Shown here: positions 1 through 41,097 of the stretch, piece by piece
How positions within the stretch are numbered: the stretch's first letter is position 1
How the letters are laid out: each line of letters begins with the position of its first letter
NCBI GenBank assembly: GCA_050124775.1
Contig: JASFEP010000003.1
Coordinates: 1-41,097, forward strand
Length of the DNA stretch: 41,097 bases
From: Candidatus Aminicenantes bacterium
GTDB taxonomy: Bacteria; Acidobacteriota; Aminicenantia; Aminicenantales; Aminicenantaceae
Direction of reading: 5' to 3'
Notes under the pieces: generated by a model
What the model was told of the DNA's origin: nothing
Seen by the model: only the letters and a program-made list of their open reading frames with translations
Databases searched by the model: none
Program-made: the position numbers and the translations under genes

Positions 1-25
1 TAAAAGGACAATCTCATTCCAAGCA

Positions 26-640
26 ATGGTTGCAGGGGCCTACCTAATATTTGCTTGGAATGAGATTGTCCTTTTACAAAAACTTCTTATTCTCAACTTT
101 ATTGCCGTTCTTATACATCAATTTGAAGAATACAGTTGGCCGGGTGGATTTCCAGCGGTCGCGAATAAAGTTTTTATGCCAAGTTTAAAGCTAGACCGCT
201 TTATGAACCCGCTGAACCAGAATTCGTCCATGGTGGCTAACCTTATTTTTGCATATGGGTTTTACTTGGTTCCAGTCTTTTTCCCCAACGTGATTTGGCT
301 AGGTTTAGCACCTGTCCTTATCGGATTAACTATGCAAGTCATCGGCCATGTCATTTATGTGAACATAAAGCTAAGGTCATTCTATAGTCCTGGCGTTTTC
401 GCTACTGTTTTTGGTCACGTTCCAATTGGTGTGATTTACATAAATCACATTATAGCAAATAACCTGGTGAACTTGGGGGATTGGTTGCTTGCAGTGGTTT
501 ACATGACTGTCTCTATGTTCCTCGTTTTCTATATAATTGAACAAAAATTGCTTGGCGGCAAACATTCACCTTACCCTTTCGACCAAGACCAAATGAAACG
601 TTTCGACGTTGAGAAGAGATTTGAGCGTGCCAGACGATAA
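26..640 (+). CDS. HXXEE-domain membrane protein (frame open to the window edge; may be 5'-incomplete)
   Basis: LIHQFEEYSWPGGF motif, later YSPG motif and ~6 hydrophobic segments; no in-frame stop between position 2 and ATG 26. Confidence 0.85.
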   Translation: MVAGAYLIFAWNEIVLLQKLLILNFIAVLIHQFEEYSWPGGFPAVANKVFMPSLKLDRFMNPLNQNSSMVANLIFAYGFYLVPVFFPNVIWLGLAPVLIGLTMQVIGHVIYVNIKLRSFYSPGVFATVFGHVPIGVIYINHIIANNLVNLGDWLLAVVYMTVSMFLVFYIIEQKLLGGKHSPYPFDQDQMKRFDVEKRFERARR

Positions 641-1080
641 GAAGAGATGAACTTTCAATTCTGCTCATAATGTCGGGTCCTGCCCATTGTACTAGTAATT
701 ATATCTTCTAAGCCCCACTGCACAGCGAAATCACAAAGGGGTAGGAGAAGGTATGCCTCCTATCAGATCAAGCCTTAAAACAGGTCTTCGCAAAAAAAAG
801 GAATCACCTACCAAAAATGAGGCGCTCAGATGGGCACAGAGAGCCGATATTTTATTAAGCTATCCGGTCATACTTATCATTCAGAGAATCCAAATCTTTT
901 ATTTTCTTCTTATTACAGGAGAGCTCTCTAAACAGCGCCATTTTAAGAATAGTCAAGGCAGGGAAAAAATAGGCATTTTTCAATCTCGAAGATTTCAGAG
1001 CGAAAAAGGGATCACTCCTCAGCAGAAGATCATCTTCAAGGCACAGAAGCGAACATCTCTTCGCTCCGAAAGAGTCGGGA

Positions 1081-1380
1081 GAGAGCCGTTCGTTTCACTC
1101 ACGCCGCTCTCGCCGACCCTTTCTCCGCCGGTTCCGATCCGGGAGGGAAAGCAGAGGGGAAAATTTCCTCTCTGCCGAAAGGGAGAGCTTTCTTTTAGGG
1201 CCGAACGGCCCTATTCGCAGGGAGGGGAAGGCTTAGCCTTCTCCGACGGAGGATAGAGGATATAGCTCGCTCCGCTCGCTATATCCTTTCTCTTTTTCCC
1301 TTTTTTCCGGGCGGGATTTTATTTAAATTATATATTTCGTAGGAGGTATAGCTAATGGGGTCATTAGATATATCTAATGA
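1081..1380. other. Palindrome/hairpin-rich, origin-like non-coding region
   Basis: GAAGGCT-T-AGCCTTC (1227-1241); AGGATATAGC-tcgctccgctc-GCTATATCCT (1257-1287); AT-rich run ~1316-1337; perfect 20-bp palindrome TCATTAGATATATCTAATGA (1361-1380). Confidence 0.45.
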
Positions 1381-1678
1381 GATACGATTTTGGCTTATCG
1401 AAAAGTGTGATTATATTTGATGTGTCTTTCTGGCGAGTGATACTGAGCCATCCCTTCTGCTCTAGGAGCTTGGTGTTATACCAGATATACCACTCACTCA
1501 CTCCCATATATTTGCCTATAGTTTTTTTACTTACAAAAGTGGAGGGATTCTTCCGGAGATCATTGACCTTACAGAATTTATGATATAGGGCAAACAATCT
1601 GACTGCTGCGTGGGGAACAGACGGATCGCAAAGTAATGCGTGAGGAACTTGAGAAAAAAATCCTTCAAATTGTTCCAT
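1364..1678 (-). CDS. Small winged-HTH protein resembling the N-terminal domain of phage/plasmid replication initiators (HTH_36-like)
   Basis: FFSQVPHALLCDPSVPHAAVRLFALY...FVSKKTIGKYMGVSEWYIWYNTKLLEQKGWL pattern; ATG 1678 preferred over TTG 1699. Confidence 0.7.
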   Translation of the reverse strand: MEQFEGFFSQVPHALLCDPSVPHAAVRLFALYHKFCKVNDLRKNPSTFVSKKTIGKYMGVSEWYIWYNTKLLEQKGWLSITRQKDTSNIITLFDKPKSYLIRYI

Positions 1679-1734
1679 TTTTCTGTCTTTTTCTTTCAAC
1701 CAATCCAGTAAATCCTCTTGCGATGGGGGATTAC

Positions 1735-2067
1735 CTAAAAATCATTTATCTCTTTTGGGGAGGGATTGGGGAAGTCAGAAGATAATAGATCTAAATTTCG
1801 ATCCTTCTCGATATCTAAATAAAAATATCTTTTGATTGGATAGATCTCGTATCCGGGAAGGGAAGAAACACCTCCGTCCTTATTTTTTTCCCTTGTTTGA
1901 GCATCTCCAGCGGCTCCTTCTGGATTGAAAGTTATTGAAGATGGATCGTGTTTTTCTTTGTAGCGATGGATTTTCGCTGATATTTGTTCAATGCGGAGAC
2001 GATTTTTACCGGTCTTCCCATATAGAATACCGAGATCATTTTCGTCTACGATATCATCATAGTCCAT
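1735..2067 (-). CDS. Hypothetical protein (110 aa)
   Basis: ATG-started ORF, co-oriented with neighbours, protein-like composition; no recognised motif. Confidence 0.5.
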   Translation of the reverse strand: MDYDDIVDENDLGILYGKTGKNRLRIEQISAKIHRYKEKHDPSSITFNPEGAAGDAQTREKNKDGGVSSLPGYEIYPIKRYFYLDIEKDRNLDLLSSDFPNPSPKEINDF

Positions 2068-2369
2068 ATTCGAAACTCAATTTCTATCGTTACTGCAAAG
2101 GCTCAGACATATGTTTTATCTGATCCTATAAAAAAGCCATTTCTATCCATTAGTCTGTTTGTTTTTGGGGCTTATGCACCGGCTCTGGGCTCAGTTTTAT
2201 GGGGAAATGGACTGAATCCTGTCTTTTAAGACGATTCTTCTTGAATTGCGGTTGATCTTGTTTCCTTCGCCGGTCCTTATGCCTGTCATATCAGATCTCT
2301 CGAAGGGAGGAGCGAGGTCCCGGGAGCGGAGGAGCCGGTCTCTCGAGGCCTCTTCACTTAATCTCAGTT

Positions 2370-2912
2370 CTACAAAATAACTAGCTTTTCCTTTCCACCT
2401 TCTTCTTCAATCCGATAAATTGTCCAATCATCCGGCGTCATATCTGTTTCTTCTATAACAAAACTAATTTCTGCGTCGTTTCCCAATTCCTCTAATACTT
2501 CTTCATCACAACCTTTATCCAGTGCATCCAGATATTCTTTGTAATAGCCGCCAATTCCTCTCTGTTTCATCCAATTACAGAGATCTGTATGTCCTTCGTG
2601 GTGATAACGAGTGTAAAAAACATCCCCATATTTTCTCCACTCAAACCTGCATTTTGCTATAGCTAGACCTTCCTTTTTTACCAAATCTGTTACTGCGATA
2701 ACCCATTTGCCTTCAGGTGTGCTCAATACTCTTGTCTTAGAAATCTGTTTACCGTTAGGAAAATGAATGGTATAGAGCTCCCATTTCTCCTCGACGGGCT
2801 TTTCTTGTCTTACGGGGGGCTTTTCCCGGTTGATGATAAGATCACTCCTCTCTTCCTTCACCATGCCAGCATCACTGCTGACAACATTACTTTGTTCGTG
2901 AGTATTTTTCAC
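2370..2912 (-). CDS. Hypothetical protein (180 aa, acidic C-terminus)
   Basis: Long ORF with GGAG upstream of GTG 2912; no recognised motif. Confidence 0.6.
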   Translation of the reverse strand: MKNTHEQSNVVSSDAGMVKEERSDLIINREKPPVRQEKPVEEKWELYTIHFPNGKQISKTRVLSTPEGKWVIAVTDLVKKEGLAIAKCRFEWRKYGDVFYTRYHHEGHTDLCNWMKQRGIGGYYKEYLDALDKGCDEEVLEELGNDAEISFVIEETDMTPDDWTIYRIEEEGGKEKLVIL

Positions 2913-3115
2913 TCTGTACTCCTTAAAATATATTTCTACAGTTGTGGTTGGAGAGTAAGTGTTGGGAGATCAAAATTCTGGAGAACTTTGATCAAATCAA
3001 AGAGAGTGTCACTAAAGTGCTTTGGAGATGCTTCCCTGTATGTCTTGCGATTTATCTGGAATTTATATACACTTTTTATCCGGAAAAAATCCTAGCCACC
3101 CGAAAGGACCGCACA

Positions 3116-4780
3116 ATGACATCAAGATGGACACGCGTATTTTTCGTTTTACTTTTTTCCTGCAGTGTTGTTTATGGAGCGCTTGCTCTTTCGCAGTCGG
3201 CGACTGCCGAACAAGAGCTGAAAACCATTGCTGAGTCCAGCAATTTTACGGCAACCTCCCGCTATACGGATGTTATGGCGTTCATCAAAGCGCTCAAGGG
3301 ATCGAGCCCTTTGTTTCGTGTGGAAACTCTGTGTTTGAGTACAGAGGGCCGCGAGGTCCCGCTGCTTGTCCTCGGTGCTCCGCCCCCGACATCTCCTTTG
3401 GAGCTCAGGCATGATAAAAGAACCGTCGTCTATATCCAAGCCAACATCCATGCCGGGGAGGTCGAGGGCAAAGAGGCTTCGCTCATGCTGGCAAGAGACA
3501 TTGTCCTAGACAAAGATATCTCTTATCTGGATAAGCTGATCATTCTGATCGCACCGATTTTCAATCCGGACGGCAACGAAAGGATCAGCAAAACCAACAG
3601 AAGAAATCAGGCTGGCCCCGAGGAGGGCGTGGGCATCCGATACAACGGCCAGAATCTCGATTTAAACAGGGATGGCATAAAGATGGAAAGCCCTGAAGTC
3701 CAAGGCCTGGCTCGCAACGTGCTCAACCGCTGGGATCCCGCCCTGCTCATCGACTGTCACACGACAAACGGATCCTACCACAAAGAGCCAGTCACCTATG
3801 TGTGGCCTCTGAATCCGAACGGAGACCTGTCTTTGATCATCCACCAGAGAGAGACGATGATGCCCTGGGTGAATAAAACATTAAAGGATAAATACAACAC
3901 TTTGTCGATCCCCTACGGGAATTTTATGGACTTCAAAGATCCCGAAAAAGGCTGGCACCCTGCCGGCCCTCAATGCCGGTACATCACGAATTACATCGGC
4001 CTGCGCAACAGGATGGCTCTCTTGTTGGAAAACTACGCTTATGCGGATTACAAAACGCGCGTTTACGGGAATTATTTTTTCCTCCGTGCGGTTCTCGATT
4101 ACTGTTATGCGCATGACACAGAGATTCGACACCTCATCCAAAAAACGGACCAGCGGATGATAGAGAAGGGATCGAAACCAGAGCCATCGGATGTTTTCGC
4201 CACGAGCTACGACCTAAAGCCGCTCAAGGAACCGCTGACGATCCTCGGCTGGGAGATGGAATATGATCCTGAATCCAGGGATTATCCCCGAGTCCGGAAA
4301 ACAGAGGTCGAAAGAACTTACACCCTCCCCTACTACTCCGATTATCGACCAAAGACCAGTATCTCATTCCCCTTTGCCTACCTGTTGACAGTGAGCGACG
4401 AGGGCATTCTCACAAAGCTCCTCCAACACGGGATATCCGTAGAAAAACTGACAGATGCCGTGGTTCTGGAGGTCGAATCCTTTAAAATCGAGGAGGTCAA
4501 AGGCAGCCAAAGGATCTACCAGGGACACCGTTTGAACACGGTCAAAGGCGACTATGCCACCGAGACTAAAGACTTTTCCTCGGGGACACTCCTTGTCCGG
4601 ACCGCACAGCCTTTGGGGAATCTTGCGGCGTATCTTCTAGAAGCGGAAAGTGACGATGGTCTTCTTGTTTGGAATTTTTTTGATAGATATATCGTTGCCC
4701 AGTGGGGGCGTGGCCCCCGAACATTCCCCGTCTACCGTCTATTGAAACCTGCTCTTCTTCCCGCAAAGACCATTCGCTAA
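3116..4780 (+). CDS. Secreted M14-family zinc carboxypeptidase-like metallopeptidase
   Basis: IHAGEVEG (HxxE), NPDGNE, RYNGQNLDLNRD and DCHTTNG motifs; signal peptide after ATG 3116 with AAAGGA RBS. Confidence 0.9.
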   Translation: MTSRWTRVFFVLLFSCSVVYGALALSQSATAEQELKTIAESSNFTATSRYTDVMAFIKALKGSSPLFRVETLCLSTEGREVPLLVLGAPPPTSPLELRHDKRTVVYIQANIHAGEVEGKEASLMLARDIVLDKDISYLDKLIILIAPIFNPDGNERISKTNRRNQAGPEEGVGIRYNGQNLDLNRDGIKMESPEVQGLARNVLNRWDPALLIDCHTTNGSYHKEPVTYVWPLNPNGDLSLIIHQRETMMPWVNKTLKDKYNTLSIPYGNFMDFKDPEKGWHPAGPQCRYITNYIGLRNRMALLLENYAYADYKTRVYGNYFFLRAVLDYCYAHDTEIRHLIQKTDQRMIEKGSKPEPSDVFATSYDLKPLKEPLTILGWEMEYDPESRDYPRVRKTEVERTYTLPYYSDYRPKTSISFPFAYLLTVSDEGILTKLLQHGISVEKLTDAVVLEVESFKIEEVKGSQRIYQGHRLNTVKGDYATETKDFSSGTLLVRTAQPLGNLAAYLLEAESDDGLLVWNFFDRYIVAQWGRGPRTFPVYRLLKPALLPAKTIR

Positions 4781-4866
4781 AAACACAGGCGCTTTTGTCT
4801 CTCGAGCCGTCGTAAAAATCGTGTCGGATGACGTTCTGAGGATTTTATGTGGACACTCTGAGGATT

Positions 4867-5688
4867 CTACTTGGAGGTCTTCTTCGCAACCAGATATTTT
4901 CCACAGTTTTCACAGACATAAATATCATCGCTGCCTTCGATGGCCGAGCGCATGCCGGTGGCGACATTGATGAAGCACCCCTGACAGGCCCCGTCTTCGA
5001 GCTCTGCCACTGCGAATCCATAACGCTCCATGAGTTTGTCGAACCTGTCCAAGAGGGCGCTATCCAGTTCATCCCGGATCAAATTGGCTTGTTTTTGGAG
5101 TTCCTTCTTTTTGCTTTTGTCCGCTTTTCTTTTTTGTATTTCCAACTTTTGGAGTTTCCAAAGAAGTCCGGCTCGACTTATGATCTTATCCGTTGGAGGA
5201 AGCAGTGTAAGCTCTATCTCACAAAGAATTTTATGCAGTTCTTTTCTGTTCTTTGCTTCGAATATCCTTTCCCTGAAACCGGGTTTTATCAAAAATTGAG
5301 CCAATCCCGCAAAAAGATGGTTAAAAAGGCCGGGAATTGAGGGATTCCATACGATGAGGATTATGAAACGAACTTTTTTTCCATCGACCGCTTCGAAATC
5401 TAAGCCTTTTTCTGACCGTCCGACCACAACGGCGATATCACATCCCGTATCCAACCGGGCATGAGGGAGCGCTATGCCATGTCCGATCGCTGTTGTGACC
5501 AGCCGTTCCCGGTCGATGATCCGAGTGAGGACAGGCTTTTTGTTTTTGATGTATTTGAGCTTGACCAAAACATCAAGGAGTTCTTCCAATGCCTGGATTT
5601 TATCCCTTGCTTTGAGATTAAATATGACTTGCTCGACTTTCAAATATTCGCAAAAATACGAATGTTTGGGAATTTTTGCCTTCACCAT
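4867..5688 (-). CDS. PTS EIIA (PtsN/Fru-type) domain fused to a coiled coil and C4 zinc ribbon (zf-RING_7/DUF164-like)
   Basis: DRERLVTTAIGHGIALPHAR (phospho-His), DFEAVDGKKV; C-terminal GACQGC...YVCENCGKYL. Confidence 0.85.
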   Translation of the reverse strand: MVKAKIPKHSYFCEYLKVEQVIFNLKARDKIQALEELLDVLVKLKYIKNKKPVLTRIIDRERLVTTAIGHGIALPHARLDTGCDIAVVVGRSEKGLDFEAVDGKKVRFIILIVWNPSIPGLFNHLFAGLAQFLIKPGFRERIFEAKNRKELHKILCEIELTLLPPTDKIISRAGLLWKLQKLEIQKRKADKSKKKELQKQANLIRDELDSALLDRFDKLMERYGFAVAELEDGACQGCFINVATGMRSAIEGSDDIYVCENCGKYLVAKKTSK

Positions 5689-5779
5689 TGCAATCTATTC
5701 TAGCACAATCCGCATCTCGGAAAAAGACAAAAGATGAATAACTGAGCGTCTTCGAGGAAAAACCATTTTAAAGACAGAA

Positions 5780-6709
5780 TCATGCATCTCCGATCTCGCG
5801 GATAACACGACGGAGCAGCGCATACGTTTCTTCGACTCCTTTAACTGTCGTTGCCTTCGTTGCAAATTCGACTCCGGTTTTAGCCGCAGATAAGGGATCC
5901 TGCCCCTCCGCCAGATGCATTGCGGTCACTGCGCAGAAAACATCTCCACAGCCTGTTGTGTCCTCGATATTATCGATTCGGGATGGCAGTATGAAACACG
6001 CATCCTCCGGGGATAAAACCCACACGCCATCTTTTCCCAACGTGATGAACACAGCCTCGAGCCCCAGGTGGAATGCCTTCTCTCCGAAGCGCTTGATTTC
6101 TTCTCCGGAGATATCCTGTCCGATATGGCCTATGAGACAGCTTAATTCTGCCCTGTTGGCCTGAAGATAGGTCACCCCTTTGACCCAATCTTCCCAGGGT
6201 ATGTTCGCTAGATATGTCCTCGGAACACCCAGTTCTTTGGAGAGGACTAACGAATGAATATCCAGCCAGATAGGGCAATCGGCTGCGCCAACAATTTGAC
6301 GCCAGTCCCGGAGCGTGATATCGAATCCTGAATTGAGCACGGCAATAAGCATTTGTAGCCTGTCCATACTCTGGAGTATTCTATGAGGATTGAGAGGAGA
6401 CACAGCGGATTCAAGAATCTCTCTTCTCTCCCCCTCTTTTGGATAATGCAGTTGAACGTGATTTCCTGGGCCGGCAAAGATATGCAAGCCTGTTTGTTCC
6501 AGGGAGTGCCACCCTTCGGCAACTTTCTCGACAGGGTCCGCAAGATCTCTCCCAAGATGTGTAAAGAGAAAAACACTTTTTTTCATTGCCGAGAGAGCAG
6601 CCGCTTGATAGAGAATACCCCCGAGACCTCTGAAGATCTCTCCTTCATCCGAAGTGATCACATCATACGTGATCGTTCCGATCAAACCAATCCCGCTCTC
6701 TCCTCCCAT
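5780..6709 (-). CDS. PfkB/ribokinase-family carbohydrate kinase
   Basis: IGTITYD, GLGG, QANRAE, ITLGKDG and DTTGCGDVF motifs; start revised to ATG 6709. Confidence 0.9.
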   Translation of the reverse strand: MGGESGIGLIGTITYDVITSDEGEIFRGLGGILYQAAALSAMKKSVFLFTHLGRDLADPVEKVAEGWHSLEQTGLHIFAGPGNHVQLHYPKEGERREILESAVSPLNPHRILQSMDRLQMLIAVLNSGFDITLRDWRQIVGAADCPIWLDIHSLVLSKELGVPRTYLANIPWEDWVKGVTYLQANRAELSCLIGHIGQDISGEEIKRFGEKAFHLGLEAVFITLGKDGVWVLSPEDACFILPSRIDNIEDTTGCGDVFCAVTAMHLAEGQDPLSAAKTGVEFATKATTVKGVEETYALLRRVIREIGDA

Positions 6710-7026
6710 GCTTATTATTTTATAACTCCTGGTAAAGTTTTTTGCAAATTCCGGCCCTCTCAGCCACGAATCTCCAGAAGCACTACGACACAAATTCCGG
6801 TCACATTGATGATTGACCCGAATGTGTGGTGGAGTTTACCTTGAGAGGAACGAATAGGTTGAGGTGTTTTTCTATAAAGGGTCCGCTTCCCGAACGACCC
6901 CTTAAGGATACTGTCCCTAAATAGCGTGCTTTCGAACCAAGGACCAGGCAGCTCCAGTATCATTTTTGGGATACGTCCCGCTGCTGAGGCTGAAGAAATA
7001 TGCAGCTAATAAAATTGAGGAGAGGA

Positions 7027-8076
7027 TCAGCTAAGTTCGATCTTTTCAATATGGATTCTGTCCAGATCACTCACGCCTATGCCCTTTTTTCCGGCCAGTG
7101 CGATGTGATCCATCGGGCGGTTCTCTTCTGCGAAGGTGCGAAGCGCCCTGGACTTGCGTTCATTCTGAATGATGTTTAAACCCACTGCGTCCAGGGCTAC
7201 AGGATCGGAACTCATCCAGATGGACCTGGGCGAAAAAAGAGACCTCAAATTTCTGGGCCGCGGACCCCGCTCATAACAGGCTTCAAGACCATCCAGAATG
7301 TGGAGAACAACCTTTTTTCTGACTTCCGGGAATGCGCAAAAATCCGCGATGAACGGCCCGATATGCTCAGACCCATGAAAGCGGGCATTGTTTTCACACA
7401 AGCCATAGGCAAGATTCTTGAGGCTAAGCGTCACTCCACACAAACCGTGGTCCTTGAGGATCGGCATATTGATGATCTTGTCACATTCCTGTGTGAATAT
7501 TCTCGAAAAATAAGAATCGGTCCCTCCCTCCTCTCTTTTTTCCGGATCGTCATTTTTTGACGAGTAGGCCAGATCTTTATCAATGCGATCCGATATCAAT
7601 TGATCTGTTGATATTGTTCCATAACACCTGACGCCTGTCCCAGTGGTGTTGAATTCGAATTCACAATCGGCCATGTGTTTTTCGAACCGATCCCACACGA
7701 TGATGTTGTTTTCTTTAACACCGAATTCTTTGAGCTCGGATACAACGCCACGGATAAGTTCATGGTGTGTAAAAAGAAGAGGGCGGCCCAATGTGTTTAT
7801 CTTGAGCCCTATCCTATCCTCAGGACCGATGAATCGCGCCCAGGGATCGTCTGAGCCATTTAGCTTTCGTATTCCCTCTCGTACCATTTGGCGGACGACC
7901 TCTTCGTCCAAGATCCGTCCCGACTGTAAAACTTCGGGGTGTTTCACTTCAACGATTGTTGCAGTCTGCGTTTCTTGCGACCCAAGTCTTAAACCGGACC
8001 CAAAGGCGACACCAGCGCCTAACACTGCTGAGGAGCTTCTTTTGATGAACTCACGTCGATCGATCCTATTTCTCAT
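7027..8076 (-). CDS. Tat-signal DUF362-domain protein
   Basis: DRREFIK twin-arginine motif; IGLKIN, INMPILKDH, TLSLKN and DPVALD motifs; ATG 8076 with GGAG RBS. Confidence 0.85.
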   Translation of the reverse strand: MRNRIDRREFIKRSSSAVLGAGVAFGSGLRLGSQETQTATIVEVKHPEVLQSGRILDEEVVRQMVREGIRKLNGSDDPWARFIGPEDRIGLKINTLGRPLLFTHHELIRGVVSELKEFGVKENNIIVWDRFEKHMADCEFEFNTTGTGVRCYGTISTDQLISDRIDKDLAYSSKNDDPEKREEGGTDSYFSRIFTQECDKIINMPILKDHGLCGVTLSLKNLAYGLCENNARFHGSEHIGPFIADFCAFPEVRKKVVLHILDGLEACYERGPRPRNLRSLFSPRSIWMSSDPVALDAVGLNIIQNERKSRALRTFAEENRPMDHIALAGKKGIGVSDLDRIHIEKIELS

Positions 8077-8279
8077 CTTTGTCTCCGGGATTTCAGAATA
8101 CACTATTATTCTCATCAACTCAATATAATTTTCCACAGAGGCCGCTTTTTCAAAAGCTCGATCCTTTCCATTCTGTTTTTGGAAACACGTGCGCATTTTT
8201 ATTATGAGTTGACGTCAGAGGAGGATTCGAATAGTATAAGATTCAGTAAGCACGCGCATTTCTCAACAAGGAGAGCACT

Positions 8280-8906
8280 TTGAAAAACATAATATTTTTT
8301 GCGTCAGTTGTCCTATTTTTTCTCGTTTCCACAGTTGGGGGATCCCTTTCAGCAGAACAAACCGAGGCTCCCGAAGCAGAGCTCCCCGCGCTCGTGACCT
8401 CATGCGGGCAGAGCCCTGGCGCCACCATGCTGAAAGTCATTTTTATGAGAATGAAGCTTGAACACCCACCCAAAGCTTATGAGATCAACATGTTGGCCAG
8501 TGCCGACGACCTCAAATCTGCGAAAAACGCAGGAACTCCATATAAATCTTTGATCATCGTGATGGGTGCCAGTTTAAAGGGAATGGGCGCCGCAGGAATT
8601 TCTATGGACGATGAGATATCCAGGACCGAAGAACTCATCGCGGAGGCAAATAATCAAGGGATCAAGATCATCGGGGCCCATATCGAAGGCATAAAAAGGC
8701 GCGCACAGGGTGTTGCTGCGGGTGACAACACGGATGAACTGAGTATCGATACGGTCGCACCGAAATCCCAACTACTCATCGTCCGCAAGGACGGTAACGA
8801 AGATGGCCGGTTCACGTTGATCGCCCAGGAAAAAAACATACCACTTATCCTCATAGAGAAAAACCTGGATCTTTTGCAAGAGCTCGAAAAGATCTATAAG
8901 GATTAG
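8280..8906 (+). CDS. Exported DUF6305-like protein
   Basis: Signal peptide; LVTSCGQSPG, IIVMGASLKGMGAAG and GAHIEG..RR motifs as I recall them for this family; GGAG RBS before TTG. Confidence 0.7.
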   Translation: MKNIIFFASVVLFFLVSTVGGSLSAEQTEAPEAELPALVTSCGQSPGATMLKVIFMRMKLEHPPKAYEINMLASADDLKSAKNAGTPYKSLIIVMGASLKGMGAAGISMDDEISRTEELIAEANNQGIKIIGAHIEGIKRRAQGVAAGDNTDELSIDTVAPKSQLLIVRKDGNEDGRFTLIAQEKNIPLILIEKNLDLLQELEKIYKD

Positions 8907-9065
8907 ATTTTTCTAAAGGACATTTTTTGCTAAAATATCGGAGAAAAAGGGATTTTGATTCGATCATGGAAGATGAATTATCGAGTACGGAATCTTTGTG
9001 TTGAACCGACTAAAGGAATAAGGCCATTAGAGGGAACGATAATACATCTCGGGTAAGACAATAAA

Positions 9066-9653
9066 ATGGCGGATATTATTGGACAGATCACACTCGTCAA
9101 CATCCTCAGTGTGTTGCTTTTGATCGCTTCCATCTGGCTGCTCGTCATTATCGTTCAGAAAAAAACCGGTTACATGTTTCGCGCAATGGTATTTTTCCTT
9201 TTTGTTCTATTGGCCCTGATCTACTTTCAACAGAGCGAAGCAAAAAAGTATACCCTCTCTGATGTCAGATATGCTCTCTTCCCCAAAAAAAGCCTCCCTT
9301 TGAATTACCATGTTGCGGAGGATTCCCAGCCTGGGACAGTTGTTCGGTATGTTTTCGAAGACCCCAAACCTAGGATTCCCGTTTCTATGGATAAAAACGG
9401 CAAATATTTTCACATCAACAATATCACCCCTATAAATGATATCTTGAGCGAGATGAAATTGCCTCGAGTCAAAAAGGGGGCTAAGGAGCTCGCATCGATC
9501 ACAGGAAAGAGCGCACACAAAAATCTGTACCGATGGGATGATTACCCCAGAGGGATCTTGACTCTCGAGCGGGCCATCTGCAGAAACAGGGAAACGCTCG
9601 ATAGCTTCAACTGTCTAATCGCGATTACTATCCGAAAAAGATACCGCGAATAA
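9066..9653 (+). CDS. Hypothetical membrane protein (2 N-terminal TM helices plus a soluble domain)
   Basis: Two hydrophobic stretches in the first 55 aa. Confidence 0.75.
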   Translation: MADIIGQITLVNILSVLLLIASIWLLVIIVQKKTGYMFRAMVFFLFVLLALIYFQQSEAKKYTLSDVRYALFPKKSLPLNYHVAEDSQPGTVVRYVFEDPKPRIPVSMDKNGKYFHINNITPINDILSEMKLPRVKKGAKELASITGKSAHKNLYRWDDYPRGILTLERAICRNRETLDSFNCLIAITIRKRYRE

Positions 9654-9749
9654 ACGACCTTCATCGCTGCGGGCACTTTCAAATCTTGACTCATTTCGAC
9701 GAGATATTGCATTTCCCCGTGATATCGACTACATTAGAGAATCTGTCAA

Positions 9750-11036
9750 ATGTCCGCATCTATAGAGATCATCTTCGCCGTGATGGTTGTCAGTTATATT
9801 GCCGCGAAGTCCTTTAAAATTTCGACCGAACTCTCCATGTTTTTCGCTGCGATTGTCGGTGGGCTTGTGGGAGGTGTGGGCATTCCTGCCCGTCATATCG
9901 TAGAAGGAGCTTTTACCTATTTCGACATCATACTCATTTTTGTGACGGCCACATTTTTTATGAATCTTCTCAAAGAATCCGGGGGTGTGGCCTATGTGGT
10001 GAGGGGGATCATTCAAAAGTTCTCCGATAAAAAATCCATCCTTTTTATTCTCATCACATTCCTCCTTCTCCTGCCAGGAGCACTGACAGGCGCGGGGAGC
10101 GTGACCGTTTTGATCACTGGGGGGATGATCGCTGTCGTCTTGGAATACATGGGCCTCTCCAAAGCCAAAACAGCGGCAATCATTTTTATAATCGCAGGGT
10201 TGAGCGCCGCGGCCCCACCTGTCAGTTTATGGGCTATGCTAACTGCGGCAGGTGTGAATATGCCCTATGTCGGATTCTTCCTCCCGCTCCTTATTCCCTG
10301 TGTTGTTCTTTCCTTGTTGACGATCTTTGTTCTGGGATGGCGAGGTAAATCCGTGGACCTTGACAAGGCTCTGCAGGAACTCCCGGAAGCGCCACTGCGA
10401 ATGACCTGGGTCAAAGTCGTCTTGCCTTTTCTCGTTTTCTTTGTTCTTGTTCTTGTGGGGCGGATATGGCCGCATTCGTTTCCAATTGTAGGACTACCCA
10501 TGATGTTCGTCGCAGCAGCGGCTGTCTCTTATGTCCTTTCCCCTGTGAAGCTCAACATCTTCCACATAGCCAGAGACACAGTGCACCAACTGTTGCCCCT
10601 TGTCGGCACTCTCACCTGTGTGGGGATCCTGGTGCAGATCATGACACTTACCGGTGTGCGTGGACTTATCGCGATCACGGTGGTGACTTTGCCCATATTG
10701 ATCGTTTTCTTATCTCTGTTCCTGGTGCTCCCCGTATCGGAGGCCGTGCTCATGTGGGGTGCCGCCCCAGTTCTCGGTGTTCCGTTGGTCCTTCTTTTTA
10801 ACACCATCGGCCTCAATCCAATAGTCGCCCTGGCCGGGATGAGCGTGATCTGGCCGTTGGGGGACGCGCTTCCTCCCACAGCGATCATAGGACGCCTGAC
10901 AAAAGATACGGTGGGAATGGAGGAGCCCTATGTTCACATGCTCAAACACTGTCTGATCCCTGCGATTCTCATCATGATCGCAGGAACGCTCATGGTGATC
11001 TTCAGCAAGGAACTCAGTTTTTTAACTTTATTATAG
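9750..11036 (+). CDS. DctM-like (TRAP large subunit / ion-transporter superfamily) permease
   Basis: ~11-12 TM segments; KESGG, PGALTGAG, SAAAPPVS and ALPPTA hairpin motifs. Confidence 0.8.
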   Translation: MSASIEIIFAVMVVSYIAAKSFKISTELSMFFAAIVGGLVGGVGIPARHIVEGAFTYFDIILIFVTATFFMNLLKESGGVAYVVRGIIQKFSDKKSILFILITFLLLLPGALTGAGSVTVLITGGMIAVVLEYMGLSKAKTAAIIFIIAGLSAAAPPVSLWAMLTAAGVNMPYVGFFLPLLIPCVVLSLLTIFVLGWRGKSVDLDKALQELPEAPLRMTWVKVVLPFLVFFVLVLVGRIWPHSFPIVGLPMMFVAAAAVSYVLSPVKLNIFHIARDTVHQLLPLVGTLTCVGILVQIMTLTGVRGLIAITVVTLPILIVFLSLFLVLPVSEAVLMWGAAPVLGVPLVLLFNTIGLNPIVALAGMSVIWPLGDALPPTAIIGRLTKDTVGMEEPYVHMLKHCLIPAILIMIAGTLMVIFSKELSFLTLL

Positions 11037-11070
11037 ATGACATAAAATCAAATGGGATAATCGACGAGCC

Positions 11071-11220
11071 ATGGTGATTACAATCCTTTATTATCTTCTA
11101 ACCGGGGCAATTGCCCTTCTGATGATTCACAATTTTATTCGGAGCAAAAAATGGCAGGAAGAAATGCTCTACATTCTCGTGCTTCTGCCCTTTCTCCTGC
11201 GGCTCTTTCGACTGAAATAG
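11071..11220 (+). CDS. 49-aa two-TM membrane microprotein (absent from the ORF track)
   Basis: Translated by hand: MVITILYYLLTGAIALLMIHNFIRSKKWQEEMLYILVLLPFLLRLFRLK; fills the gap between permease and deacylase and ends 9 nt before the next ATG. Confidence 0.75.
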   Translation: MVITILYYLLTGAIALLMIHNFIRSKKWQEEMLYILVLLPFLLRLFRLK

Positions 11221-11229
11221 AGGGAATCG

Positions 11230-12402
11230 ATGTGTGCTAAAGAATACACTCCGATCAGAAAAACGATGATCGCTATATTGGGTCTGCTCCTCTGTGTGTT
11301 TGCCGGTGCCAATTTCTTCCGGAGCCGTCATCTTAAGGAGCCTGTGGTCCTGAGTCCGGGTGTCGGTGAGGTCAAACATCTGAGCGACTATTTTCCGGGT
11401 ATAAAGGGATCGGTCAATGATGCGTTCGTCTATATTCTCGAGGGGGAAAAAGGGGGTGGGACATTCCTCATCCTGGGGGGCACTCATCCTGAAGAGCCGG
11501 CTGCGCGTCTGGCAGCCTGGATCTTCGTGGAAAATGCACATGTCACCCAGGGCAGGCTTTTTGTGGTTCTCTCTGCAAACAGGAGCGGCACCACCGTTAC
11601 CCGGTTGGGAGGGGGTTATCCACCGGATTACACGATCGATACGCCCTGGGGGGGACAAAAATTCCGGATGGGGGATCGCTGGTCCAATCCTCTGGATCAA
11701 TGGCCGGACCCGGAGGTCTACATCCACTATCCGAGCAAACAGGAGCTGGCCTATGTGGATATCAGGAATCTGAATCGCACATGGCCTGGCCGCTCGAACG
11801 GAACACTCACAGAGAAGACATGTTACGCAATGACCGAGCTTATTCGCAGAGAAAAGGTGGATATCGTCATAGACCTGCATGAAGCGGAACTTCAGTATCC
11901 GGTCATCAGCACCATCGTCGCTCACGAAAAGGGTCAGGACTTGGCTGCTATGGCTTCGATGATGATCAGCGGTACAGAAGGTTTCGACATCGGGATGGAG
12001 AACTCACCCTATGCCCTCCGCGGCCTCTCTCATAGAGAGATCGGAGACCATACGGATGCCATTTCTCTTCTCCTCGAGACTCCAGAGCCATTCCTGGATG
12101 CGACACGTGGCCGGACAGACAGAGCGCTGCTCCTCGAAGGCAAAGATAGATTCGTCATGAGAGCCGGAGAGCACGGGCTTCTCTTCGAAAGGATGGATGA
12201 AAAGGGATGGCCCATCGATAAACGTGTGGGCCGCCACTGCTCATCCATACTCCAGATTGCAGAACTCTGGACAGAAGACCATCCGGAAAAGGGCCTTAAA
12301 ATGACAAAGGTCCCCCGTTATCTTGAGATTATCGAAAAGGGCACGGGTTTCTTTCTCCGCGATCCTGAGAAAGCTGATCCCGAAAGGATCCGATACGAGT
12401 AG
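11230..12402 (+). CDS. Membrane-anchored/exported succinylglutamate desuccinylase / aspartoacylase-family (M14-like) zinc hydrolase
   Basis: GGTHPEEP (HxxE), RNLNRTWPG, VIDLHEA motifs; N-terminal hydrophobic segment. Confidence 0.85.
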   Translation: MCAKEYTPIRKTMIAILGLLLCVFAGANFFRSRHLKEPVVLSPGVGEVKHLSDYFPGIKGSVNDAFVYILEGEKGGGTFLILGGTHPEEPAARLAAWIFVENAHVTQGRLFVVLSANRSGTTVTRLGGGYPPDYTIDTPWGGQKFRMGDRWSNPLDQWPDPEVYIHYPSKQELAYVDIRNLNRTWPGRSNGTLTEKTCYAMTELIRREKVDIVIDLHEAELQYPVISTIVAHEKGQDLAAMASMMISGTEGFDIGMENSPYALRGLSHREIGDHTDAISLLLETPEPFLDATRGRTDRALLLEGKDRFVMRAGEHGLLFERMDEKGWPIDKRVGRHCSSILQIAELWTEDHPEKGLKMTKVPRYLEIIEKGTGFFLRDPEKADPERIRYE

Positions 12403-12443
12403 GATGGTGGTCTTTTCATCGAACACTCCCTTCCAATAAGACG

Positions 12444-13592
12444 CTAAGCTTTGCGAAGAACAATCCCACGAAGCCGCGCAAGAAACAGAAGGAGAATGAC
12501 AAGAAGAATATAAACAATCCCTAATCCAAAAATGAATCCCTGTCTTTCTCCTGTCATCCTGTAAAAGGCGCCCTCTCCTGGAACCGGGAGTGGCGATGGG
12601 TCCCACGCCAAGCCGTAGCGTTGGGTCAGGCCTCTAAGGTAAAGGAGATGGATCACCGGGATCCCCCCGGCTGCCATGGCATAGACGACACCCTGCCGTT
12701 CGGGCGGAGGGAATTTTTCGATCCGATTCAGTCCCGGCTTCAGATGCAAAACCATCGAATCCAAACCCATATTGGACCAGCTGCCGCCGATGTTTATGAA
12801 AGCCTTGATGTTTTTCCCTTTTGCTGCCTTTTCGAATAACGCCATCCGCAAAGCCACGTTCTGAGGCAGTTCAGGCTCATCGAGGAAGGGGAATCCGCTC
12901 CCGCGGATATCCTCCCAGAGGAGCTCACGTCCCTCTTCATCCATGTCCATTCCTGTATCTCCTTCACCTCCGAGCGATATAGCGAGCGGAGGTTTGCTGA
13001 AAAGACCGCTCTCTTCCAAACACTGCCACATATGAAGCCAGTGAAAGCGGGAATTGTTGGCTCCCCATTGAGAGGCTCCGAGGGAGGATATCCATAGAGG
13101 ATCGATGTCCAGCGTTTCGACGGCAGCCAAAGAGGCAATAATCAGAGCTGGAAAGGACCCAGAGGCGCCAATAGCGACACAATCCCCCTTTTCGACATCG
13201 CATTCCCTGAGGAGCCGGAGGATAAGTCCAGCAAAGTTGGGATTTGTGCTCGTTCTTTTCGACCCCAGATTGCCGATCGAAGTCGTGATCTCTGAATTCT
13301 CCATACCTATAATGCCGGTTCCGTTGATATCCGTGCTTCTATCGATCCTCAAACCTTTTTGCTGACGGCATGCCCTCAGAACATCTGTGGCACTTTCCAT
13401 AAGACGCGATGCCTGGATCATCTCAATCACTAAATTATCAGCCCCTTTGTAAGGAAGATACTTCCATAAAATATAAAAGGCGACACTTAACACACAGAGA
13501 ATGAGCATCACGCGCGCGTCGTTTTTCGGATTTTCTTTGGGGAATCGGTATCGCTTCAACATGTCTTTCTCATCACTTTCCTGTCTCATCAT
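12444..13592 (-). CDS. pgsW: Poly-gamma-glutamate system protein PgsW
   Basis: DINGTGIIG..SEITTSIGNLGSKRTSTNPNF, GASGSFPAL, SSLGASQWGAN, FINIGG; N- and C-terminal TM; directly after pgsC; start uncertain (13640, 13592 or 13562). Confidence 0.85.
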   Translation of the reverse strand: MMRQESDEKDMLKRYRFPKENPKNDARVMLILCVLSVAFYILWKYLPYKGADNLVIEMIQASRLMESATDVLRACRQQKGLRIDRSTDINGTGIIGMENSEITTSIGNLGSKRTSTNPNFAGLILRLLRECDVEKGDCVAIGASGSFPALIIASLAAVETLDIDPLWISSLGASQWGANNSRFHWLHMWQCLEESGLFSKPPLAISLGGEGDTGMDMDEEGRELLWEDIRGSGFPFLDEPELPQNVALRMALFEKAAKGKNIKAFINIGGSWSNMGLDSMVLHLKPGLNRIEKFPPPERQGVVYAMAAGGIPVIHLLYLRGLTQRYGLAWDPSPLPVPGEGAFYRMTGERQGFIFGLGIVYILLVILLLFLARLRGIVLRKA

Positions 13593-13626
13593 TTTTTTAT
13601 AGCGGGATATAAAGAGCGTTTTTCGA

Positions 13627-14067
13627 TCATGGGAGCACATGCTGGAGCACTCGGACCACCGCATAAGTGAATACGGCCACTGTTACGAGCGAGATAAGAG
13701 TGGGGACGAACCGCTGCCTCTCGAGATTGTTTGCCAACAGACCCGGAATGAGCCAGCCGATGGCCCTCAATCCAAAAGATTCCGGGAAGAATTGAGGGAA
13801 GACAGAGGACCAAACCTGCGCCAATACGGCGCCTATAAATATAAAGGTCACAAACCGTCTCTTTCCGAAAAGTATCACATGCCTGGAAAGGAGCTTGTAA
13901 AGAAAGACACAGAGAACAGCAACGGCCACAGTCACGGCCACACGCAGGGGTTGGTCGAGATAGAGGGCGATGTAAGCAGGGACAATGATGCCGCCGGGGT
14001 ACACGCCGAAGAGCTCTACATACAGGATAGCAACCAGCAGGCCGATGAAAATCGTTTCATAACTCAT
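13627..14067 (-). CDS. pgsC: Poly-gamma-glutamate biosynthesis protein PgsC/CapC
   Basis: GVYPGGIIVPAYIAL, ILFGKRRF, RAIGWLIPGLLAN motifs; start overlaps the pgsB stop. Confidence 0.92.
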   Translation of the reverse strand: MSYETIFIGLLVAILYVELFGVYPGGIIVPAYIALYLDQPLRVAVTVAVAVLCVFLYKLLSRHVILFGKRRFVTFIFIGAVLAQVWSSVFPQFFPESFGLRAIGWLIPGLLANNLERQRFVPTLISLVTVAVFTYAVVRVLQHVLP

Positions 14068-15241
14068 ATCTTTTTCCTGTCCTTTCCCAATAATCGACAA
14101 GACCCGCCCCTGCACCTCCCATGTTGCCCATGCCGATCACCACAACCTTTTCTTCTGTCATGCCGGAAAGCCGGAGCATGATCTCTTCTGGCTGAAGATT
14201 ATGCCAGGCATGGAGTTCTCGTCCCGTGTATTTTTTTAGCTTACGAATCATGGCCGGTGCGTGATGACCCAAACAGATGAGTTTCTGGATCTCGGAAAAT
14301 TTTCCGTACCTCAGAGCTTCCAGCCACAACAGGGTCCGATCGCCCCGGTCTTCCCTTAGATTCAGCACGCCGATAACTGTCCTTCCTTCGAGAAGGAGAT
14401 TTTTCCTCAACTTGGAAAGAATCAACTGTGTGGACTCCGGTTCGTTGGCGGCGAAAGCGCTCACAAAATACCAATCCGGCCGGTATGGAGTGCTGAGCGC
14501 AGTCCATACCTTTAAGCTTCCGAAGTCGGGCAGAACTTCGCCCGTCGCCTGGAATACCGTGGAAGCATCCTGCTCTAAAAACTCACACACGGATACGCAC
14601 AGGCGAATATTTTCATCGAATTCTGAGGAGAAGATTCCGTTTTTTTTACCCATGTATGAGTTATGAGCTTCGCGGACCGGGATCAATTCGGTCTTTCTCG
14701 ATTGCGCTGTTCTACGGAAGACAGAACAGATCTCCTCCTGCGGAACAAAAACCGTGCCTTTTGCGGGAATAGCGCTTGCAAAACAGGCTGCAATGTGTTC
14801 TTTTGTGCTCCCCATATGAGCTGTATGATCCAGCCGGACATTGGTGACACAAAGGATATCGGGCCTAAAGATCTTTTGGGATTCCACATAAATGGTCTCG
14901 GGTTGAATGGCCATCAACTCCACAACACAAGCGTCGACGCGAAGCTTGTTCGCGAGCCGAAGGATCTTTTTTCCTTCGAGGATAGTGGCCGGCCCACGCC
15001 GCGCGATCACTCTTTCGCTTCCATCGGGGAATATCAAAACTGGTTTCGCTCCGGTCGTACGGGCAAGCACAGACATCCCCGAACCTCGCAAGGCGGCGGT
15101 GATAAGACGAGTAACGCTGGATTTTCCCCGCGTTCCCGTCACACAGATGCGCAAGGGAACAGAATCGACCATCCCCCGAAGATAGGCCCACTCGACACAA
15201 AGGAAGATCAGCCAAATGGCCAACAAACTCCCGGTGATCAA
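14057..15241 (-). CDS. pgsB: Poly-gamma-glutamate synthase PgsB/CapB (Mur/FolC-like amide ligase)
   Basis: VTGTRGKSSVTRLI P-loop, ARTTG, VVELMAIQP, TNVRLDH, AFAANEPEST, NLREDRGDRT, GMGN; N-terminal TM. Confidence 0.92.
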   Translation of the reverse strand: MITGSLLAIWLIFLCVEWAYLRGMVDSVPLRICVTGTRGKSSVTRLITAALRGSGMSVLARTTGAKPVLIFPDGSERVIARRGPATILEGKKILRLANKLRVDACVVELMAIQPETIYVESQKIFRPDILCVTNVRLDHTAHMGSTKEHIAACFASAIPAKGTVFVPQEEICSVFRRTAQSRKTELIPVREAHNSYMGKKNGIFSSEFDENIRLCVSVCEFLEQDASTVFQATGEVLPDFGSLKVWTALSTPYRPDWYFVSAFAANEPESTQLILSKLRKNLLLEGRTVIGVLNLREDRGDRTLLWLEALRYGKFSEIQKLICLGHHAPAMIRKLKKYTGRELHAWHNLQPEEIMLRLSGMTEEKVVVIGMGNMGGAGAGLVDYWERTGKRYEL

Positions 15242-15367
15242 AAGTTCTCTGATCGTTCTCTCCTCTGACTAATACGCAAGCTGCCAGGACAAACCAAGAT
15301 TTTGCACTGTTTACTATCGTGCCTTTACAGTTACACCTTTTTTCATTCTACAAAAACTCTAGACTCC

Positions 15368-17689
15368 CTAGAAGGAGAATTCTTGGTCCTGGATCCCTCG
15401 CCCCGCATCCATAATTCTCATCAAGTTTCCGGAGAAAATGTTCGTGAGCTCTCTCCTTTCAAAATCAGCCCGGGCGATCTCTGCAAAGACTTTGAGCAGT
15501 GCTTCTTTTGTTGATTTCCCCCACATACATGCTTCATTGACGAACACGACAGATCGTGATCCCAAGGCATCTTTGAGCTCTGTAAGCTTCGTTACGTAAT
15601 CAGCGGGTTCTTCATTGCCCCAAATGAGTCCAACCGCCGAGTCTTTTCTCTTGATAGATTCGAGCACGCTCTTTTCTGGAATGTCCTTCACCAGCAAAAG
15701 AAGAGGTTTTCTTGCTCTTTTCAAAAGAGCCTTTGTGTTTTCAGGACCGAAGTCTTTGACAATGAGAAACAGATCGCCGTCGTTTATGGCCTTTAGATTT
15801 TTTTTCCCTTGATCGCTCACGCCCTTTTCATCGAACAACACATGCTGTTTTTCAATCAACACAAAACACAATCCTGTACGGCCAAACACAGGAGCCCATC
15901 TGAAGTCGTCCTGGAACACATTGATTCCTCTGAGACCGGGAACAACTACGGTTTTCCCCTGCCCGAAGATCGAATTGGCGCTCCTGGCTGATCGGTAGAG
16001 CGAGAGTCCTTTGGCCTCTTTCACCCTCTCTGCGGCTGATAGGAATTTTTTGAGAGTGTCGAATCTGAGGGCATCTTCGGTCAGCTCCTCATCTTCCTCC
16101 AGGATCGACAGCTGGAGTCTGACATGAGAGCCCTCGGCATCGCCGTGATTGGCAATCACATTTTCAAGCGGCGGCATTTTGAAATTGGGCAGGTTCAGGT
16201 ATTTGAGGTAGAAGTTCTCTTCTCTCATCGGATGGATAAAATCCCCTGATTCCGCCGCGAGAATTTCGACAGCTGCGCTCACCAAGTCCCCCGTCTTTTT
16301 CAATATAGCGGGGTTAATCAGGTCCGCATCGTCCCGCGGGCGATGGTATTTGAGATGGGGCCCATCCGAAGCTAAGGCCCAAGCAGAAACGCCCTTCATC
16401 AGGAACGGTGTATGGTCCGAACCGCCGGGGCCGCCTGGTTCGGCCTTGGTGTATTCCAAAATCTCTTGGGGGAGTTTTTCTTTGAGAATATTCCAGATTT
16501 TGGGCCCATAGGTCGTACCTCGGAAACGTATATTCCGTGTTCCATGCCCGACCATATCCATGTTGAAATAAACTATCGTCTTTGCGATGGGATGTGTGGG
16601 GTGGTCGACGTAGTACTCGGACCCCAGGAGCCCTTGCTCCTCTGCAGCCCAAGCGGCGAAAATGACCGTTCGTTCGGGCTTGTAATCGTTGAGCTTCATG
16701 ACTCTGGCTATCTCCATGGTCACCGCTGTCCCCGATGCATTATCATTAGCGCCGTTCATGACGTCTCCTATAGGACTGACTCCCAAGTGATCCATATGAC
16801 CGCCGACAATGATGGCCTCGTCCTTGAGCGTGGGGTCGCTCCCCGATATTTTGGCAAGGATGTTCCGCGTTTTTCTCGCCTCATCGAAGATCGCATTCAC
16901 AGAGACAAAAGCCTTCACTCCTGTCGCAAAAGATTTTGGGAGTTGTCCCGCGCCAGTTCTCCGGAATGAACGTCCGAAATCCATCGGCAATTCTTTAAAG
17001 ATAAAATTGGTCACGCGATCCTCTATAGAAAGAATAACAAATTCCGGATCGTGAAGTTTTTTATCGATCCTCATCCGAAAATAGCTCGATGCACCGGGAC
17101 TGGATGGCCGGAATACGAGCACACCCAGAGCACCCATATCCTGGGCCGTTTTTATGCGGCCATCGATCGTTGCAGCGTCGCCGATTTTGTTCGCGAGCGT
17201 TGGCGGAACAGCGGCCGACATGAGCAGGATCTTATCGTTGACATCCAGTCCGGCATAGTCATCGCGTTTTTGATCGGGCGCCTGAATCCCATACCCGACG
17301 AACATGATCTCTGCCGTAAAGTGACCGGAACCCGAATAGCGCTGCACGCGCCAGTCGTCCCCGTAATAAAAATCTCTTCGGGCTTTATCGGTGATGACCT
17401 CAAAGATCACACCCTCTTCCACATTGTTGTGCTCAATGGTAAATTCCTGGAAATAGGAGCCCTGCTCTCCGGCAGGCTCGAGGCCCCACTCCTTGAACTT
17501 AGCGGAGATGTACTTCTCTCCCATCGCACCGCCGAGCTGTCCGCTTTTGCGGCCCAGCATGGCATCTGCAGCCATATCCTTTATGTAATTGTGTGCTCGG
17601 TGTCCATCAAACTCGATCCTCTTCTCTTTGGCCCATCCGAGAGAGAGAAGAAGAAATAGGATAAACAAATATCCGACCGATTTTTTCAC
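15368..17689 (-). CDS. Secreted M28 peptidase with PA domain and a C-terminal degenerate M19-like domain
   Basis: Signal peptide; FVGYGI..DDYAGLDV (PA); GGHMDH, NGANDNASG, AAEEQGLLGS, NMDMVG, SDH and YH motifs. Confidence 0.9.
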   Translation of the reverse strand: MKKSVGYLFILFLLLSLGWAKEKRIEFDGHRAHNYIKDMAADAMLGRKSGQLGGAMGEKYISAKFKEWGLEPAGEQGSYFQEFTIEHNNVEEGVIFEVITDKARRDFYYGDDWRVQRYSGSGHFTAEIMFVGYGIQAPDQKRDDYAGLDVNDKILLMSAAVPPTLANKIGDAATIDGRIKTAQDMGALGVLVFRPSSPGASSYFRMRIDKKLHDPEFVILSIEDRVTNFIFKELPMDFGRSFRRTGAGQLPKSFATGVKAFVSVNAIFDEARKTRNILAKISGSDPTLKDEAIIVGGHMDHLGVSPIGDVMNGANDNASGTAVTMEIARVMKLNDYKPERTVIFAAWAAEEQGLLGSEYYVDHPTHPIAKTIVYFNMDMVGHGTRNIRFRGTTYGPKIWNILKEKLPQEILEYTKAEPGGPGGSDHTPFLMKGVSAWALASDGPHLKYHRPRDDADLINPAILKKTGDLVSAAVEILAAESGDFIHPMREENFYLKYLNLPNFKMPPLENVIANHGDAEGSHVRLQLSILEEDEELTEDALRFDTLKKFLSAAERVKEAKGLSLYRSARSANSIFGQGKTVVVPGLRGINVFQDDFRWAPVFGRTGLCFVLIEKQHVLFDEKGVSDQGKKNLKAINDGDLFLIVKDFGPENTKALLKRARKPLLLLVKDIPEKSVLESIKRKDSAVGLIWGNEEPADYVTKLTELKDALGSRSVVFVNEACMWGKSTKEALLKVFAEIARADFERRELTNIFSGNLMRIMDAGRGIQDQEFSF

Positions 17690-17913
17690 GATTTACCTCC
17701 TCTTATACTTCAACCCTTCACTATTCAATCGATTGACTCGATAAAAAGTCAGTGAAATGCGTGATCAAGCTTGATCTCAAAAGGCTTCTATTATACCGAA
17801 TTCAGACAGACAATAGGAAATTGAATTTTCTTCGAGGGAATCTCCCTCCTGGCATAGAAGCTTGAATGCCCTTTGGAAAATTGCTTGTCAGCCAATTTTT
17901 TGAATATTCCCGA

Positions 17914-20121
17914 TCAATTGAAGAGGAAGGTCGTCTTGACCATAACAACCCGGTCCTTTAAATAACTCTGACCCCCTCCCTCGCGGGTCTCGTTGTAGAT
18001 AAAATAAACGTTCGCACCCGGTTTGTAGATCCATCGAATGAGGAAATTGCCCTTGAACACATCGTCATCATCGTTATACTGAAGATAAGCTTTAGCATAC
18101 AGATTTGGGGTGAAAGAATAGATAATTCTCGCGGCAGCGATGTTTGTGTTGAATTTTCCGCCATCCACCGGCAAGTTGAAATTGTTATAGTCATAGATGA
18201 ATTCGACATTGAGATGTTTGGAGAATTTGACGAAACCGCTGACGTTCAATCGGTAGAGATTCCCGTTGTAAAAATCCCCCAAGTAGGTGTTACCTCGAAC
18301 AGATATCTTTTTGCTCCGGTCAGACTGAAAGAATCCCGAGAAAAAGTTAAAACGATGAATGCCCTCGGGAATAAAAACATCCTCCCTGATCTCGAACGGT
18401 TCCTCCAGATACTCGTAGCTTCGCACATAGCCAAAGTATAGATTACTTCCGTTCTGGAAGAAATTGAATGAACCCAGGCTTTGAGACCTCGACTCCAACT
18501 GTCCCGAGTGATTCTCGAGATAGATGACATTAACAAAGAAATAACTCTGCCTGAGATTGAATATCTTCGGACGGGGACCGACACCAAAATCGGCGCGGAA
18601 TCTTCGCATGTCGGCTCTCGGAACATACCCCATCTCAGAGTTAAAATTCTCCCCTATATCCGTATAAACCAACCGCCCTAAGACAAAATCGGTGTTGTAG
18701 TTCATATCCAGATTCGCAGCCCAGTCTTTCCCTTCGAGATCTGGGCTGAACGTCTTCCCCAGAAATCCCTCTGCACGGAAAGACTGGCCGAAAGCCAGGT
18801 TAACATCGAAGACGGCTCCGCGATTGTAGTGCGAACTGTCGAGAGACTCTCGGCTAAGGACCATCGCCCCTATGGTGGATTTCTCTAAAAAATCCTTTTT
18901 CAGCCTAAAAACCGCATGGTTCATCCGCTCTATTCGGACATCCTCGTCATCGACAGTGTATGAAATCCTGTCGGTCAATATATCGAGAACCCCAAGGCTG
19001 TAGCCTCCTGTTTTTCCAGTGATTCTAAACCCTCCCATAACAGGAATTTCCTCACCATCTTCGGAGAGACCGATGGTCCTGCTGTAAAAGAATCGCATGC
19101 CCGGTGGTTCAAAAGGATCGAAGAGCTCACCCACATAAAAAAGATCCGCGCCCTCCAAAAAAAAACCTCTTTTTTCTGGGAAAAAGAGAGAGAACCGGGT
19201 CAGGTTGAACTGCTCAAGGTCTGCCTCGACCTGCGCAAAATCCGTGTTGATGGTCAAATCTGCTGTTATGTTGGATGTAAGCCGGTATTTGAAATCGAGC
19301 CCGATGTCTCCGGAGGCACTCAAGGAAGATTCGTCTTCCTCCTGAATCCCCCCCGCTATCACATAGGGAATCAGATGAAGCCGCTTGCCCTGTTTGAGTC
19401 CCTCAAACCCAGTGATATTGCCGAAATAAGAGATCCTGTATTTCCCGAAGTACCCTAGATCTCGAGAAATAGGTGCCCAATAAGCCTCTTCTCTCTTCCG
19501 TGCGATGTGTCGGCCGAAGTTGACGCCCCAAGTCTGTCGATCCGCGGTCTTAAACCGGAGTGTGAAAAAGGGAATGGCGATCTCGATCGTCCATCCACAC
19601 TCATCCCTCTGGGTCTTGGAATACCACAAACCATCCCAATCCCAATTGATTCGGCTGCCCTCCCCGCTGATCAGAGCATCCCTCCGCGCTCCCAGAGGAT
19701 TTGTCATAAAATAGGCCGCGTTCCGGTGATCGTGGTAGGTGTCCAAATAGATCTCGAAATAGTCATTATCCTGGAGGGGGGCATCCCTTCGCATCTCGCT
19801 GGCCACAATCTGATCCGGTTGGCTATCGTAGCAATTAACACCTATGTATAAATAGTCATCGTCATACAGGATGCGAACCTCGGTTGCTTCTGTAATGGGC
19901 TCTCCCTCCCGGGGTTCTCTCTGAGTGAGATCGCCGATCACTTCGGCCCTTTGCCAAGCCATATCGTCAAGCTTTCCGTCTACAATGATCGGTTCGGCCG
20001 CTCTTACAGCTCGAATCTTTAATTCTTCAGGCTGCTGGGAGAACAGGAGGAATGGGTAGAGAAACACCAAACCTATCGCTCCTGCTGAGTTTCTTCTCCA
20101 CATCTTCTTGCTCTGTCTCAT
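17914..20121 (-). CDS. CBM9-like plus DUF5916 outer-membrane protein
   Basis: VDGKLDD..W, TEVRILYDDDYLYIG, WTIEIAIPF, TINTDFAQVEAD, NLTRFSLFFPEKRGFFLEG; beta-strand-rich C-terminus. Confidence 0.85.
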   Translation of the reverse strand: MRQSKKMWRRNSAGAIGLVFLYPFLLFSQQPEELKIRAVRAAEPIIVDGKLDDMAWQRAEVIGDLTQREPREGEPITEATEVRILYDDDYLYIGVNCYDSQPDQIVASEMRRDAPLQDNDYFEIYLDTYHDHRNAAYFMTNPLGARRDALISGEGSRINWDWDGLWYSKTQRDECGWTIEIAIPFFTLRFKTADRQTWGVNFGRHIARKREEAYWAPISRDLGYFGKYRISYFGNITGFEGLKQGKRLHLIPYVIAGGIQEEDESSLSASGDIGLDFKYRLTSNITADLTINTDFAQVEADLEQFNLTRFSLFFPEKRGFFLEGADLFYVGELFDPFEPPGMRFFYSRTIGLSEDGEEIPVMGGFRITGKTGGYSLGVLDILTDRISYTVDDEDVRIERMNHAVFRLKKDFLEKSTIGAMVLSRESLDSSHYNRGAVFDVNLAFGQSFRAEGFLGKTFSPDLEGKDWAANLDMNYNTDFVLGRLVYTDIGENFNSEMGYVPRADMRRFRADFGVGPRPKIFNLRQSYFFVNVIYLENHSGQLESRSQSLGSFNFFQNGSNLYFGYVRSYEYLEEPFEIREDVFIPEGIHRFNFFSGFFQSDRSKKISVRGNTYLGDFYNGNLYRLNVSGFVKFSKHLNVEFIYDYNNFNLPVDGGKFNTNIAAARIIYSFTPNLYAKAYLQYNDDDDVFKGNFLIRWIYKPGANVYFIYNETREGGGQSYLKDRVVMVKTTFLFN

Positions 20122-20299
20122 GCCTTTTTAGCTCGGGAAATACAATTTCGATCGGAATAAATATTCCGGCCTCATTGATCGATCTTTGTAAGATACATCC
20201 AATGTTGTTCAGGATTTGTAGTATATACGCAGGCTGAATGATTAAGTTTGAGACGATAGGTCTCAGGTTTACTCCAAGAAAGGAACAGAATCCGCTATA

Positions 20300-21631
20300 C
20301 TAGACTGTTCGTTTGACCAGGTGGTGGATCCCCTCCAGCAGCATGTCTACGTGTTTTTGTGTGATGTAGAAATGGGTCGAGACACGGAGACCGTACGTGC
20401 CTTTCTCCCTGTTTCCGACAGTCCTGATCACGATGTTGTACTTTTCGCGCACATAATCGACAACATCTCTCGGCTCGATTCCCTCGATGGAAAAAGCGGT
20501 TAATCCTCCGCTGATGTAGGGATCCTCGGATGTGTGCAGCCGGACACCCGGAATTTTTTTGAGCTCTCTTTTCAAATACCCTGCCAGCGTTTTGATTCGT
20601 CTCTCGATCCTTTGTTTACCAATATGGTTTTGGAAATCGACAGCCTCGCCCAACGCGATGGTCAATGCGTCCGCTCTCTGTCCTACGGCCTCGAATTTCC
20701 TAGCGCTTGAGGAATTATCCCATCCTCCCGTGGCAAGAGTAGCCCAGACCTTATCGAGATGCTCTTTCTTGATATAGAGCACCCCCACCCCTGTGGGCGC
20801 GCCCAGCCACTTGTACGGACTGGTCGCAAAGAAATCGACATCCATCTCCTTCATGTCGAGGTCGAGCATGCCGATCCCGTGGGCGCTGTCGGCAAGGACA
20901 AGGACACCTTTTTCGTGAGCCATTTTGCACAACTCTTTGAGCGGCGAGATCAGGCCGGATATGTAGACGGTGTGGCTGATGCTGATGACCTTTGTTTTGG
21001 GAGTGATATACTTTTCGAAACCGGAAACGAACTCATCCACGCTCGCGGGAGGCAAACCTATGGGCGCGTACACGATTTTGATGCCGTACCGTTTTTCTTT
21101 AAGATTCCAAGGATGAGTTCCCCCGGGATGCTCCATCGTAGAGAGGATGACCTCGTCTCCCTCTTTGAGATCCAGGCCGTTGGCAATAAAATTCATTCCC
21201 TCAGTGGTGTTGCGGGTGATGGCGACCTCCTCCGGCTCCGCATGAATGAACTCGGCGACTTTTCTGCGCACTTCCTCTTTTTTTCTCGGAATGTACGCAT
21301 ACGTATCATACGGGTTCGTGGCCTGGACCTTGAAGGTTTTCATCAACGTGTTGAATACCGGTTTGGGCATGGGTCCTACGGTCCCGTTGTTCATCATGAT
21401 AACCCCGTCCTGAAAGAGAAAATGTCTTCTGACCGCATTCCAATACACTCCGTCCGGCGATTCATCCTCGATGTATTTCGCGTTCAAGGATGTAATACTC
21501 TGGTATACTGAGGCATTCAACCTGTTCAAGGCCGCGACTGAAAGAGTCGAGCCGATAAGACAATATTTAACAAAATCTCTTCTGGAAAATCCCTCGAACC
21601 TTTCATTTTTGTGCTTTGATATTTGGTCCAT
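20300..21631 (-). CDS. Tat-signal class V PLP-dependent enzyme (isopenicillin N epimerase / C-S lyase-like)
   Basis: SRRDFVK; MNNGTVG, RNTTEG, EHPG, DSAH, TSPYKW (PLP Lys) and LRVSTH motifs. Confidence 0.9.
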   Translation of the reverse strand: MDQISKHKNERFEGFSRRDFVKYCLIGSTLSVAALNRLNASVYQSITSLNAKYIEDESPDGVYWNAVRRHFLFQDGVIMMNNGTVGPMPKPVFNTLMKTFKVQATNPYDTYAYIPRKKEEVRRKVAEFIHAEPEEVAITRNTTEGMNFIANGLDLKEGDEVILSTMEHPGGTHPWNLKEKRYGIKIVYAPIGLPPASVDEFVSGFEKYITPKTKVISISHTVYISGLISPLKELCKMAHEKGVLVLADSAHGIGMLDLDMKEMDVDFFATSPYKWLGAPTGVGVLYIKKEHLDKVWATLATGGWDNSSSARKFEAVGQRADALTIALGEAVDFQNHIGKQRIERRIKTLAGYLKRELKKIPGVRLHTSEDPYISGGLTAFSIEGIEPRDVVDYVREKYNIVIRTVGNREKGTYGLRVSTHFYITQKHVDMLLEGIHHLVKRTV

Positions 21632-21705
21632 AAACCTGTCCTCCTCTCCACTGTTAAACTAAAACTTTAGTATTTTGTTTGACAGACAGTTCGCGATTGC
21701 TCGCG

Positions 21706-22659
21706 CTATATCTTGACCTCTGCGATTTTGACTTTATTAAGGCTCATCTCACCCAGACCGTGATCATGGGCCATCTTGATCTGGAAGATGTCTTCGGGCT
21801 TTAGCCCCCACAGGGTGCAGCAATAAGCATCCATGGCCACCCGGTCCTGACCGGCCACGACTTTTTGCGGCTTTGTGATCTCGCCCGGGCCCATCGGACC
21901 GTTGGTGATGATAAACTCTGTGGCATCCACAACACACAGTGTGGGAAGAATCACGGTGTTGAGATCCGCGATGCATTGGTCAAGGTGTTTGATGTCATTG
22001 ATCTCTGTTTTCCACCCGGGTTTGTGGAAATTCTCTCTGTTATTTTTACGATGATTCAATCCCATCATATTTTTCATCGTTCCCGTGAATTTGTTTCCAG
22101 CGTGGTCCTTCGTGATGGGGATGTCGATGAACACATCATTGTTATAAAATTCCTTCATGATCATCGCCTCTTTGAGGGCCCGTCCCATCGGCACTTTGGC
22201 GGGCTTGAAGTTCGCCTCATCGCTTGCAACCAGTTTTAAGTTGGCTCCCTCTTCCTTCAACACAGCTCCGAGCCCGGTCTTTTCCCAATTTTCCATCGTT
22301 AGCCAGGACAGACAGTTGACCTCTTCGGCGCCTGCCTTTTTACACATCTGGACGATGGCACGGACGATCTCGGGTTTAGTGAACGTCCCGGGATGCCATC
22401 TCTGGACGTTGGGAAGAATGGCAACTCTTGCGCCCTTAGGAATGAAGTGGTCCATTCCCCCGAGAAGTTCGACAGCTTTCATGGTGTTCGCATAATAATC
22501 GGCCCCCTCAACGACAGCGATATCATGCGCTCCGTGGGCCATGGCAAGTGCTTTTGGGACATGAACGAAATGACCGAGGGCTGTCCCGCCCACCGCAGCA
22601 GTCAGACCATATTGGGCACTTTTTTTGATGAATTCTCTTCGTCCTATTTTATTCCCCAT
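21706..22659 (-). CDS. Tat-signal DUF362-domain protein
   Basis: GRREFIK; VAILPN, IDIPITKDH, TGTMKNMMG and DRVAMD motifs. Confidence 0.88.
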   Translation of the reverse strand: MGNKIGRREFIKKSAQYGLTAAVGGTALGHFVHVPKALAMAHGAHDIAVVEGADYYANTMKAVELLGGMDHFIPKGARVAILPNVQRWHPGTFTKPEIVRAIVQMCKKAGAEEVNCLSWLTMENWEKTGLGAVLKEEGANLKLVASDEANFKPAKVPMGRALKEAMIMKEFYNNDVFIDIPITKDHAGNKFTGTMKNMMGLNHRKNNRENFHKPGWKTEINDIKHLDQCIADLNTVILPTLCVVDATEFIITNGPMGPGEITKPQKVVAGQDRVAMDAYCCTLWGLKPEDIFQIKMAHDHGLGEMSLNKVKIAEVKI

Positions 22660-22753
22660 GAGTCCTCCTTTCGAAATTCAATAAATATTATTCAAATCTT
22701 TATTGGGATAATATAATACAAAATCCGAAAGTGCAAATTCTTTCATCGGGATA

Positions 22754-23620
22754 TCAGGAAGTTGAAGGGCTGTCGAAGAACTTCGATCCCTTGAGAATGA
22801 TACTCCCCTTGTCGACTTTGATGTGATCTGCGATAACACGACACTTGGTTTTCAAGAGAAAAAAGATCGGGCGGTTCTCTTCGGACAGTCCCTCAAAATT
22901 CCCCTGACCTTTGCTTATGATAAATTCCGCAGCCTCATAGATCTTGAGAAATTCATCCGAACAGAAAGGCAAAATATTTCCTGGTGCGTCCGACCCCGAA
23001 GATATTATGTCTGCTACCTTATCTATGCCGGCCGCGACGGCATCTTCCCTGAGAGCATCGTTGATGACAGGCTGCTCCCGCACCACATAGATCACAGGTT
23101 TTCCGAGTTCTTCGATGAGAACGCGGTCGAACACCGTTTCTCCCGCGTTATCTGCGATGTAAAGAACGTCTCTAGCCTGAGCTAAGGCTCTCTTGAAGAG
23201 CTTATAGTGATCGATGGCAAATCTCTGATCGAGGATGGATTCGAGGTCTTTCTCCAGGTCGAAAGGCATGTTGGACCCAAAATCGATCACATTTCCGGCG
23301 ATGGCGATCCGGATAGCTATTCTCAAAGGATCCTCCGACGACCGCACCCTCTCCTTCAGCCCCGGATAAAGAGCGAGAGCCTGTTGTGTGCATCGTTCCT
23401 TGATCTCTCTATAGGGGTCTTCGTTCCCGGTCAATCGCGATACGATCCTGTAAACTTCCCTGCCGATCTCTGGGGGTGTGGCCCCCGGAGGTATCTTCGG
23501 CAATAGTGTGCTAACCTCGAGCAAAATCCTATGGATCGTGTCTTCATTTGCGCCGATCATCCGGGCCGTGTTGAGCGCCTGCTGGAAAAAACACGGATAG
23601 CAGTCCAGGTAGATTTTCAT
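22754..23620 (-). CDS. DUF89 / ARMT1-like damage-control phosphatase
   Basis: DCYPC, EDPY, AIAGNVIDF, DNAGETVFD, INDA and SKGQGNFE motifs. Confidence 0.92.
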   Translation of the reverse strand: MKIYLDCYPCFFQQALNTARMIGANEDTIHRILLEVSTLLPKIPPGATPPEIGREVYRIVSRLTGNEDPYREIKERCTQQALALYPGLKERVRSSEDPLRIAIRIAIAGNVIDFGSNMPFDLEKDLESILDQRFAIDHYKLFKRALAQARDVLYIADNAGETVFDRVLIEELGKPVIYVVREQPVINDALREDAVAAGIDKVADIISSGSDAPGNILPFCSDEFLKIYEAAEFIISKGQGNFEGLSEENRPIFFLLKTKCRVIADHIKVDKGSIILKGSKFFDSPSTS

Positions 23621-23657
23621 ATCCAGACGATTATATCACTCATGATGCAAATACTCA

Positions 23658-23901
23658 TCAATCAAATCCGATCGTAGGCATTTCGCGGTTGAAGGAAGGA
23701 CGTTGCTTTTTTATGTGAATCCCAAAACAGAGATGAGAAAACGAACGAGCCAAAAAATCAGAAATGCTATACAGGAGCGAGAATGTGTCCAAAAACTCCG
23801 GCACCTCCTCGCTAGAAGGTGAAAGAAGGATGGAGAGATGATAAAAACATGAAGAAAAATAAAATCAAAAGCAGAAGAATAACAAACATCTTTTTACTCA
23901 T
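23658..23901 (-). pseudogene. Small membrane-protein gene, apparently frameshifted (29-aa peptide as written; ~80 aa if one T is removed)
   Basis: ATG 23901 with AGGGGG RBS gives MSKKMFVILLLLILFFFMFLSSLHPSFTF* (stop 23812); the adjacent frame stays open to 23658; lies just downstream of a sigma54 promoter. Confidence 0.4.
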
Positions 23902-23985
23902 AAGATCCCCCTGGTTGTCCTTTTTGCCCTCCGCCCAGAATAATTTTCACAATCCAGCTATCGATGTATCAACCGAATGGATGAG

Positions 23986-24001
23986 AGCAAAATTTATGCC
24001 A
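23986..24001 (-). promoter_or_regulatory. sigma54 (-24/-12) promoter
   Basis: TGGCATAAATTTTGCT on the minus strand (GG-N10-GC). Confidence 0.75.
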
Positions 24002-24061
24002 TATTCAAAAAACGGATATCCCCAAGACAATAAGACTCGAAGGGTAAAATTTGATCCCACC

Positions 24062-24078
24062 CGTAAACAATATTTACA
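24062..24078. promoter_or_regulatory. Putative enhancer (UAS) for a sigma54 activator
   Basis: CGTAAA-CAATA-TTTACA; the same palindrome occurs upstream of the other sigma54 promoters. Confidence 0.65.
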
Positions 24079-24108
24079 ATAATAGAATAAGAGGGAGCGT
24101 TAAAAGTA

Positions 24109-25701
24109 TCATCTGTCCTCCTTAAACTCCAAAACCTCAAGCTTCAGCTTCCCAATGATTTCAGACATGGCCTGGCCCATTTCCTGGAAGATTCCCTCAT
24201 CCAAAGCACTGTCACCCAATTTGATATGGGTGGCATCCGTGTAATATTCACCGCTTTTTTTATCAACGGCCAACCATTTGGCATCCAGTCCCACCCACTC
24301 GCCCACATAGACCTCGGGCCACATGTGATAGGCAAAAATCCCTTCCCCGTACATAACCCCGACTGCAGCCCTCGCCGGTATCCCCACAGAACGGCAGAGT
24401 GCAACCATCAATACGGTGTGCTCCGAACAGTCCCCCTCCCGATTTTCGAGGACCTCTTTGGCCGTGGCGAATCCCACGTCATAGTTGGGTTCTATCTGCT
24501 GATTCACCCATTCGGCGATCTTTTTCGATGCCGCCCAGGAATTCCGCTCACTCCCGATGATAGACCTGGCGATCTGAAGGATATCCGGGTCGTCGGACTG
24601 GCAGAATGTTGTGGGAGCCAAATACTCGACAAACTCCTCGCCATCGACAGGGAAAGGTATGGCATCCTTTTCGATAAACACCAAAGACTGCGTCTGAACA
24701 GTCGCGTAATCGTCCTTGACCTCCAAAAGCTTCTGACTGCGGCCTACAAAGGGAATACCTCTGACCTTCTCCAGAGAGATGCCGCTGACTCTAAAAGTGA
24801 CCATTTGAACCTCTTGGGGTCGGGGAAACTCAACATTCGAGTTTATCAGCACCGAAAAAGCGATATCCAAATTTTCCTCGGACAACTCCAACGCCTTATC
24901 CTTAGGCATGCGAATAGAAGTCGTATGCAGAAATCCTGCGTCACTGACGGATTTCCATATCTCGCCTTGCTCATCGATCCACTCATCCATGAGGATTGGG
25001 AAGACCTCGGTCATCTCGGTGCGGACATGCCAGAGAGACCTCTGCTCTCCCAACAGAAGCACGGATTCTTTCTCTATGACCTCGAAGGAAACATCGATAA
25101 GCGACCGGGTGAGGGGCTCCAGAATTTTGAAGGTGTATTCCCTTCCAGGATTCAGCCCATGCTCTTCGATGATCTTATCAAGAGGAACACCAAACTCGAA
25201 TTTTTCAGAGTAAGGCAATTCCTTGGAGAGCTTATCTCCGGAAAAAAATACGATTCTCTCGGGCTTGACCTCTGCCCGAATGACAGTTTCGGTCTGAGAG
25301 AGCTTTGTGCGGATGATCGTCTCCACGGGATTTCCCTCAGCGTCATACAAAGAATCTTGAGCCGTCGAGATCTCAACAGGATCGCTTCCCAAACGAGTGA
25401 CTTTCAGAAAAGACTCCTGGATACTCTTTGTGTATGTCTTCCCATTTTGGACGACATCGAACTCCCTGCTGTGGCTGTAACCGACCTTCACACCTTCCAT
25501 GTATACGCCCATCCAGATTTCTTTGACAGTACCGGTCTCATCCGCTCGAACTTTTGTCTCAAGAGACTCTGTTGACAGCACGGCCGAACAGGGTATTCCT
25601 GACTGCTCTGTATGTATGTTTCCCATAAAAACGACAATGGTCAGCAACACTCCCATTAAGGGGAGTGTATGTCTTTGAAAAGGGAGCTTTGCCATACTCA
25701 T
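24109..25701 (-). CDS. Exported transglutaminase-like (Cys-His-Asp) protein
   Basis: EGDCSEHTVLMVALCRSVGIPAR, HMWPEVY and WVGLDA motifs; N-terminal hydrophobic segment. Confidence 0.88.
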   Translation of the reverse strand: MSMAKLPFQRHTLPLMGVLLTIVVFMGNIHTEQSGIPCSAVLSTESLETKVRADETGTVKEIWMGVYMEGVKVGYSHSREFDVVQNGKTYTKSIQESFLKVTRLGSDPVEISTAQDSLYDAEGNPVETIIRTKLSQTETVIRAEVKPERIVFFSGDKLSKELPYSEKFEFGVPLDKIIEEHGLNPGREYTFKILEPLTRSLIDVSFEVIEKESVLLLGEQRSLWHVRTEMTEVFPILMDEWIDEQGEIWKSVSDAGFLHTTSIRMPKDKALELSEENLDIAFSVLINSNVEFPRPQEVQMVTFRVSGISLEKVRGIPFVGRSQKLLEVKDDYATVQTQSLVFIEKDAIPFPVDGEEFVEYLAPTTFCQSDDPDILQIARSIIGSERNSWAASKKIAEWVNQQIEPNYDVGFATAKEVLENREGDCSEHTVLMVALCRSVGIPARAAVGVMYGEGIFAYHMWPEVYVGEWVGLDAKWLAVDKKSGEYYTDATHIKLGDSALDEGIFQEMGQAMSEIIGKLKLEVLEFKEDR

Positions 25702-25942
25702 CTCCTATAGACGATCTTTCGTATCTATCCGTCCTCTCAACGTTACTATACCAAAAACTGGTCGAAATTGATCCATCCGAATCATCTGGGCCCAATTTTT
25801 CTTAAGGAAAAACGTTGGCTACCATGTTTCGTTCGATATCATCGCAATCACCCGGTGCGCACCCAGGGGAAAGCCAACAGAAATTCTGGGGGATGAAATG
25901 AGGGAGTCGGATCTCCTTGGCAAAAATGCGCGGATATTCGAC

Positions 25943-28900
25943 TCAGAATGTCAGTCGCAAACTGACTTTCACGACCCTGCTACCGTAGGCAGCAGTGATA
26001 TCGCCATAATTGCTATACCTTTTGAACACAGGATTTTCAGGATCCCTATAATCCAAATAGCCGCCTGGGTCTGAATCAATCTTATACCCGCTCCAGCCGA
26101 AAGCATTTAAAATATCGATATATCCTCCAAGAAGCAATGTATCCGAAATCCGGAATCTCTTTTCGATCCTGAGATCCAGAGTCGTCAGCGGCGCTGTACG
26201 CCTTGTTCCCACCTCTTCTGTGATCACTTGGTAACCCTGTCCCGGGAATAGATATCGCTTATCCTCTGGAATATAGACCCACACGCTCCTGGCCCATGGA
26301 GCACCTGACAGATGACTGAGGTAACCGCTGAGAATAAAATCCTGGGGGAGGATGATCGTGCTCTGGATCTTGATGTTCAGCGGCCTGTCGTAATCCAACC
26401 TTCCTTCAGGAAATATGAGGGAATTGGGTGTATCGTAATTCTGGGAGGCGCCGCCCGTCTCAGAGTATCGCCCTCCGATATTCCCCCATGCTTTGCTCCA
26501 AACCAGAGATGCGAGAATCTGCCATCTGTGGGACATTCTTTTATTGAGGACAAACTGAAGAGCGGCATATTTTCGGAAGCCCACATCCAGATTTGTGTAA
26601 AACCAGTGTCTGCCCCCTGGCGAAGTGGCGAGCTCTGCATAACAGAATGACGTCTTGTCGTCATCCGTACCGAACAATCCATCGTCTCCGGGATCGTTGA
26701 ACGTGAACTCCTCCCAGTAAGGACTGTCAGACCTGTAGCCCTTCCATGCTTGACTTTTGCCGAGTCCATAGTCGTTGACATCCTCGAAAATATTCGACTT
26801 ATTTTTGTAGATCAGCGTGATCCCAGCACTGAAACTCCTCGCCAACTCCCTCTCGATTCCCAGAGTGAACTCATCGGTGTATGGGGCCGATGACTCGGAA
26901 TCCAGCACACTTTCCAGGTCGTAAACGTAAGGGCTATCCGGCAGATCATAGATCTCGTAGCCGTCATCTGCATCTGGCAATTTGTTATAGTTTTCGTCGT
27001 ACCAGTACCAGGCCCCAACCCGAGGATAGAGGGGATTCAACGCGTTAAAGTACTGGACCATGAGATACTCGTTATACCTCGACCAGGATCCCCTGATAGA
27101 GGTTTTTCCATCTCCGAAAATATCGTATGAGAAGCCGATGCGCGGCGAAAAATGTGTCCAAGTCAGAATATTGCGGCCCTCGAATTCATAGGAGCCGTAA
27201 GGAGATTGCTCTCCCAGTCCTGGCAAAATTTGAAGGATTCCGTAGGGATCGGCGGTGGCCTCTTTGCTTTGCTTCGGAAAACGGCCTGTGCTGGTGTCGA
27301 AACGCAGGCCGAGATTTAGTGTCAGCCGCTCGTTGAGGGAGAGAGTATCCTGAAAAAAAGCGCCAAATCTTTTTTTAGAGTCTTCCTCGATGGAGGACGA
27401 GATAGTGGGCCCGCAAGTATAGATGGTAACAAATCCCCTGTTCGGTGAGAGAGATGTGGGGTAGGAATAAATATTTCCGTCAAAATAATCGAATCGCACG
27501 GGATTTCCTCTCCACCAATCCCATTTACTGGCGACCCATTCATATTCCAAGCCAACCTTGATCTCGTGGTTTGTTCCGAAAAGATCGTCCGCAAAAAGCG
27601 TAACCATCATAGATGGATTGAGTCTTTTTCGCGTATATTCTTCCTGAAACCTGGAATTATTCCGGTAGATTCCCCAATAACGGTCCCAGAATTGAGGGGC
27701 ATCCTCCAGGGCGTAATCACTGAAGGGCAAAGGAAAATAACGATAATTGTAACCTATCCTGATGTCCATGAAGTAATTCTGGCTCGTGACCCAATTCACC
27801 TGAAAGCTCAGGGTGTGACCCTTCTCTCCATCCCAACGCGATGTCGCAGTTCTATCCGTATAACTCGAAAGCCGATGCGTGTAGTAATCTTCGGTGATGT
27901 TCGCCAGATTATACATGCCCATAAGACGGATCTCGGGAGTGAGCTGGAAGGTCAATTTTCCAAAAATATTTGTCTCCTCATGAGGGCCTTGCTCCTGTGT
28001 GTACACCCGTTCACGGCTCATGATGGTGTCGTCCCAAGACACGAGATTGAAATCTTGTGTCCACGTGTAATAACGGCCGTTCGCAAAAAACCAGATGCGG
28101 TCTCTTGCAATGGGGCCGCCCAAGTACATCGAAATATCGCTCCAGGAGCTTCGCCCCATCGGCTTCTCCATTCCAATGGACTTGAGATCTTCCTGGCTTA
28201 TCAGGCTCTCGGTCATTGTGTCATTGAAATATTCTGCTGTGAAACCCCCATGGTAATCATTGCCCCCTGATTTTGTCACAATGTTCACGAATCCTCCGTC
28301 AGCCAATCCCACATCCGCCGGATGACCGTAAAGGCCAAATTCCACCTCTTCGTAAACATCGATATTGATATTCGTCATAGGATACATGACGACAGGGTCG
28401 TTGATAGTGACACCATCCACAGAATATTGGTTGCCCCGGACAGTCCCCCCCGAAATAAAAGAAGTTCTCCTGTAATCCACATTTTCAGACACAGCTCCGG
28501 GGATGGAGTTGAGAACATCATACAGGTCTCGCGACATAGGAATGTGATAAATAAAATCTCTGGCATAGTTGACCGACGTCTTCGACGATCTGACATCGAC
28601 AACAGGTGAAAAACCGACCACAGTGACATCCTCTTCCAAACCTCCCATTTCCATAACGATGGATACAGACAATGTTTTGCCGACATTCACGCGCAATCCG
28701 CTCCGGGTAACGCTTTTAAAGCCCAGCACCTCAAAAGTTAGCTCATAATCATCACCGGGGGGTAACGTCGGAAAGCGGAAAATACCCGTTTCAGTTGTGA
28801 CGAACCTCAAAGGGTAGGGCAAAGCTTTCCCCTCTATTTTGACCGTAACACCGGGAAGAGGTCGGTCTTCCACATCGACCACTTTTCCGATTACGGAGCC

Positions 28901-28984
28901 ATCCAACCTCTGTTGCCCAAAACCTGATGAGAGGCAGACGAAAAAAACACAAGCGAAACTGACAGCCAGATAAGATCGTCTCAT
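25943..28984 (-). CDS. TonB-dependent receptor, Oar-like, with N-terminal carboxypeptidase-regulatory-like domain
   Basis: Signal peptide; GKVVD...PLPGVTV, NQYSVDGV, VNIVTKSGGN, FQD..LTLNLGLRFD, SPRIGFSYD; terminal ...LRLTF. Confidence 0.92.
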   Translation of the reverse strand: MRRSYLAVSFACVFFVCLSSGFGQQRLDGSVIGKVVDVEDRPLPGVTVKIEGKALPYPLRFVTTETGIFRFPTLPPGDDYELTFEVLGFKSVTRSGLRVNVGKTLSVSIVMEMGGLEEDVTVVGFSPVVDVRSSKTSVNYARDFIYHIPMSRDLYDVLNSIPGAVSENVDYRRTSFISGGTVRGNQYSVDGVTINDPVVMYPMTNINIDVYEEVEFGLYGHPADVGLADGGFVNIVTKSGGNDYHGGFTAEYFNDTMTESLISQEDLKSIGMEKPMGRSSWSDISMYLGGPIARDRIWFFANGRYYTWTQDFNLVSWDDTIMSRERVYTQEQGPHEETNIFGKLTFQLTPEIRLMGMYNLANITEDYYTHRLSSYTDRTATSRWDGEKGHTLSFQVNWVTSQNYFMDIRIGYNYRYFPLPFSDYALEDAPQFWDRYWGIYRNNSRFQEEYTRKRLNPSMMVTLFADDLFGTNHEIKVGLEYEWVASKWDWWRGNPVRFDYFDGNIYSYPTSLSPNRGFVTIYTCGPTISSSIEEDSKKRFGAFFQDTLSLNERLTLNLGLRFDTSTGRFPKQSKEATADPYGILQILPGLGEQSPYGSYEFEGRNILTWTHFSPRIGFSYDIFGDGKTSIRGSWSRYNEYLMVQYFNALNPLYPRVGAWYWYDENYNKLPDADDGYEIYDLPDSPYVYDLESVLDSESSAPYTDEFTLGIERELARSFSAGITLIYKNKSNIFEDVNDYGLGKSQAWKGYRSDSPYWEEFTFNDPGDDGLFGTDDDKTSFCYAELATSPGGRHWFYTNLDVGFRKYAALQFVLNKRMSHRWQILASLVWSKAWGNIGGRYSETGGASQNYDTPNSLIFPEGRLDYDRPLNIKIQSTIILPQDFILSGYLSHLSGAPWARSVWVYIPEDKRYLFPGQGYQVITEEVGTRRTAPLTTLDLRIEKRFRISDTLLLGGYIDILNAFGWSGYKIDSDPGGYLDYRDPENPVFKRYSNYGDITAAYGSRVVKVSLRLTF

Positions 28985-28996
28985 CGCTAATCTCCC

Positions 28997-29035
28997 AAAA
29001 AAAAAGCTGTCGGGTTCACTGGAACACCCGACAGC
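28997..29035 (-). terminator. Intrinsic terminator directly upstream of the TonB receptor RBS
   Basis: GCTGTCGGGT-N10-ACCCGACAGC (10-bp perfect stem), then T9, then GGGAG and ATG 28984. Confidence 0.85.
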
Positions 29036-29210
29036 CTCTGTATTTTCAGTCAGCTGCTTAATCTGAATGATTCGTAAAATATCCTGCCAAATCCCTATGC
29101 CAAAAGCTTTCCCTTCTCTATTGGAAGACTCTTTGACCCTCTGGGTGAGCTGATCACAAAGCTTTTCGGCTCATCTATTGGCAGTATGTTTCACCCTTTG
29201 GTATTTCAAT
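28997..29210 (-). ncRNA. Candidate structured sRNA or attenuator leader (~215 nt), family not recognised
   Basis: Bounded by a sigma54 promoter and a terminator; 17-bp helix 29178-29194/29074-29090 encloses two hairpins; no long ORF. Confidence 0.55.
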
Positions 29211-29220
29211 TTTTTGGAGC

Positions 29221-29236
29221 AGCAAAAATCGTACCA
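29221..29236 (-). promoter_or_regulatory. sigma54 promoter
   Basis: TGGTACGATTTTTGCT; IHF-like TAACAATAACTTA at 29254-29266 (minus); UAS-like TGTAAA-ATTTG-TTTCAA at 29322-29338. Confidence 0.8.
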
Positions 29237-29495
29237 AATAAGGCGAAAAAATGTAAGTTATTGTTATAAAACAGGTTAGAAACTTTCCCTAGAGAGAAAA
29301 GAACCCGGATTATCCAAAAAATGTAAAATTTGTTTCAAAAAATTGAATTGATTCCTAAAAAATAGGCTGGATCCGCATAGAAATAGGGCAAGCTTTTGCA
29401 AAGTCGCCGAACCGTCGAAAAAAAAGGGAGATAAAACGGACCCCATGGAGACATTCATGCAGATGGGCAAAAAACCGAAAGGACAATCAAAGGAT

Positions 29496-29852
29496 TTAAA
29501 AGGGTTTTTTATCGAAGCGGATATTGTACCTCTTCAGCTTTTCGTTCAGCGTTGTGTATTTGATACCCAGGAATTTTGCTGCGCTTTTTTGACATCCCTT
29601 GCACTGCGAGAGGGCACGGATCAAAATACTCTTTTCCACACTGCCGATGAGTTCTTTGAAAGGCACTCTTTGCCGGATACAAAAATACTCAATGAAAAGC
29701 TCGAAGACCTCCTTACGAAAGGTTCTTTCTTTCCATTCATCGAGATACTCAGGGCTTATTTTTTCGACAGATTCCGTCTTAGAGTATGCCCTGCCGAGCG
29801 GCGCTCCAAGAGGGGGAAAAGTTTGGTCCGTCTGTAAATTTTCCGTAGCCAT
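29496..29852 (-). CDS. Stand-alone Fis-family HTH (HTH_8) protein
   Basis: VEKSILIRALSQCKGCQKSAAKFLGIKYTTLNEKLKRY; GGAG RBS. Confidence 0.85.
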   Translation of the reverse strand: MATENLQTDQTFPPLGAPLGRAYSKTESVEKISPEYLDEWKERTFRKEVFELFIEYFCIRQRVPFKELIGSVEKSILIRALSQCKGCQKSAAKFLGIKYTTLNEKLKRYNIRFDKKPF

Positions 29853-29865
29853 CGTATCTCTCCTT

Positions 29866-30057
29866 TTATCCCGTAAATTTAATTTTTTTCTTCACCTCTT
29901 CGGCCAACATGGGGAGACCATCTTGAATCTTGAGCCGATCGATCTCACCGAACCTTATGGATTCGCAGTATTTGATGAAGGAATACCAGGCGGGATGAAT
30001 GTATGTCATTCCGCTCGTCTTAATGCCTTCATCTAATCTGCGTATTCCATTCGGCAT
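29866..30057 (-). CDS. 63-aa conserved-looking small protein (YezD/DUF2292-like pattern)
   Basis: SIRFGEIDRLKIQDGLPMLAEEVKKKIKF; tightly packed between the REC and Fis genes. Confidence 0.7.
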   Translation of the reverse strand: MPNGIRRLDEGIKTSGMTYIHPAWYSFIKYCESIRFGEIDRLKIQDGLPMLAEEVKKKIKFTG

Positions 30058-30068
30058 ATCGTCTTTCC

Positions 30069-30464
30069 CTACACTCTCTTTTCATTACCGTGTTTCCCAT
30101 TCAAAAGATATTCAATGGAATGGTTGAGTGCATTGAGGTCCAAAGGCTTTACGAAAAAGTGGCCGATCGAAAGACGGTTCAATTCATCCATATCGATCAT
30201 ATCGGGAAAACCCGATATCAATATCGCCTCACCTTTGTATCCGGCTTCCCTGAACTTGGCGATCAATTCCAGCCCGCTTATATCGGGTAATTTCAAATCC
30301 GCGATGATAAGATCCACATTGGTTTTTTTGAACCGGTGCAAAGCTTCTTTCGGATCCTTTGCCAGATAGACTCTGTAATTATCATGGAGGATCATGAAGA
30401 AGGTCTTTCTGATGCTGTCGTCATCGTCTACGATCACAATTTTTTTCTCTTGCATTTTTGACAT
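30069..30464 (-). CDS. Single-domain response regulator (REC)
   Basis: IVIVDDD, LIIADLKLPDISGLE, ISG and FVKP motifs; start 30464 or 30497. Confidence 0.9.
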   Translation of the reverse strand: MSKMQEKKIVIVDDDDSIRKTFFMILHDNYRVYLAKDPKEALHRFKKTNVDLIIADLKLPDISGLELIAKFREAGYKGEAILISGFPDMIDMDELNRLSIGHFFVKPLDLNALNHSIEYLLNGKHGNEKRV

Positions 30465-30508
30465 CCTGAGTGAATTCTTCTCTCCTCCTTCAAACATTGA
30501 CTATTGTC

Positions 30509-30524
30509 TGCAGATTTCGTGCCA
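30509..30524 (-). promoter_or_regulatory. sigma54 promoter
   Basis: TGGCACGAAATCTGCA on the minus strand. Confidence 0.8.
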
Positions 30525-30590
30525 TATGGACAATTTTTTGGACTTTCTAGGGGAAAAGTATCGAGGCGGGAGGAATCCGCCAAAAAGCCA

Positions 30591-30627
30591 GGACAAATTT
30601 ATTTACATGGGGTAAAATGCGTTTACA
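30591..30627. promoter_or_regulatory. Tandem putative enhancer sites
   Basis: GGACAA-ATTTA-TTTACA (30591-30607) and GGTAAA-ATGCG-TTTACA (30611-30627), 20 bp apart. Confidence 0.65.
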
Positions 30628-30662
30628 TACCCGAAGAATATACTCTTCGGCGAAATTAACTC

Positions 30663-31997
30663 CTAGATTTTTAGATCGTATTCTTTGATCTTTTTATCGA
30701 GTGTCGGCCGGCTGATCTGCAGTACTCTACAGGTTTTGGTCTTGTTCCCCTTCATTTCTGTGAGGACATGCTGGATATAGTTCATCTCTACATCTTTAAT
30801 AGGGACAAGTTCTCTTGGAAGGGCTTTTTTCTCACTTCCCTCGAGAGGCAAGTTCTCTTCGAGAATGACGTCCCCCTTCGCCAAAATGACGGCACGGGTC
30901 AAGGCATTCTCCAGCTCTCGAACATTCCCTCGCCATGTATGCTCCTTTAATATTTTCATCACCGGAGGAGGAACTTTCCTGACATTTTTTCGGAGCTGAC
31001 TGTTGATCTTCTCCAGCAGATAAGCGACAAGCTCCGGGATGTCCTCTTTTCGCTCACGCAAAGGAGGGAGATGAATCACCACAACCTTGAGGCGGTAGTA
31101 GAGGTCCTCCCGGAAGGTTCCTTTTTCGATCAATGCCCTCAGGTCCTGGTTTGTAGCCGCGATGATCCTTGCCTCTGTTTTGAGGATTTTTTCTCCCCCG
31201 ACCTTCATAAAATCCCGTGTTTCGATCACCCGCAGCAGCTTCGACTGAAGGCTCGGTGAAACATCCCCGACCTCATCGAGAAAAAGAGTCCCCTTGCCAG
31301 CGATCTCGAACTTTCCCTTTGTCTCACATACGGCATCGGTGAAGGCCCCCTTCACGTGCCCGAAGAGCTCGCTCTCCAACAGGGTATCCGTGATGGCGGA
31401 ACAGTTGATCACGATGAAAGGCTCGCGGTTATAAGGGCTGTTGTAATGGATGGCCTTGGCGACCAATTCCTTTCCCGTACCGCTTTCTCCCTGGATAAGC
31501 ACATTCGTACGGGTCGGAGCCACAGAACCTATCAATTTGAAGATTTCCCTCATCTGGGGAGAACGGCCGATGATATTATCGATGGTGTATTCTTTCTGTT
31601 TTTCTTCGACGAGATAGCTGAGCTTATCTTCCAGATTTTGAACTTGGAAAGCTTTGGCGACGGTAAGATCCAGCTCGACATGGTCCAGAGGCTTCACCAG
31701 GTACTCGAAAGCCCCCAATTTGATGGCATCCACCGTAGTTTTCATATCGTCGTAGGCCGTCATGATAATGATCGAAGCGTTTTTATTTTTTTCTTTGATC
31801 AATCTCAACGCTTCCAGACCATCCATGTCGGGCAGCCGGATGTCGAGTATAACGAGATCTGGATTACACAGATCATACTTTTCAAGACCTTCCTTTCCAT
31901 CCTCAGCCATCAGGACTTCGAACTTATCCTTGGCGAGATGGGAGGAGAGAGTTTTTCTGATTAAAGGATCATCATCAATGATTAAGATCGATTTCAT
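30663..31997 (-). CDS. NtrC/AtoC-family sigma54-dependent response regulator (REC-AAA+-Fis HTH)
   Basis: LIIDDD, LDIRLPD; GESGTGKE, ESELFGHVKGAFTDA, LFLDEVG, FREDLYYRL, WRGNVRELEN; C-terminal HTH; ATGA overlap with the kinase gene. Confidence 0.95.
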   Translation of the reverse strand: MKSILIIDDDPLIRKTLSSHLAKDKFEVLMAEDGKEGLEKYDLCNPDLVILDIRLPDMDGLEALRLIKEKNKNASIIIMTAYDDMKTTVDAIKLGAFEYLVKPLDHVELDLTVAKAFQVQNLEDKLSYLVEEKQKEYTIDNIIGRSPQMREIFKLIGSVAPTRTNVLIQGESGTGKELVAKAIHYNSPYNREPFIVINCSAITDTLLESELFGHVKGAFTDAVCETKGKFEIAGKGTLFLDEVGDVSPSLQSKLLRVIETRDFMKVGGEKILKTEARIIAATNQDLRALIEKGTFREDLYYRLKVVVIHLPPLRERKEDIPELVAYLLEKINSQLRKNVRKVPPPVMKILKEHTWRGNVRELENALTRAVILAKGDVILEENLPLEGSEKKALPRELVPIKDVEMNYIQHVLTEMKGNKTKTCRVLQISRPTLDKKIKEYDLKI

Positions 31998-33463
31998 TGG
32001 ACTTCCCCACAAGGAATAAGGATCTCGAAACACGCTCCTTTTCCTTCTTTGTTTATGATCCGGATGGATCCATTGTGCTGTTCCACGATTTTCTTGGCAT
32101 TGGCCAGGCCCAGCCCTATGCCGGCCGACTTTGTCGTGTAAAACGGTTCAAAAATATTGTCCCACTCGGTTTCAGCAATGCCTTTCCCGTTATCGGAAAT
32201 TTCTATCCTGATCTCTTTACCCGCCTCATTTTCCCTGAGTGAGAGGATGATTTCGATCTCACCTCCCTCTTCCAACTCTTCGTAGGCATTACGGAGGATG
32301 TTGACGATCACCAATCGCATTTTATCGCCATCCACATACACGGCCGGCAACCCCGACTGATAGTCCTTCTTGACTTGAATATTTTTCAGATCCAACGAGT
32401 CGGATACCATCTTGAGCGAACTGTCTATGACCTGATCCATGGGAAAGTCACAGAAATTTAGCTCGGAAACCCTGGTGAAGTTAAGCAGTTCCTTGATGAA
32501 ATTCTCGATATGCTCGATCCCCTCCTGAGTGATATCCAGATGTCCTTTTTCGATCTCCCCCCAACATTCGCTCTCGGCGACCTTTTGGACATTGAGTTTG
32601 ACCGATGTCAAAGGATTCCTGATTTCGTGAGCGATACTGGCCGATAAGCGCCCGATGGACGCCAGTTTCTCTGCATGGACCAGCTTTTTACTGGCTTCCT
32701 CCATCCGTTTCTTGGTAAGAAGAAGCTGTTCGCTCATCACATTAAAGCTTTGCGCAAGCCCACCGAGCTCATCGCGGGATGAAAGGTCGATCCTGTGAGA
32801 AAAATCACCCTTGGAGATCCTCACTGTCCCGTCCACCAATTTTTTCAGCGACGTGGTGATGCCCCTGGATAGCAGAATCGACCCGATAATGCCGACACAA
32901 AGTCCGAGACCTGCGATCAACACCAGCTTGATATGCGTATCTCTGATCTCTGCCCGTGCCTCCTCCATAGAAAGCCCGATCTTGACAGAACCCCACCTGC
33001 GAGGAGAGCCTTCGACATAGATGGGCGCTTCGATCTCCAGCACTCGCAAGATATTACCGATTTCTGGAGCCCTGAGCTCCCTTCTTTCAGAGAAGTAATC
33101 TCCTTCAAGTTCTCTTTCGGCGAAGTTGCTATTCTGGTAGATCTCTTTATAGGTTTTGATAAATTCATTCCCGGCAAAAGGAGAGTTGTTGGCATCATAA
33201 AACACGATGTAGATCAATTTTTCGTTGATCTGTTTTTCAATATTTTCCTCGGCACCTGCAACATCCCTGAAGACCACAAACTCGTCATAATTCAACTGGA
33301 TCAGATACTGTGCTTCCAGAAAACCCCTGCTGATTTGCTCTGAATGGATAGCACTCACTTCCCGTTTTTCGATGACGAAGAAGATCAGTCCTACGAGTAC
33401 AAAAAGCAAGAGAATGACGGCAAGAATAAATTTTGTCCGCAAGCTCATCAGCAATGGCCTCAT
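31994..33463 (-). CDS. Membrane sensor histidine kinase (2 TM, HAMP, HisKA, HATPase)
   Basis: DELGGLAQSFN (HAMP), AHEIRNPL, NILRNA, DNGKGI, FEPFYTTK and GLGL motifs. Confidence 0.95.
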   Translation of the reverse strand: MRPLLMSLRTKFILAVILLLFVLVGLIFFVIEKREVSAIHSEQISRGFLEAQYLIQLNYDEFVVFRDVAGAEENIEKQINEKLIYIVFYDANNSPFAGNEFIKTYKEIYQNSNFAERELEGDYFSERRELRAPEIGNILRVLEIEAPIYVEGSPRRWGSVKIGLSMEEARAEIRDTHIKLVLIAGLGLCVGIIGSILLSRGITTSLKKLVDGTVRISKGDFSHRIDLSSRDELGGLAQSFNVMSEQLLLTKKRMEEASKKLVHAEKLASIGRLSASIAHEIRNPLTSVKLNVQKVAESECWGEIEKGHLDITQEGIEHIENFIKELLNFTRVSELNFCDFPMDQVIDSSLKMVSDSLDLKNIQVKKDYQSGLPAVYVDGDKMRLVIVNILRNAYEELEEGGEIEIILSLRENEAGKEIRIEISDNGKGIAETEWDNIFEPFYTTKSAGIGLGLANAKKIVEQHNGSIRIINKEGKGACFEILIPCGEVQ

Positions 33464-33493
33464 TACTTTATACGTAGATAAATAATAATGTTT

Positions 33494-35092
33494 TTATTTA
33501 TCAAGCCAAATCTTTTTAGCGTCTAAGTAGTAAAATCCCAGCGAGGGATACTCCACTCCGCGAACATAGGGTTGAATGGCCACTCTGTTCTGGTGAGAAA
33601 ACAAAGGAATGGCCGGGACATCCTCGAACAACACCTCTTCGATCTTGTGGAAAAGGCCGATCCTTTTTTTCCAACTCCTCTCGACTTCTGCCATCTGCAA
33701 AAGATCATCGAGCTTGGGATTGGTGTATCCAAACACATTAAAAAGGGATTTGGAATGAAAAAGAGGGCGGATCATATCCTCAGGATCAGGAAAGCTCATG
33801 TTCCTCTCGACGAAAATCATGTAGGGGGCCTTCGTTTTATGTAATTCTTTGGGGGACTCATAGAAATTCAGACGGGAGTCGATGTTGAGATTCCTGAGTT
33901 GATCCCGCAATTCTCTATAAATTTTATGTTTTTCGTCTGTTCGCGGTAATTTAAAATATACGGTAACCCGAGGGAACCGATCATTCTCAGAAAAACCCTC
34001 TCTCTCCAGCATTTCCTTGGCTTTCACCAAATTAGAGGGTTCTCCTTCATGGGGTGGAAAAAATCCCGGCAAACTGGAAGGAATATAGTTATTCGTGGCA
34101 GTACGGAGATATTTTATATCTTTGGCCGCTTCGACGATCGACTGTTTATCAAAGCCCAAAGAAAGAGCCTTCCGCACCGACGCCCGATTCAGAGGAGGAA
34201 TCCTGCAGCTTAATCCCAGAAAATAATGTGTCATCGGTCCGTCCTCGTAGAGCTGAAACTCCGAATCGAGCAATCTTCTGGACAGGATGGGGATAGCATC
34301 GATCTCTTCGTTGTAGAAGTGATCGATGGTGAACAGGGAGCAGAACTCGATCCCGTCCAGATAGGGCGGGCCTGCGAAGTATTCGGGATTGCGTTTGAGA
34401 TGAATGCCCGCGATCTCGAGCCTTGTCGTCCTTACCCAAAAATCGAACATGAAGGGACCTGTCCCCGAAGGCCTGCGGAAAAAATCTCTTCCTTCTGCGG
34501 TGGCTTTTTCGCGAGGAAGAATCTTGCAAAAATTCATGCTCATCAAATAGAGGGCTGAAACAAAGGGTTTAGTGAGCTTCATCTTGAAGGTAAAGTCATC
34601 AACGACACTGTATCCTCTGACATGGTCGGATCTCCCCTCTCGAAAATCCGCTGCACCTTCCACCCGGTTGACGAAGAATTGATAATAAGGGGAATTCGAT
34701 TCCTTGTCGAGGATCCGCTCCAGAGAATATTTGACGTCGGCGGCATCAAGCACTTCTCCATGATGGAATTTAACCCCCTTCCGCAAATAAAATGTGTAGA
34801 CCTTTTTGTCCGAAGATATCTCCCAGTATTCGGCAAGAGCCGGCTGGATGTGAAGGTTCTTGTCCAATCCCACCAAGCCGTCATAGATCTGTTCGGAAAG
34901 AAAAATGAAGGAATTCGGGCTTATCGGGTCGAGCTCCGTCCTGTAGACATCAGTGAATGATTTGAGCCGGAAAATCCCTCCGTAGTTGGGTTGAATATCC
35001 TTGCGGATGCCCGCAGATCTGGAGAGAAGGGAAGGTCCGCCCAACAGGAATAAAAGGATCACTGCAAGGAGCCACGTCAACTTTCTAGACAT
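33494..35092 (-). CDS. Family 5 (peptide/nickel-type) ABC substrate-binding protein, orphan
   Basis: IYDGLV...PALAEYWEIS, YTFYLRKGVKFH, GTGPF, VRKALS and PAIPL motifs; signal peptide; start 35092 or 35104. Confidence 0.9.
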   Translation of the reverse strand: MSRKLTWLLAVILLFLLGGPSLLSRSAGIRKDIQPNYGGIFRLKSFTDVYRTELDPISPNSFIFLSEQIYDGLVGLDKNLHIQPALAEYWEISSDKKVYTFYLRKGVKFHHGEVLDAADVKYSLERILDKESNSPYYQFFVNRVEGAADFREGRSDHVRGYSVVDDFTFKMKLTKPFVSALYLMSMNFCKILPREKATAEGRDFFRRPSGTGPFMFDFWVRTTRLEIAGIHLKRNPEYFAGPPYLDGIEFCSLFTIDHFYNEEIDAIPILSRRLLDSEFQLYEDGPMTHYFLGLSCRIPPLNRASVRKALSLGFDKQSIVEAAKDIKYLRTATNNYIPSSLPGFFPPHEGEPSNLVKAKEMLEREGFSENDRFPRVTVYFKLPRTDEKHKIYRELRDQLRNLNIDSRLNFYESPKELHKTKAPYMIFVERNMSFPDPEDMIRPLFHSKSLFNVFGYTNPKLDDLLQMAEVERSWKKRIGLFHKIEEVLFEDVPAIPLFSHQNRVAIQPYVRGVEYPSLGFYYLDAKKIWLDK

Positions 35093-35141
35093 CTTGATTT
35101 CCAATTATGATAAAAGAACACACGTCTTAAGGCAAATAAAA

Positions 35142-35157
35142 GGCAAGTTTTATGCCA
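35142..35157 (-). promoter_or_regulatory. sigma54 promoter
   Basis: TGGCATAAAACTTGCC; IHF-like TATAAATAATTTA at 35186-35198. Confidence 0.75.
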
Positions 35158-35230
35158 TTTTCAACATGACTAGTAATTTCTTTAATATAAATAATTTAGA
35201 GAGATAATGGAAGACTCGTAGAACATTTTT

Positions 35231-35247
35231 TGTAAACATTTTTTACA
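35231..35247. promoter_or_regulatory. Putative enhancer (perfect palindrome)
   Basis: TGTAAA-CATTT-TTTACA. Confidence 0.7.
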
Positions 35248-35300
35248 AAATACCCGCAATCTTTGCGCCAAGGCATGTGTTTGGGATTGAGGCTTCGATC

Positions 35301-36551
35301 TTATGAGCCTCGAGAGACCTCTATGACTCGAGTCAGAACACGCATGATGTTTTTTCCCCAGATCTTCCGTATATCCTCTTCACTGTATCCGCGCCTAAGG
35401 AGTTCTTCCGTGATGTTGGGCATCTCGCTGACATCATTACACCCTTCGACCCCCCCGCCGCCATCAAAATCCGTGCCGATACCTACATGATCCACACCGA
35501 TGAGCGCGACGACATGATCGATATGGTCGACCAACTCCTGTAAAGTGGTTGTCTCCCCGGGATATTTTTCATAGATTGCTTGGTACTCGGCATAGAGCTT
35601 GGCTCTTTCGGCTTCATCGCGGATGTCTCGTCTGGATCCATACTTCTCTCTGAGTGCATTGAGGGCGGCATCCCGCTCAGGATTGGGAGGGTGCTCTTTT
35701 ATAAAACTGGAAACGAAACAGATCTGGATGACACCGCCATTCTTGGCAAGAGCTTTCAGTTGATCATCCGTTAAGTTCCTGGGATGGTCGCAGAGATCTC
35801 TCACGCTCGAATGAGAAGCGATAATCGGGGCCTTTGTCGTTTCAATGATATCAAAGAAGGACTTTTCAGATGCGTGGGAGATATCGATCATGATACCCAA
35901 GCGGTTGCATTCGGTCACAACCTCTTTTCCGAAATCGGATAAGCCTTTATCTTCCGGGTCTCCCGAATCCGTGGATGAATCGCAGATGTCATTATCCCTT
36001 GAATGGCAAAAAGTGATATAGCGGACACCTCTATCATAGTATTTCTCGATCAGAGTCAGGTCCTTTCCAATCGGGTACCCGTTTTCCATCCCGATAAAGG
36101 CGGCCCGCTTGCCCTCTTTTTCGAACCTGTAGGCATCCTCAGGAGATGTCGCTAGAGCCACAAGCTCAGGATAGTCTGCGCACATCTTGTGGATCGCATC
36201 GAGCACGCGGAAAGCACGCTCTTTAGCGTTTTTATATCCTTCAGGAGTCCGTTCTCCCTGCCCCACAAACACAGCAAAGAATTCCGCGTCTAAACCGCCT
36301 TCTGCCATACGGGGGAGGTCGATCTTGGAGCCTCTTCTGCCTGTAGATTCATGCCGCTCTCCGATGTCCCAATCCCCGCTCAGCAGGCGAGAGGGCGTAT
36401 CCGCATGCGTATCCACCGTTAAGACTTTATCGTGAAGCTCGCTGACCCGAGCGGCAAAATCGCCATCCTTCTGCTGGGATGAACAGGCCATCATCCCATA
36501 GAACAAAAACAATAAGACGCCTCCCAAGACGATTGCGTTGTTTTTTTTCAT
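35301..36551 (-). CDS. M19 membrane dipeptidase, probable lipoprotein
   Basis: VDTHAD, GMENG, DISH, IASHS, RNLTD and GTDFDG motifs; MMAC lipobox-like signal. Confidence 0.93.
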   Translation of the reverse strand: MKKNNAIVLGGVLLFLFYGMMACSSQQKDGDFAARVSELHDKVLTVDTHADTPSRLLSGDWDIGERHESTGRRGSKIDLPRMAEGGLDAEFFAVFVGQGERTPEGYKNAKERAFRVLDAIHKMCADYPELVALATSPEDAYRFEKEGKRAAFIGMENGYPIGKDLTLIEKYYDRGVRYITFCHSRDNDICDSSTDSGDPEDKGLSDFGKEVVTECNRLGIMIDISHASEKSFFDIIETTKAPIIASHSSVRDLCDHPRNLTDDQLKALAKNGGVIQICFVSSFIKEHPPNPERDAALNALREKYGSRRDIRDEAERAKLYAEYQAIYEKYPGETTTLQELVDHIDHVVALIGVDHVGIGTDFDGGGGVEGCNDVSEMPNITEELLRRGYSEEDIRKIWGKNIMRVLTRVIEVSRGS

Positions 36552-36610
36552 GTGGGCTCCTCCCTCAGATGGCTCTCTCTATGAAGTGTTAAACGGCAGG
36601 GGCGGTCAAA

Positions 36611-37132
36611 TTACCACTTGCCATCCATCTGGAATTCTGCGCTTCCAAGCCAGAATCCTGAACGGGACACAGAATCATACTGTGCCTGGAGCAGATCGTA
36701 GTGGAATTTCTCTTCTTCGCTGATCTCCCGGAAGATCTTTTTAGCAACCGGATCGTCTGCGTCCGCCGAAGCCTGGGAAAAAAACCTGATCGCGTTTTCC
36801 TCGAGCTCCATCCCTACCCGAAGAGCCTCGACCTCTCCCTTGGCATCTTCTCTTTTCATGTTCTCTTTGAGCTTTGTGATGAGCGGCGCTTCGCCTTCCT
36901 CGACCTCATCCCTGATGTACTGCTTCCAATCGGTGCCGCCGAGGATCTTCGTGAACATCTTGCCGAAGGTTTCCAGGTGTTTCACCTCTTCATTAGCGAG
37001 GAAATAGAACATCTTTTTCCCCGTTTCGTGGCTGGTGACATCCGCTGCATGATTAAAGAACTTCCGTCCGTTTATCTCTAATTTGATGGCCTCTACGATG
37101 GCATTTTCAACCTGCTCGCTTATTTGTTTCAT
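36611..37132 (-). CDS. Ferritin-like / rubrerythrin-family di-iron protein (no rubredoxin domain)
   Basis: Two E...EExxH repeats (LE..EEVKH; LE..EEKFH); GAGGAG RBS. Confidence 0.9.
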   Translation of the reverse strand: MKQISEQVENAIVEAIKLEINGRKFFNHAADVTSHETGKKMFYFLANEEVKHLETFGKMFTKILGGTDWKQYIRDEVEEGEAPLITKLKENMKREDAKGEVEALRVGMELEENAIRFFSQASADADDPVAKKIFREISEEEKFHYDLLQAQYDSVSRSGFWLGSAEFQMDGKW

Positions 37133-37252
37133 GGGTTCTCTCCTCTATAATATGCGCGTGAGACACAACCTGACTTTTCGATCTCGACTCACGCGAACTG
37201 CCCAGTATAGATAATTATTAAAGGCAGCGCAACTCTTAATTTCCCATCGTGG

Positions 37253-37478
37253 GCATTTCCGAAACCGTGAAGGCAAGTACGCGTTATGCGTTATTGAGTG
37301 GTCCAATTGTGTGGTGGAGAAAACCGTGAGAAGAGCTTGACGGGCATGGTGCATCTCCTTTAGGAGATGTGAGGAAAGCTCGAATCCGAGCGAAGTTTCC
37401 TCGGTGGGGAAACTGAGCGTGTTTTCGCACCACCAATTGGGGCACACGGACATTCATTCGTCACGGTTTTGGAAATGC
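37253..37478. repeat. 226-nt fold-back element with 18-bp terminal inverted repeats (MITE-like or structured RNA)
   Basis: GCATTTCCGAAACCGTGA (37253-37270) / TCACGGTTTTGGAAATGC (37461-37478), 1 mismatch; nested inner stem and internal hairpins. Confidence 0.65.
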
Positions 37479-38381
37479 TTACTTTCCCATCTTTTTCCAG
37501 GCTTCGATGAACTCGACGGCACTCGTGACCATGGCGTTGACTGTTTTTTCACCGCGTTCCCGTGTGGCTCTTTTGGGATCACCCGTGGACCAAATCCCGT
37601 TGCTCGAGAGCTCATGGCTGGCGCCCCCTTTTTTGGTTGCTTCGGGCACACCCTGGACCGTGCTCAAAAGGGCATAGAGATCGGGATTTTTCTGGCCCCC
37701 ATCGATAATCTCTTGAATTTTCTGGGACGCTTTGAACTCAGGCTTCTCGGCCAGTTCCATCTTGACCAGCTCGGGTTTGAGGTAGAGCATGATCGACGTT
37801 TCATTGATCCCCGCATGTGTGTCGTAAACGCCTGGGATATCGTCTGAATATCTCTGGAACGAAGCCCCTGCGCCGATGGCCACCGCACAGGCCCCGGTCG
37901 TGTGGTTTATCCTGTGAATGACCTTGCTTTCCACGATGTGATTCCCGCCGTGATAGTTGAAGAACATAAAACGGCGGAACCCGTATTTCATCAGCATTTC
38001 GGCCGTCTCGAAAAGCACCTGCTCCATAGTCTCCGGCTTCAAGCTCAGCGACCCGGCAAATCCGGAATGGTAGACACTGTATCCAGAGAGCAACACGGGA
38101 GCGACCACAACCCCGGTCTTAGCCGAGATCATCTTCGACATGCCAACAGCCTCATAAAAATCGGTGCCCAGAGGCATGTGGGGACCGTGTTGTTCCGTAC
38201 TCCCGAGAGGAATGATCACCATATCGCTGGTCTTCAAATATTCGGCAACATCCGTCCAGCTCATCTCCTGGAGGACAAGCGCTTTTCCCTCCTGCTGTGC
38301 AAACACCAAACATCCCAGTAAGAGAACGAAGACCGCCCCAGAAAAAAGCCGAACGCTTGTGAGGATTGTGTTTTTGATCAT
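37479..38381 (-). CDS. Creatininase-family amidohydrolase with signal peptide
   Basis: EMSWTDV, PLGSTEQHGPHMPLGTD, NYHGGN, HAGINETS and GDP motifs; signal peptide ending VFA. Confidence 0.9.
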   Translation of the reverse strand: MIKNTILTSVRLFSGAVFVLLLGCLVFAQQEGKALVLQEMSWTDVAEYLKTSDMVIIPLGSTEQHGPHMPLGTDFYEAVGMSKMISAKTGVVVAPVLLSGYSVYHSGFAGSLSLKPETMEQVLFETAEMLMKYGFRRFMFFNYHGGNHIVESKVIHRINHTTGACAVAIGAGASFQRYSDDIPGVYDTHAGINETSIMLYLKPELVKMELAEKPEFKASQKIQEIIDGGQKNPDLYALLSTVQGVPEATKKGGASHELSSNGIWSTGDPKRATRERGEKTVNAMVTSAVEFIEAWKKMGK

Positions 38382-38487
38382 ATTGTCCCTCCTTCCTCTA
38401 TTGTTTGACTCCTGAAAAAATCATTCTAATCCTTTACCCCTCCCATTTCAATAAAAGAAGGTGTGTGTTATAAAAAGGAAACGGAAA

Positions 38488-39897
38488 ATGGGATCGCCAA
38501 AGAACACAAAGAAACTGCGTCTGTTCGACATCGTTCTCTTCAATGTGTGCGGCATTCTGAGCGTGGATACGATCGCTGCGGGCGCCAGTATGGGCGTTCA
38601 GGGAATGACGTGGCGCATCCTGGGCATTCTATTCTTCTTCCTTCCTTATGGTCTTGCAACAGCTGAGCTGGGCTCGAGCTGGCCGAAAGCCGGTGGGATC
38701 TACGTTTGGACTCGGCAGGCGTTCGGCGATTTTTGGGGAACGATGGTCTCCTGGCTCTACTGGATTAATGTCGTCTACTGGATGTCTTCCATGTTCGTCA
38801 CGTTTGCGGCCGTTTTCTTATCCACATTTTTTCCAGGCCTCTCCCAAAGCGCGACGACCGCAATGCAGACTTTGATCGGAATTGCCTTGGTCTGGACTAT
38901 CGTTTTTCTGGGCCGAAAAAACATCACAGCGAGCGATTTCGTCACGAATACGGGAGCACTCATCAAAACTTTGCTCTTTCTGCTTCTGGGGTTTTTCGGA
39001 ATCCTCTATGCTTTGAGATTCAAGTTGGCGAACAGCTTCACTCCCCCGGAATGGGCGATCACTTGGGACTCGACATTGGCATTTATGCCGGTCGTCGTGT
39101 ACAACTTTTTGGGATTCGAACTGGTTAGCAGTTTTTCCGACAAACTGGACAATCCCCGAAAAAACATTCCCAAAGCCATATTTCTGGCAGGGATACTGAT
39201 CGCCTTTCTCTACATCCTATCGGCCTTCGGGATGCTGGCTATATTCAGAGCCGACGAAATCAACATCGTCACGGGTATCAGCGATGCCTTCCGCGCACTC
39301 GTTTTGAGGACCATGGGTCAGGAATTCGTCGGGCTTTACTATTTTCTTATCATCGTCTTCCTGCTGAGCCTTTACACCTTTGTGTTCGCCTGGGCTTACG
39401 GTGCCAACTGCGTTATCGCAGAAACGGGACTGGACAAAAAAGTCAAGATCCTGGGCCACAAGCACCCGAAGCACGAGTCCCCCGATTACGCCTTCGTGAT
39501 CATGGGTATTATCGCGACCGTGCTGATTGTCGGGAATTCGATCGGCATGCCCAATATCCAGCAGATCTTCTGGACGATATTCGCTCTCTCCTCAGTTATA
39601 TTCCTCCTCCCATATTGTGTGATGTTCCCAGCGGTCCTGAGACTCAGAAGGCTTTACCCGGATAGAGACAGGCCTTACATCATTCCCTTCGGCAAAATCG
39701 GCCTGTGGGCAACGGTTATATGCGGTGAATTTTTCGTTCTGATCGCTATTTTATTCTTTTTTGTCCCGCCTAAAAATACGGCGAATGTTCTCAGGTACGA
39801 ACTTTCCCTTTGTTTCGGAGTTTTTATTACTCTTGCCCTTGGTTCTTTCATTTACTTCAAGACAAAAAAGAGCTCTTCCCAAAACACGCTGCCTTAA
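38488..39897 (+). CDS. APC-family amino acid/polyamine permease (GadC/AguD-like)
   Basis: ~12 TM; FFLPYGLATAELG, GGIYVW..AFG, FLGFEL, NPRKNIPKAI and RPY motifs; start revised to ATG 38488. Confidence 0.9.
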   Translation: MGSPKNTKKLRLFDIVLFNVCGILSVDTIAAGASMGVQGMTWRILGILFFFLPYGLATAELGSSWPKAGGIYVWTRQAFGDFWGTMVSWLYWINVVYWMSSMFVTFAAVFLSTFFPGLSQSATTAMQTLIGIALVWTIVFLGRKNITASDFVTNTGALIKTLLFLLLGFFGILYALRFKLANSFTPPEWAITWDSTLAFMPVVVYNFLGFELVSSFSDKLDNPRKNIPKAIFLAGILIAFLYILSAFGMLAIFRADEINIVTGISDAFRALVLRTMGQEFVGLYYFLIIVFLLSLYTFVFAWAYGANCVIAETGLDKKVKILGHKHPKHESPDYAFVIMGIIATVLIVGNSIGMPNIQQIFWTIFALSSVIFLLPYCVMFPAVLRLRRLYPDRDRPYIIPFGKIGLWATVICGEFFVLIAILFFFVPPKNTANVLRYELSLCFGVFITLALGSFIYFKTKKSSSQNTLP

Positions 39898-39974
39898 TAA
39901 TCCCCGCTAAAGATCGCTCTCCACTCGGAGAGGCACGGATTAGGCAAATCTAAGGCTCATGAAAGAATTGAAGA

Positions 39975-41096
39975 TTATTTGGAGGGATCGTTGTTCTTGC
40001 TGTTTTCTTGTACGAGAGCTTGCCCCTGACGGGCATATTCCTCTGATTTGGCAAGCTGTCCGAGCCTGTTATAGAGGTCCGCAAGGAGAAAGTATCCCAG
40101 TGGGAGGTCCTTTTTGGCCGGCTTCAGCTCGATTCCTTTTTCGACGAGTGAAACGGCCTCATCATACCGTTCCCCGCGATTCATGTAGATCCGCGCCAAG
40201 TAGAAATAGCTCATCGGAAAGAGGGGATTGAGCTCCATCGTCTTGTTCAGGTATTTTTCCTCTTCAAAAACATCTCCCTGCTTTCTGTAAACCCGAGAAA
40301 GGTTGAAGCATGCTTTGAAGTTGTGGGGGATGTTTTCCAGTTCCTGTTTATACGCGTCTGCAGCCTTGGCCAGATCTCCTTTTTCCTCATGGAGGAGCGC
40401 CCAATGGTAATGGAGATTCCTGAGTGTAGGATTGAACTCCTGGGCTTTACTAAGATACGTTTCTGCCTCATCGAATCGTTTAAGAGCCACATAGGTGCCT
40501 GCTAGACCACTGTAGCCCGATGCGGAGGAAGGATTGAGTTTTATGCATTCCTCATAGTATTTAATGGCTCCCTCATAATCCTCTTTAAGGTTCTTTATGT
40601 TTCCAAAGACATAATAGAGCTGAGAATCGGGTGGTATGGAATCGACGATGCTTGTCAGGAATTTGTCCGCTTCCTCAATATCTCCCTTTCCCATGTAGGC
40701 GTTGGCGATGTTGATGACAGTGAAGGAGTCCTGTCTCTTATCGAACACCTTTAAAAAACTGTCCAGGGCATTATCAAACTCGCGCTTTTTAAAGTACAAA
40801 TTTCCCAGAGTAAAGTACGCATCGATGACATCCGGATCTTCTTCAATAATCTGATTTATTAAAGCCACCGCTTCATCATACTTCTCCTCCAGCATGAGCT
40901 CTTTCGACTGAGAGAGCCGGTTAAAGATCGTGATCTTTTCCCGTGGATTACCCAGGACCCTTCCTTCAAGCTGGGTCTGATTGGAAAAGGTCCCGATGTA
41001 TCCGAGAGCGGCCAGCTTTTGACGTGTCTCTTCGTCGATGTGGTGGTAATCGATATCAAAGGCACCCCGTGTAGAATTTTCGATGAATTCCTCGGC
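39975..41096 (-). CDS. 3' part of a probable sulfatase-TPR protein (truncated by the window edge)
   Basis: Frame open to the edge; upstream of M40895 it reads ...IDEETRQKLAALGYIG...NPREKI, typical of the end of sulfatase-like domains, followed by multiple TPRs. Confidence 0.8.
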   Translation of the reverse strand, partial: AEEFIENSTRGAFDIDYHHIDEETRQKLAALGYIGTFSNQTQLEGRVLGNPREKITIFNRLSQSKELMLEEKYDEAVALINQIIEEDPDVIDAYFTLGNLYFKKREFDNALDSFLKVFDKRQDSFTVINIANAYMGKGDIEEADKFLTSIVDSIPPDSQLYYVFGNIKNLKEDYEGAIKYYEECIKLNPSSASGYSGLAGTYVALKRFDEAETYLSKAQEFNPTLRNLHYHWALLHEEKGDLAKAADAYKQELENIPHNFKACFNLSRVYRKQGDVFEEEKYLNKTMELNPLFPMSYFYLARIYMNRGERYDEAVSLVEKGIELKPAKKDLPLGYFLLADLYNRLGQLAKSEEYARQGQALVQENSKNNDPSK

Positions 41097-41097
41097 T

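Follow-up and report, generated by a model that had tools for sequence, protein, structure and literature searches.

A CapA-less poly-gamma-glutamate synthase locus in an uncultured Aminicenantes bacterium and its candidate accessory hydrolase and uptake module

Poly-gamma-glutamate systems and the locus in comparison

Several enzymes acting on poly-gamma-glutamate are described in the excerpted text of one account (PMC4497714). The pgdS gene of Bacillus subtilis immediately follows the pgs operon, and its product is thought to free chains, while gamma-glutamyltranspeptidase (GGT) takes single residues off the polymer and CapD has been proposed to anchor chains. Another enzyme, PghP, cleaves the gamma-glutamyl link; it is a soluble zinc endo-hydrolase of 23 kDa and a relative of carboxypeptidase A (PMC4497714, same excerpt).

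The locus described here comes from an uncultured wetland bacterium, Candidatus Aminicenantes bacterium, and lies in a stretch of 41,097 nucleotides that was analysed as a whole (the window). It consists of a minus-strand pgsBCW locus that converges on a plus-strand module (Table 1). Compared with pgsBCA(E) plus pgdS of B. subtilis and capBCADE of B. anthracis, the PgsB and PgsC equivalogs are shared, and a candidate polymer-cutting enzyme is likewise encoded beside the synthase. The GGT family, to which CapD of B. anthracis belongs, has been recruited to some clusters of the present system. In contrast to the Bacillus loci, PgsW takes the place of PgsA/CapA, which is absent, the hydrolase beside the synthase is AstE/M14-like where PgdS is an NlpC/P60 enzyme, and the hosts are mostly two-membrane bacteria. 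The locus further encodes a permease, a microprotein and a protein of the binding type, for which we know of no counterpart in the Bacillus pgs/cap loci. A literature search found no description of a system joining pgsBCW to DUF6305, permease and hydrolase genes.

All genes named in an earlier note on this DNA were found where it had placed them, with gaps of 41 bp between the hydrolase gene and pgsW and of 126 bp between pgsB and the M28 peptidase gene, as it had given. The four genes that it had assigned to the plus-strand unit stand; a fifth, orf195, had been overlooked.

Table 1. Genes of the synthase locus, the convergent module and the adjoining peptidase in the window
Feature	Coordinates	Strand	Family or basis
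DUF6305 protein, 208 aa, exported	8280..8906	+	PF19823
orf195, 195 aa, two N-terminal membrane helices	9066..9653	+	ORF kept in relatives, family-less
Permease, 428 aa, 12 hydrophobic segments	9750..11036	+	orphan family, ion-transporter superfamily
orf49, 49-aa membrane microprotein	11071..11220	+	conserved ORF between permease and hydrolase
AstE/AspA-type (M14-like) zinc hydrolase, 390 aa, membrane-anchored	11230..12402	+	PF24827
pgsW, ~372 aa (poly-gamma-glutamate system protein)	12444..13562 (longest ORF to 13664)	-	TIGR04332
pgsC, synthase membrane subunit	13627..14115 (longest ORF)	-	TIGR04011, PF14102
pgsB, ATP-dependent gamma-glutamyl amide ligase	14057..15241	-	TIGR04012
M28 metallopeptidase, 773 aa, exported	15368..17689	-	PF04389

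Proteins of the synthase and of the module

The earlier identification of PgsB, PgsC and PgsW holds, as each scores above the NCBIfam cut-off of its curated family. PgsB reaches 266 bits against a cut-off of 222.7, and its middle domain is of the Mur-ligase ATP-binding type (Mur_ligase_M, PF08245, 34.7 bits). PgsC, which has four hydrophobic segments, reaches 114.7 bits against 96.45 for TIGR04011 and 122.6 bits against 27 for PF14102; the family match begins at residue 22, and the true start of pgsC is probably downstream of the longest-ORF start. The pgsW gene follows directly downstream of pgsC, and its product scores 330.7 bits against a cut-off of 100 for TIGR04332, a family without matches in the 14 control genomes. 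Its start is most likely Met35 (position 13562), judging from the sequence of an orthologue that has a stop codon upstream of this methionine. PgsW has membrane segments at residues 18-36 and 343-361, and between these two predicted helices is an outward-facing domain of ~300 aa. The AF2 model has a pLDDT of 92.6, and a fold search with it gave no informative match. The absence of pgsA/capA remarked on earlier was upheld: none of the window ORFs matches PGA_cap (PF09587), which rules out a canonical PgsBCA/CapBCA system. One gene of this CapA family is located elsewhere in the genome, unlinked, on contig C95.

The hydrolase of the module scores 24.2 bits for AstE_AspA_cat (PF24827), just below the cut-off of 25, while its paralogue C292 and the second hydrolase of locus L010 reach 38.2 and 72.6 bits. 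The family profile matches the solved AstE/AspA structures 2qj8 (2.5e-8), DoeB 6twl (3.5e-7), 3cdx and 3na6 at 2.5e-8 to 1.7e-5, and the alignments cover both the HxxE and the DLH stretch. Among 12 sequences, H86, E89 and H217 are invariant as the HxxE...H zinc ligands, as are R179-N180-x-N182-R183 and H268-R269-E270; the RNxNR motif, of the carboxylate-binding type, is thus kept. Zinc ligands and profile homology are therefore shared with succinylglutamate desuccinylase, aspartoacylase and DoeB, whereas the hydrolase exceeds the solved members (330-354 residues) by ~60 residues and has an N-terminal membrane anchor (residues 9-27, with K/R residues ahead of it), so that its catalytic domain is predicted to lie outside the cytoplasmic membrane. 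The AstE/AspA enzymes known to us are cytoplasmic. With PghP of phages and its relatives in Bacillus prophages the enzyme shares the zinc-dependent, carboxypeptidase-A-like kind (for PghP, excerpt of PMC4497714) and a gamma-glutamyl substrate, shown for PghP and proposed here. For the analogy with PghP drawn in the earlier note, no link in sequence was found: AstE_AspA_cat was the sole Pfam family matched at E <= 10, and a tblastn search of 50,697 phage records yielded a single match, weak (9e-3) and without annotation. Weak matches to Peptidase_M99, which we take to be a family cutting the gamma-D-Glu-DAP bond of cell-wall peptides, were obtained with the C292 paralogue (24.6 bits) and the second hydrolase of Clostridium tetanomorphum (31.8 bits).

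The M28 peptidase carries a catalytic domain (158.7 bits, residues 276-473) and a signal-like N-terminus. It had been likened to GCPII as an M28 enzyme with a PA domain; the catalytic domain was confirmed, but searches of the full-length protein and of its C-terminal 510 residues returned no PA domain at E <= 0.01, and the analogy does not hold. Among 50 pgsB loci with at least 2.6 kb of upstream DNA, 17 have an orthologue of at least 40% identity upstream of pgsB, all of the Aminicenantes type, and the M28 gene is no more than a lineage-specific neighbour of pgsB.

The DUF6305 protein matches PF19823 with 157 bits (cut-off 25; profile positions 3-154) behind an N-terminal hydrophobic signal (residues 4-22), and the homologue of C. 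tetanomorphum bears a lipoprotein-type 'LVACGS' signal. The AF2 model (pLDDT 88) is a generic alpha/beta sandwich of ~175 residues when mature, for which the fold search returned no specific match (best VIA Z 9.3). Present in 67 of 80 permease loci, the protein is a candidate for a part that binds ligand on the outer side of the cytoplasmic membrane. It might instead be the partner of a sensor kinase, reporting outside glutamate or polymer and controlling the locus. In five Clostridia, the DUF6305 gene lies between a peptide-binding protein gene and the genes of a two-component system (histidine kinase and response regulator), and a kinase and a regulator follow pgsW in C. tetanomorphum and genome G490. 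However, no kinase adjoins the unit in the window or in the Gemmatimonadota-type clusters, which couple DUF6305 to the permease instead, and one binding protein can serve transporter and sensor alike; a sensing role is thus considered highly improbable.

No family was assigned to the permease by Pfam or NCBIfam. Its earlier description as DctM-like holds at the level of the superfamily, the nearest ESM Atlas clusters being named citrate transporter, DctM, DcuC and GntP, but not as membership of the DctM family by sequence: PF06808 matched at E = 1.1 (8.4 bits, cut-off 23.8), and hhalign against two of the genome's own DctM proteins gave a probability of 2%. Of 1.84 billion representatives, only 610 proteins are found with the permease profile (E <= 1e-3), and 357 relatives were obtained in the genome-contig search. 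The microprotein gene orf49 sits between permease and hydrolase genes in 75 of 80 permease loci, in the window at 34 bp from the former and 9 bp from the latter, and Clostridia have a 47-aa counterpart at the same position. Its alignment of 65 sequences holds 11 invariant residues, and the codon-position differences are 0.30/0.10/0.59 (55 distinct DNA versions). Orf49 is likely a small subunit of the permease.

Like the TRAP transporters (DctP-DctQ-DctM), the unit combines a soluble exported protein and a small membrane protein with a permease of 12 segments from the ion-transporter superfamily, and DctM-bearing clusters are among those nearest the permease. At the level of the system, a TRAP transporter was rejected: DUF6305 is neither a DctP nor a TAXI protein, Pfam and NCBIfam found no DctP or DctQ among the proteins of the plus-strand unit, and DUF6305 and orf49 occupy those positions. 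DctQ is far larger than the 49-aa hairpin.

The remaining gene, orf195, has no family match in Pfam or NCBIfam; its product has membrane segments at residues 11-29 and 36-54 followed by a C-terminal domain of ~135 aa. Homologues in relatives show 30-84% identity, with codon-position differences of 0.345/0.288/0.504. It is retained in 9 of 16 pgsW loci without the module, and in several of these (L116, L124, L129, L131, L138, L144 and L161) it comes straight after pgsW, on the other strand. This persistence of orf195 with pgsW would suit a role in maturation or release, in which the hydrolase with DUF6305 mainly frees nascent chains, determines how long they become or links them to the envelope in a CapD-like manner, and the permease does minor salvage. 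The membrane that carries PgsBCW also anchors the hydrolase, and there is precedent in the chain release proposed for PgdS and the anchoring proposed for CapD (excerpt of PMC4497714). We consider this role improbable, since the permease and the microprotein are the best-conserved parts of the module (66-92% identity across phyla), which argues that transport is central, and since Bacteroidia have pgsBCW as a unit without the module.

Linkage of the two units across genomes

The earlier note had proposed a test of synteny and co-occurrence; this was carried out, and the link between the two units clearly survives. Of 80 permease loci, 49 are flanked by a pgsW gene. Among the 27 with full 10 kb flanks on both sides, 22 have one within 10 kb, and for each of the other five TIGR04332 was found elsewhere in the genome. 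Three gene orders were observed, all with short gaps. The convergent order of the Aminicenantes type accounts for 34 loci, and 15 loci of Gemmatimonadota, Bacteroidota and KSB1 have pgsB-C-W-DUF6305-permease-microprotein-hydrolase on one strand. In the third, found in C. tetanomorphum, Tepidanaerobacter, G490, G126 and the Bacteroidota genome G204, the module lies upstream of pgsBCW on the same strand.

Among 201 genomes of Aminicenantia, both units occur in 108, pgsW only in 1, the permease only in 6 and neither in 86, although such genome counts, here and below, overstate independence because the genomes are related to one another. Where a close permease orthologue is present (67 genomes), 58 hold pgsW on the same contig within ~16 kb. 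Only 2 of 151 Gemmatimonadota genomes have pgsW over the cut-off, and the same 2 have DUF6305, adjacent both times; the 3 Clostridia genomes with pgsW are all among the 8 with DUF6305. The permease tree has three deep clades, each with cases of linkage to pgsBCW, and the groups of the pgsW tree match those of the permease tree. Synthase and module thus form a conserved partnership in several phyla and three gene orders, and the arrangement is beyond chance, since it recurs across phyla.

Each unit is also found without the other. Among 201 genomes of Bacteroidia, 4 have pgsW and none has DUF6305, three Flavobacteriia genomes lack DUF6305, and the module is not within ~10 kb in 16 of 40 pgsW loci. 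Because each occurs alone, the module is regarded as an accessory arm and not as part of core synthesis. Paralogous DUF6305-permease-hydrolase units adjoin C69, M14 and M3 peptidases, a YkuD enzyme and a beta-lactamase-family gene. As the family also occurs without pgsBCW, the module could be a device for scavenging peptides in general or those of the cell wall, with no specific tie to the polymer, the two units sharing peptide-metabolism islands and travelling together. The neighbours of the paralogues, the Peptidase_M99 matches and the module-less pgsW loci are in keeping with such scavenging. The three independent gene orders with their short gaps, the adjacency in the same two Gemmatimonadota genomes, the proximity in most orthologue-bearing genomes and the linkage in every deep permease clade all speak against it, and we rate it as quite improbable.

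Candidate roles of the module

The earlier idea of an uptake or trimming arm retains the conserved partnership and the outward-facing proteins as its support, and loses the GCPII-like M28 enzyme; a likeness to PghP was not found in sequence. In the reading preferred here, the window would hold one conserved accessory system around a CapA-less poly-gamma-glutamate synthase. PgsB and PgsC, with PgsW replacing PgsA, would make the polymer and move it across the cytoplasmic membrane, at whose outer face the convergent unit would act. There, the anchored AstE/M14-like hydrolase may cut gamma-glutamyl ends off the polymer or its fragments, assisted in some lineages by GGT, C69 and M28 enzymes. The exported DUF6305 protein would bind the freed glutamate or short gamma-glutamyl peptide, and the orphan permease with its hairpin subunit would import the bound product, so that the module would control polymer length or release and recover glutamate. 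That the module trims poly-gamma-glutamate outside the membrane and imports glutamate is given an even chance, with substrate and direction inferred. Signal or anchor sequences on the hydrolase, DUF6305, C69, GGT and M28 proteins support such an outward-facing arm.

A more specific proposal, put forward tentatively, is that DUF6305, the 49-aa hairpin and the permease constitute an unrecognised binding-protein-dependent secondary transporter for glutamate or gamma-glutamyl peptides, which would close a make-trim-reimport cycle with the hydrolase and PgsBCW. If true, anaerobic peptide fermenters could use poly-gamma-glutamate as an external glutamate store through this cycle, and the transporter would be a new one, laid out like a TRAP system from unrelated parts.

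The flow of glutamate may also run inward and then to the polymer, not back from it, with hydrolases releasing glutamate from peptides or gamma-glutamyl compounds in the surroundings, and DUF6305 and the permease taking it up as feedstock for PgsBCW. Synthase and module are colinear, and probably on one transcript, in Gemmatimonadota, KSB1, Bacteroidota and Clostridia, and such co-transcription of synthase with degrader would fit supply equally well. The window is rich in peptide-use genes (M14, M19, SBP_bac_5, amino-acid permease), and paralogous modules lie among general peptidases (C69, M14, M3). Against supply, a degrader beside the synthase has precedent in pgdS and capD (excerpt of PMC4497714), and GGT and an AstE/M14-like enzyme suit a protease-resistant, gamma-linked polymer better than ordinary peptides. 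The computed evidence does not separate supply from trimming and reimport because both predict the same genes; we consider supply unlikely.

The GGT genes recruited to some clusters lend support to the outward hydrolase and uptake arm. The window ORFs gave no match to the GGT family, while a GGT gene is present within the cluster of C. tetanomorphum (591 bits) and of G490 (590 bits), and the cluster of G204 has two GGT copies and a racemase-like gene. Elsewhere in the source genome there are six GGT matches, and a GGT gene lies beside a DUF6305 paralogue.

Gene content of the pgsBCW region

The region carries ten genes, five on each strand (table below), and PgsB, PgsC and PgsW are members of their respective families. 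The start of pgsW probably lies at 13562, because the reading frame of an orthologue is interrupted by a stop codon upstream of the residue that corresponds to Met35. The gaps given in the earlier note, 41 bp from the hydrolase gene to pgsW and 126 bp from pgsB to the M28 peptidase gene, were both confirmed by measurement. The plus-strand genes that it listed are present, and orf195, which lies among them, was missing from its list. Its statement that capA and gamma-glutamyltranspeptidase (GGT) genes are absent from the window also held, as no ORF there matches PGA_cap or GGT; elsewhere in the same genome (498 contigs, 83.8% complete) there are one CapA-family gene and six GGT matches. The PA domain ascribed to the M28 protein was not found in it, which leaves the analogy with GCPII unsupported. 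Scans of 6800-18200 gave 8 promoter sites (11.3 in shuffles) and 16 terminator sites (11.8 in shuffles), both at chance level, so the operon limits are drawn from the gaps only.

Coordinates, strands and family matches of genes in the window
Feature	Position	Strand	Remarks
DUF6305	8280-8906	+	PF19823, 157 bits
orf195, 195 aa	9066-9653	+	two N-terminal membrane helices; without family
Permease, 428 aa	9750-11036	+	without Pfam or NCBIfam family
49-aa ORF	11071-11220	+	
Hydrolase, 390 aa	11230-12402	+	AstE_AspA_cat, 24.2 bits (cut-off 25)
pgsW	12444-13664	-	TIGR04332, 330.7 bits (cut-off 100)
pgsC	13627-14115	-	TIGR04011, 114.7 (cut-off 96.45)
pgsB	14057-15241	-	TIGR04012, 266 (cut-off 222.7)
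M28 peptidase	15368-17689	-	
DUF5916/CBM9 protein, 735 aa	17914-20121	-	CBM9-like domain; comes after the M28 gene
Peptide and amino-acid use genes	2942-4777 (+), 35304-36551 (-), 37482-38381 (-), 38461-39894 (+)		
DUF362 genes (two)	7027-8196, 21709-22659		

The DUF5916 protein might act in the outer membrane as a partner of the polymer system. Its orthologues occupy the matching place in some related loci (L022, 82%; L065, 65%; L059, 62%; L077, 52%), and at least eight paralogues are found elsewhere in its own genome. Genes for peptide and amino-acid use are plentiful in the window, namely an M14 carboxypeptidase, an M19 dipeptidase, a creatininase-family amidohydrolase and an amino-acid permease.

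Linkage of the DUF6305 module with pgsBCW

The species-genome collection holds 357 relatives of the permease, and the best 80 were analysed. The association of the two units proposed in the earlier note is conserved among these: pgsW flanks the permease in 49 of the 80 loci, and in 22 of the 27 that extend a full 10 kb in both directions. The five remaining genomes all have TIGR04332 elsewhere, in two cases 11-15 kb off on the same contig. Three gene orders occur. The convergent order of the window is seen at 34 of the 80 permease loci, and 15, from Gemmatimonadota, Bacteroidota and KSB1, have pgsB-pgsC-pgsW-DUF6305-permease-microprotein-hydrolase on one strand. The module precedes pgsBCW on one strand in Clostridium tetanomorphum, Tepidanaerobacter, the genomes G490 and G126, and the Bacteroidota genome G204. 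The permease tree has three deep clades with pgsBCW linkage within each, and the groups of the pgsW tree match those of the permease tree.

The loci were also approached from pgsW, with a 7-sequence PgsW alignment and the best 80 of 293 loci, of which 40 have at least 9 kb downstream. Permease and hydrolase accompany pgsW in 24 of these 40, an orf195 homologue in 24, one or the other in 33, and the module is lacking in 16, counts that are lineage-biased because the 80 loci are nearly all from Aminicenantes. Of the 16 loci lacking the module, 9 still have an orf195 homologue near pgsW, and at several of these the homologue comes immediately after pgsW on the opposite strand; the protein probably belongs to the synthase side. 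Upstream of pgsB, 17 of the 50 loci with enough DNA carry an orthologue of the M28 gene, and all 17 are of the Aminicenantes type.

Co-occurrence across genomes points the same way, in counts that overstate the evidence since related genomes are not independent. Among 201 Aminicenantia genomes, both units are present in 108, pgsW only in 1, the permease only in 6 and neither in 86. A close permease orthologue occurs in 67 genomes, 58 of which have pgsW within about 16 kb on the same contig; the other nine are mostly fragmented assemblies. In Gemmatimonadota (151 genomes), the two genomes with pgsW above the cut-off are also the two with DUF6305, and the genes are adjacent in each. In Clostridia (200-201 genomes), 8 have DUF6305 and 3 of these 8, but no other genome, have pgsW. 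Against a strict bond, 4 of 201 Bacteroidia genomes have pgsW and 0 have DUF6305, and DUF6305 is absent from three Flavobacteriia genomes with pgsBCW. Common descent by itself accounts less readily for the three gene orders and for the patchy way in which the units occur together. At one flavobacterial locus without the DUF6305 module (L190, genome G203; 7390-9837, minus strand), three small uncharacterised genes (303, 234 and 297 aa) come after pgsBCW, and the second of them has weak beta-sandwich matches of the CarboxypepD_reg-like kind.

The content of the clusters varies around this core. In C. tetanomorphum a cell-wall-binding protein, a GGT (591 bits, with a lipoprotein signal), DUF6305, the permease, a 47-aa protein and the hydrolase are followed by a second AstE-like hydrolase (72.6 bits), pgsB, pgsC, pgsW, a histidine kinase and a response regulator. 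In G490 an M14 peptidase and a GGT come before the same core. In G204 the order is permease, hydrolase, DUF6305, GGT, racemase-like gene, GGT, pgsB, pgsC, pgsW. The clusters of Gemmatimonadota and KSB1 have a C69 peptidase after the hydrolase. The shorter AstE/AspA-like hydrolase between the main hydrolase and pgsB was located in two clostridial clusters, at L010:7675-8391 (+; 239 aa; PF24827, 72.6 bits; Peptidase_M99, 31.8 bits) and L011:2818-3429 (+; 204 aa). The Asp/Glu-racemase-like gene of G204 (L191:14213-15289, minus strand) scores 27.3 bits where the cut-off is 31, and its product has a signal-like N-terminus; an exported racemase would be unusual.

Properties of the module proteins

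The permease has 12 hydrophobic segments, and the ESM Atlas clusters closest to it bear the names citrate transporter, DctM, DcuC and GntP. It matches Pfam DctM with E = 1.1 and two true DctM proteins of its own genome at 2% in hhalign; a 75-sequence profile retrieved 610 proteins at E <= 1e-3 and 159 at <= 1e-30 from 1.84 billion representatives. Judged by sequence, it forms a small orphan family within the ion-transporter superfamily. The 49-aa ORF is a genuine gene: 75 of the best 80 of 357 permease loci have it between the permease and hydrolase genes, 11 of its residues are invariant in 65 sequences, its codon-position differences are 0.30/0.10/0.59, and a 47-aa counterpart occupies the same position in Clostridia.

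The hydrolase retains the zinc-site residues H86, E89 and H217, together with an R-N-x-N-R motif and H-R-E, and its profile matches solved structures of the AstE/AspA family (2.5e-8 to 1.7e-5). The catalytic domain should face outward, since the single N-terminal membrane segment is preceded by basic residues, and DUF6305, which has a signal sequence (of lipoprotein type in the C. tetanomorphum homologue), would likewise lie on the outer side. The AF2 model of DUF6305 (pLDDT 88) is a generic alpha/beta sandwich, for which Foldseek and VIA-align gave generic alpha/beta matches only (TM <= 0.46; best Z 9.3; ribokinase-like, GT-B half-domain and CheY folds), and an ESM Atlas search leaving out PF19823 gave no usable match. 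PgsW is modelled (pLDDT 92.6) as one domain between two membrane helices; the same structure searches found nothing at E <= 1e-3, with Z <= 8.2 to long helices only. Profile searches of the PDB with permease, DUF6305 and PgsW gave nothing significant. Complex prediction of the permease, the 49-aa protein and DUF6305 residues 30-208 scored 0.00, which is neutral on binding either way.

A possible trimming and import system

Relatives of the module also occur apart from pgsBCW. Further copies in the same genome, broken at contig ends (contigs C189, C411, C292 and C232; loci L099, L098, L096 and L097), consist of a GGT followed by the start of DUF6305, two C69 genes followed by DUF6305, a permease-hydrolase pair adjoining lytB, and a lone hydrolase fragment, so that there are two or three modules and just one pgsBCW. 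A second Aminicenantia permease clade, 46-54% identical, forms DUF6305-permease-hydrolase units adjoining C69, M14, M3, YkuD and beta-lactamase-family genes and is joined to pgsBCW in 1 of 6 examined. The C69, GGT, M28 and hydrolase proteins each begin with a signal or anchor sequence, which suggests that the module family is an outward-facing hydrolase-plus-uptake device; general scavenging of peptides or cell-wall peptides is a lesser alternative for its role. One branch of the family is dedicated to pgsBCW loci, and GGT, a known polymer-processing family, has been recruited repeatedly. A distant DUF6305 also occurs in five Clostridia that lack pgsW, with a peptide-binding protein on one side of it and a two-component system on the other, and sensing is another lesser alternative. 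A similar row to that of these Clostridia (L184-L188) is present in the window (30666-35104, minus strand), with an SBP_bac_5 peptide-binding protein, a HAMP histidine kinase and a sigma-54 response regulator in series.

To our knowledge, poly-gamma-glutamate biology comes nearly all from Bacillus, and no part of the four-to-five-gene module has been studied so far. Passages of one account (PMC4497714) place pgdS just downstream of the pgs operon of Bacillus subtilis, where it is thought to free chains, and describe GGT as taking single residues off the polymer, CapD as a GGT-family enzyme and PghP as a zinc enzyme related to carboxypeptidase A. Here too a putative degrader adjoins the synthase locus, but it is made of other, unstudied parts and comes with a transporter; release or anchoring of chains is a further lesser alternative. 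PghP showed no link to the hydrolase by sequence, and tblastn against phage records gave one weak unannotated match. A synthase without CapA is plausible, as polymer production from pgsBC without pgsA is reported in another source (PMC6029982).

From this context, the most likely reading, at about even odds, is that the products of the two units make, trim and import a polymer. PgsBCW would synthesise and extrude it, the anchored hydrolase would trim gamma-glutamyl ends, aided by GGT, C69 or M28 where present, DUF6305 would bind the product, and the permease and microprotein would import it. The main rival, that the module supplies glutamate to the synthase, seems rather unlikely to us, and the computed data favour neither it nor trimming and import.

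The design is different and widespread (Aminicenantes, Gemmatimonadota, Bacteroidota, KSB1 and Clostridia), with PgsW in place of PgsA and an attached outward-facing hydrolase/uptake module. Full-text searches, supplements excluded, on DUF6305, TIGR04332, 'poly-gamma-glutamate system protein', bacterial pgsW and polyglutamate in these lineages, and on tetanomorphum, Tepidanaerobacter or Gemmatimonadota with PGA, found no description of the system. If true, trimming and import would be the first dedicated route recovering glutamate from the polymer, would assign functions to DUF6305, an orphan transporter family and a conserved microprotein, and would suggest that sediment peptide fermenters bank glutamate extracellularly. 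The cultivable C. tetanomorphum DSM 4474 carries a complete 11-gene version, beginning with GGT and ending with the response regulator, and so offers a way to test the question in the laboratory.

Follow-up and report, generated by a model that had tools for sequence, protein, structure and literature searches.

In the arsenite system AioX-AioS-AioR, the genes of a sensor kinase and a sigma-54 response regulator lie together with one for a periplasmic solute-binding protein (SBP), which has no transporter and acts as co-sensor. The group I systems NtrB/NtrC and AtoS/AtoC have a regulator of REC-AAA+-HTH_8 architecture, a 17-bp dyad that precedes a -24/-12 promoter by about 80-100 bp, and autoregulation. 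The TyrR box is TGTAAA-N6-TTTACA, and TyrR, itself of the enhancer-binding-protein family, has ACT/PAS domains at its N terminus and an HTH at its C terminus. For PrsK/PrsR, the text of Haft et al. (2006, PMC1569441) describes a PEP-CTERM box of 17 nt that ends in TTTACA, is sometimes repeated, lies on average 62.8 nt before the sigma-54 promoter motif and is the predicted site of an NtrC-like regulator. Here, we analysed 41,097 nucleotides of Candidatus Aminicenantes bacterium (GCA_050124775.1, JASFEP010000003.1:1-41097), referred to as the window. It shares features with these systems and is probably the home locus of a sigma-54 two-component regulon that extends across the Aminicenantes clade, a reading to which we assign a probability of about 0.7.

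The whole window contains four matches to the TGGYAYNNNNNYTGC pattern, all on the minus strand, compared with a shuffle mean of 0.27 and with four matches attained in 0 of 100 shuffles. All four fall within 11.3 kb, adjoining the regulator gene, and each match to TGGYAY-N5-YTGC (hereafter, strict promoter) sits 5' of an ORF on the same strand. They conform to the sigma-54 promoter class, which is defined by GG and GC 10 bp apart within TGGCAC-N5-TTGCW in intergenic DNA 5' of a gene, and the genome encodes rpoN (one Sigma54_DBD match, 204 bits, contig C35). These promoters are P1 (TGGCATAAATTTTGC, 23987..24001), P2 (TGGTACGATTTTTGC, 29222..29236), P3 (TGGCACGAAATCTGC, 30510..30524) and P4 (TGGCATAAAACTTGC, 35143..35157), with predicted transcription start sites (TSS) near 23975, 29210, 30498 and 35131, respectively; starts at promoters of this class are expected some 12 bp downstream of the GC. 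The dyad TGTAAA-N5-TTTACA, with up to two mismatches, is found six times in the window, where 1.13 occurrences would be expected; none of 100 shuffles attains six. Putative upstream activating sites are the perfect dyad of P4 (35231..35247) and the TGTAAA-N5-TTTACC of P3 (30611..30627, one mismatch); P1 has the putative upstream site TGTAAA-N5-TTTACG (24062..24078, one mismatch) and P2 an imperfect TTGAAA-N5-TTTACA (29322..29338, two mismatches). By coordinates, the gaps between promoter edge and dyad start are 61, 86, 87 and 74 bp for P1 to P4. The two remaining matches, at 25476 and 28471 (two mismatches each), fall within the two long ORFs. Taken by pattern and position, the four sites are predicted to be genuine sigma-54 promoters with upstream dyads.

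The first-pass annotation had proposed four minus-strand GG-N10-GC promoters, each with a palindrome 61-87 bp upstream, and both claims hold, all four palindromes being matched with zero to two mismatches. It also described a tandem copy at 30591; the second P3 site (30591..30607, centre 20 bp from the main dyad) does exist, but it is partial, with three mismatches and only its TGTAAA half well preserved. An extra TGTAAA near the P3 dyad is seen again in the P3 sequences of relatives. The IHF-like sites that it placed between promoter and enhancer were not upheld: P2 and P4 have one 1-mismatch WATCAANNNNTTR match each, composition-matched shuffles of the two intervals do as well in 17 and 29% of trials, respectively, which is chance level, and the block is not conserved among relatives (61 unique sequences upstream of the SBP gene).

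Domain searches agreed with the gene content given by the same annotation, that is, an SBP-kinase-regulator operon, an operon of a receiver, a small protein and a Fis-like protein, and outer-membrane and small membrane genes, all on the minus strand. P4 precedes the first operon, which encodes an orphan periplasmic SBP (33494..35092; likely start ATG 35092, longest ORF from TTG 35104), a membrane histidine kinase (31994..33463) and an NtrC-type enhancer-binding response regulator (30663..31997). P3, which is conserved among relatives, precedes the genes of a single-domain receiver protein (30069..30464; likely start ATG 30464 behind GGAGGAG, longest ORF from 30497), a 63-aa ORF with no family match (29866..30057; in 13 of 80 loci by tblastn) and a 118-aa Fis-like HTH_8 protein (29496..29852). 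The metatranscriptome data are contigs of one run, of which a single one spans 30010-30420, inside the receiver gene; DNA carry-over is possible for it and it holds no start-site information. The predicted P2 transcript runs for about 215 nt up to a terminator-like structure (28997..29035), formed by a hairpin (29006-29035) and a U9 run (28997-29005) just before the ribosome-binding site (RBS) of the outer-membrane protein gene; it has no Rfam match, and the hairpin may be either the end of a small RNA or a leader attenuator. The following genes encode a 1013-aa outer-membrane beta-barrel with a CarboxypepD_reg domain, similar to TonB-dependent receptors (25943..28984), and a 530-aa transglutaminase-like protein of cysteine-protease fold (24109..25701), which in relatives is often found after the REC operon. 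P1 precedes a hydrophobic ORF of 29 aa with an RBS (23812..23901).

The genome of the window (G000) is an uncultured MAG, 84% complete and split into 498 contigs, which leaves the list of regulon members incomplete and truncates some operons. It has 130 strict promoters, and the 200 bp upstream of these take in all three perfect dyads and eight of the 24 that have one mismatch. With the N5 spacer, 11 of the 130 promoters have an upstream dyad with at most one mismatch; with spacers of N2-4 or N6-9, at the same tolerance, none does (0/130), and 59 permuted half-sites gave a mean of 0.05 promoters and a maximum of one. Nine other contigs each carry a further unit of strict promoter and dyad, and in two additional units the promoter is near-consensus. 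The sites are not repeat copies: similarity among 13 sites is confined to short stretches (the longest of 32 nt, at 78%), and, apart from a single 13-nt match (C159/C380, E 0.015), all site-versus-site matches with E <=0.015 fall on the dyad or the promoter. Behind the non-local sites are genes for M1 and S10 peptidases, a beta-lactamase-fold hydrolase, an ECF sigma factor, permeases (RND and MacB-type in the target set) and surface proteins (TPR/GWxTD), as well as many genes without recognisable function. Relatives also show sites outside the home locus, with the same target theme; M1 peptidases with the site occur in the genus of the window and in four other genera, together with M16 and S10 peptidases and others. 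From these scans, the predicted DNA site marks about ten more promoters genome-wide, mostly before secreted peptidases.

Scanning the genome and orthologous loci, as the first-pass annotation had advised, gave enrichment at promoters and also conservation. Of 80 loci, 63 hold SBP and kinase genes of near-full length, and in these the SBP-kinase-regulator order is kept. In the region 5' of the SBP gene, the dyad is perfect in 53 of 63 loci and has one mismatch in seven (60/63 kept), and 57 show a strict promoter 40-160 bp downstream of it, at 87-91 bp in 50 of the 57. Across the 61 unique sequences of this region only TGTAAA, TTTACA and TGGCATAAAa.TTGC are conserved. At the P3 place, the dyad (<=2 mismatches) is retained in 44 of 68 relatives, and 68 of 80 loci have the receiver gene 3' of that for the activator. 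The composite of promoter and dyad has 63 matches, in 31 of 41 relatives, against none for the reversed-pattern control. Class-wide, in 61 genomes that are related and not independent, 12 of the 22 that encode the regulator ortholog have the composite, versus 2 of 39 without it; the other 10 with the ortholog have no composite under the strict pattern, and the two without it have one match each. Judged by genome-wide association, locus conservation and co-occurrence with the activator ortholog, the dyad is functional and under selection.

The other two window promoters are more restricted. P2 and its unit of RNA and outer-membrane protein were found, among the closest relatives examined, in the window and two other species only: the P2 sequence in L022 and L024 is identical to that of the window, with the same imperfect dyad, and P2 is present in L002 and L008 too. 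Three more P2 loci are copies from the genomes of those two species, L008 of G001 corresponding to L024. Besides the window, P1 and the small membrane gene were found only in L021, a close relative. Both had been named as targets, and their promoters and dyads are indeed there, but confined to the closest relatives.

The SBP has a signal peptide and an SBP_bac_5 domain (Pfam, 7.7e-63), and no ABC permease or ATPase gene adjoins it in the window, where its neighbours are a dipeptidase and a rubrerythrin-like gene. The kinase shows a transmembrane segment, a periplasmic domain of about 145 aa, a second transmembrane segment and HAMP, HisKA and HATPase domains. Structure prediction of the SBP-kinase complex gave a score of 0.66 versus 0.00 for the best of three controls; 116 of 157 solved complexes attained the mark for this score, as did 2 of 215 mismatched pairs, counts that hold only roughly because our own alignments were used. 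At least 90% of contacts were common to all three runs, with partner pLDDT of at least 83. Kinase residues 59-74, 91 and 150-157 are in the predicted interface, whose invariant or near-invariant columns include Y93, I96 and S477 of the SBP and D67, S153 and W157 of the kinase. The model supports docking of the orphan SBP on the periplasmic domain of the kinase. An oligopeptide as the ligand is a guess from the nearest relatives, since nickel, heme, opines and oligosaccharides are also ligands within the SBP family. The same circuit might respond to such a non-peptide signal, its peptidase-rich targets then serving envelope remodelling or stress; we regard this as possible but clearly the less probable choice. 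NikA, HbpA, CntA and AgaA are among the family matches of the SBP, whose NCBIfam equivalog scores are all far below cut-off, and the ECF sigma factor, permeases and surface proteins among the targets would suit a non-peptide signal. However, among solved structures the SBP is nearest to di- and oligopeptide-binding proteins, peptidases abound in the neighbourhood and among the targets, and the available text of PMC6469976 reports Aminicenantes as specialised in protein degradation.

The regulator has the group I architecture, with Response_reg (1.7e-30), Sigma54_activat (5.2e-67) and HTH_8 (1.3e-11) domains in Pfam, the phosphoacceptor candidate D52 and a GESGTGK motif. Its sigma-54 contact loop is GAFTDA instead of the canonical GAFTGA, and GAFTDA follows E[LI]FGH in 79 of 80 loci of relatives. 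Orthologs are 72-94% identical across the order, and the recognition helix I[ST]RPTLDKKI[KR] is kept in all 11 sequences examined (the window protein and 10 orthologs), while it differs in all 11 other enhancer-binding proteins of the genome. Because of this conservation, its phyletic co-occurrence and the invariant recognition helix, the local regulator is the best candidate for binding the dyad, autoactivating its own operon and activating the downstream REC operon, although the assignment is weakened by its reliance on linkage and co-occurrence among related, non-independent genomes. The corresponding proposal of the first-pass annotation is kept in this form, with binding and activation as predictions.

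It is unlikely that a different enhancer-binding protein reads the dyad and that the local regulator is merely one target. The genome has about 13 sigma-54 activators, and in four loci of three genera a kinase and an activator paralog, itself a candidate for such a reader, are encoded directly 3' of, and convergent with, a dyad-bearing M1 peptidase gene. Nevertheless, the helix of the paralog (VKPTTLNEMIKRL) is unlike that of the local regulator, and its operon shows neither dyad nor strict promoter in L160 and L161 (L162 and L163 stop at the contig edge). Furthermore, the best-conserved dyads flank the operon of the local regulator, and the composite follows the local ortholog, as described above. 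Recognition of the dyad by the small Fis-like protein, for instance in the role of a bending factor or of a competitor, is very improbable: it does have an HTH_8 domain and its gene is behind a predicted dyad-controlled promoter, but it was detected in just 18 of 80 loci (tblastn), far fewer than keep the dyad, its helix (IKYTTLNEKLKRY) differs from the invariant helix of the regulator, and, having no AAA+ domain, it is unable to activate sigma-54. The notion that the four promoters form a self-contained local regulon with help from IHF, which was that of the first-pass annotation, deserves almost no credence in spite of the clustering of all four promoters beside the regulator gene, given at least nine further composites on other contigs, the sites far from the locus in relatives and the chance-level, unconserved IHF-like matches.

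In the preferred reading of a clade-wide regulon, a ligand, most likely an oligopeptide, would be bound by the orphan SBP of the peptide/nickel family, which would dock on the HAMP histidine kinase at the latter's periplasmic domain. From knowledge of these protein families, the kinase would phosphorylate the regulator on D52, and a regulator dimer would bind the 17-bp dyad, whose start precedes the -24 TGG by about 77-103 bp, through its C-terminal HTH. The AAA+ ring would then assemble, loop to the sigma-54 holoenzyme at TGGCAY-N5-TTGC and open the promoter. Activation through P4 would provide positive autoregulation, and the P3 operon would supply the receiver, likely a phosphate sink or connector, together with the 63-aa and Fis-like proteins. 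In the genus of the window, P2 may drive the short RNA or leader, the outer-membrane barrel and the transglutaminase-like protein, and P1 the 29-aa membrane peptide. Beyond the locus, at least nine more promoters would be driven, chiefly before exported peptidases and envelope proteins.

Known regulators were compared by their models and sites. The TyrR box has half-sites identical to those of the window dyad, but the spacer is 5 at all sites and N6 dyads with at most one mismatch occur at 0 of 130 promoters; the regulator scores 229.8, where the TyrR model requires 576, and carries REC in place of ACT/PAS. The PrsR box, compared by its text description, is similar to the dyad in length, 3' hexamer and spacing. 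The regulator, however, scores 394.1 against the TIGR02915 cut-off of 502.6, which none of the activators of the genome passes, and is seventh of its 13 activators on the PrsR model; the kinase scores 92.2 against the TIGR02916 cut-off of 300. Exosortase EpsH (TIGR02602) and PEP-CTERM (TIGR02595) have no match in the 84%-complete genome, TIGR02595 being also unmatched in the control genomes, and two Acidobacteriota genomes with a true PrsR show no composite of TTTACA-N45-75-promoter. AtoC and AtoS are the top-scoring NCBIfam models for the regulator and kinase, but every equivalog cut-off is missed, the regulator falling below those of NtrC (TIGR01818, 425.9 versus 558.6) and AtoC (NF008469, 480.8 versus 714). 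The half-sites of the NtrC site differ from those of the window dyad. The locus shares with NtrB/NtrC and AtoS/AtoC the domain architecture, the 17-bp dyad at a similar distance and, as predicted here, autoregulation, but it pairs the kinase with an orphan periplasmic SBP and has the GAFTDA loop. This pairing, with no transporter genes, resembles AioX/AioS in gene layout, although the SBP is of peptide/nickel family 5 and peptidases and envelope proteins, instead of arsenite oxidase, are the predicted targets. The regulatory design is already known, and the predicted Aminicenantes regulon is a new and solid example of it.

The minus strand of the window contains four sigma-54 promoters (P1-P4, -24/-12 type), each preceded by a dyad of the form TGTAAA-N5-TTTACA. 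In transcription order, the locus shows an M19 dipeptidase gene (35301-36551), a dyad (35231-35247) and promoter P4 (35143-35157), followed by an operon encoding an SBP_bac_5 binding protein with a signal peptide (SBP, 33494-35092), a HAMP histidine kinase (31994-33463) and a 444-aa REC-AAA+-HTH_8 regulator of the NtrC type (30663-31997). A dyad (30611-30627) with a partial second site (30591-30607) and promoter P3 (30510-30524) are found next, upstream of genes encoding a REC-only protein, a 63-aa ORF and a 118-aa HTH_8 protein (29496-29852). An imperfect dyad (29322-29338) and promoter P2 (29222-29236) precede a leader of about 226 nt and the genes of a 1013-aa CarboxypepD_reg/beta-barrel outer-membrane protein and a transglutaminase-like protein. 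Finally, a dyad (24062-24078) and promoter P1 (23987-24001) are located upstream of a 29-aa hydrophobic ORF (23901-23812). Genes of peptide and amino-acid catabolism flank the locus on both sides (15368-22659 and 35301-39897) and encode an M28 peptidase, a class-V aminotransferase, a DUF362 protein, an ARMT1-like phosphatase, the M19 dipeptidase, a rubrerythrin-like protein, a creatininase-family amidohydrolase and an amino-acid permease; no sigma-54 promoter match was found for these flanking genes.

The strict promoter pattern TGGYAY-N5-YTGC has four matches in the window, all at P1-P4, against a mean of 0.27 in shuffled sequences, none of 100 of which reached four. Dyads with up to two mismatches number six, where 1.13 were expected, and four of the six are those at P1-P4. 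These figures confirm the four promoter-dyad units described in the first-pass annotation. The motif scan which it proposed was then run on the genome of the window (G000; 4.38 Mb, 498 contigs, 84% complete, 130 strict promoter matches) and on orthologous loci, and the dyad was enriched at promoters in the former and kept at the SBP loci of relatives. In G000, the three perfect dyads all lie within 200 bp upstream of a strict promoter, as do eight of the 24 one-mismatch dyads and only two of the 182 two-mismatch dyads. With the N5 spacer, a dyad of no more than one mismatch lies 20-160 bp upstream of 11 of the 130 promoters, whereas spacers of 2-4 or 6-9 gave 0 of 130, and 59 permuted half-sites gave a mean of 0.05 and a maximum of one promoter with an upstream match.

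Origin of the 13 promoter-dyad sites from a repeat element was rejected because their likeness is confined to short stretches, almost all of them at the dyad and the promoter. The 16 one-mismatch dyads located away from strict promoters are taken as chance matches: 14 have no sigma-54-like promoter within 160 bp, and nine sit in open frames of more than 140 codons. In downstream control windows, three strict promoters of G000 show a one-mismatch dyad 81-104 bp downstream (C31:954, C219:6322 and C322:38). The one on contig C322 falls within a small conserved ORF (about 78 aa), and the region upstream of that promoter ends at the contig edge. Homologs of this ORF in two relatives, G022 and G015 (L147 and L156), have a composite site, that is, a dyad-like site with a strict promoter downstream, on their upstream side.

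The first-pass annotation considered the regulon self-contained, a description that does not hold, as nine further units of strict promoter and dyad are found on other contigs of G000. The genes downstream encode a secreted M1 peptidase (C189), an S10 carboxypeptidase-like protein (C325), a 312-aa protein with an ECF sigma factor and a beta-lactamase-fold/DUF3471 protein (C125), GWxTD and TPR proteins (C15), an ankyrin/DUF3471 protein and a PD40 protein (C462), an ADOP/MacB-type permease and an ankyrin/metallo-beta-lactamase protein (C159), and exported or membrane proteins without assigned function (C380, C281 and C1). Two more dyads (C75 and C87) show near-consensus promoters. Among relatives, composites outside the home locus precede M1 peptidases in four genomes (G012, G015, G022 and G024) and M16 peptidases in two (G015 and G031). 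Such composites also stand before genes for RND and ABC systems, for an ECF sigma factor with a zinc-finger/TonB_C protein, for a Tat-signal aldo-keto reductase and for a Cys/Met-metabolism PLP enzyme. Furthermore, a near-identical composite is found in five genomes of the same genus, with an 868-870-aa ORF behind it in the two loci examined.

Conservation was analyzed in 80 related loci, mostly from Candidatus Aminicenantes MAGs, in which the gene order SBP-kinase-regulator-receiver is kept throughout. Of 40 relatives from the same order, 35 have a clear regulator ortholog, with 72-94% identity (paralogs show about 40-48%). By tblastn in the related loci, the regulator is 73-94% identical to that of the window, and divergence is faster in the binding protein (38-82%) and the kinase (46-87%). 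Among 61 genomes sampled across the class, G000 included, 22 contain the ortholog (E up to 1e-150), and these belong to the order of the window and one further family. At this threshold it was not found in 38 genomes of five other families, nor in G020, a genome of the window's own family. Upstream of the SBP gene, the 63 loci that include this region show 53 perfect dyads and seven with one mismatch; a strict promoter follows in 57, at a distance of 87-91 bp in 50 of these. Conservation across the 61 unique upstream sequences is limited to TGTAAA, TTTACA and TGGCATAAAa.TTGC, while the N5 spacer, the flanks and the dyad-promoter interval drift freely. The interval from the regulator gene to the receiver gene has a dyad of no more than two mismatches in 44 of 68 loci, with a strict promoter behind it in 29. 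The composite pattern TGTAAA-N5-TTTAC-N59-89-TGGYAY-N5-YTGC has 63 matches in 31 of 41 relatives, against none for the reversed-pattern control. In the class sample it is present in 12 of the 22 genomes with the regulator ortholog versus two of the 39 without it, counts given as an association with no test statistic because related genomes are not independent.

The first-pass annotation also named the local NtrC-type protein as the one that binds the dyad and activates its own operon, an assignment that is probably right, given the recognition helix, conservation and co-occurrence of this protein. The helix I[ST]RPTLDKKI[KR] is common to the regulator of the window and the ten orthologs examined, and the 11 other enhancer-binding proteins of G000 differ at this helix. 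The small HTH_8 protein, whose helix IKYTTLNEKLKRY is unlike that of the regulator, was detected by tblastn in only 18 of 80 loci. An activator paralog is found in four loci from three genera (L160-L163; G022:C2, G024:C15, G003:C331 and G002:C115), where a dyad-controlled M1 peptidase gene is followed by a convergent pair of kinase and activator-paralog genes. The kinase of this pair comprises 936-951 residues in L160 and L161; in L162 and L163 it is truncated or missing where the contig ends. Neither a dyad nor a strict promoter was found for the pair's own operon in L160 and L161, where the upstream region lies within the locus. The recognition helix of the paralog, KPTTLNEMIKRL, differs from that of the local regulator. 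Because the helix of the regulator is invariant, and those of the other activators, the small HTH_8 protein and the paralog differ from it, the local regulator is the best candidate for the dyad-binding protein. D52 is its phospho-acceptor, a Walker A motif is present, and rpoN was found in G000. In place of GAFTGA, the sigma-54 contact loop of the regulator has the sequence GAFTDA, which recurs in 79 of 80 relatives' loci (L021-L100) and in two other activators of G000 (C34 and C92). The helix of the small Fis-like protein (29496-29852), KYTTLNEKLKRY, is closer to KPTTLNEMIKRL than to that of the local regulator, and this protein might compete at the sites of the peptidase-adjacent paralog.

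The SBP gene has no adjoining transporter genes, and the nearest solved relatives of its product are di- and oligopeptide-binding proteins. A complex of mature SBP and kinase residues 32-182, predicted with a 44-row alignment for each partner, obtained a score of 0.66, while the best of three controls scored 0.00. In calibration, this mark was attained for 116 of the 157 solved complexes and for two of the 215 mismatched pairs, counts which are only rough, own alignments having been used. Three runs shared at least 90% of contacts, with a partner pLDDT of at least 83, and the predicted interface residues include conserved columns. The passing score may be owed to likeness to solved structures; to our knowledge, no family-5 binding protein has been solved in complex with a kinase. 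The pair is a predicted example of a peptide-type binding protein that serves as co-sensor of a kinase.

Transcription from P3 is predicted to start near 30498, and the ATG at 30464, behind GGAGGAG, fits this start better as the beginning of the receiver gene than does the longest ORF. Promoter P2 is present in the window and in L002, L008, L022 and L024, and a terminator-like hairpin is seen in L002, L022, L024 and L125 (L002 and L022 are one G002 contig, L125 is also from G002, and L008, from G001, corresponds to L024). The P2 transcript ends in a conserved 14-pair hairpin with a U8-9 run, directly before the ribosome-binding site of the outer-membrane protein. Compared with L022 and L024, about 130 nt are inserted in the leader of the window. 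The region 28985-29212 (minus strand) folds more stably than shuffled sequences (z = -3.5), the comparison of just three sequences offering no compensatory changes. Rfam gave no family, either for the whole window (gathering threshold) or for the P2 leader (E up to 1). The product of P2 could be a short RNA driven by sigma-54 or, alternatively, an attenuator. P1 and its 29-aa ORF (23812-23901), very hydrophobic (MSKKMFVILLLLILFFFMFLSSLHPSFTF) and with its own ribosome-binding site and sigma-54 promoter, are common only to the window and one close relative, L021, where the changes are conservative. The IHF-like sites reported earlier could not be upheld: their matches are at chance level and are not conserved in relatives. 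Two HU/IHF-family genes are present in G000, and DNA bending at these promoters is possible but unsupported. About midway between the dyad and P4, many same-family relatives show an AT-rich block of the type TTATTCATATTAAA (about 35175-35195 in the window), which might be a bending site; its conservation does not extend across the order. One metatranscriptome run contained 7% of the sampled words, and an RNA-library contig of 412 nt spans 30010-30420 with no differences. Start sites cannot be read from this run, and its uncovered parts carry no information; other metatranscriptome pieces come from other organisms and match the conserved AAA+ region at 90-95%.

Taken jointly, the module could be a master switch of extracellular protein foraging in Aminicenantales and a sister family, a reading to which we give a probability of about 0.35. 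The OppA-like protein, its transporter lost, would report peptides to the kinase, and one sigma-54 activator, unusually well conserved with 72-94% identity within the order, would induce secreted peptidases of the M1, M16 and S10 families, together with an uptake barrel, an ECF sigma factor, and efflux and permease systems. The co-induced receiver, Fis-like proteins and sigma-54-driven short RNA would provide feedback, and the 17-bp box may have a recognition code in common with the proteobacterial PEP-CTERM box. Aminicenantes are abundant and uncultured in sediments and wetlands. They have been reported to live by protein degradation (PMC6469976). If this reading is true, TGTAAA-N5-TTTACA followed by TGGCAY-N5-TTGC would reveal a proteolytic regulon in metagenomes and metatranscriptomes from such habitats. 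The result is a regulatory code that comprises a named regulator with its predicted site of 17 bp, one class of promoters and an initial list of exported-peptidase targets, which can be tested with heterologously produced proteins of an uncultured organism, and the composite motif can be used to annotate co-regulated genes in MAGs.

A literature search found no paper containing both 'Aminicenantes' and 'sigma-54', and a wider search none among the matches listed. A search with the half-sites and sigma-54 gave, as relevant by title among the matches listed, a paper on PEP-CTERM and one on the TyrR-like GcsR. The former (Haft et al. 2006; PMC1569441) describes a motif of 17 nt with TTTACA at its end, which is located about 63 nt ahead of the sigma-54 promoters of proteobacterial PEP-CTERM genes and is assigned to PrsR; judged from its text description, the resemblance to the dyad is striking. 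Identity of the regulator with PrsR was rejected, since model scores are against it and no exosortase or PEP-CTERM match was found in the 84%-complete G000. No composite of TTTACA-N45-75 and promoter was found in two Acidobacteriota genomes with a true PrsR. The TyrR box has identical half-sites but a spacer of 6 instead of 5. A sensor kinase, an NtrC-type activator, an upstream dyad and autoregulation form a textbook design, which the locus has in common with NtrC/AtoC-type systems, yet every NCBIfam equivalog cut-off was missed. The locus resembles AioXSR, in which a binding protein is likewise paired with a sensor kinase and a sigma-54 response regulator. The promoter-enhancer units of the first-pass annotation are upheld and its view of the regulator is probably correct; the locus is a well-supported new instance of a known regulatory design in an uncultured lineage.

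Follow-up and report, generated by a model that had tools for sequence, protein, structure and literature searches.

A candidate sigma-54-dependent leader module with a conserved box and terminator precedes TonB-dependent receptor genes in Candidatus Aminicenantes and holds a MITE-derived insert at one locus

The window analysed here comprises 41,097 nt of a Candidatus Aminicenantes genome (assembly GCA_050124775.1, contig JASFEP010000003.1, positions 1–41,097), and all features described lie on its minus strand. At 25943–28984 it encodes a TonB-dependent receptor of 1013 aa with a CarboxypepD_reg domain and an outer-membrane β-barrel (PF25183, 2.2e-39; PF13620, 1.5e-14; PF00593, 4e-8), whose start codon is consistent with a signal peptide and with the N-termini of homologues. 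The leader of this gene is preceded on the same strand by a string of regulatory and transport genes, in the order family-5 solute-binding protein (33494–35104), histidine kinase (31994–33463; both genes together span 31994–35104), NtrC-type sigma-54 activator (30663–32033; receiver, AAA+ Sigma54_activat and HTH_8 domains; PF00158, 5.2e-67), stand-alone receiver protein of 142 aa (30069–30497; assigned by profile search) and Fis-type HTH protein of 118 aa (29496–29852; HTH_8, 1.6e-10). The last two are conserved neighbours of the leader module described below: homologues of the HTH protein (40–58% identity) are encoded just 5′ of it in other genera as well, and homologues of the receiver protein lie 5′ of the HTH gene in other genera, with 62–71% identity in seven loci and 42% in one. 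The first-pass annotation, a reading of the window made from its sequence, had connected the element with a two-component system, and the kinase and the NtrC-type activator beside it are indeed both part of the upstream gene string.

The activator gene is located 1.4 kb upstream of the leader's promoter, an arrangement preserved in two genomes of the same genus (G001 and G002). Their loci are fully syntenic with the window for solute-binding protein, kinase, activator, receiver, HTH protein, receptor and a transglutaminase (68–94% protein identity), and we regard their leaders, as judged from gene order and sequence, as true orthologues of the one studied here. The genome also encodes rpoN (contig C35). 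Two metatranscriptome runs yielded four contig pieces from 27800–30200, corresponding to 27972–28122, 29579–29744, 29876–30050 and 30010–30200; the leader is not among them.

The leader is preceded by a sigma-54-type promoter, TGGTACGATTTTTGCT, with −24 GG and −12 GC elements (29221–29236; motif TGGTAC-N5-TTGCT). The sigma-54 pattern matches the window twice, compared with 0.13 matches expected, and two matches were reached in none of 100 shuffles. In G001 and G002 the motif is invariant, and a similar one is found 5′ of 23 of 24 further modules. The sigma-54-type promoter read at 29236–29221 in the first pass is thus both conserved in the orthologues and above chance. The other match, TGGCATAAATTTTGCT, is situated at 23986–24001, just 3′ of the transglutaminase-like gene, and precedes a small hydrophobic ORF starting near 23900; no box–terminator unit of the kind described below is present there.

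Two putative enhancer sites lie further upstream. A 14-bp palindrome, TTCAA-N4-TTGAA (29334–29347), is positioned 111 nt 5′ of the start of the −24 element, and a second, imperfect pair of half-sites, TTACA-N4-TTGGA (29313–29326, read from the sequence), follows about two helical turns 3′ of the first. The imperfect pair takes the position of the −85 to −92 site of the relatives, but does not exactly fit the regular expression T[TC]CA[AT]-N4-[AT]TG[AG]A. Palindromes fitting this expression were detected at −106 to −114 and/or −85 to −92 in 22 of 24 receptor-type modules, and in none of five modules upstream of genes for ankyrin-repeat proteins (control: 115 of 2000 random 170-nt windows). Given this presence in receptor-type and absence from ankyrin-type units, the same box–terminator device appears to be used under at least two different activators. 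At the sequence level, −24 GG/−12 GC spacing, enhancer sites, an AAA+ activator and rpoN are all present, and the NtrC-type protein encoded at 30663–32033 is a candidate activator of the promoter. From the usual distance between −12 and +1, transcription is predicted to start near 29209, within a conserved leader start (29201–29220) that is near-identical in G001, G002 and the paralogous leaders of type B. Leaders of types A and B show ATG/TTG-AAA… mini-frames at the predicted transcription start, and the motif ATGAYNTAG(A), preceded by a purine-rich stretch, recurs in module spacers (L084, L095, L097, L101, L103 and G000 contig C205), where it reads as a start, one sense and a stop codon with a Shine–Dalgarno sequence of its own. 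These spacer mini-frames could be a leader mini-ORF, or chance occurrences in A-rich leaders.

The leader ends in an intrinsic terminator (28997–29039), composed of a 5′ arm (29039–29026), a 10-nt loop (29025–29016), a 3′ arm (29015–29006) and a T9 run (29005–28997). As an inverted repeat, its arms extend over 29044–29026 and 29015–28997, forming a stem of 13–14 bp with a predicted energy of −22.6 kcal/mol followed by U9. The G+C-rich hairpin, the U-run and compensatory changes expected of an intrinsic terminator were all found, and on this sequence evidence we take the terminator to be real and strong. It abuts the ribosome-binding site of the receptor gene, as had been claimed: the T9 run passes directly into the Shine–Dalgarno sequence GGGAGA (28996–28991), followed by the ATG at 28984–28982 (both elements within 28982–28996), with 12 nt between U-run and ATG. 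A terminator scan with a separate tool called no site here, which is explained by the hairpin's 10-nt loop exceeding the loop limit of that tool (3–8 nt). A sigma-70 scan returned two sites, against 1.2 ± 1.2 in shuffles. A separate promoter for the receptor, recognised in the first pass as one finding that would overturn its reading, was rejected, as no promoter-like site exists between U-run and ATG and both sigma-70 sites map 5′ of the terminator. With only 12 nt available and no such site in them, the receptor would hence be transcribed through the terminator only.

The strength of the hairpin is a general property of this leader type. A hairpin with U7–10 is present in all 30 modules for which the fold was printed, at −22 kcal/mol or stronger in 29 of them. 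Leader types A, B and C have inner terminator stems that bear no sequence relation to one another but remain complementary, and the outer stem is conserved; altogether, the stem sequence is conserved beyond the needs of a plain terminator.

No known RNA family accounts for the leader. As the first pass had anticipated, Rfam 15 gave no match at gathering score across the window, and a search of 28900–29500 at E≤10 returned only five matches, all at chance level and far below that score. The 231-nt stretch folds at −70.1 kcal/mol, versus −53.3 ± 4.4 for 200 dinucleotide shuffles (z = −3.86), none of which was as stable, and its minimum-energy fold includes a closing helix and the terminator. The helix is formed by two 17-nt arms (29194–29178 and 29090–29074) with 82% Watson–Crick complementarity; the 15 of 17 pairs reported for it hold once one G–U pair is counted. 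The imperfect internal repeat corresponds to a 28-nt direct repeat (29201–29174 and 29144–29117; 79% identical, spacing 57). Indeed, all sequence features recorded in the first pass, including helices, internal repeat, stem, U9 and GGGAG, were found on the minus strand. The UUCAG/CUGAA hairpin is likewise present, but is not conserved outside type A leaders. The fold is more stable than expected by chance, with the terminator and a repeat's hairpin arm, rather than any conserved aptamer, as the source of this stability.

The origin of that arm became apparent from comparison with relatives. In a DNA search, the two same-genus genomes matched the promoter and terminator ends of the query, but not its middle. 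In an alignment of the three leaders, conservation extends over the promoter, the initial ~20 nt of the predicted transcript, a box of sequence AGCAGCTGACTG, the terminator, the T-run and the Shine–Dalgarno sequence with its ATG, whereas G002 lacks ~123 nt (window 29200–29078) and G001 carries just ~35 nt between the same flanks. Which of the three sister genomes gained or lost sequence, and in what order, we infer from this one alignment.

According to these sequence comparisons, the middle of the leader is a genome-specific insertion of ~125–137 nt, in which the 3′ part of a MITE-like repeat is represented one and a half times, in degenerate form. The repeat has a variable hairpin arm, of which fragment A (29162–29200) contains the 5′ strand and some of the loop, with 25 of 37 positions equal to the consensus. 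Fragment B (29064–29161) covers the last ~95 nt of the repeat, running from the final portion of the core through the variable arm to CGAATCATTCA, a degenerate version of the 3′ terminal inverted repeat (TIR), with 66 of 99 positions equal to the consensus; in blastn, window positions 29158–29064 align with positions 125–219 of the repeat unit (76.8% over 95 nt, E = 6.8e-14). In G002, fragment B is absent except for a TIR-like end. Fragment A supplies the 5′ strand (29194–29178) and fragment B the 3′ strand (29090–29074) of the closing helix, and the two fragments thus explain both this helix, as a pairing of one arm's 5′ strand with another's 3′ strand, and the internal repeat.

The repeat itself is ~190–215 nt long, is bounded by 11-nt TIRs and has no coding capacity. 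In this genome, blastn returns 128 hits to it at E<1e-3. There are 41 near-full-length copies, the fold is conserved, and the core lies within 74 TIR-to-TIR spans with a modal length of 191–192 nt, some of which share an end; of 28 family genomes sampled, 23 contain the core. Bacterial MITEs with folding transcripts, such as ERIC, Correia/CREE, RUP and bcr1, typically insert into 5′ leaders and are co-transcribed. Like these, the insert matches the 3′ ~95 nt of a multi-copy, non-coding, TIR-flanked folding element; unlike intact MITEs, it is rearranged and fragmentary, comprising one and a half 3′ parts without the 5′ terminal repeat or the core. Its resemblance to the family is one of sequence similarity (~67% identity to the consensus, compared with 69–89% for true copies) and not of a complete element with both TIRs and a G+C-rich core, of which it retains no more than the 3′ part with a degenerate 3′ repeat. 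Most likely, the insert is a tolerated passenger, although it may have been exapted in this genome.

Similar footprints occur elsewhere. In a G007 leader (L080, contig C292), the spacer has an additional ~40 nt that include GTGAATAATCCAGG, a terminal repeat of the MITE standing alone, and a TIR-like 14-mer resembling it persists in the orthologous leader of G002. The stretch between promoter and box thus seems to have received the element, or kept its footprints, more than once. Rfam searches of five loci with repeat copies and six loci with related long leaders returned only tRNAs and chance hairpin matches. The TTGGCAG…TTTTATGAAT end of the repeat precedes a tRNA-Ser gene on contig C296, and we considered it as a housekeeping promoter, an idea rejected on the grounds that other tRNA genes have ordinary TTGACA-17-TATAAT promoters. 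Among the tRNA calls, ARAGORN reports a tRNA-Pyl at G000 contig C9 22633–22704.

What remains after removal of the insert is a module of recurring layout: enhancer, sigma-54 promoter, short unconstrained spacer, 12-nt box AACAGCUGACUU, A-rich linker, terminator, and a ribosome-binding site directly 3′ of the U-run. In the window the box occupies 29047–29058 (family consensus AACAGCTGACTT). Its GCTGAC is invariant in eight genus-level modules, and conservation of the box extends to 31 modules that represent many genera. Among the 31 modules in which a promoter could be recognised, 29 have a promoter-to-box spacer of 24–66 nt. The two exceptions are the present leader, with 158 nt, and a G007 leader bearing the footprint of a solo terminal repeat, with 103 nt. 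With this outlier length, the ~215-nt extent of the leader is particular to this genome; of the ~215-nt structured RNA first described, the stable fold stands and the length does not generalise.

A covariance model comprising box and terminator (R1), built from an alignment of eight genus units, matched 38 of 96 genomes of the family, representing 15 of 39 genera and including all seven genomes of the genus. At class level, matches were obtained in eight of 151 genomes, almost all of the same family. On metagenome contigs, 18 of 45 pattern matches proved to be further modules. A co-oriented gene begins within ~205 nt 3′ of 30 of 32 modules, the remaining two being located at a sequence end; this gene usually encodes a CarboxypepD_reg-type TonB-dependent receptor and, in one locus type, a secreted ankyrin-repeat protein. 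One locus (L091; G224 contig C71) has two R1 matches 1 kb apart, of which the stronger lies 5′ of a receptor gene and the weaker (51 bits, with a hairpin of only −12.9 kcal/mol) 5′ of a gene for an HTH protein. We found no literature linking Aminicenantes with sigma-54, and the matches listed from a literature search on sigma-54-dependent small RNAs, terminators and TonB-dependent receptors include no such leader as far as their titles and the opening parts of their abstracts tell.

The box also follows sigma-54 promoters in leaders without a terminator (G000 contig C219, G002 contig C302 and a G096 locus), suggesting that something recognises the box as such and that it may do something other than antitermination. 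At the first two of these (L079, G000 contig C219 ~6320–6480, and L077), the box is accompanied by CAGAGGC and preceded by a sigma-54 promoter, and the downstream gene encodes a 175-aa lipoprotein without a Pfam family. The pattern GCTGACTG-N3-12-AGAGGC occurs in 48 of 201 genomes of the order, with a backwards control also matching many; among the 31 matches listed from 30 loci, the box is combined with a sigma-54 promoter or a terminator in only five (L048, L062–L065), and the others listed look like coding sequence or chance.

The 5′ half of the box, AACAGCU, is complementary to GGCUGUU in the 5′ arm of the terminator. Across 31 units, 94% of alignment cells pair in this register, compared with 27–58% in slid registers. 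At least five of the seven pairs are possible in all 31 aligned modules, and on the side of the box the pair is kept in 18 of 21 changed cells. True covariation was not found for this helix: the arm is invariant in 31 genome and 18 metagenome modules, and shuffles reach the score of the actual alignment. The candidate antiterminator helix would have 6–7 bp and a loop of 15–16 nt.

A search of the genome for an antiterminator protein identified none. No match to the ANTAR family was obtained, a family that stayed silent in all 14 control genomes as well. The genome does encode an Hfq-like protein, whose score of 33.6 bits barely exceeds the cut-off. A second NusG-domain protein of 159 aa is encoded at G000 contig C144 7401–7655 (L113:1498–1977), directly 5′ of a gene for a DegT/DnrJ aminotransferase. 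Operon-specific NusG paralogues are usually encoded in just such a position beside a sugar aminotransferase gene; on account of this DegT context, the protein was discarded as an antiterminator candidate, a link to a polysaccharide operon being more likely.

Our preferred reading, which we consider probable though by no means settled, is that of a sigma-54 leader module with a terminator requiring box-dependent read-through, into which a MITE fragment was inserted as a passenger. As suggested by sequence and conservation, the neighbouring NtrC-type activator would bind the palindromes and fire the sigma-54 promoter, with transcription beginning near 29209. Most polymerases would halt at the terminator and release an RNA of ~215 nt here and of roughly 85–125 nt in relatives, and the receptor would be made from read-through transcripts only. 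Given the strength of the terminators, read-through probably needs help. The obvious candidate for this help is the box, which might act by pairing with GGCUGU of the terminator's 5′ arm or through some factor recognising both GCUG-containing segments. More tentatively, and with rather more doubt than confidence, we entertain a broader version: promoter, box and terminator might constitute an undescribed portable sigma-54-coupled attenuator whose box is read by some protein or RNA factor, which serves at least two regulons (TonB-dependent receptors and the secreted ankyrin-repeat protein), whose terminated products may double as small RNAs, and whose spacer is a recurrent MITE landing site.

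The closest worked-out precedent appears to be the nasF leader of Klebsiella oxytoca. According to PMC12591593 and PMC7496416, nasF combines a sigma-54/NtrC promoter and a leader terminator with antitermination by NasR: operon expression needs read-through of the leader terminator, which the ANTAR protein NasR relieves, giving two layers of control. With the Aminicenantes module, nasF shares an activator-dependent promoter of sigma-54 type, enhancer sites 5′ of it and, downstream, a leader with an intrinsic terminator. The Aminicenantes leader differs in lacking, before its terminator, the pair of small hexaloop hairpins of ANTAR-type leaders, the second of which overlaps the terminator there, in having a 6–7-bp helix with a 15–16-nt loop as candidate antiterminator, and in phylum and regulated gene.

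One alternative, put forward in the first pass, is a novel riboswitch, in which the three-way junction at 29194–29074 would be the ligand-sensing aptamer of a new class controlling the terminator. Its stable fold (z = −3.86), its place 5′ of a terminator and a transporter gene and the lack of a known-family match would all suit such an element. The junction, however, is missing from both orthologous leaders and from all other modules; it consists of dispersed-repeat fragments, its closing helix being the repeat's own variable arm, and comparison of homologous leaders uncovered neither conservation nor covariation. Neither a conserved, covarying aptamer domain nor a match to a described riboswitch class was found. 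Given the outlying length and the repeat origin of the spacer, an aptamer is thus unsupported: a ligand-sensing domain in the leader is very unlikely, and a new riboswitch built on this junction is scarcely credible. The first-pass observation is therefore confirmed and its interpretation partly supported: the three-way junction (~29200–29064) does not hold up as a functional domain, nor does the novel riboswitch, and the conserved core stands as a candidate attenuator or small RNA. An improbable, though more plausible, alternative is a constitutive and partial terminator, setting a fixed low ratio of receptor mRNA to initiations or insulating the gene from read-through of the upstream receiver/HTH operon, with the box serving another purpose, for example in RNase cleavage, in mRNA stability or as the DNA target of a regulator. 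Boxes without a terminator in other sigma-54 leaders fit this idea, as do the failure to find an antiterminator protein (the ANTAR search being empty here and silent in control genomes too) and the sugar-aminotransferase context of the sole NusG paralogue. Yet terminators of which 29 of 30 reach −22 kcal/mol or stronger, with U7–10, should permit little unaided read-through, an odd property for the only promoter of a conserved receptor. Moreover, every one of the 31 modules in the alignment allows the 5′ half of the box to pair with the arm of the terminator, and the stem is conserved beyond what a plain terminator needs.

The main rival to the attenuator reading regards the terminated RNA itself as the product, namely a sigma-54-dependent, multi-copy small RNA acting in trans with the box as its seed, the receptor being expressed by leaky read-through. 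Several sigma-54-dependent small RNAs are encoded beside NtrC-type activators, including Qrr1–5 (LuxO), GlmY (GlrR), CrcZ (CbrB) and NrsZ (NtrC); qrr1, glmY and crcZ adjoin two-component systems with such an activator, and the genes of all these RNAs stand alone and act in trans. The Aminicenantes module has much in common with them: a sigma-54 promoter, a predicted short RNA with a conserved unpaired stretch, paralogous copies and a two-component neighbour with an NtrC-type activator. The conserved single-stranded stretch, A-rich linker, strong terminator and long U-tail form a typical small-RNA architecture, several copies per genome occur under at least two enhancer types, and the genome encodes the borderline Hfq-like protein. 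No sequence or Rfam similarity connects the module with these RNAs. Unlike their genes, none of the 32 modules was seen standing alone, as 30 precede a co-oriented gene and two lie at a sequence end, and the checked copies are directly 5′ of that gene without another visible promoter. This strict linkage argues against a trans-acting small RNA as the sole role. The box also occurs in leaders lacking a terminator, and type A leaders leave no room for another promoter, making read-through obligatory, which likewise counts against this reading. On balance, we judge a trans-acting small RNA unlikely, if still worth serious consideration.

Further conserved leader features were noticed in relatives. 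In receptor loci of other genera (L089–L109, e.g. L089:1578–1740), the terminator is followed by 100–200-nt leaders with additional conserved blocks. One of them is a perfect Shine–Dalgarno-like sequence, AAAGGAGGTGA(G/T)AA, which lacks a suitably spaced start codon and which we take to resemble the STAB-SD mRNA stabiliser of Bacillus thuringiensis; others are a hairpin GGAGTGA…TCACTCC followed by AGGG, and a CCCTT…AAGGG hairpin before the real Shine–Dalgarno sequence. Rfam searches of six loci with long leaders of this type returned no match. Receptor paralogues without the terminator unit (L028–L037, L042) have a different conserved leader, in which a sigma-54 promoter is followed by AAGGGGGTGA and by two hairpins before the Shine–Dalgarno sequence, GTTCTCCC..ACCTTT…GGGAGAGGG and ATCCTGTGAAAGCAGGAT.

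Taken together, the analysis removes a false riboswitch candidate and illustrates that a repeat insertion is able to mimic a multi-stem aptamer when one sequence is viewed alone. What it leaves is a leader RNA motif, conserved within an uncultured lineage and as yet unannotated, in which enhancer-dependent sigma-54 initiation appears to be coupled to a leader terminator ahead of genes for outer-membrane uptake. The motif could join RNA family libraries and help define a regulon. If read-through is regulated, the nutrient-uptake receptors of Aminicenantes would be under two-step control comparable to that of nitrate assimilation in Klebsiella, with a different recognition element.
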